18,878 nucleotides of DNA from Bdellovibrionales bacterium (GCA_031426555.1 JANPLN010000041.1:1-18878), one strand, 5' to 3'. Shown: positions 1 to 18,878, counted from the first letter of the stretch. The notes: generated from the sequence alone by a model not told the origin. Made by a program: numbers and translations.

Positions 1-2
1 GT

Positions 3-965
3 CGCTCTTTTGCTTGGGGCAAGCGTGGCCACGAAACTGTAGGAAGCTTGGCAGCGCAGCTGCTTGCCAAAGAACTTCCGCAAGGCCGCTTTTTAAGCAG
101 CCACGCCTTTGACATGGGTTTTTATAACAATGCCCCTGACCTTGTTTGGAAAGCCGATCCAGAAACCTACAAAAAAGAGTTTCCCCAACACTTTTTAGAC
201 CTGGAACTTTTTGATCGCGCCTTTGCAAAGGCCGCTCAGAGTGCCGCTCCGGTCACTGCCGCCCCGCCTAAGAATGTGGGCACCGAGGGCAGTTTAGACG
301 GCAGTTCAATTGCAGCTCAGTGGAACCCATCGCGGGCGGAGTTTTTTAAAACCTTTCCCGACCTCAACGAAAAAGCCGGTCGCGCCCCGTGGCGCATTCA
401 GGAGCTCTGCCTTCGCCTTGATAAAATTGTTCAGAATTTAAAAAAGAAAAACCTGAGCAAAAAAGAGCATCATCAGCTGCAAGAACAGTGGCTCGTTACT
501 GCAGGGATCCTAGGGCATTACATTGCCGATCTCGCACAGCCTATGCACGTGACCGAAAACTACGACGGGCAACTCACAAAGCAAAAAGGCTTGCACCACT
601 GGTTTGAAGAAAACATTGTCGACGACCTCTACCCAGCCATCACCGATGAAGTCTATAAAAAAGCTCAAGCTCAGTGGAAAGCCTTTTACCAAACCCATCA
701 AAAAATGACGGCCTTTGATTTGAGTCTAGAACTTGTGAAGGACTCCCATAAAAATTTAAAGCGTGTTTTAGATTTGGATAAAAAATTGGGTCGCGCTTCG
801 GAACGAAAAGTTTCGGGTGAGTATCGCGAGCTTGTGATTGAACGCCTTAGCACCGGAGTGTTGTTCCTGGCCACGATTTGGGCGCAGCATTTGGATTGGC
901 CCTACAATGGGGATAAGTTTTTTAACTTTGTGGTTAAGCCTGATTATATCGAACCAGGCACTTAA
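3..965 (+). CDS. S1/P1 nuclease / Zn-dependent phospholipase C superfamily protein, 5'-truncated by the window edge
   Basis: The frame is open upstream of the listed start (48) and reads RSFA-WGKRGHETVG, i.e. the end of a signal peptide plus the mature N-terminal WGxxGH Zn motif. Further family motifs: NAPD, HFLDL, GRAPW, GHYIADLAQPMH, GLHHWFE. Confidence 0.85.
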   Translation, partial: RSFAWGKRGHETVGSLAAQLLAKELPQGRFLSSHAFDMGFYNNAPDLVWKADPETYKKEFPQHFLDLELFDRAFAKAAQSAAPVTAAPPKNVGTEGSLDGSSIAAQWNPSRAEFFKTFPDLNEKAGRAPWRIQELCLRLDKIVQNLKKKNLSKKEHHQLQEQWLVTAGILGHYIADLAQPMHVTENYDGQLTKQKGLHHWFEENIVDDLYPAITDEVYKKAQAQWKAFYQTHQKMTAFDLSLELVKDSHKNLKRVLDLDKKLGRASERKVSGEYRELVIERLSTGVLFLATIWAQHLDWPYNGDKFFNFVVKPDYIEPGT

Positions 966-1080
966 GGCCGAGACTGCGCGCTGAGCCAAAATTTTAGACA
1001 TTGTAAGTTGATATCGACATTAAACCGATTTCTGATGTGGGAAGGGGCTTGGGTGGTCTTTTTTTATTTGGGGTGGGTCG

Positions 1081-1884
1081 ATGAAATTTCTTATTCTATT
1101 TTTGCTTTCCGTTAACATATCCTCAGCAGCGCTGGCAAATTCACGCCGCATTCAGTTCACGCAAAAAATTGTGGGTGGAATGGATGCCAAAGAGGGACAA
1201 GTTCCTTTTATCGTTTCCCTTAGAAAGTATGGACAGCATTTTTGTGGTGGTTCTTTAGTGAAAGATAATTGGGTTCTCACTGCAGCTCATTGCATAGAAG
1301 GCGGCGGAGACCCAGATCATATCTTGCTGGGTTCGCTCAAAAGCGACGAAGCTCACAACGCACAAAAAATCAATATTGCAAAAGTGTTCGTCCATCCAAA
1401 CTACAATAAATCCACGGCTTCGGGATCAGATTTTGCGCTTATCAAATTGCAAAAGAGTGCCAGCCTTGCACTTGCCGAGCTCAACCAAGAAAATTTGGAA
1501 GTGAGCTCTGTAAAACAGTTTTTGGTGGCTGGCTGGGGATACTTGTCAGAGAAGGGCTATACTACTTCCGATGAGCTTCAAATCGTCGATGTTCCCTATG
1601 TGGAGCAAAATAAATGCGAAGAGCAGTTTCAGAATGTCGAAAAGTCAGAATCTCCTTATTTAGACAATACGATGTTTTGCGCTGGCTACGAGGAGGGCAA
1701 AAAAGACGCTTGCCAAGGGGACAGTGGCGGCCCGATTTTTTACAAAGATCAAATCACGCAAAAATTTGTTCTGGTGGGAGTTGTGAGTTGGGGCTACGGC
1801 TGCGCTCGTAAAAACGTGAGTGGCGTTTATGGCAACATTGCCAGCGAATATTCGTGGATCAATAAAACCATCGAGACTAATTAA
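1081..1884 (+). CDS. Secreted trypsin-like serine protease (peptidase S1A)
   Basis: Signal peptide, short propeptide ending K|IVGG, HFCGGSL, LTAAHC (His), DFALIKL (Asp), KDACQGDSGGP (Ser, with the S1-pocket Asp giving trypsin specificity), VSWGYGC. Confidence 0.96.
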   Translation: MKFLILFLLSVNISSAALANSRRIQFTQKIVGGMDAKEGQVPFIVSLRKYGQHFCGGSLVKDNWVLTAAHCIEGGGDPDHILLGSLKSDEAHNAQKINIAKVFVHPNYNKSTASGSDFALIKLQKSASLALAELNQENLEVSSVKQFLVAGWGYLSEKGYTTSDELQIVDVPYVEQNKCEEQFQNVEKSESPYLDNTMFCAGYEEGKKDACQGDSGGPIFYKDQITQKFVLVGVVSWGYGCARKNVSGVYGNIASEYSWINKTIETN

Positions 1885-3185
1885 ATTGTGGGCGGCAAGG
1901 TCAGCACGTCGCCTTTGCCAGTATAAAAAACTTTAAACCAGGGCGCGTACTGATCGGTGATAAAGCGAGTTGTCCACGGGACAGTGCCCTTCCAAATCAA
2001 GCGCGAGTAACGAAAAAACACCCGTGAAGAGTTTGGATCCCAATCGCCCCCTAAGGTTGGATCAAGGGCCAACTTGTCTCGATCATATTGCACAGAGGTA
2101 CAACTAAACTCAGGGTGAACTTTTGTGCCCAACACATAGGGCTGTGTGACTTCGAGAGCCGCAAGGAGTTTAGCACTGGAAGTGGCACTCACCATTGCGG
2201 GGTTTAAAACCATAAATGGAGCGAGCTCTGTAATTCCCGAAACGTGATAAACAAAAGCATCGCGCTGCTGGAGATCGTAACTCCCGTAGGACCCTACACT
2301 GCGCAAATTTGCACAAGTGCTCAGCGCAAATCCTGAAGGAGCCGTGTACTGAGTGTTAATATCCTGATTGATGGCCGTTTTTAACTGTTGAATGACTGTA
2401 TTGTTATTTAAAATTATATTTGCATACACGCGAACCATCAAATGCCGAGTCTTCCAGTTGTTTTTCAAACGGCCGTCGTTAGGCATTAGGCTTCCCATAA
2501 AAGTCACTTCTTTGGCGTCCATCCTGGTTGCCAGGCTACGAACGGCAGTAATCTGCACTTGATTCATCATTGGGAAAATCAAATCCGCCACGGTAAAAAG
2601 TTTTACAAAGAATCGCTCGTTGATGGGGTTTCCGTCTCCAACGTAAGTTGTATTCCAATCTACGATAAATTTAGCGACGGAGTTGAGCGCGCTCATTCGG
2701 TCCATGGGAGTTTTTGCAAAGTACACGCAAAAAGCCACATCCAGAGCTTTATCGAAAGCCGCTTTTACATCTTTCATTGCTGCAATTTTGGGGTCTCCCG
2801 GCAGATGTCCTTCATCATAAACAATAGGTGAATATTTAACAGTGGCCTCAAAATCCAAACGTTTGGTTTCACATTGGTTAGCCAGGCCGTTCACGGCTTT
2901 GATGAAATCGGGATTGGTCTCCATAAAAGTCCAATTCATTTTAAAGGCTTCAACCATTGGCGTCGCTTCGGACGGAAGAACATAAGCTTTGCCGGGAGGG
3001 GTTATCGGAGGGTCAACGTCCGGATCCTGTGTGTCGTCGGTGGATTGTTGCTCCATGGAGCCGAATTTTGAATCATACTGAGAACCGCAGTTTTGAAAGA
3101 AGAAAAATAAACCAATGAGAGGAAAAGTGATAAACAAATATTTTTGATTTTTTTTAAACAACAAAACGCCCCCGCCTTGATTCAA
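1881..3185 (-). CDS. Lipoprotein with an alginate-lyase-like (alpha/alpha toroid polysaccharide lyase) domain; true start may be TTG at 3164 or 3161
   Basis: Lipobox-type signal LFFFFQN|C and a Pro/Asp linker, then motifs I associate with alginate lyase family proteins: W..TY..DGNPINE, KNNW, GSYDLQQRDAFVYHV, HPEF...VQYDR. Its stop overlaps the protease stop at 1881-1884. Confidence 0.6.
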   Translation of the reverse strand: MNQGGGVLLFKKNQKYLFITFPLIGLFFFFQNCGSQYDSKFGSMEQQSTDDTQDPDVDPPITPPGKAYVLPSEATPMVEAFKMNWTFMETNPDFIKAVNGLANQCETKRLDFEATVKYSPIVYDEGHLPGDPKIAAMKDVKAAFDKALDVAFCVYFAKTPMDRMSALNSVAKFIVDWNTTYVGDGNPINERFFVKLFTVADLIFPMMNQVQITAVRSLATRMDAKEVTFMGSLMPNDGRLKNNWKTRHLMVRVYANIILNNNTVIQQLKTAINQDINTQYTAPSGFALSTCANLRSVGSYGSYDLQQRDAFVYHVSGITELAPFMVLNPAMVSATSSAKLLAALEVTQPYVLGTKVHPEFSCTSVQYDRDKLALDPTLGGDWDPNSSRVFFRYSRLIWKGTVPWTTRFITDQYAPWFKVFYTGKGDVLTLPPTI

Positions 3186-3279
3186 TATAGAATAATCTAA
3201 ATAAGGGACTTTCTTTAAAATTTAATGAAGGAGTCTCAATCTCAAGCGGTTCTCTGTTTCATTCCGAGACTTTAGGTTC

Positions 3280-3606
3280 TTAAACGCCAAAAGACGAGCC
3301 ACAACCGCAGGTGCGAGTGGCGTTGGGATTGTTAAAAACAAAGCCCTGACCGTTGAGGCCGCCTTGATAATCCAAATTCATGCCGACGAGGTACAAATAG
3401 CTTTTTTTGTCGATCACGATTTTTACACCTTGGCTTTCGATGATCTTGTCATCGGGCCCAGCGTCCTTCGAGAAATCCAATTTGTACGACATTCCCGAGC
3501 AACCACCGGTCACCACATTCACCCGCAGTAAAGCGTCAGCAGCCATGTTTTCACTGGCTTGGAGGTGGGCGATTTGTTTTGCGGCGTTTTCGGTCACTTG
3601 AATCAT
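3280..3606 (-). CDS. iscA: Iron-sulfur cluster assembly accessory protein (A-type carrier, IscA/HesB family)
   Basis: IxVTENA N-terminus, LRVxVxxGGCSGMSY, FxFxNPNAxxTCGCGSSF. Confidence 0.95.
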   Translation of the reverse strand: MIQVTENAAKQIAHLQASENMAADALLRVNVVTGGCSGMSYKLDFSKDAGPDDKIIESQGVKIVIDKKSYLYLVGMNLDYQGGLNGQGFVFNNPNATRTCGCGSSFGV

Positions 3607-3621
3607 GGTTTTATCATAACA
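3607..3621 (-). promoter_or_regulatory. Putative extended -10 promoter directly upstream of the iscA ATG (possible leaderless mRNA)
   Basis: Minus strand reads TG-t-TATGAT-aaaacc-ATG, with no Shine-Dalgarno before the ATG. Confidence 0.5.
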
Positions 3622-3640
3622 AATTTTGAGTTTTTTTTCA

Positions 3641-4234
3641 TCATCTTTTGCCTTGGGGGCGATTTCGAGAAGATCTGCCGTTCTGATTGTTGCCGCGGTT
3701 GCCCTGATTGCCTTGAGGCTGCCGCTGGCGTTGCTGCTGCGGCCGACCCTCTAAGCCCTTGGAATCGCGAGAAAAATCATTATAAAACGTGTCGTGGCCC
3801 GGGCGCTCTTCCTTGGGGTCAACGCTGGTCACAAGCTGCGCGTCTTCTTTGTATTCCTCAATAAGTACACCCTTCACCGCATGGGACTTTTCACCATCTG
3901 GGCGATTTGCACGCCCCTGCGGTCTCTTAGCCACTCGGTGTTCTTTTTCGAGCTGTTCTGAAAGATCCACAACCACGTCGCCAAAGCAACGAAGCTGGCA
4001 CGACAGTCGACTCTGGTCCACATAATAGGCTGTACCGATAAGGCTGAGCTCTTTTGAAGATGGGTGAGGCACGTTGTTCTCACCCTGTTTAATTTGAATT
4101 CTACATTCAGCGCACGAAGGAAGCCCCTTACACACCGATTGAATATGCAAATCGTGTCTTTGAGCTAAGTGCAGCACGGTCTCGTTAAATTCGATTTCGT
4201 GCTCCACATCCATTGGCAAAAATTTTACTTTCAT
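3641..4234 (-). CDS. [2Fe-2S] ferredoxin-domain protein with a long disordered, R/Q/N/G-rich C-terminal tail
   Basis: SVCKGLPSCAEC ... SRLSCQ (adrenodoxin/Fdx-type Cys pattern) in the first ~90 aa, followed by ~100 aa ending RPQQQRQRQPQGNQGNRGNNQNGRSSRNRPQGKR. Confidence 0.85.
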   Translation of the reverse strand: MKVKFLPMDVEHEIEFNETVLHLAQRHDLHIQSVCKGLPSCAECRIQIKQGENNVPHPSSKELSLIGTAYYVDQSRLSCQLRCFGDVVVDLSEQLEKEHRVAKRPQGRANRPDGEKSHAVKGVLIEEYKEDAQLVTSVDPKEERPGHDTFYNDFSRDSKGLEGRPQQQRQRQPQGNQGNRGNNQNGRSSRNRPQGKR

Positions 4235-4248
4235 TTTAGCACCCTAAC

Positions 4249-5820
4249 TTAGCGAGCATGCTCCACAGCACGAGTTTCACGAACCACAGAAATCTTGATC
4301 TGACCTGGGTACTTCATCTCTTTTTCGATCTTGCGAGCGATATCACGGCTCAGCATGACTGACTGCTCGTCGGTCACGCGGCTGCTATCCACGATCACGC
4401 GAATCTCGCGACCCGCTTGAATCGCAAATGTGCGCTCCACGCCTTCGAAACTGTTGGCGATGGATTCAAGATCTTCAAGACGTTGAATGTAGTTTTCGGC
4501 CATGGACTTGCGAGCACCTGGGCGTGCGCTACTTAACGCATCGGCCGCTTGAACGATGTACGCTAGTAATGTGCGCGGCTTTTCGTCCTCGTGATGCGAA
4601 CGAATCGCATGGCACACAGGCTCTGGTTCACCGTAACGTTTTGCAAAGTCGGCACCAATCACCGCATGGGATCCTTCGATACTATGATCCATGGCTTTTC
4701 CAAGATCGTGCAGCAGTCCTGCACGTCGAGCCATTTTTACGTCGGCGCCCATTTCAGCCGCCATCAAGCCGGCGAGCATGCCCACTTCCATGGAGTGGCT
4801 GTAATTGTTTTGCGCATAGGATGTTCGGTATTTTAAGCTGCCAAGAATTTTATGAATCTCGGCGTTGACACCGTTAATTCCTAAATCCATACAGGCTTTT
4901 TCGCCATCCATTTTTATCGATTTAAAAAGCTCTTTTTTGGTTTTATCCACTACTTCTTCGATACGACCGGGATGGATTCTTCCATCCACCATCAAGGTTT
5001 CGAGAGCGCGGCGAGCCACTTCACGGCGAACCGGATCGAAGCCCGAAATCACAACCGCTTCGGGGGTTTCGTCTAAAATCAAATCCACTCCGCACATGGC
5101 TTCGATGGCGCGAATGTTTCGCCCTTCTTTACCGATGATCTTTCCTTTAAGCTCTTGATCGGGAAGCGGCACAACAGTAATGGTTTTTTCGGCAGCGTAT
5201 TCCCCGGCGAAGCGCGAAATCGCCATGCCAATGATGCGTTTGGCTTTTTGCTCAGCCTGCGCTTTAGCGTCTTCTTCGACGGCGATGACCATTTTTGCTG
5301 ATTCCGATTCCACTTCTTCCTTGAGAGCCTGCTTCATTTCTTCTTTGGCTTGATCTTTAGAAATGTTAGAAATGGATTCGAGCTTCTCGGTCAATTGACG
5401 ATTTTTTGTCGCGTTTTCTTCTTTCACAGATTCCAGGCGAGTTTCTTGCGCTTTTAATTTTTCTGATTTTTCGCGCATCTCGAGTTTTTGTTTTTCGAGT
5501 TCTTCCTGTTTGCGTTTGAATTCGCGTTCAAGCTCTTTGCCGCGCTCATCAAGTTTCTGCTCAACCTGGCGCGATTGATCTTTTTGCTTGCGAACTTCGC
5601 CCTCTAAATTTTTACGCATGCGCTGGTCGGCTTCGCGCGCTTTATCAGCTGTTTCTTTTTCGATGCGAGCGGCATCGGAACGAGCTTTGTTGATAATGCG
5701 AGCGGCTTCGTTTTGCGCCGTTTTTTTCTTTTTGTTTTCTACAGCCATTTTATAGCCAGCAAAAACACCTACACCTAAAACGATTCCTACAATTAAATAA
5801 ACAATAGACATTGCGTCCAT
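4249..5820 (-). CDS. rny: Ribonuclease Y
   Basis: N-terminal TM helix, long coiled coil, KH domain (KGKIIGKEGRNIRAIE, DGRIHPGRIEE), HD domain (YRTSYAQN..HS, AGLLHDLGK, ADALSSARPGAR), FAIQAGREIRV. Start set at ATG 5820 behind AGGAG rather than the ORF-track start 5937. Confidence 0.97.
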   Translation of the reverse strand: MDAMSIVYLIVGIVLGVGVFAGYKMAVENKKKKTAQNEAARIINKARSDAARIEKETADKAREADQRMRKNLEGEVRKQKDQSRQVEQKLDERGKELEREFKRKQEELEKQKLEMREKSEKLKAQETRLESVKEENATKNRQLTEKLESISNISKDQAKEEMKQALKEEVESESAKMVIAVEEDAKAQAEQKAKRIIGMAISRFAGEYAAEKTITVVPLPDQELKGKIIGKEGRNIRAIEAMCGVDLILDETPEAVVISGFDPVRREVARRALETLMVDGRIHPGRIEEVVDKTKKELFKSIKMDGEKACMDLGINGVNAEIHKILGSLKYRTSYAQNNYSHSMEVGMLAGLMAAEMGADVKMARRAGLLHDLGKAMDHSIEGSHAVIGADFAKRYGEPEPVCHAIRSHHEDEKPRTLLAYIVQAADALSSARPGARKSMAENYIQRLEDLESIANSFEGVERTFAIQAGREIRVIVDSSRVTDEQSVMLSRDIARKIEKEMKYPGQIKISVVRETRAVEHAR

Positions 5821-5822
5821 AA

Positions 5823-6398
5823 CTACTCCTTTTTTGCAGAACTTCGAATCACCTGTTCTTCGGTGATCACAAAATCCATACCTATATCCCAGGCATCTGT
5901 TGGAAGACTTGTTTCGCTCACTCGAGGTGAAAAACAAACTCCTACCTTAAGCCCCTTAAATTGTTGAAGTGCACGATCGTAAAAAGATTTTCCTCGTCCC
6001 AACCGCTGCCCGTGGCGGTCGAAAGCTTGTCCTGGAATCAACAGTCCGCGAACTTGTTTAAAGTCCACTTGTTTTGAGTTTTCGGCGGATGGCTCTTCAA
6101 TGCCGTACGCACCTCTAAAAAAACTCGCATGTTGTTTTGGAATCCAAAAGCTGAGATCTAATCCGTTCACCTTGGGAAAGGCCCAGGTGATATGCGATGA
6201 TTGCTCTATGGCCGGAACCACAGAGGCTTCATCGGAGAGGGGTTGGTATGCGCACCAAATGCCCTTTTCTTCGTTTAAAAACTCAACCAAATGTTGGTTT
6301 AGTGTTGCTTGCTTTGTAGCCAGCTCCACGCCCAGCCCTTCGCGCCATTTCTTATCGAGCTGACTGAAGTGCTTTCGCAAGGTTTCCTTGCTTTCCAA
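5823..6398 (-). CDS. ygfA: 5-formyltetrahydrofolate cyclo-ligase
   Basis: SKETLRK N-terminus, YGIEEP, LIPGQAFDRHGQRLGRGKSFYDR, WDIGMDFVITE. Start set at TTG 6398 behind GGAG; the ORF track extends to 6458. Confidence 0.92.
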   Translation of the reverse strand: MESKETLRKHFSQLDKKWREGLGVELATKQATLNQHLVEFLNEEKGIWCAYQPLSDEASVVPAIEQSSHITWAFPKVNGLDLSFWIPKQHASFFRGAYGIEEPSAENSKQVDFKQVRGLLIPGQAFDRHGQRLGRGKSFYDRALQQFKGLKVGVCFSPRVSETSLPTDAWDIGMDFVITEEQVIRSSAKKE

Positions 6399-6417
6399 TG
6401 ATGGACTCCAAAAGTTC

Positions 6418-6479
6418 CAGTGACGCTTTAAGGAATTTCCCTTAAGTTCGCAAACCATTTGCGAACTTAGCGTGCACTA
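6418..6479 (-). other. Compact structured element (possible three-way RNA junction) between zapA and ygfA
   Basis: Perfect 12-bp stem taagttcgcaaa/tttgcgaactta (6443-6469), a small second hairpin, and a closing stem (minus strand agtg-c-acgct / agcgt-cact). Confidence 0.4.
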
Positions 6480-6776
6480 TGTATTGGAAATTTGTAGATC
6501 CGAGAGAATGCGATTGGCGAGATTTTCAATGTGATTTAGTTCCTGACTCGTACTCTGCTTAAAAACATAAAGATCTTCCGCAAGTCGAAGGCAGGCCAAT
6601 ACTAAAGCTTTTTGTGGCGATATTTTTGCAACCTCAACGTCAACACGTTTGTTGACCATCTCAAGAATTTCATCAAGCGTATGATGATTGTGCGAGGTTT
6701 TAAGTCTCATTGAAACACCAGCGATATCAATCTCGTGACTTGTCAGTTTTTCCGCTGACGTGCTGGTGCTGACCAT
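6477..6776 (-). CDS. zapA: Cell division protein ZapA
   Basis: EIDIAGVSMRLK ... VNKRV ... ALVLACLRLAEDL, then a coiled coil. About 100 aa, in the canonical position upstream of ygfA-rny. ATG 6776 follows GGAG. Confidence 0.85.
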   Translation of the reverse strand: MVSTSTSAEKLTSHEIDIAGVSMRLKTSHNHHTLDEILEMVNKRVDVEVAKISPQKALVLACLRLAEDLYVFKQSTSQELNHIENLANRILSDLQISNT

Positions 6777-6845
6777 TGCTAACTCCAAATCTTAAATAAA
6801 CAAATTTCCTAATATTATTAGTAACATGTGCTTTGAGTTTTGGTC

Positions 6846-6941
6846 AATAAAACAAAGGGCCACCACTGGCCCTTTGAAATAAACCGCAAGGGCCACCACT
6901 GGCCCTTTGAAATAAACAAAAGGGCCCTGGCAGGCCCTTTG
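6846..6941 (-). terminator. Three tandem ~32-bp hairpin units (triplicated intrinsic terminator or REP-like array) downstream of the HiPIP gene
   Basis: Units are aataaaacAAAGGGCCAccacTGGCCCTTTg, aaataaaccgcAAGGGCCAccacTGGCCCTTtg and aaataaacaAAAGGGCCctggcaGGCCCTTTg. On the minus strand each GC stem is followed by a U-rich tract. Confidence 0.75.
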
Positions 6942-6973
6942 TCGTAGATTTGACTATTTTTTTAGCAGGCTAC

Positions 6974-7318
6974 TTAGGCTTTAGCCCAAGACATACACCA
7001 GCCGTTTTTAGCAACCACTTTGGCTGCGAAAATCGAACATGGTGCATACGGCGCATTTTTGTCCACAGACTTGCACGTTGGATCTAATTCTTTAGCCGCA
7101 CACTGGTTCCACTTCGCGCAGGTGTGACAAATGGCTTTTTTGTCAGCTCTTTCCGGTCCCGCTTTGCTGGCGTCGGCCACATATTTCATTGCCTTAGAAA
7201 GAGGCTCGGCCTCACTAAGAGCATTGGCTGGGGCTCCGGCGGCGAACGAAATTCGCGGGATCACAAAAGCGATGGGTGAAAGGGCAAGGACTTGTAGTAA
7301 CGAACGTCTTTTGATCAT
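6974..7318 (-). CDS. High-potential iron-sulfur protein (HiPIP), Tat-exported
   Basis: Twin-arginine signal KRRSLL...SFA, then LSE.EP..KAMKYV.DA, CHTC, CSIF, V..NGWCMSW. AGGAG RBS. Confidence 0.92.
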   Translation of the reverse strand: MIKRRSLLQVLALSPIAFVIPRISFAAGAPANALSEAEPLSKAMKYVADASKAGPERADKKAICHTCAKWNQCAAKELDPTCKSVDKNAPYAPCSIFAAKVVAKNGWCMSWAKA

Positions 7319-7394
7319 ATTATCTCCTGGTTGATCGTAATTGAAAACATAATGAAATATAAAAGACTGCCAAATGAATGTCTAGCTCGTTTTG

Positions 7395-7443
7395 AAAAAG
7401 TTTACGAATTATTAAACTTTTTGTAAAGGTACCAAGTACCTTT
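7395..7443. repeat. Two adjacent inverted repeats in the cytochrome c-HiPIP intergenic region
   Basis: aaaaagttta-N8-taaacttttt (7395-7422) and aaaggtac-caa-gtaccttt (7425-7443). Confidence 0.6.
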
Positions 7444-7486
7444 TGCGGCGGCGGGGCGTTATTTTAGGGCGTGTTTTTAGACGAAG

Positions 7487-8260
7487 TTAATTATTGAGGG
7501 CGCCGTTGGCGATCCACTGGGAAATGGCGCTAAGTTCGTTTGTAACAAGACGTGGCGCACTCCGTGGCATGTTACCACTTTGAACCTGAGTATAAAAAGC
7601 GCTCCCCGCGGGATTGCCCGCCACCACGGTTCGCAAGGTGTTGGCATAGCTATCATACCGAACACCACCTCGCGCCAGAGCGGCACCGTGGCATGAGATA
7701 CATTTGGGCTCGAGGATGAATTTACGAATCGAGGCATACGTGGGCTGCAGCGTATCCACTGGTACTGGTACCGGAGTTGGTGTTGGAGTTGGAGTTGGCG
7801 CTGGTGTTGGTGTTGGCGCTGGCACTTCGGGCTCCAAAGCTGCCAGCTGGTTGGACCAATCGGTGATGGCAGCTAAAACCTCCATCGCCACAGATTGTGG
7901 AAACCCCTGGTGGCCGGAATTTATTTTAAGATAAAACAGCGACGAAGCGGGCGTTTTTAAATCGACCAGCGAGTTATTGAGCACAGTCGTATGGGAGGCA
8001 TTCACATCGGCCACTGAGTGAAGAGGTGCCTGATTTGTTCCGTGGCAGGCTGCACAGTTGGTTCGCAAAACTGGAAACAAGGTTTGTTCGTAGATTGCAA
8101 GGGAAGCGCTTTCTAAAGGGCCACCGATGATATCCGAACTGTCCTGTTGTGCGCTGATAGAGCCACTGATACCAGTCATGTGGGTGGGACTGCAGTTTAA
8201 AAAGAAAATCATAGTAAGCAGTGGCACAACAATTAGGTAAACTTTGGCTTTTAAAGACAT
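7487..8260 (-). CDS. Di-haem c-type cytochrome lipoprotein (two planctomycete-cytochrome-c-like domains joined by a Pro/Thr linker)
   Basis: Lipobox FFLN|C, two CxxCH motifs (NCAACHG, KCISCHG), VVAGNPAGS...GNMP...ISQWIANGA, and a PAPTPTPAPTPTPTPTPVPVP linker. Confidence 0.85.
   Translation of the reverse strand: MSLKAKVYLIVVPLLTMIFFLNCSPTHMTGISGSISAQQDSSDIIGGPLESASLAIYEQTLFPVLRTNCAACHGTNQAPLHSVADVNASHTTVLNNSLVDLKTPASSLFYLKINSGHQGFPQSVAMEVLAAITDWSNQLAALEPEVPAPTPTPAPTPTPTPTPVPVPVDTLQPTYASIRKFILEPKCISCHGAALARGGVRYDSYANTLRTVVAGNPAGSAFYTQVQSGNMPRSAPRLVTNELSAISQWIANGALNN
7757..7831 (-). repeat. Low-complexity 6-nt-period repeat encoding the Pro/Thr/Val linker of the cytochrome
   Basis: Imperfect tandem ggagtt/ggtgtt/ggtact hexamers on the + strand. 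Confidence 0.7.
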
Positions 8261-8340
8261 AACTACACCCCTACTTACTATGATAATGGGTCGTACTTAC
8301 ATATTCATCATTTTACTTTCAACTTTCCCAGATTGATTCG

Positions 8341-9702
8341 CTACTGTCCCGCGAACATCTTTTTAAGTTTATAGAGCAGGTTGAACCCCAAGCCTTTTTC
8401 GGCTTTTACGTCGAAAGCTTGGTCAATCAAGGTCTGGGCCTCGGGCTTTTCGTGCACGAGCCCATTCACCACCGCCACTGGTGGTTTGTGGAAGCCCAAG
8501 GTTTTTGTTCCCTCGAGGTGCGCGTCCACTGTGGTCTTGAACTCCCGTGCGAGAAAACACGATCGAAATTTTTCAAAATCAGCGCCCGAGTTGCGAGCGG
8601 CGTTATTGATAGACTCCTCGATCGGTGTCTCGCCTTTTGTAAAGAGCGATGGAAATTGCCAAAAGAAGGCATCGTTTTGCTTGCGAAGACACAAACTCGC
8701 CTCGGCCAGCATGCGCTCGTCGCTATTGCTATCTGGAAAATTAAAAATATATTTCACCACAAAGTACTTGGCGTTGTTTTGCGCAAACGTACTCATCGAC
8801 TGTAAAAGGTCTTGGCAGGATTCACATTGGGTGTTGGTAAACAGAAGAATTTCGATGGGACCATTGCCAATGCTGGGAACCATTTCTGGATTGATCTGCG
8901 TTCCATCCATGCGAAGTTGCGCTTTTTTAAAACCCACCTTAATAGGAGTTTTGATGAGGTTTTTGGCCATGTATGTCGCCATCAGTTGATCTCTTTCGCG
9001 CGCTTTGATGGTGTCAAGGATCTGGATTTTCAGCTCAGGTGTGAGTTCGGCTTCGTAAATATTGTTATTTTTCATAAAAGTTGCCAGATCGGACTCTGTG
9101 GGCTCGGGCACGCCCTTCATAATTGCATTTTGGATATAATCTTCCATGGTGGAATTGGCTTCTTTGGACGCTTGCAAAATTTTACGGCGGCTAATCACAC
9201 CTTCGAGAATTTTAATTTTTTGTTGAAAGCTGTCGGCGAGTAAGCGCGACAACAGCATGTCTTGCCCAGCAAGCTCTTCGCGCGTCCAGGTTTTTTCGCC
9301 TATTGTGGCGCCGTGGCCTTTGACGGCAGTTTCGTCAAACGAAACTGTAATGCTTTTGTTAAGTTTGTCTCCAAGAATTGTTTTGAGTTCTTCCTTCGGA
9401 GCGGCAAAACCGTAGGCTATGTTTATCTCTCCTTTTTCAAGGTCCGCCAGGGCTTTTTCGTAGACAAGAATAAGTACGATTTTGTTCATTCGTTCTTCGA
9501 GCTCTTGCAGTGCCGGCGATGGACCGAAGAGTTGCGAAATTGCGATTTCTTCGCCATCGACTTTCGCGATAATTTCGCCGGTGCTTAGGGCTTGGTCATA
9601 GGTAAAGAGCAGAGGGCTATCTACGGAGATGGCGTTCCGATCTTTCTTTGTACACGAAACATTGAACACAATTAAAAATACCAACGCTGCTAAAAGTTGC
9701 AT
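8341..9702 (-). CDS. DsbA/thioredoxin-like lipoprotein with a SurA-N-like helical N-terminal region
   Basis: Lipobox FNVS|C, IIAKVDGEEI, thioredoxin fold IEILLFTNTQCESC, AEASLCLRKQ...FW, KFRSC, LGFHKPPVAVVNG. GGAGGT RBS before ATG 9702. Confidence 0.75.
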   Translation of the reverse strand: MQLLAALVFLIVFNVSCTKKDRNAISVDSPLLFTYDQALSTGEIIAKVDGEEIAISQLFGPSPALQELEERMNKIVLILVYEKALADLEKGEINIAYGFAAPKEELKTILGDKLNKSITVSFDETAVKGHGATIGEKTWTREELAGQDMLLSRLLADSFQQKIKILEGVISRRKILQASKEANSTMEDYIQNAIMKGVPEPTESDLATFMKNNNIYEAELTPELKIQILDTIKARERDQLMATYMAKNLIKTPIKVGFKKAQLRMDGTQINPEMVPSIGNGPIEILLFTNTQCESCQDLLQSMSTFAQNNAKYFVVKYIFNFPDSNSDERMLAEASLCLRKQNDAFFWQFPSLFTKGETPIEESINNAARNSGADFEKFRSCFLAREFKTTVDAHLEGTKTLGFHKPPVAVVNGLVHEKPEAQTLIDQAFDVKAEKGLGFNLLYKLKKMFAGQ

Positions 9703-9825
9703 AACCTACCTCCGGTGCTGAACATTCTGATGATAGCAACTTCCTCCGGTAGCACCAAATACTTTACGAGACCTCTCTCGAAAATAAAGCTTCCTTCTGC
9801 GACCAAGGTCCTGATAATATTGGAT

Positions 9826-10731
9826 GTGCTTTCCACTGAGTCTTCACCTCTACTTTTCGAATTAAGTAAGCTCAACTCTGAGCAGTCGACGATGGTTCAA
9901 AGTGAACATGCACTCTGGGGGCTTAAGGAGCTCTCCTTCCTCGGAAATGATCAACGGCAGCAGGCCCTGCAAGTGCAAAAAAATATTCTTTTTCTTGATG
10001 AATTTTCGCAACTCAATCAAAAATTTGTGAAGCAAACGGGATCGCCTCTCACTCCCCTCAAAGGTCTGTCACTATTGCACGAGATTTACAGCAAAAACCT
10101 GAGTCGCTCGATGACTGATATGGATATTTATACAAAGCTGCCGGAGGCTCTATTTACAAAAACGCTCATGGACGCTGGATTTGTACCTGTCCTTGAAAAG
10201 AAATGGCGTTTCAATCGCCACAAATTTTTATTTAAAAAACAGCATGCCCTCACCGAAATTGTTTGCGAAGTTCACACAGATCTTGTGCCTCGTGCACATC
10301 CTTACCCTTGGACAATCGACACACAAGGCAAGCTCGCAAAAGACGAAGAGTTTTTATATCTGTGCTATCATTGGGCCGAGCAGCATACCTGCCTTAAATT
10401 ATTTTGGCTCTTTGATCTATTTTTTTATGTGCAGAAAAATCCCATGGACTCAGAGATCCTTTTGGCCAAAGCAAAACAACTCAAGATCACGTCCTCGCTG
10501 CTCGCCGCCCACTGGGCCCTGCAGAATTGTTTTCGGACTCCATTGTTACAAAATATTCCGCTGCATTATCGCTGGAAATCTTTTTTATTTAAAAAAATTC
10601 TGACACCCGCAACCTTAGCTCACATCCACGACAGACGCGGCATATATTTAATTCTTAAACATCTTTTGAAAGATCAATTCAGCTCGCAGCTTGCTTATAA
10701 TTGGTTATGGCTTCGCTATAAATACTTTTAG
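9826..10731 (+). CDS. Nucleotidyltransferase family protein (NTP_transf_5 type, as found in lasso-peptide and PqqD clusters); start uncertain, frame open from 9697
   Basis: NILFLDEF, LKGLSL..EIY, RSMTDMDIY (R..xDxD metal motif), CEVHTDL, FLYLCYHWAEQH, LFWLFDL. GTG 9826 follows TG-a-TAATAT. Confidence 0.8.
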   Translation: MLSTESSPLLFELSKLNSEQSTMVQSEHALWGLKELSFLGNDQRQQALQVQKNILFLDEFSQLNQKFVKQTGSPLTPLKGLSLLHEIYSKNLSRSMTDMDIYTKLPEALFTKTLMDAGFVPVLEKKWRFNRHKFLFKKQHALTEIVCEVHTDLVPRAHPYPWTIDTQGKLAKDEEFLYLCYHWAEQHTCLKLFWLFDLFFYVQKNPMDSEILLAKAKQLKITSSLLAAHWALQNCFRTPLLQNIPLHYRWKSFLFKKILTPATLAHIHDRRGIYLILKHLLKDQFSSQLAYNWLWLRYKYF

Positions 10732-10764
10732 CCCGGTTGCTACAAATGCGGTTCTCTGGAAAAA

Positions 10765-11199
10765 CTATTTGGCGATGAGGCGTTGAACGAGTCGCAAATA
10801 AAGAAGGCCCAGCTTGCGGGCCACTCGACGACCCAGGATGGAGTTCTTTTTTTGGAAATACATTTGGGTCCAGCAGTAGGGGCTTAGGAGCAATTGGTTT
10901 TTTAGCTGTTGGGTTTTACCGGCTTTTTCTATACCTACCACGCGTCCCCATGAGGCGAATGGTGAAACGGGCTCTCCGTGAAGGCTATTATCTCCCTTGA
11001 GAAAAAGCATTTCCGAAGTTTTTCCAATCACACGATGACAAACGAATTCTTTTTTGTCTTCTCGATAGACGACAACATCTCCGACTTTTGGTTTTTCTAC
11101 CATTGAAAAATCGATCCAGACAAAATCCGCACTTTTAAAAATCGGATCCATACTCGAACCACGGAAGGGAATTTTTTGAATGACTTTGCTTTCGAACAT
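10765..11199 (-). CDS. S24/S26 family (signal peptidase I-like) peptidase, Ser-His type, no N-terminal TM helix
   Basis: GSSMDPIF (Ser), GDVVVY, VCHRVI (His), LKGDNS, GRVVGI. Its start overlaps the radical SAM stop (TGATG). Confidence 0.88.
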   Translation of the reverse strand: MFESKVIQKIPFRGSSMDPIFKSADFVWIDFSMVEKPKVGDVVVYREDKKEFVCHRVIGKTSEMLFLKGDNSLHGEPVSPFASWGRVVGIEKAGKTQQLKNQLLLSPYCWTQMYFQKKNSILGRRVARKLGLLYLRLVQRLIAK

Positions 11200-12230
11200 C
11201 AGACTGACAGCTCTTTTTTAAGCTTGGCCACGTCTTTCGAGAAACAGGTGAGAGTTTTCGCATCGCCAGTTTCGTTTTTGGCCATACCCGGACAGTGCTC
11301 GCAGAACGAGACCATGTCGTCAGAGACGTCTTTGATTTGCTTCCAGCGCATTTGTCTCCACGGCTGCACTTTTTCGCCATGCCAGAGCTCGTGAAAAGGT
11401 TTTTCGATTAAATTGCCTAAGGAATCGCGAATTTCGATGCATGGAAACAACTCGCCGTAAGCATTGACGGCGCATTTTCCTTTACCGGCATTACAGGTGT
11501 AGTCTTCGACTGTCTCGCCAGAGGCTTTGGGTTTGCCCATGGGCCAGCGACGCATTTTTTCTTGATAATAGTCTCGCAACTGATCGATGCTCGCGCGATA
11601 TTTGGTGGGCTCAAGATTCCCGTTGAGCTTTGGAGTGATCATGGGGTCCACCTTTAGCATCAGATCGTTTTTGAGTGCCCAATCTTCCAGGTCAAAAATT
11701 CCAGCGATGTTTTGTTTGGTGAGCAAACAGTTGATCGCAACTTGAATGCCTTCCTGACGACAAAGCTCGATGGCGCGGAGAGTTTTAGCGTGGGAGCCGC
11801 GCACTTTTGTCATACTGTCGTGGATGAGAGGATCGAGGCTGTAAAAGCTAATGGTTGCGTTTTGCAGACCGGAATCCTTAAGACGCTGAACCACTTCGGG
11901 AGACTGAATTTTTAGACCGTTAGTGATCATCGACGTGTGAAAGTTTAAATCTCGCGAACGCGCGAGAATATCCCAAAAGTGGATATTTAGCATCGCTTCG
12001 CCACCCATCAAGATAATGTAAAACGTGCCTGCTGCGCGCAGCTCTTGCAAAACGTGATACCACTGCTGCAAACTTAAAACGCGCTGGGGATTGTCGCTAA
12101 AATCTTCGATATAACAATGGGTGCAGCGCTCGTTGCAACGATTGGTTAATTCCAGCGAAGCTTGCAGTGGGATAAACTTGGCGCTACTCGTGTTTCGAAA
12201 CTTATCAAGAATGGACATTTCGCTGCTCAT
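11199..12230 (-). CDS. Radical SAM protein with a SPASM/Twitch domain (putative peptide maturase)
   Basis: ELTNRCNERCTHCY, MGGEAML, ITNG, HDSMTKVRGSH, CNAGKGKCAVNAYGELFPC, LGNL...F.ELW, FCEHCPG. ATGA overlap with the upstream kinase-like gene. Confidence 0.92.
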   Translation of the reverse strand: MSSEMSILDKFRNTSSAKFIPLQASLELTNRCNERCTHCYIEDFSDNPQRVLSLQQWYHVLQELRAAGTFYIILMGGEAMLNIHFWDILARSRDLNFHTSMITNGLKIQSPEVVQRLKDSGLQNATISFYSLDPLIHDSMTKVRGSHAKTLRAIELCRQEGIQVAINCLLTKQNIAGIFDLEDWALKNDLMLKVDPMITPKLNGNLEPTKYRASIDQLRDYYQEKMRRWPMGKPKASGETVEDYTCNAGKGKCAVNAYGELFPCIEIRDSLGNLIEKPFHELWHGEKVQPWRQMRWKQIKDVSDDMVSFCEHCPGMAKNETGDAKTLTCFSKDVAKLKKELSV

Positions 12231-13165
12231 GAGTTTTGATCCTGGTTGACGTGGGCAAAGATTTCGTCCCAGATTTTTTCTTTTTTCGGAAAAGACAATT
12301 CATAAAGGGGTATTTTTTGTAACAACAGGCCCACTAAGAGAAAGATTTTTTGCACATTCTCAGACGGCAACTGACTCCAAAAAACATTGGCCACTGCCGA
12401 ACTCAACAATTTGATTTGAGTGGACTTTGGGACGTGCTGCAGACTGATAGTTTCGCCTTTCTTTAACCACAAGAAGGCCTTCACTGGATACCAATTTGAG
12501 TACTCGGTGGGGTTTAACAATGCCTGTCCGAGAGCACCCGCCTGTGCCCAACACTGATCGTTTTCAAACTTAATCACGTTCATGTCATCGCCAAGGATTT
12601 TTTTGCGCGAACGGAAAGAAGCGATGGTGCTCTTGCCTGCACCGGAAGGTCCTAACGAAAAATAGGCCATGCCTTTTTCGTCAAGCACGCAGGAGCTGTG
12701 TAAGACCAACTTTCCCTGCTCGACTAACAAAACAGGTAGCAACCAACGAAGAAAATTAAAGAAACCATCGTCTAAGTGGTAGGGACAAATCAAAAAACAT
12801 TTTTTGTTTTCTAAAACGGCGGCAAAATCTCGCTGCACGGCGATTTGTTGATCGCCCACGTTGGTCACATAACACTCTGGCGAGGCTTCATCGGACCAAT
12901 TGTCGTTTGTCCAACCCAGCTGAGTGTTGTCGATCCAGAAAATATCGATAACTTCTTGCCCGTGAGCTTGCTGAAACCATGACAATGGATAGTGATCGTA
13001 AAGTTCTCCCAGCAACTCTTCGGAGCTGAGATGAAACCGGAGGGGAATACCGTGAATGGATAGATCCACTGCATGTTTATTGAATTGCGCTATTGATGGC
13101 TTAGTTAAATGAGCTCCCAATAGCGTCGCTTGTTTGTTTTTAAGGTGCTGAGATAGGGTTTCCAT
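12227..13165 (-). CDS. HPr-kinase-like P-loop protein (putative peptide kinase); frame open from 13207
   Basis: LVLHSSCV (His), GPSGAGKST (Walker A) and ILGDD form the His-Lys-Asp-Asp signature of HprK-like peptide kinases. C-terminal IPLYELSF. Confidence 0.8.
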   Translation of the reverse strand: METLSQHLKNKQATLLGAHLTKPSIAQFNKHAVDLSIHGIPLRFHLSSEELLGELYDHYPLSWFQQAHGQEVIDIFWIDNTQLGWTNDNWSDEASPECYVTNVGDQQIAVQRDFAAVLENKKCFLICPYHLDDGFFNFLRWLLPVLLVEQGKLVLHSSCVLDEKGMAYFSLGPSGAGKSTIASFRSRKKILGDDMNVIKFENDQCWAQAGALGQALLNPTEYSNWYPVKAFLWLKKGETISLQHVPKSTQIKLLSSAVANVFWSQLPSENVQKIFLLVGLLLQKIPLYELSFPKKEKIWDEIFAHVNQDQNS

Positions 13166-13239
13166 ATCTGAAAGTGTATTCGTGTTTAAACCACTGGTAC
13201 AGATCACTGTCCCGAAGGTCTAGGTCGAAGATGGAAGTT

Positions 13240-13268
13240 TTGCGCCGGCTCCTGTCTTCATGTAGCTT
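13240..13268 (+). promoter_or_regulatory. Putative sigma70 promoter for the precursor peptide
   Basis: TTGCGC (13240-45), 17-nt spacer, TAGCTT (13263-68), 6 nt, then ATG 13275. No Shine-Dalgarno. Confidence 0.55.
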
Positions 13269-13274
13269 TGTTGT

Positions 13275-13451
13275 ATGGACGCTCAACAATCTCCTCCGCA
13301 TCGCAAGACGAAGAAAAAATATCAAAAGCCGCGCATTCAATCCGAAGCATTGATGACTTTTGGAGCGCTTTGCAATGGCACTCTGTCTGGCGGACGAAAA
13401 CAAACGGCCAGCGCACCGGACAACTGCTCCGCAGGTAAGCTCCTCTCGTAA
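13275..13451 (+). CDS. Putative RiPP precursor peptide, 58 aa (not in the ORF track)
   Basis: Manual translation: MDAQQSPPHRKTKKKYQKPRIQSEALMTFGALCNGTLSGGRKQTASAPDNCSAGKLLS*. It has a KKxYxKPxI leader motif, a small-residue core with 2 Cys, its own promoter and terminator, and is adjacent to the kinase/rSAM/peptidase operon. Confidence 0.85.
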   Translation: MDAQQSPPHRKTKKKYQKPRIQSEALMTFGALCNGTLSGGRKQTASAPDNCSAGKLLS

Positions 13452-13480
13452 TAGAAAAATTCATAACGCACATCTCAACC

Positions 13481-13521
13481 AAAAGGTACGCCGTACCTTA
13501 AACGGTACGGCGTACCTTTTT
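13481..13521. terminator. Bidirectional intrinsic terminator between the precursor gene (+) and the giant C25 gene (-)
   Basis: Perfect 17-bp inverted repeat aaaaggtacgccgtacc-ttaaac-ggtacggcgtacctttt, with T tracts on both strands. Confidence 0.85.
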
Positions 13522-13537
13522 GCGTTTTTGCGAGCGT

Positions 13538-16500
13538 CTATCCTAGCTTTTTTCTTAATTTACGAATCATCACCCACGCAACTAGGGATTCTAAGCATAG
13601 GGCGAAGACGAGGTCCCAGGGGGTTTGGTGATTTTGCGATCCATAGGCGGCGTTGAGGGAACAGCCGCTGGAGCCGCCGCCGCTGCTCGGTGCGGCTGGG
13701 GTTGCGGGGGCTTGGGCGATGGCGGGTTTAACCATGGGGTCGCCGATGATGGTCCACGACATCATCACTTCTTTGAACGGTGATTGCTGGTGAGCTTGAA
13801 GTTTCGAAATTTTTACGGCATCACCCACCGAGCTGGTGGCTGAGTTTGAGCTTGAAAGCAAGCGCTCGTAGAAGGCTTTTTGATAAACACTTTGCACACT
13901 TGGCGGCGTCATTGAAGTGGAGCCCCAAAAGGCGATAGCTCCGCCGTCTTTTTTCATGACAAGCTTTTCGGCAAAACTCTCAAGCGCTGGATCATAGTAA
14001 AGAGCGTTCAAGCAGTTCATGGCCGTGACAACGGGAAAGTGGGTGTTTTGTAGAACATCGATATCGTTGTTGCTAAAAACATTCGCATCGGCCCACATAT
14101 TTTCGGCGCCATGGCCCATGTAATGGATCAACGATGAATTATCAAAGCTTGTCATAATTTGCGTCTTAAAATCGGCGTCGCTGAATTGCGAACGTTTAAT
14201 TTTGTCGAGAGTCATATTGGCATTCCAACTTTGAACACCCAGAGCGAGCTCATCGGTGAGTTGGTCAAAGTCCTCGCCTTGATTGAGCGGCTTGTCGGTT
14301 AACACCGTTAAACGCGTATTTTGTGGTTTGGACTGACCCGCTTCGTACTGTAAAACTTTTTGCACGTACGCACTCAGCTGAACTGACGTTTGCGCAGGAA
14401 TTCGACCAACCACGGCGAAGGGTGCCGTATCCTCTGCTTGAGTCACGTACCAGTTATCAGAGCCGTAGTTAAACGCCACACCTTGAATGAGTTTTACTGG
14501 AAAGCGATTTTTAATCTCGCTGTTTTGATAAGCCTTTGGATCGTAGGTTCCATCGCCGAGTAAAATATAATACTTTGGCTTTACAGCCCATGACGTGTGC
14601 GCGTAGATAAAAAAGTCGCGAATCGAATCGATGTTTACCAAGCCCTGACCAAACTCATTATAGATGCTCTCCAGAGTAACTAATTTTACTTTGTACCCCT
14701 GCTGTTCACGAAGTGCTGCCAGTGGCTGTACAGAATCAAGAAGCTCTTCCGTTCCGACATAAACCACATCGGCTTCGCTAGCGGGATCTAAAAGATCACT
14801 TCCGTAATTCAATTGTAGAGAAGTGGCTGAGAGCAACTCAGTCTGGGTCGAAGCAAAAATGCGACGTCCCTGCTGAGGATCGGACTGTGTGTTAAACTGC
14901 ATAGCAAAGCCCATGGATGTTGGTGCTGTGGCCGAATTCGTCCAAAGAGCTGGCTGGCCAAATAAACTGAGGTCGTAAACTTTGACTTGCGCCGACGAAA
15001 ATCCATCCACCACAAGGTCGGTGTTGACCTGATGATTCATAATTAAAATTTGGTCATCGACCGCTTGCCAATTTTGATAGTAAGAAATATCAACGGAATT
15101 GATATACATCATATCGTATTCGCCAGCGATGAGATTTTCGCCAGTGGGTTCCAGCGTGATGCGGTTTAAGCCCGGGGCAAAGTAGTTAGATGGCACGCTC
15201 AGGTTTACGATTTGCACATTCGATCCACTAAATGTTTGCTTGGCTACGGGCACATCATTCACGCGCAGCTGCAACGTGTTGATGTAATTGTTCGCCCCGT
15301 TTCTGCGACTCTTCACAAGGGCTTGCACGAGTACTGGCCGTTGCGTATCGAGGTTGGCTAAAACCACGTCTGTGGTCAGACCCACTCGCGCACCACCCGA
15401 AATTCCATAGTACATTCCCCAAACAAACAGATCCATATCTTGATCGTAGGGTTCATTAAAAACTGCCACGTTGTTTTGTTCGAGGTGAATTCGGTTCATA
15501 AACGAGGCCACCTGCGAAGCTTGTCCCGAAAAATTCGAAACATCCACGGCAGACATTCGCAAACCTGGAGTCACAGCAAGTACATCATTCACTAAAAGCA
15601 TGTAGCTCAATCGACTCTCTAAGGTTTCGGTGTGGGGTGCAAAAAAGCGAATTTTATCGCCCGATGAGAAGTAACCAGAAGTGCTTTCCACTTCGATAGC
15701 GTGCTCTTGGTTGAGAAAATACATTTTAAACTGCCCAACATCAGCATGATCAAATGGATTTATCACTCCTGCAGCGTACATTTGATCGTACGTTAATTCG
15801 TAAACGCCATCTGCTGCCACACCAATTTTAAGAGAACCCGGCAACCCCCAAGCTTCGTTGACAGCCACAGGTTGAGTGGGAACCCACGATGACGAGCTAT
15901 CTAAAAACACATCCAGCACAATTTCGTCGTACTTTTTTAAATTTTGCGCGTTTGCTTGGTAGGATAGAGGCGAAATCACAACCGGTAAATAGTATTGACC
16001 CTGATCATTAAGAATTGTGCCTAAAGAAATAGGCTGTGCAGGTATGTACGTGTTGTTGGCGTACGCACTGGTATTGAGTGTCCACTGCTCGATAAAATGA
16101 TTGCCACTTACGACCCAGCGGGGCGCTGGAGCTACAAGTACAGAACTTGCAACGGAAGACACTTCGGAAACAACATTCATCTGCGCCGATGTGGCTTTGT
16201 CTATCTTCAGCATGAATGTTCGTTGCAACAACTCGGGATCCCCGGCTTGCACGCTGCGCGAGTACAGTGGAACGCTGAGCTGCTTATAGCTTGGATATGT
16301 GTCATGGGCGCTGAGCTGATAGTTTGGAATGGTGATTTTAATGCGGTAGGCATTTTGCGTTTTGCTTAGCAAAGTAATATTGGGTTCAAGCACAACCAAT
16401 CCCGGAGTGGCGTCCGCAGGAGCTTGTCCACCCGAGCTTTGGCTGCCCGAGGGATTACTTGAAACAATCGTACTCGCCAGTGGTGGCGGCGCCGCGCTGA

Positions 16501-18877
16501 GCACCGTGAGCGGCGTTGCGCTCACCGGCCCGTGCAGCGTTCGCTCTTCGGTGGTGGAAATATCTTCGAGCTTGTAATAGTAAGCCACAGAGTTATCCAC
16601 ATCTTCGTCGATAAAAGCATAGGTGCCGTGCAAATTTGCACTAAATAGATCGTTGCGTATCAGCTCTGAGTTGATTTGCACATAACCCGAAGATGGAGAC
16701 AAACTTCTAAAAACATTAAAGCCTTTATGCAACCACTCAATGCCCGTTGTCCATTCTAGGACAACTTGCCCGTTGAAAGGTGTGGCTTTGAATTCCGTGA
16801 GCGACACTGGAGAATTTGCTGTATCAATAACGATATTGCAATTGGTTTCGGAAATCTTGGCGTTGGTGTTAGTTGTAGTGTACGGCCAAAAATCACCGAA
16901 CCATTGGTCGAAGGTCACAGTTCGACTGCTACAGCCTGAGGAAAATCCTAAAAAGTACGATGTGGCTTGTGAAGGGACGGAGTTGCCGCTGGCCCAGTAC
17001 CAACCAAAGTTAGAAATGGTCGACGGCAACGATCCGGTCGTGTTCAATTGAATCGCCCGCATACCCGCGGTGCTCGGCAAGCTTCGCAACTGACCACCGT
17101 TAATTTGTGTGACGTTGGTTGTACCGCCAATATTCAAACCGCTGGTTCCTAACCATTCAAAAACAAAACCCACAAGATTGAGAGTTCCTGAGGTGGCGGT
17201 GAAATTCCAAGTGCCGGTGGATTGCCGTGTGAAGGTGCCCTTATTCGATAACGATTGTGGATAAACGTCGTTGGTGCCGGTTGTCGCTATTGTACCGCCA
17301 CTCAGGGTGATTGTTTGCCCGCTACCAACTTGAACCGTTCCTCCGGAGGAAACCGAAAGCGTTCCTGCACTCACCGTCATTCCCGCTGGGACCACCAGGG
17401 TTTTGCTGTTAGGAACCGTAAAGGTAAAATTACTACCTGCAGACATATTAAGAAGGCTGCTCACCGTCAGCGAGGCGCTGCCGATTTCTACCGAACCGCC
17501 TGCTGTTTTGTTGAAGGCCAGGGAGGTTAACGCCGACGAGCTGCTCACCGTTTGCGACGTAGACACCACACCATCATCGCGAATTGTTAAAGGAAAAGCA
17601 CCTTGAGTGAAGGTTCCGGTATTTTCGAAGGATCCATAAACTTGCAAGGCTCCGCCTGTCATGGTGAGAATACCCGTACCGATGGTGATGGATTTGCAAG
17701 ATTGCGTACCTGTAGAGATGATCGGATCGTTGGCGGCATCGTTGATCACGCAATTGAGCGCACTTGTCGGCAAGCCGCCGTTCCAGTTTCCTGCCAAGGC
17801 CCAAGCCGTACTTGTCGCTCCTGTCCAGTACGTGGTGGTTCCAACGATGGATGTGGTGCCCAAGTTAACGGCAGGAGCAAAGGACCCGTTAAAGGCATAG
17901 CTTTGTGAGTTCGTAACATGGGATGAAGAATTTATTTCGGCTCCCACGGTGGCCCCATTTGTCGCGGTGGAACTCAGTGAGTAAGTCACATAGAAGCAGC
18001 GTTTGGGAGGAGTGGTTACATTGGCTTGAACTGTAGCACCGGTAATAGAACTAAAATCTGCTCGAGCAGGACTTCCACTGAAGGTTTGTGTCCCCACAAG
18101 TGTTCCACCACTACCTGTGCATGCCGAATCATAGAAAAGACTGGCACTGTTCACGTCGGAGGCCGAACCTGTTCCGGTTAAGGTGATGCGCATGTAAGTA
18201 ATATCGGTGTTTGAAAAAGCACCGGCGCTGGTTTGTTTAAAACCAAATCGACCCATGTTAACCACCGCACCTTGATTGCTGGATGCCGGAGCTACTGCTT
18301 CTTGGGTTAGATCGAGAGTGTTCACCGCAGCTCCCCAGCTTACAATATAATTCACCGCAGTTGAAAAAGAGAGACCCGTCATGTCTCCAGAATAATTGGA
18401 AACTGTCAAAGTTCCTGCGCCCGTATTTGTAGAAATACTGCGTGCCCCAGTGACTGCTGAACCGCCAGTGGAAAAAGTCATAGAATCTAAGGTGTTGCCC
18501 GGCACTTGACGAAGAAGTCGTAAGAAGAAAGCATTGTTAACCCCAGGATAACTGTAGCTACCGTTCTGAAGTTGGTTAGTGGCGTTGATCGTGGCTCCGG
18601 AATTGATGGTCAATCCTGTGAGACCTAAATTTTGTAAAGAGTAATATCTGGCGCTGATGGTTCCACTCACGTTAATCACGTAACTGCTCGCCGTGTTTGG
18701 TGAACGAATGTTCGCTGCACTGGAGGACGTGCCCACAAACTCAAGCGTTCCACCCAAGGCCACTGTCATCGTTGTTCCGTTGGCCATCACGAGTGTGGCC
18801 CCAGGTTCAATATCTAAGACGGCAGGGCTGTTCACGTTGATGCCACCGTTTACTGTGAGAGTCACTCCAGAGGCAAT
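13538..18877 (-). CDS. Giant secreted/surface protein with a C-terminal peptidase C25 (gingipain/PorU-like) domain and a Gly-rich/Cys C-terminal sorting signal; 5'-truncated by the window edge
   Basis: Open to the window end (IASG-VTLTV...). Thr/Gly/Ser-rich beta-solenoid-like region; PVSLTEFKATP..VLEWTT..E....GFNVFRS module; C25-propeptide-like segment; LKIGVAADGVYELTY; LESIYNEFG, YYILLGDGTYDPK, SDNWY, VGRIP, YMGHG (His), MNCLN (Cys), IIGDP; ends SSGGGSSGCSL...hydrophobic helix...IRKLRKKLG. Confidence 0.88.
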   Translation of the reverse strand: MASGVTLTVNGGINVNSPAVLDIEPGATLVMANGTTMTVALGGTLEFVGTSSSAANIRSPNTASSYVINVSGTISARYYSLQNLGLTGLTINSGATINATNQLQNGSYSYPGVNNAFFLRLLRQVPGNTLDSMTFSTGGSAVTGARSISTNTGAGTLTVSNYSGDMTGLSFSTAVNYIVSWGAAVNTLDLTQEAVAPASSNQGAVVNMGRFGFKQTSAGAFSNTDITYMRITLTGTGSASDVNSASLFYDSACTGSGGTLVGTQTFSGSPARADFSSITGATVQANVTTPPKRCFYVTYSLSSTATNGATVGAEINSSSHVTNSQSYAFNGSFAPAVNLGTTSIVGTTTYWTGATSTAWALAGNWNGGLPTSALNCVINDAANDPIISTGTQSCKSITIGTGILTMTGGALQVYGSFENTGTFTQGAFPLTIRDDGVVSTSQTVSSSSALTSLAFNKTAGGSVEIGSASLTVSSLLNMSAGSNFTFTVPNSKTLVVPAGMTVSAGTLSVSSGGTVQVGSGQTITLSGGTIATTGTNDVYPQSLSNKGTFTRQSTGTWNFTATSGTLNLVGFVFEWLGTSGLNIGGTTNVTQINGGQLRSLPSTAGMRAIQLNTTGSLPSTISNFGWYWASGNSVPSQATSYFLGFSSGCSSRTVTFDQWFGDFWPYTTTNTNAKISETNCNIVIDTANSPVSLTEFKATPFNGQVVLEWTTGIEWLHKGFNVFRSLSPSSGYVQINSELIRNDLFSANLHGTYAFIDEDVDNSVAYYYKLEDISTTEERTLHGPVSATPLTVLSAAPPPLASTIVSSNPSGSQSSGGQAPADATPGLVVLEPNITLLSKTQNAYRIKITIPNYQLSAHDTYPSYKQLSVPLYSRSVQAGDPELLQRTFMLKIDKATSAQMNVVSEVSSVASSVLVAPAPRWVVSGNHFIEQWTLNTSAYANNTYIPAQPISLGTILNDQGQYYLPVVISPLSYQANAQNLKKYDEIVLDVFLDSSSSWVPTQPVAVNEAWGLPGSLKIGVAADGVYELTYDQMYAAGVINPFDHADVGQFKMYFLNQEHAIEVESTSGYFSSGDKIRFFAPHTETLESRLSYMLLVNDVLAVTPGLRMSAVDVSNFSGQASQVASFMNRIHLEQNNVAVFNEPYDQDMDLFVWGMYYGISGGARVGLTTDVVLANLDTQRPVLVQALVKSRRNGANNYINTLQLRVNDVPVAKQTFSGSNVQIVNLSVPSNYFAPGLNRITLEPTGENLIAGEYDMMYINSVDISYYQNWQAVDDQILIMNHQVNTDLVVDGFSSAQVKVYDLSLFGQPALWTNSATAPTSMGFAMQFNTQSDPQQGRRIFASTQTELLSATSLQLNYGSDLLDPASEADVVYVGTEELLDSVQPLAALREQQGYKVKLVTLESIYNEFGQGLVNIDSIRDFFIYAHTSWAVKPKYYILLGDGTYDPKAYQNSEIKNRFPVKLIQGVAFNYGSDNWYVTQAEDTAPFAVVGRIPAQTSVQLSAYVQKVLQYEAGQSKPQNTRLTVLTDKPLNQGEDFDQLTDELALGVQSWNANMTLDKIKRSQFSDADFKTQIMTSFDNSSLIHYMGHGAENMWADANVFSNNDIDVLQNTHFPVVTAMNCLNALYYDPALESFAEKLVMKKDGGAIAFWGSTSMTPPSVQSVYQKAFYERLLSSSNSATSSVGDAVKISKLQAHQQSPFKEVMMSWTIIGDPMVKPAIAQAPATPAAPSSGGGSSGCSLNAAYGSQNHQTPWDLVFALCLESLVAWVMIRKLRKKLG

Positions 18878-18878
18878 G

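What the first reader, a model, noticed from the sequence alone, without database searches (positions are those of the whole stretch)
9826..18877. Candidate undescribed RiPP-like system: precursor + HPr-like kinase + rSAM/SPASM + S26 peptidase + nucleotidyltransferase, next to a giant C25 surface protein
Seen: six contiguous genes. The kinase, rSAM and peptidase are translationally coupled (ATGA at 12227-30, TGATG at 11197-201). The precursor is divergent from them across ~110 bp, and the nucleotidyltransferase converges on the peptidase. Established: HprK-like kinases and NTP_transf_5 proteins are lasso-peptide tailoring enzymes, rSAM/SPASM enzymes are peptide maturases, and the bioinformatically defined SynChlorMet and GeoRSP cassettes share some of these parts. 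Inference: this is a hybrid pathway with no lasso cyclase or transglutaminase-like B2 protease in view. The rSAM would crosslink the core, S26 would remove the leader, and the kinase and NTase would modify the C-terminus. I know of no characterised product for this gene set, and no exporter or immunity gene is visible, which hints at a structural or surface-display role rather than an antibiotic.
Basis: partly seen in the sequence, partly recalled or inferred. Interest (0 to 1): 0.92.

Follow-up and report, generated by a model that had tools for sequence, protein, structure and literature searches.

The report
Radical-SAM phosphopeptide pathway with sortase-like partner
These six genes are a real, widely conserved but unstudied pathway that probably cross-links, trims and phosphorylates a small two-cysteine peptide, and the giant sortase-like surface protease next to it is gained and lost together with the pathway even where the two genes lie apart, which suggests a role on the cell surface.

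Summary
All six genes and both overlaps are present. The host is a Bdellovibrionales bacterium. The cassette (precursor, HprK/PEPCK-fold kinase, PqqD, rSAM/SPASM, Ser-His S26 peptidase, NTP_transf_5) is conserved across Bdellovibrionota and recurs in several other phyla. Of 97 precursors, 96 have two Cys and 94 end in Ser/Thr.

The missing RRE lies on another contig, in a polysaccharide locus where two relatives keep the whole cassette. The giant C25 protein (~2,460 aa) resembles the sortase PorU more than gingipain and keeps its His/Cys dyad. It occurs in 31 of 38 cassette genomes and 2 of 263 others, including six genomes where it is unlinked. Many homologous loci carry an ABC pair, so the 'no exporter' argument fails.

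The closest characterised system is LPP (2026), which lacks the rSAM and phosphorylates core Ser3. This is not LPP, lasso, SynChlorMet or GeoRSP by the tests run. Best reading: a cross-linked phospho(glyco)peptide of the cell envelope with the protease as partner. No chemistry was shown. This scan noted the same cassette type before on other DNA. Verdict: new variant of a known kind.

The parts
9826..10731 (+). NTP_transf_5 nucleotidyltransferase (PsmN/LppN-like); invariant DxD, plus R95, E149, H151. Start GTG 9826 (TTG 9820 possible).
   Evidence: PF14907 74 bits; alignment A5; single copy in genome
10765..11199 (-). Archaeal/SipW-type S26 peptidase with no predicted N-terminal anchor (by inspection); invariant S16, H55, D70. 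The Ser-His spacing of 39 equals that of LppS S29/H68. Probable leader peptidase.
   Evidence: PMC13381572 section 11
11199..12230 (-). Radical SAM/SPASM enzyme: CxxxCxxC at 32-39, five conserved auxiliary Cys (246, 253, 264, 310, 313). Lacks the first CxxC of the distal group seen in distant homologues.
   Evidence: model pLDDT 92.8; top fold matches include SkfB, SuiB, PqqE, anSME and sactipeptide thioether maturases at 22% identity or less
12227..13165 (-). HprK/PEPCK-fold kinase; invariant His, Walker-A Lys and Asp-Asp (HSS, GxSGxGKT, LGDDM), the motif type of lasso-peptide kinases
   Evidence: PMC9266682 passage
13275..13451 (+). Precursor, 58 aa. Leader with Y16-x-x-P19-x-I and E24; predicted cut after G30 or A31; core with C33-N-G, GGRK (K42), C51, L56 and terminal S58.
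13481..13520 (.). 17-bp hairpin between the convergent precursor and C25 genes. Terminator-like, but a genome-wide repeat (about 20 places), so not specific to the system.
13538..18877 (-). 3' 1,779 codons of a ~2,460-aa surface protein: Thr/Ser/Gly-rich passenger, propeptide-like domain, PorU-like beta domains, C25 catalytic domain (His codon at about 14113, Cys at about 14014), then a Gly/Ser-Cys, transmembrane, basic tail. The 5' part is on contig C8:62659-64704.

Best explanation
The cassette makes a small modified peptide of the cell envelope, and the giant PorU-like protease is its extracellular partner. Steps: (1) The PqqD/RRE, supplied in trans from contig C17, binds the YxxPxI leader. 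(2) The rSAM/SPASM enzyme modifies the core, most likely forming thioether cross-links from the two Cys. (3) The kinase (poly)phosphorylates the terminal Ser. (4) The NTase puts sugar on that phosphate, or activates it for neighbouring glycosyltransferases. (5) The S26 peptidase cuts the leader after G30 or A31, leaving a 28- or 27-residue core (unmodified 2719.3 or 2648.3 Da). (6) The product is exported (ABC pair in many relatives; route unknown here). (7) The membrane-tailed C25 protein cleaves it or, as PorU does with its glycan acceptor, joins it to a surface protein, possibly to its own passenger region. SHOWN here: gene content, conservation, intact catalytic motifs, RRE orthology, co-inheritance with C25, enrichment next to glycosyltransferases. 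INFERRED from homologues: steps 1, 3, 4, 5 (about 0.8, 0.75, 0.55, 0.8). INFERRED weakly: the rSAM chemistry (thioether about 0.55) and step 7 (direct action on the peptide about 0.5).
For: Precursor conservation: 96 of 97 have two Cys, 94 end in S/T, 90 have Leu at -2, 86 have CNG, 81 have Lys nine residues after Cys1. The precursor was found in the same 13 of 61 genomes as the rSAM, plus one weak hit beside a divergent cassette. Kinase motif. NTase DxD as in PsmN. LppS precedent, RRE-dependent; with Y as -16 the window's F29 falls on LppA F-3. The C17 PqqD is the only PF05402 match over cut-off, groups with the in-cassette PqqD of G009 (98/96), and sits in the same flippase/glycosyltransferase locus that holds the whole cassette in G009 and G010. 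Giant C25 orthologue: 12 of 13 rSAM-positive vs 0 of 48 other genomes in the order sample; 31 of 38 vs 2 of 263 in the phylum sample. The match holds within families f5, f18, f22 and f24. In six genomes the C25 gene is on another contig with unrelated neighbours. G003 has lost cassette and C25 at the same chromosomal site. The C25 profile aligns with PorU 41-783 (E 1.6e-54) but with gingipains only over the catalytic domain; PorU is the top fold match; His and Cys are present in 40 of 40. A GT4 gene lies within 7 kb of the rSAM in 17 of 42 loci, against 2.9% of this genome.
Against: Nothing biochemical was tested. Seven of 38 cassette genomes have no giant C25 detected (G004, G036, G185, G233, G251, G314, G335), and two genomes have it without a cassette (G210, fragmented; G321, 100% complete). 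Kinase and C25 trees agree only loosely (Mantel r 0.29, vs 0.79 for kinase-NTase, 22 genomes). Kin are not independent, so the p-values overstate. 25 of 42 loci have no GT4 nearby, including this one. G003 keeps the PqqD without a cassette, so its presence does not prove use. No dedicated exporter was found in this genome (best permease hit E 1e-12, an unrelated ABC pair). The C25 scores 188 bits against the PorU cut-off of 420. No other protein in the genome has its tail, so it is not a many-cargo sortase on that signal. In LPP the phosphate goes on core Ser3 and LppN gave no product.
Confidence: 0.55

Rival explanations
1. The peptide pathway works as above, but the C25 protein never touches the peptide. 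Both are parts of one surface or biofilm programme (adhesin plus glycan plus peptide), and the C25 domain only processes its own passenger or prey/host proteins.
For: Seven of 38 cassettes lack it and two genomes have it alone. Loose tree agreement. Different C25 sizes and tails pair with the cassette in different phyla. No cargo family shares its tail.
Against: Co-inheritance persists when unlinked. Joint loss in G003. C25 genes lie beside the cassette in 17 of 36 distant loci that have kinase or PqqD, against 2 of 17 without. The small gingipain-like C25 on C51 does not track the cassette: a similar protein is in cassette-free G001.
Confidence: 0.25
2. The product is a diffusible antimicrobial or signal exported by the ABC pair; the protease is an activator, degrader or immunity factor.
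For: ABC pair in 10 of 26 close loci and 12 of 20 further loci. Patchy distribution (38 of 301 genomes). Fold matches to sactipeptide maturases.
Against: The core stays strongly conserved across a phylum even where the rSAM falls into two divergent types, unlike fast-diverging bacteriocins (general knowledge). Mostly one precursor per locus. Enrichment beside polysaccharide genes, as also reported for LPP.
Confidence: 0.12
3. In this genome the cassette is a decaying relic: it was separated from its RRE and exporter and no longer makes a product.
For: PqqD is displaced in all four cassette-bearing members of the genus. Sister genome G003 has deleted the cassette. G004 has the NTase about 12 kb away and no giant C25 detected.
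Against: All six frames are open with catalytic residues intact. The split arrangement is shared by four species with rSAM identity of 74-88% and PqqD identity of 84-85%, which implies long retention.
Confidence: 0.08

Closest known systems
Linear polyphosphorylated peptides (LPP), LppA/K/B/S/D/N of Bacillota (Popov et al. 2026, PMC13381572; abstract, introduction, results sections 6, 7 and 11, discussion and a term search of supplements read)
   Same: Discrete RRE, archaeal-type Ser-His-Asp leader peptidase, HprK-like kinase, NTP transferase, YxxP leader, no cyclase, frequent location in polysaccharide loci, final product unknown.
   Different: Here there is a radical SAM/SPASM enzyme ('radical' has 0 hits in the LPP main text), two invariant Cys, a conserved C-terminus ending L-x-S/T rather than a variable one, no Ser at core position 3, an ABC-2-like pair rather than an MsbA-like pump, a PorU-like partner, and hosts outside Bacillota.
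Phosphorylated/phosphoglycosylated lasso peptides: paeninodin PadeK, pseudomycoidin PsmK/PsmN (passages of PMC9266682 and PMC6993621 read)
   Same: Kinase with His-Lys-Asp-Asp acting on a C-terminal Ser; NTP transferase with DxD needed for hexosylation of the phosphate; discrete RRE and YxxP leader.
   Different: No macrolactam cyclase or B2 protease; S26 and rSAM instead.
Sactipeptide/ranthipeptide maturases (SkfB and the thioether maturase in PDB 5wgg/5why; class features recalled)
   Same: rSAM/SPASM fold, RRE, Cys-containing core.
   Different: 22% identity or less; stand-alone RRE; reduced auxiliary Cys set; extra kinase, NTase and S26; linkage unknown.
SynChlorMet and GeoRSP cassettes (NCBIfam models only; the defining paper was not held)
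   Same: Kinase-like, PqqD and rSAM/SPASM parts; ScmD is the best NCBIfam hit of the PqqD and ScmC is weakly hit by 6 of 13 kinases.
   Different: All scores are far below the cut-offs; one rSAM rather than ScmE plus ScmF or a split SPASM.
[quoted passage not shown]
   Same: Same domain run over ~700 residues and the same His/Cys dyad. PorU cleaves a signal and amide-links the new C-terminus to an aminoacyl (seryl) sugar.
   Different: Below the NCBIfam cut-off; ~1,500-residue passenger in front; Cys-TM-basic tail instead of a T9SS CTD; tied to a peptide pathway.

Membership tests
LPP | Discrete RRE | tested here: met
   In trans on C17; in cis in 22 of 26 close loci
LPP | Archaeal-type SpI peptidase with Ser-His-Asp | tested here: met
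   S16, H55, D70 invariant in 10 of 10; Ser-His spacing as in LppS; the Asp spacing differs
LPP | HprK-like kinase and NTP transferase | tested here: met
   Motifs and Pfam; no direct comparison with LppK/LppN sequences was made
LPP | Precursor motif YxxPxVLxHQxIxFETxxS with phosphorylated core Ser3 and variable C-terminus | tested here: not met
   Only YxxP and (in 42 of 97) the Phe match; no HQ, ET or Ser3; C-terminus conserved
LPP | Core gene set without a cross-linking enzyme, with an MsbA-like pump | tested here: not met
   rSAM present at every cassette examined whose contig reached it; ABC-2-like pair or none
Lasso peptide | Macrolactam cyclase plus B2 protease | tested here: not met
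   No PF13471 in the genome; the only PF00733 match over cut-off is unlinked, in a glycan locus
SynChlorMet | ScmC, ScmD, ScmE/ScmF models over cut-off | tested here: not met
   ScmE 63.8 vs 400; ScmD 34.1 vs 100; ScmC not hit by the window kinase at E 0.1
GeoRSP | GeoRSP rSAM and PqqD models over cut-off | tested here: not met
   76.6 vs 400 and 29.1 vs 100
Sactipeptide/ranthipeptide | rSAM/SPASM enzyme with RRE and Cys-containing precursor | tested here: met
Sactipeptide/ranthipeptide | Cys-to-carbon thioether cross-links | not testable with these tools
   Needs MS/MS or NMR
PorU sortase | NF033707 over cut-off and T9SS C-terminal domain | tested here: not met
   188 vs 420 bits; the tail is Cys-TM-basic
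PorU sortase | PorU domain architecture with intact His/Cys dyad | tested here: met
PorU sortase | Transpeptidase activity | not testable with these tools
   Needs an assay
Gingipain (Arg/Lys-specific C25) | Acidic S1-pocket residue | tested here: inconclusive
   The region aligns poorly with RgpB; F522 is near-invariant, position 523 is variable
Cys-containing C-terminal sorting signals (MYXO-, JDVT-, Synerg-CTERM) | Gly/Ser-rich motif with invariant Cys, TM helix, basic end; NCBIfam model hit | tested here: inconclusive
   Design present in 24 of 24 tails (passages of 10.1101/2023.06.07.544157), but no model hit for 11 tails scanned and a longer spacer before the helix

The most novel reading that the evidence does not exclude
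The peptide is a ribosomally made covalent linker. S26 frees its N-terminal amine (or the invariant Lys serves), the rSAM rigidifies it, and kinase plus NTase join its terminal phosphoserine to a surface glycan made by the neighbouring glycosyltransferases. The PorU-like enzyme then transpeptidates a surface protein, probably its own giant passenger, onto it. The peptide would play the part that the seryl-sugar plays for PorU: a sortase system whose anchor is a RiPP, used in Bdellovibrionota, Anaerolineae, Acidobacteriota and others.
Probability: 0.2. Interest if true: 0.92.

Novelty: new variant of a known kind. Interest (0 to 1): 0.7.

Why it matters
The roles of LPPs and phosphorylated lasso peptides are stated to be unknown (PMC13381572, discussion), and the NTP transferase has no defined reaction. 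This family adds a radical SAM step and a tightly co-inherited PorU-like surface enzyme. That gives a concrete, testable link between phosphopeptide RiPPs and envelope assembly. If the protease acts on the peptide, it would be a RiPP used as a structural anchor and a PorU-type sortase working outside type IX secretion. Even on the cautious reading it defines a compact, clonable pathway with a single short substrate, present in about one in eight sampled Bdellovibrionota genomes. It also shows an RRE working from a distant locus, which neighbourhood-based mining would miss.

Tried and rejected
Complex prediction of the C25 domain with the precursor core was not available; there is no result either way. 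No RNA holder was listed for the locus, so expression is untested. The protein atlas gave only leads under 0.9 for the precursor (unnamed Acidobacteriota clusters) and the passenger (0.77). The precursor has no PDB match. Sigma-70 promoter scan: 5 sites vs 5.2 in shuffles, uninformative. The terminator-like hairpin is a genome-wide repeat. A many-cargo sortase on the C25's own tail was rejected for this genome: only 1 protein has it. S1 specificity of the C25 could not be read. The first phylum search with the single rSAM missed a second rSAM type: 16 C25-positive genomes looked cassette-free, but 14 of them had the cassette on re-search. I therefore repeated the count with the kinase profile over all 301 genomes. 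In that count I dropped G003 (truncated relic) and G312 (short partial hit) and added G036 (divergent cassette below the threshold); other divergent cassettes may be missed. Lasso, SynChlorMet and GeoRSP membership were rejected (see tests). Literature searches that found no description of this gene set; term searches in PMC10288494, PMC7470986 and PMC12710340 found nothing relevant. Most subscription journals are not in the library. The LPP supplement lists Radical_SAM and Peptidase_C25 once each as column heads of its domain matrix; I did not read the counts, so a few such loci may be in that data set.
Full report
OBSERVATION. The window is the complete contig C41 of a 3.14-Mb, 100%-complete genome. 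Its nearest rSAM relatives are in records titled Bdellovibrionales. Family scans give NTP_transf_5, S24/S26, Radical_SAM plus SPASM, weak PEPCK/HprK-related hits for the kinase, nothing for the precursor, and Peptidase_C25 plus propeptide for the giant protein. Each of the five small genes is single-copy in the genome. The C25 gene runs off the contig; its first 682 codons are at the end of contig C8, overlapping by four bases in frame, for about 2,460 aa, as in relatives.

CONSERVATION. The rSAM has a close match in 13 of 61 genomes of the order, G000 included. The precursor profile finds the same 13 plus one weak hit. A scan of one genome per species returned 79 loci (the best 80 of 170). 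The 26 closest are nearly all Bdellovibrionota-type: 22 carry the precursor, 25 the kinase, 22 a PqqD, 25 the S26, 22 the NTase, 10 an ABC permease and 5 a C25 within the flank held. Of 53 distant loci (Anaerolineae, Blastocatellia, Elusimicrobia, Rokubacteria, Omnitrophota and others), 36 have kinase or PqqD, and of these 29 have S26, 15 the NTase and 17 a C25. Their precursors have the same plan: a YxKP leader, two or three Cys and a final Ser. A library search with the precursor profile gave 58 hits, 56 of them short proteins of this type. Across 97 distinct precursors, 96 have exactly two Cys, 94 end in Ser or Thr, 90 have Leu two from the end, 86 have CNG and 81 have Lys nine residues after the first Cys.

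THE MISSING RRE. In most relatives a PqqD lies between kinase and rSAM; in the four cassette-bearing genomes of this genus it does not. G000 has one PF05402 match over cut-off, on contig C17, among glycosyltransferases. The same locus in G003 also holds a flippase, a TylF methyltransferase and a nucleotidyl transferase. G009 and G010 carry the entire cassette at that locus. The C17 protein is 53% identical to G009's in-cassette PqqD and groups with it at 98/96 support. So the enzymes and precursor most likely moved next to the C25 gene and left the RRE behind (inference). Against over-reading this: G003 keeps the PqqD although its cassette is reduced to a truncated kinase and an NTase remnant.

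ENZYMES. The kinase keeps invariant His, Walker-A Lys and Asp-Asp, the motif type reported for lasso-peptide kinases that phosphorylate a C-terminal Ser (PMC9266682, passages). The NTase keeps a DxD like the one PsmN needs to hexosylate that phosphate (PMC6993621, passages). The S26 has Ser16, His55 and Asp70. LppS, with S29/H68/D93, removes a leader in an RRE-dependent way (PMC13381572, section 11). With the leader Tyr numbered -16 as in LppA, the cut falls after A31 and F29 matches LppA F-3. The small-residue rule of signal peptidases (recalled) fits a cut after G30 slightly better: 89 of 97 are small there, about 74 of 97 one residue later. I leave it at even odds. The rSAM models well (pLDDT 92.8) and matches peptide-modifying SPASM enzymes at 22% identity or less. 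That does not fix the chemistry. Thioether formation is the likeliest use of two invariant Cys; a disulfide plus another radical reaction is open. A second, divergent rSAM type serves near-identical precursors in family f22.

THE C25 PROTEIN. A profile of 40 cassette-associated or orthologous C25 regions aligns with PorU over residues 41-783 (E 1.6e-54) but with gingipains only over the catalytic domain (E 1e-34). PorU is also the top fold match. His and Cys are present in 40 of 40. All 24 Bdellovibrionota tails examined have a Gly/Ser-Cys motif, a hydrophobic helix and basic residues, the design of Cys-type sorting signals (10.1101/2023.06.07.544157, passages), without an NCBIfam hit. In the order sample the giant orthologue is in 12 of 13 rSAM-positive genomes and 0 of 48 others; three weak hits there are short proteins. 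In six genomes it is on another contig among unrelated genes. In an even sample of 301 genomes of the phylum, a kinase search plus one divergent case gives 38 cassettes. The giant C25 is in 31 of them and in 2 of the other 263, and the pattern holds within four families (p-values overstate because kin are not independent). Against: seven cassettes lack it, two genomes have it alone, and kinase and C25 trees agree only loosely (r 0.29 vs 0.79 for kinase-NTase). The exception G004 has its contig ending 148 bp after the precursor at what looks like a transposase start (label recalled).

GLYCAN CONTEXT AND EXPORT. A family-4 glycosyltransferase lies within 7 kb of the rSAM in 17 of 42 loci (9 of 19 with full flanks), against 2.9% of this genome. 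This locus is among the 25 without. ABC pairs accompany many cassettes, but none dedicated was found here.

MECHANISM. The best reading is a cross-linked, C-terminally phospho(glyco)sylated 27-28-residue peptide destined for the envelope, with the PorU-like protein as its extracellular partner (0.55). Rivals: co-inheritance without contact (0.25), diffusible agent (0.12), relic (0.08). The boldest version makes the peptide the acceptor for transpeptidation, like the seryl-sugar to which T9SS cargo is amide-linked (PMC7468200, passages); I give it 0.2.

COMPARISON AND NOVELTY. It works like LPP plus a radical SAM step but is not a member: the precursor motif, phospho-site, transporter type and gene set differ. 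Lasso, SynChlorMet and GeoRSP tests were not met. Seven literature searches found no description of this gene set; the library lacks most subscription journals and the paper defining SynChlorMet. Earlier notes of this scan describe the same cassette type in other genomes and gave me the LPP lead. They are not counted as support. None matched this sequence or locus. What I add from tests here: the Bdellovibrionota clade, the displaced RRE, and genome-level co-inheritance of the PorU-like protein without linkage. Verdict: new variant of a known kind, interest 0.70.

Noticed in passing
L111:1471-5650 (G003:C6) and L115:931-7459 (G005:C46): A separate lasso-peptide-like cluster (PqqD, NTase, small B2-sized ORF, HprK-related kinase, asparagine-synthase-like cyclase, precursor-like ORF starts) in two genomes of the same genus. 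G002 and G004 also have a second PqqD; G000 does not. It echoes the LPP/lasso co-residence.
   Followed up: partly
L145:8211-8831 (G003:C59): Deletion relic of the cassette: a 161-aa kinase stump abutting an NTase remnant at the same thioredoxin-cytochrome-HiPIP site as the window.
   Followed up: yes
window 13481-13520: A 40-bp palindromic element present at about 20 places in the genome, including after the small C25 gene on C51.
   Followed up: partly
G000:C51:1423-2952 (L005): A second, 509-aa gingipain-like C25 protein, unlinked; similar proteins in G001 and G004 do not track the cassette.
   Followed up: partly
L141:10960-12435; L130:5269-6621; L126 and L133; L137:8341-8818: Cassette variants: rSAM-S26 fusion (G311), rSAM ORF that also hits the PqqD profile (G067), two PqqD genes (G181, G170), two precursors with poly-Gly spacers (G335).
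   Followed up: no
L125-L133, L136, L137, L123: A second rSAM type (about 27-29% identical to the window's where measured) serves near-identical precursors, suggesting enzyme replacement with a fixed substrate.
   Followed up: partly
L062, L067, L071, L077, L091, L093, L099, L100, L105, L109: Anaerolineae loci carry two C25 genes (~1,020 and ~720 aa). The longer usually ends in an LPxIxR-like tail, and their precursor leaders resemble the LPP leader with Cys at position +3.
   Followed up: partly
window 8341-9702 -: A thioredoxin_4 (DsbA-like) protein starts about 120 bp from the NTase, divergently. It could matter for a two-Cys peptide, but it flanks the site only in G000, G002 and G003 among loci checked.
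   Followed up: partly
window 1-8260: Unrelated neighbours: S1/P1 nuclease (3-965), trypsin-like protease (1081-1884), an unassigned 434-aa protein (1881-3185), HiPIP (6974-7318), c-type cytochrome protein (7487-8260). ORFs at 3280-6788 look like Fe-S assembly, ferredoxin, RNase Y, 5-formyl-THF cyclo-ligase and ZapA genes (labels recalled, not tested).
   Followed up: no
G000:C69:10848-11120 (L146): The genome's single Rce1-like (CPBP) intramembrane protease match, a candidate processor of the C25 protein's Cys-type tail.
   Followed up: no

Follow-up and report, generated by a model that had tools for sequence, protein, structure and literature searches.

We found that a 58-codon open reading frame in the 18,878-nucleotide stretch of Bdellovibrionales DNA analysed here (the window) probably encodes the precursor of a RiPP family that, as far as sampled, is confined to Bdellovibrionota, with a pathway consisting of a PqqD-type recognition protein, a radical SAM (rSAM)/SPASM enzyme, an HprK/ScmC-like kinase, an NTP_transf_5 enzyme and a SipW-type peptidase. 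Both gene position and phyletic pattern link the peptide gene to these enzymes. By its gene content, the system appears to be a relative, so far undescribed and distinguished by its rSAM enzyme, of the systems that tailor linear polyphosphorylated peptides (LPP) and phosphorylated lasso peptides, in which phosphorylation of the C-terminal Ser58 and cross-linking involving Cys33 and Cys51 of the peptide are predicted. The relevant features of the window are as follows.

9697–10731, plus strand: NTP_transf_5 (PF14907) nucleotidyltransferase-fold enzyme (PF14907 E 1.7e-20).
10765–11199, minus strand: soluble SipW/Sec11-type signal-peptidase-I homologue of 144 aa, predicted leader peptidase (PF00717 23.3 bits, at the cut-off).
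11199–12230, minus strand: rSAM/SPASM enzyme of 343 aa without an N-terminal RRE (PF04055 E 3.8e-25, PF13186 E 2.1e-8).
12227–13207, minus strand: HprK/PEPCK-fold P-loop kinase of 326 aa, ScmC-like (weak PEPCK_ATP and HprK_rel_B matches).
13275–13451, plus strand: predicted precursor peptide gene, 58 aa and TAA (open frame, pN/pS, database relatives).
13275–13367, plus strand: predicted leader M1–A31 (column conservation in 121 sequences and the LPP leader register; cleavage predicted).
13368–13448, plus strand: predicted core L32–S58 (invariant C33, G35, R41, K42, C51 and S58).
13481–13520, strand unassigned: two-way intrinsic terminator hairpin with a 17-bp stem, common to the convergent C25 gene.
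13538–18877, minus strand: giant C25-family peptidase gene, 5' end outside the window (PF01364 E 6.7e-69).

The ATG at 13275 opens the frame and the TAA occupies 13449–13451; the coordinates and the 58-residue translation proposed in an earlier sequence-only reading both match exactly. The ORF appears in the window's ORF listing, and several homologues are annotated as 'hypothetical protein' in public records. The window contains 130 ORFs of at least 40 aa and the size of this one is in itself not unusual; the peptide ORF stands above chance because it is conserved across relatives. A six-frame search recovered the peptide in 11 of 41 related genomes, the window's own included (E 1e-35 to 3e-11), and stops are absent from every peptide match in these 11 genomes. 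This frame alone is open in 13/13 homologous genes and each of the five other frames carries stops in most of them, so that conservation in an overlapping alternative frame, named beforehand as one outcome that would speak against the peptide, was not what we saw. Among the peptide homologues pN is 0.16–0.45 vs a pS of 0.61–0.97, with synonymous sites saturated. The dN/dS comparison that the earlier reading had proposed gave 0.10–0.31 for the pairs with a computable dS, pointing to purifying selection. The comparative data thus indicate that the peptide gene is real and under purifying selection. Pfam and NCBIfam returned no family for the peptide or for three overlapping alternative ORFs.

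The flanking signals bear on a second proposal of the sequence-only reading, a stand-alone transcript bracketed by a -35/-10 pair and a terminator. The terminator half of this proposal stands: at 13481–13520 a hairpin with a stem of 17 bp lies between an A run on the 5' side and a T run, and its folding energy of -37.2 kcal/mol (z = -7.4) was equalled by 0 of 200 shuffles. The A run and the distance of 18 nt to the point where the convergent C25 gene stops (13538) indicate, however, that the hairpin is bidirectional and shared, and it is no proof of a stand-alone transcript. The promoter half fell away, as a sigma-70 scan of 12900–13800 found 0 sites vs 0.7 expected in shuffles. No Shine-Dalgarno sequence was seen 5' of the peptide ATG. 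The upstream region is poorly conserved across four same-genus loci, three of which have a short GAAGGTCTAGGT-like stretch in common.

A profile search of a 5.8-billion-protein collection found 152 relatives of the peptide at E <= 0.01, of which 0 carry a Pfam domain and all that are named are called 'hypothetical protein'. All of these database relatives are from Bdellovibrionota, with Bdellovibrionales, Pseudobdellovibrionaceae, Bdellovibrionia, Halobacteriovorax and Oligoflexia as named sources. Among the best 120 of the 152, the C-terminal residue is Ser in 120/120 and GALC is present in 97/120; exactly two Cys occur from GALC onward in 97/97, and they are spaced 18 residues apart in 87 of these 97. 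Within the literature searched, which excluded subscription journals and bioRxiv supplements, we found no description of this peptide family; for RiPPs in Bdellovibrio the matches were surveys only.

The 11 sequences from related genomes align over their full length, with M1, K14, Y16, P19, E24, G30-A31-L32-C33-N34-G35, G39, K42, C51, L56 and S58 invariant in all 11. Across all 121 aligned sequences P19, A31, C33, G35, R41, K42, C51 and S58 are invariant (121/121), the two Cys, C33 and C51, among them. Ser58 is the last residue and the sole column with a universal Ser/Thr. The predicted leader has a Lys-rich N-terminus followed by Y16xxP19xI21...E24xL26M27xF29G30A31, and contains, by sequence, a [Y/W]xxPx[L/V/I] motif of the RRE-binding type. 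The leader motif noted earlier, Y16-x-x-P19, proved nearly invariant (Y16 in 120/121, P19 in 121/121), and position 21 is I, L or V in 109/121. The predicted core, on the other hand, is so strongly conserved as to be atypical for an antibiotic RiPP, which counts against a RiPP-pathway reading.

The kinase, rSAM/SPASM and peptidase genes lie on the opposite strand, divergent from the peptide gene, and are followed by the convergent NTP_transf_5 gene. The peptide gene adjoins the kinase and rSAM genes in 10/10 of the relatives' loci, in three arrangements: divergent in the window's genus and in genomes G009 and G010; first in the operon in G023, G012 and G030; and between the rSAM and peptidase genes in G039 and G027. 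Further variants come from a pair of genomes with public MAG records. In G041 the peptide gene is upstream of the cluster at a distance of ~10 kb, and the giant C25 gene occupies the interval; in G042 the peptide gene is on another contig, beside ABC genes. The peptide gene is therefore adjacent to the enzymes in 10 of 12 other genomes, and a homologous ORF near related rSAM genes, which the earlier reading had suggested looking for, is indeed present; it is on the same contig as the enzymes in 11 of the 12. The unlinking in 1/12 genomes, together with the ~10-kb separation in another, counts against the pathway reading.

The full-length kinase (E <= 1e-106) and the peptide occur in the same 11/41 genomes and in 0/30 of the others. 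Synteny and phyletic profile hence agree with the earlier suggestion of a precursor-type peptide tied to an rSAM gene. The rSAM/SPASM gene is found in 13/13 loci and the NTP_transf_5 gene in 11/13. In two genomes of the same genus, G001 and G003, the syntenic site carries a deletion scar at which kinase residues 3–160 abut NTP_transf_5 residues 2–38:

~7175–7831 of G003 contig C59 (locus L049): deletion scar; peptide, rSAM and peptidase genes gone.
~1667–2338 of G001 contig C7 (locus L050): deletion scar; peptide, rSAM and peptidase genes gone.

We looked for a remnant of the peptide at both scars and found none. After the scar come genes for a thioredoxin-like protein, a cytochrome c and a HiPIP, as in the window, and in G003 also ZapA; the G001 contig ends earlier. 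In the window this bordering block (6974–9702) encodes a 453-aa thioredoxin-like protein, a 257-aa c-type cytochrome and the HiPIP. Among intact cluster loci the three genes are shared with that of G002 (L016) alone, and the two scar genomes also keep them; because they are conserved within the genus only, they probably lie outside the system.

A Pfam scan found no exporter in the window cluster, which also counts against the pathway reading. An ABC ATPase gene, accompanied in 5/13 loci by an ABC-2 membrane protein gene, stands beside the peptide gene or the cluster, as at L039 6171–6806 and L024 10804–12257, and is a candidate exporter; the pair is of the ABC-2 type and does not resemble MsbA.

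The likely start of the kinase is Met15, at 13165. Its HSS, GxSGxGK(S/T)T and LGDDM motifs are invariant. The AlphaFold (AF2) model of the kinase (pLDDT 85.6) has ATP-PEPCK as its top Foldseek match (E 8e-8), with HPr kinase 1knx at E 2.6e-5. Kinase homologues in the database carry the precomputed family PF27840, named ScmC by Atlas. The NCBIfam scores of the kinase are 18.6 for HprK_rel_B and 23.6 for HprK_rel_A, each vs a cut-off of 200.

The rSAM enzyme begins directly with its core domain and has a CNERCTHC motif and invariant C246, C253, C264, C310 and C313; its nearest solved relatives are SkfB, CteB and PqqE. No curated NCBIfam model matched it at the cut-off, with GeoRSP_rSAM reaching 77–95 bits vs 400 and ScmE 64–75 vs 400. 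Given the five invariant SPASM Cys and no curated rSAM family at cut-off, the type of cross-link is not fixed.

The peptidase scores 43.8 bits against TIGR02228, under the cut-off of 51.85. Its S16, H55 and D70 are invariant, in GxSM, HR and GD contexts, and its AF2 model (pLDDT 89.1) matches SpsB, SipA, LexA and the human SPC in Foldseek (S24/S26 fold). A search of its N-terminus for a membrane anchor found none. The invariant Ser-His-Asp, the fold matches and the missing anchor together predict a soluble enzyme of the SipW/Sec11 type. We also noted a 420-aa database protein (P0233) in which an S24 peptidase domain is fused to a ScmC/PEPCK-like kinase, a fusion that suggests a functional link between kinase and peptidase.

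A gene for a PqqD protein of 87–95 aa (Pfam E 1e-12 to 1e-18) lies between the kinase and rSAM genes in 7/10 loci, and also in G041 and G042. The window cluster and three same-genus loci have no PqqD/RRE gene, another point against the pathway reading; there is none between the kinase and rSAM genes in this genus because the two genes overlap by 4 bp. The window's own genome (G000) has a single PqqD, encoded at 24247–24525 of contig C17, whose identity with the cluster PqqDs is 52% for G009 and 43–44% for G010. Across the 41 genomes its only relatives are the orthologues of its own genus, among them that of G003, together with the cluster PqqDs and, as two weak matches (E 1.4e-6 and 3.2e-4), a PqqD of another type that occurs in G002 and G003. 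Its neighbours at C17:14500–27974 (L052) are four GT4 glycosyltransferases, DUF4234, DUF2752 and a GT2, and this glycosyltransferase block is orthologous to and syntenic with the cluster flank in G010 and G009. This is most simply explained if, in this genus, the genes for the peptide, the kinase, the rSAM enzyme, the peptidase and NTP_transf_5 relocated, and the PqqD gene stayed at the ancestral locus of polysaccharide type. G003 keeps the C17-type PqqD without the peptide, so this PqqD may serve another role.

The PqqD profile scores 9.6e-14 with TbiB1, 2.3e-12 with LppB and 4.3e-9 with PbaB1, vs 8e-7 with the PqqD of the PQQ pathway, and it is thus closer to lasso/LPP recognition proteins than to the latter. 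The best NCBIfam match of the cluster PqqDs is ScmD, at 34–48 bits vs a cut-off of 100, with geo_PqqD at 27–29 vs 100.

Among the closest described counterparts is the LPP system, with LppA/K/B/S/N/D, from Paenibacillus alginolyticus (Popov et al., Nat Commun 2026, PMC13381572). According to the available text of that report, LPP precursors share the leader YxxPxVLxHQxIxFETxxS, with Y-16, P-13 and V-11 occupying pockets of the RRE; an RRE-dependent SpI-like peptidase (catalytic S29, H68 and D93) cuts C-terminal to T-1 while F-3 occupies a hydrophobic cleft, and cleavage requires F-3, E-2 and T-1 (PMC13381572). A cut after A31 of the window peptide would place Y16, P19, I21, M27 and F29 at -16, -13, -11, -5 and -3, which is the LPP register as described there: Y-16, P-13, hydrophobic residues at -11 and -5, and F-3. 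This equal register predicts cleavage at FGA/LCNG. The leader/core boundary that had been placed near FGAL from the sequence alone thus agrees with the register of the experimentally mapped LPP leaders in the available text (PMC13381572). L-10, H-8, Q-7, E-2, T-1 and S+3 of the LPP consensus given there are not kept.

The likeness extends to the enzymes. As far as the LPP account goes, both systems have a SipW-type soluble signal-peptidase-I homologue and a discrete PqqD-type RRE, whose profile here matches LppB, and an HprK-like kinase and an NTP transferase would probably be common to both. The kinase is likened to LppK and to PadeK of the lasso systems, as described in those sources, on the grounds of a fold and three motifs (P-loop, HSS and LGDDM) that fit the PEPCK/HprK superfamily, and the NTP transferase is likened to that of LPP by description, PF14907 being the family of the window enzyme. 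An ancestral position within a glycosyltransferase locus is likewise a trait of LPP in its published description. There are also clear differences from the system as portrayed in that text. An rSAM/SPASM gene is integral to the present loci, whereas LPP is linear with phosphorylation as its primary modification and no further enzyme acting on the core; the core of ~27 aa contains two Cys, ends in Ser and hardly varies, whereas LPP cores are variable and phosphorylated at Ser3. Unlike LPP so described, the window has no MsbA-like exporter, the RRE is encoded in trans in the window's genus, and the host belongs to Bdellovibrionota and not to Bacillota, to which LPP is given as restricted (PMC13381572). 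LppK is described as polyphosphorylating core Ser3 (PMC13381572), not a C-terminal Ser, and the LPP analogy therefore leaves the phosphosite unfixed.

A C-terminal phosphosite has its parallel in phosphorylated lasso peptides. In the available text on paeninodin-type lasso peptides, the HprK-like kinase PadeK acts on the linear precursor, whose C-terminal Ser it phosphorylates, and in pseudomycoidin (PsmK/PsmN) a nucleotidyltransferase attaches hexoses to the Ser phosphate (PMC8498205, PMC7533575). The present system resembles these accounts in combining an HprK-like kinase and a nucleotidyltransferase with a precursor that ends in Ser, and in its YxxP-type leader, which in lasso systems, as described, is bound by a B1/PqqD RRE. 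It differs in having an rSAM enzyme in place of a cyclase and a B2 transglutaminase peptidase. We found no Pfam domain of a lasso cyclase (Asn-synthetase-like C) or a B2 cysteine peptidase in 17 window proteins, and a lasso peptide as such was rejected, there being no cyclase gene, no B2 gene and no Asp/Glu at core positions 7–9 for a ring. The invariant terminal Ser, HprK-like kinase, NTP_transf_5 enzyme and SipW-type peptidase nevertheless set the system beside LPP and the phosphorylated lasso peptides.

Two further comparisons concern the rSAM enzyme. The SynChlorMet system (SCM; ScmC PF27840, ScmD TIGR04248, ScmE/ScmF TIGR04250/04251) shares the architecture of an HprK-like protein, a PqqD and an rSAM/SPASM enzyme, as well as the PF27840 assignment of the kinase homologues and ScmD as the best match of the cluster PqqDs. 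It differs from the present system in having two rSAM enzymes vs one, in the added genes here for a SpI-like peptidase and an NTP_transf_5 enzyme, and in scores that stay far under the cut-offs (ScmD 34–48 vs 100; ScmE 64–75 vs 400). Membership in SynChlorMet, GeoRSP or HprK-rel-A was therefore rejected, the score of every tested NCBIfam model being below its curated cut-off. Literature searches found nothing on SynChlorMet or PF27840, and nothing relevant on GeoRSP or the HprK-related kinase; to our knowledge no precursor is known for SCM-type cassettes of an HprK/ScmC-like kinase, a PqqD and an rSAM enzyme. The sactipeptide and ranthipeptide systems (SkfB, CteB, AlbA-type) share an rSAM/SPASM enzyme and an RRE acting on a Cys-containing core, and their prerequisites, two invariant Cys and an rSAM/SPASM enzyme, are both present here; a thioether or a disulfide at the two Cys, both suggested by the sequence-only reading, would be candidate cross-links. 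Unlike in those enzymes, the RRE is not fused to the rSAM enzyme and there are 5 invariant Cys in the C-terminal domain.

The pathway is set out here with the chemical steps, their order, the cleavage site and the product function as we infer them. The leader motif Y16-x-x-P19-x-I21 would be bound by the discrete PqqD-type protein, supplied in trans in this genus (G000 C17:24247–24525), which would present the peptide. The rSAM/SPASM enzyme would modify the 27-residue core, most likely via the invariant Cys33 and/or Cys51, and the cross-link would most likely be a thioether. The HprK/ScmC-like kinase is predicted to phosphorylate the invariant C-terminal Ser58, and the NTP_transf_5 enzyme may decorate or extend the Ser58 phosphate. 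Finally, the SipW-type peptidase would cut the leader off after A31, freeing the 27-residue core.

A hint of what the product may do comes from the giant C25 gene, whose open frame of 1775 aa in the window is a part of a longer protein. A giant C25 gene (open frames of 1779–3543 aa) adjoins the cluster in 6/13 loci and is present in 10/11 peptide-positive vs 0/30 peptide-negative relatives, counts that do not amount to a statistical test because the genomes are kin. The gene is split across contig ends in G002 and was not found in G004, whose contig stops 150 bp past the peptide gene. In the 30 peptide-negative relatives we found no giant C25, some having just C25 paralogues of 509–675 aa; of the scar genomes, G003 is without any C25 match and G001 keeps only a 509-aa paralogue. 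In the genus g4, the peptide and the giant C25 occur in the same 2/12 genomes. This strict co-occurrence hints at a cellular role, possibly in predation, and not an antibiotic one. The modified peptide, cross-linked and phospho-(glyco)sylated as predicted, could then be a dedicated partner of the giant C25 surface protease in predatory Bdellovibrionota, serving as a maturation factor, an inhibitor or a cell-surface tether, a proposal that we regard as speculative and rather unlikely in this specific form; if true, such a role would be unlike that of any known RiPP. At its C-terminus the C25 protein has a stretch rich in Gly and Ser (GGGSSGCSL) together with a hydrophobic helix and a tail of basic residues, which looks like a C-terminal sorting signal.

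A different fate for the peptide would be that of a precursor to a small cofactor-like molecule, in the style of mycofactocin or PQQ, in which a few invariant residues are carved out and the rest is scaffold; the C-terminal K-L-x-S or the C-N-G or R-K sites would be the candidate source residues. The extreme conservation of the core (A31, C33, G35, R41, K42, C51 and S58 in 121/121) fits such a fate, as does the invariant last residue, which has its parallel in MftA, where the last residue is also invariant. A PqqD-type partner exists as well, and the rSAM enzyme scores 68–90 bits with the mycofactocin maturase model and 76–82 bits with PqqE. These scores, however, are far under the family cut-offs of 265 and 381, and the recognition protein is nearer to the B1 proteins of lasso and LPP systems than to PqqD. 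Together, the SpI-like peptidase, the kinase and the NTP_transf_5 enzyme make up a set like that of LPP and lasso tailoring, and a redox partner conserved across the loci is absent, the thioredoxin-like, cytochrome c and HiPIP genes accompanying only L016 among intact loci. We therefore consider a cofactor precursor distinctly improbable.

The peptide might also be no enzyme substrate at all, acting instead as a conserved small protein, either Lys-rich and regulatory or nucleic-acid-binding, or an antitoxin- or immunity-like factor travelling with the cluster. Its very basic N-terminus would suit this, its gene is divergent here and unlinked in G042, and modification of the peptide is a prediction. 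Against a free-standing protein, the leader has the same register as experimentally proven RRE-bound leaders, neither the two Cys nor the terminal Ser ever varies, and the peptide co-occurs strictly with the kinase (11/11 vs 0/30) and was lost along with the enzymes in G001 and G003, so that we hold this explanation to be very unlikely. A chance ORF in the spacer between the kinase and C25 genes, to which the many window ORFs of similar size and the missing sigma-70 promoter and Shine-Dalgarno sequence might point, is refuted by the comparative data, since several families of the order conserve the frame and keep it open although its synonymous sites are saturated.

If the peptide is the precursor of a modified RiPP, as we think probable, a defined substrate becomes assignable to the cassette of HprK/ScmC-like kinase, PqqD and rSAM enzyme. 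The toolkit of SipW-type peptidase, kinase and NTP transferase, published in 2026 as Bacillota-restricted, would be extended to Bdellovibrionota and joined to an rSAM enzyme. As the precursor is short and nearly invariant, with single candidate sites (two Cys and one terminal Ser), it should offer an unusually clean system for the study of kinase and rSAM chemistry. The PqqD on contig C17 would provide a natural example of an RRE parted from its pathway.

A second type of locus also combines an NTP_transf_5 gene with a PqqD gene. We found this type in G002, G004 and G005, but not in the window's genome. The G002 example (L026, contig C116:46463–49657) has an NTP_transf_5 gene and a lasso-type PqqD (NF033536, 49.6 bits), together with unannotated ORFs of 264 and 208 aa.
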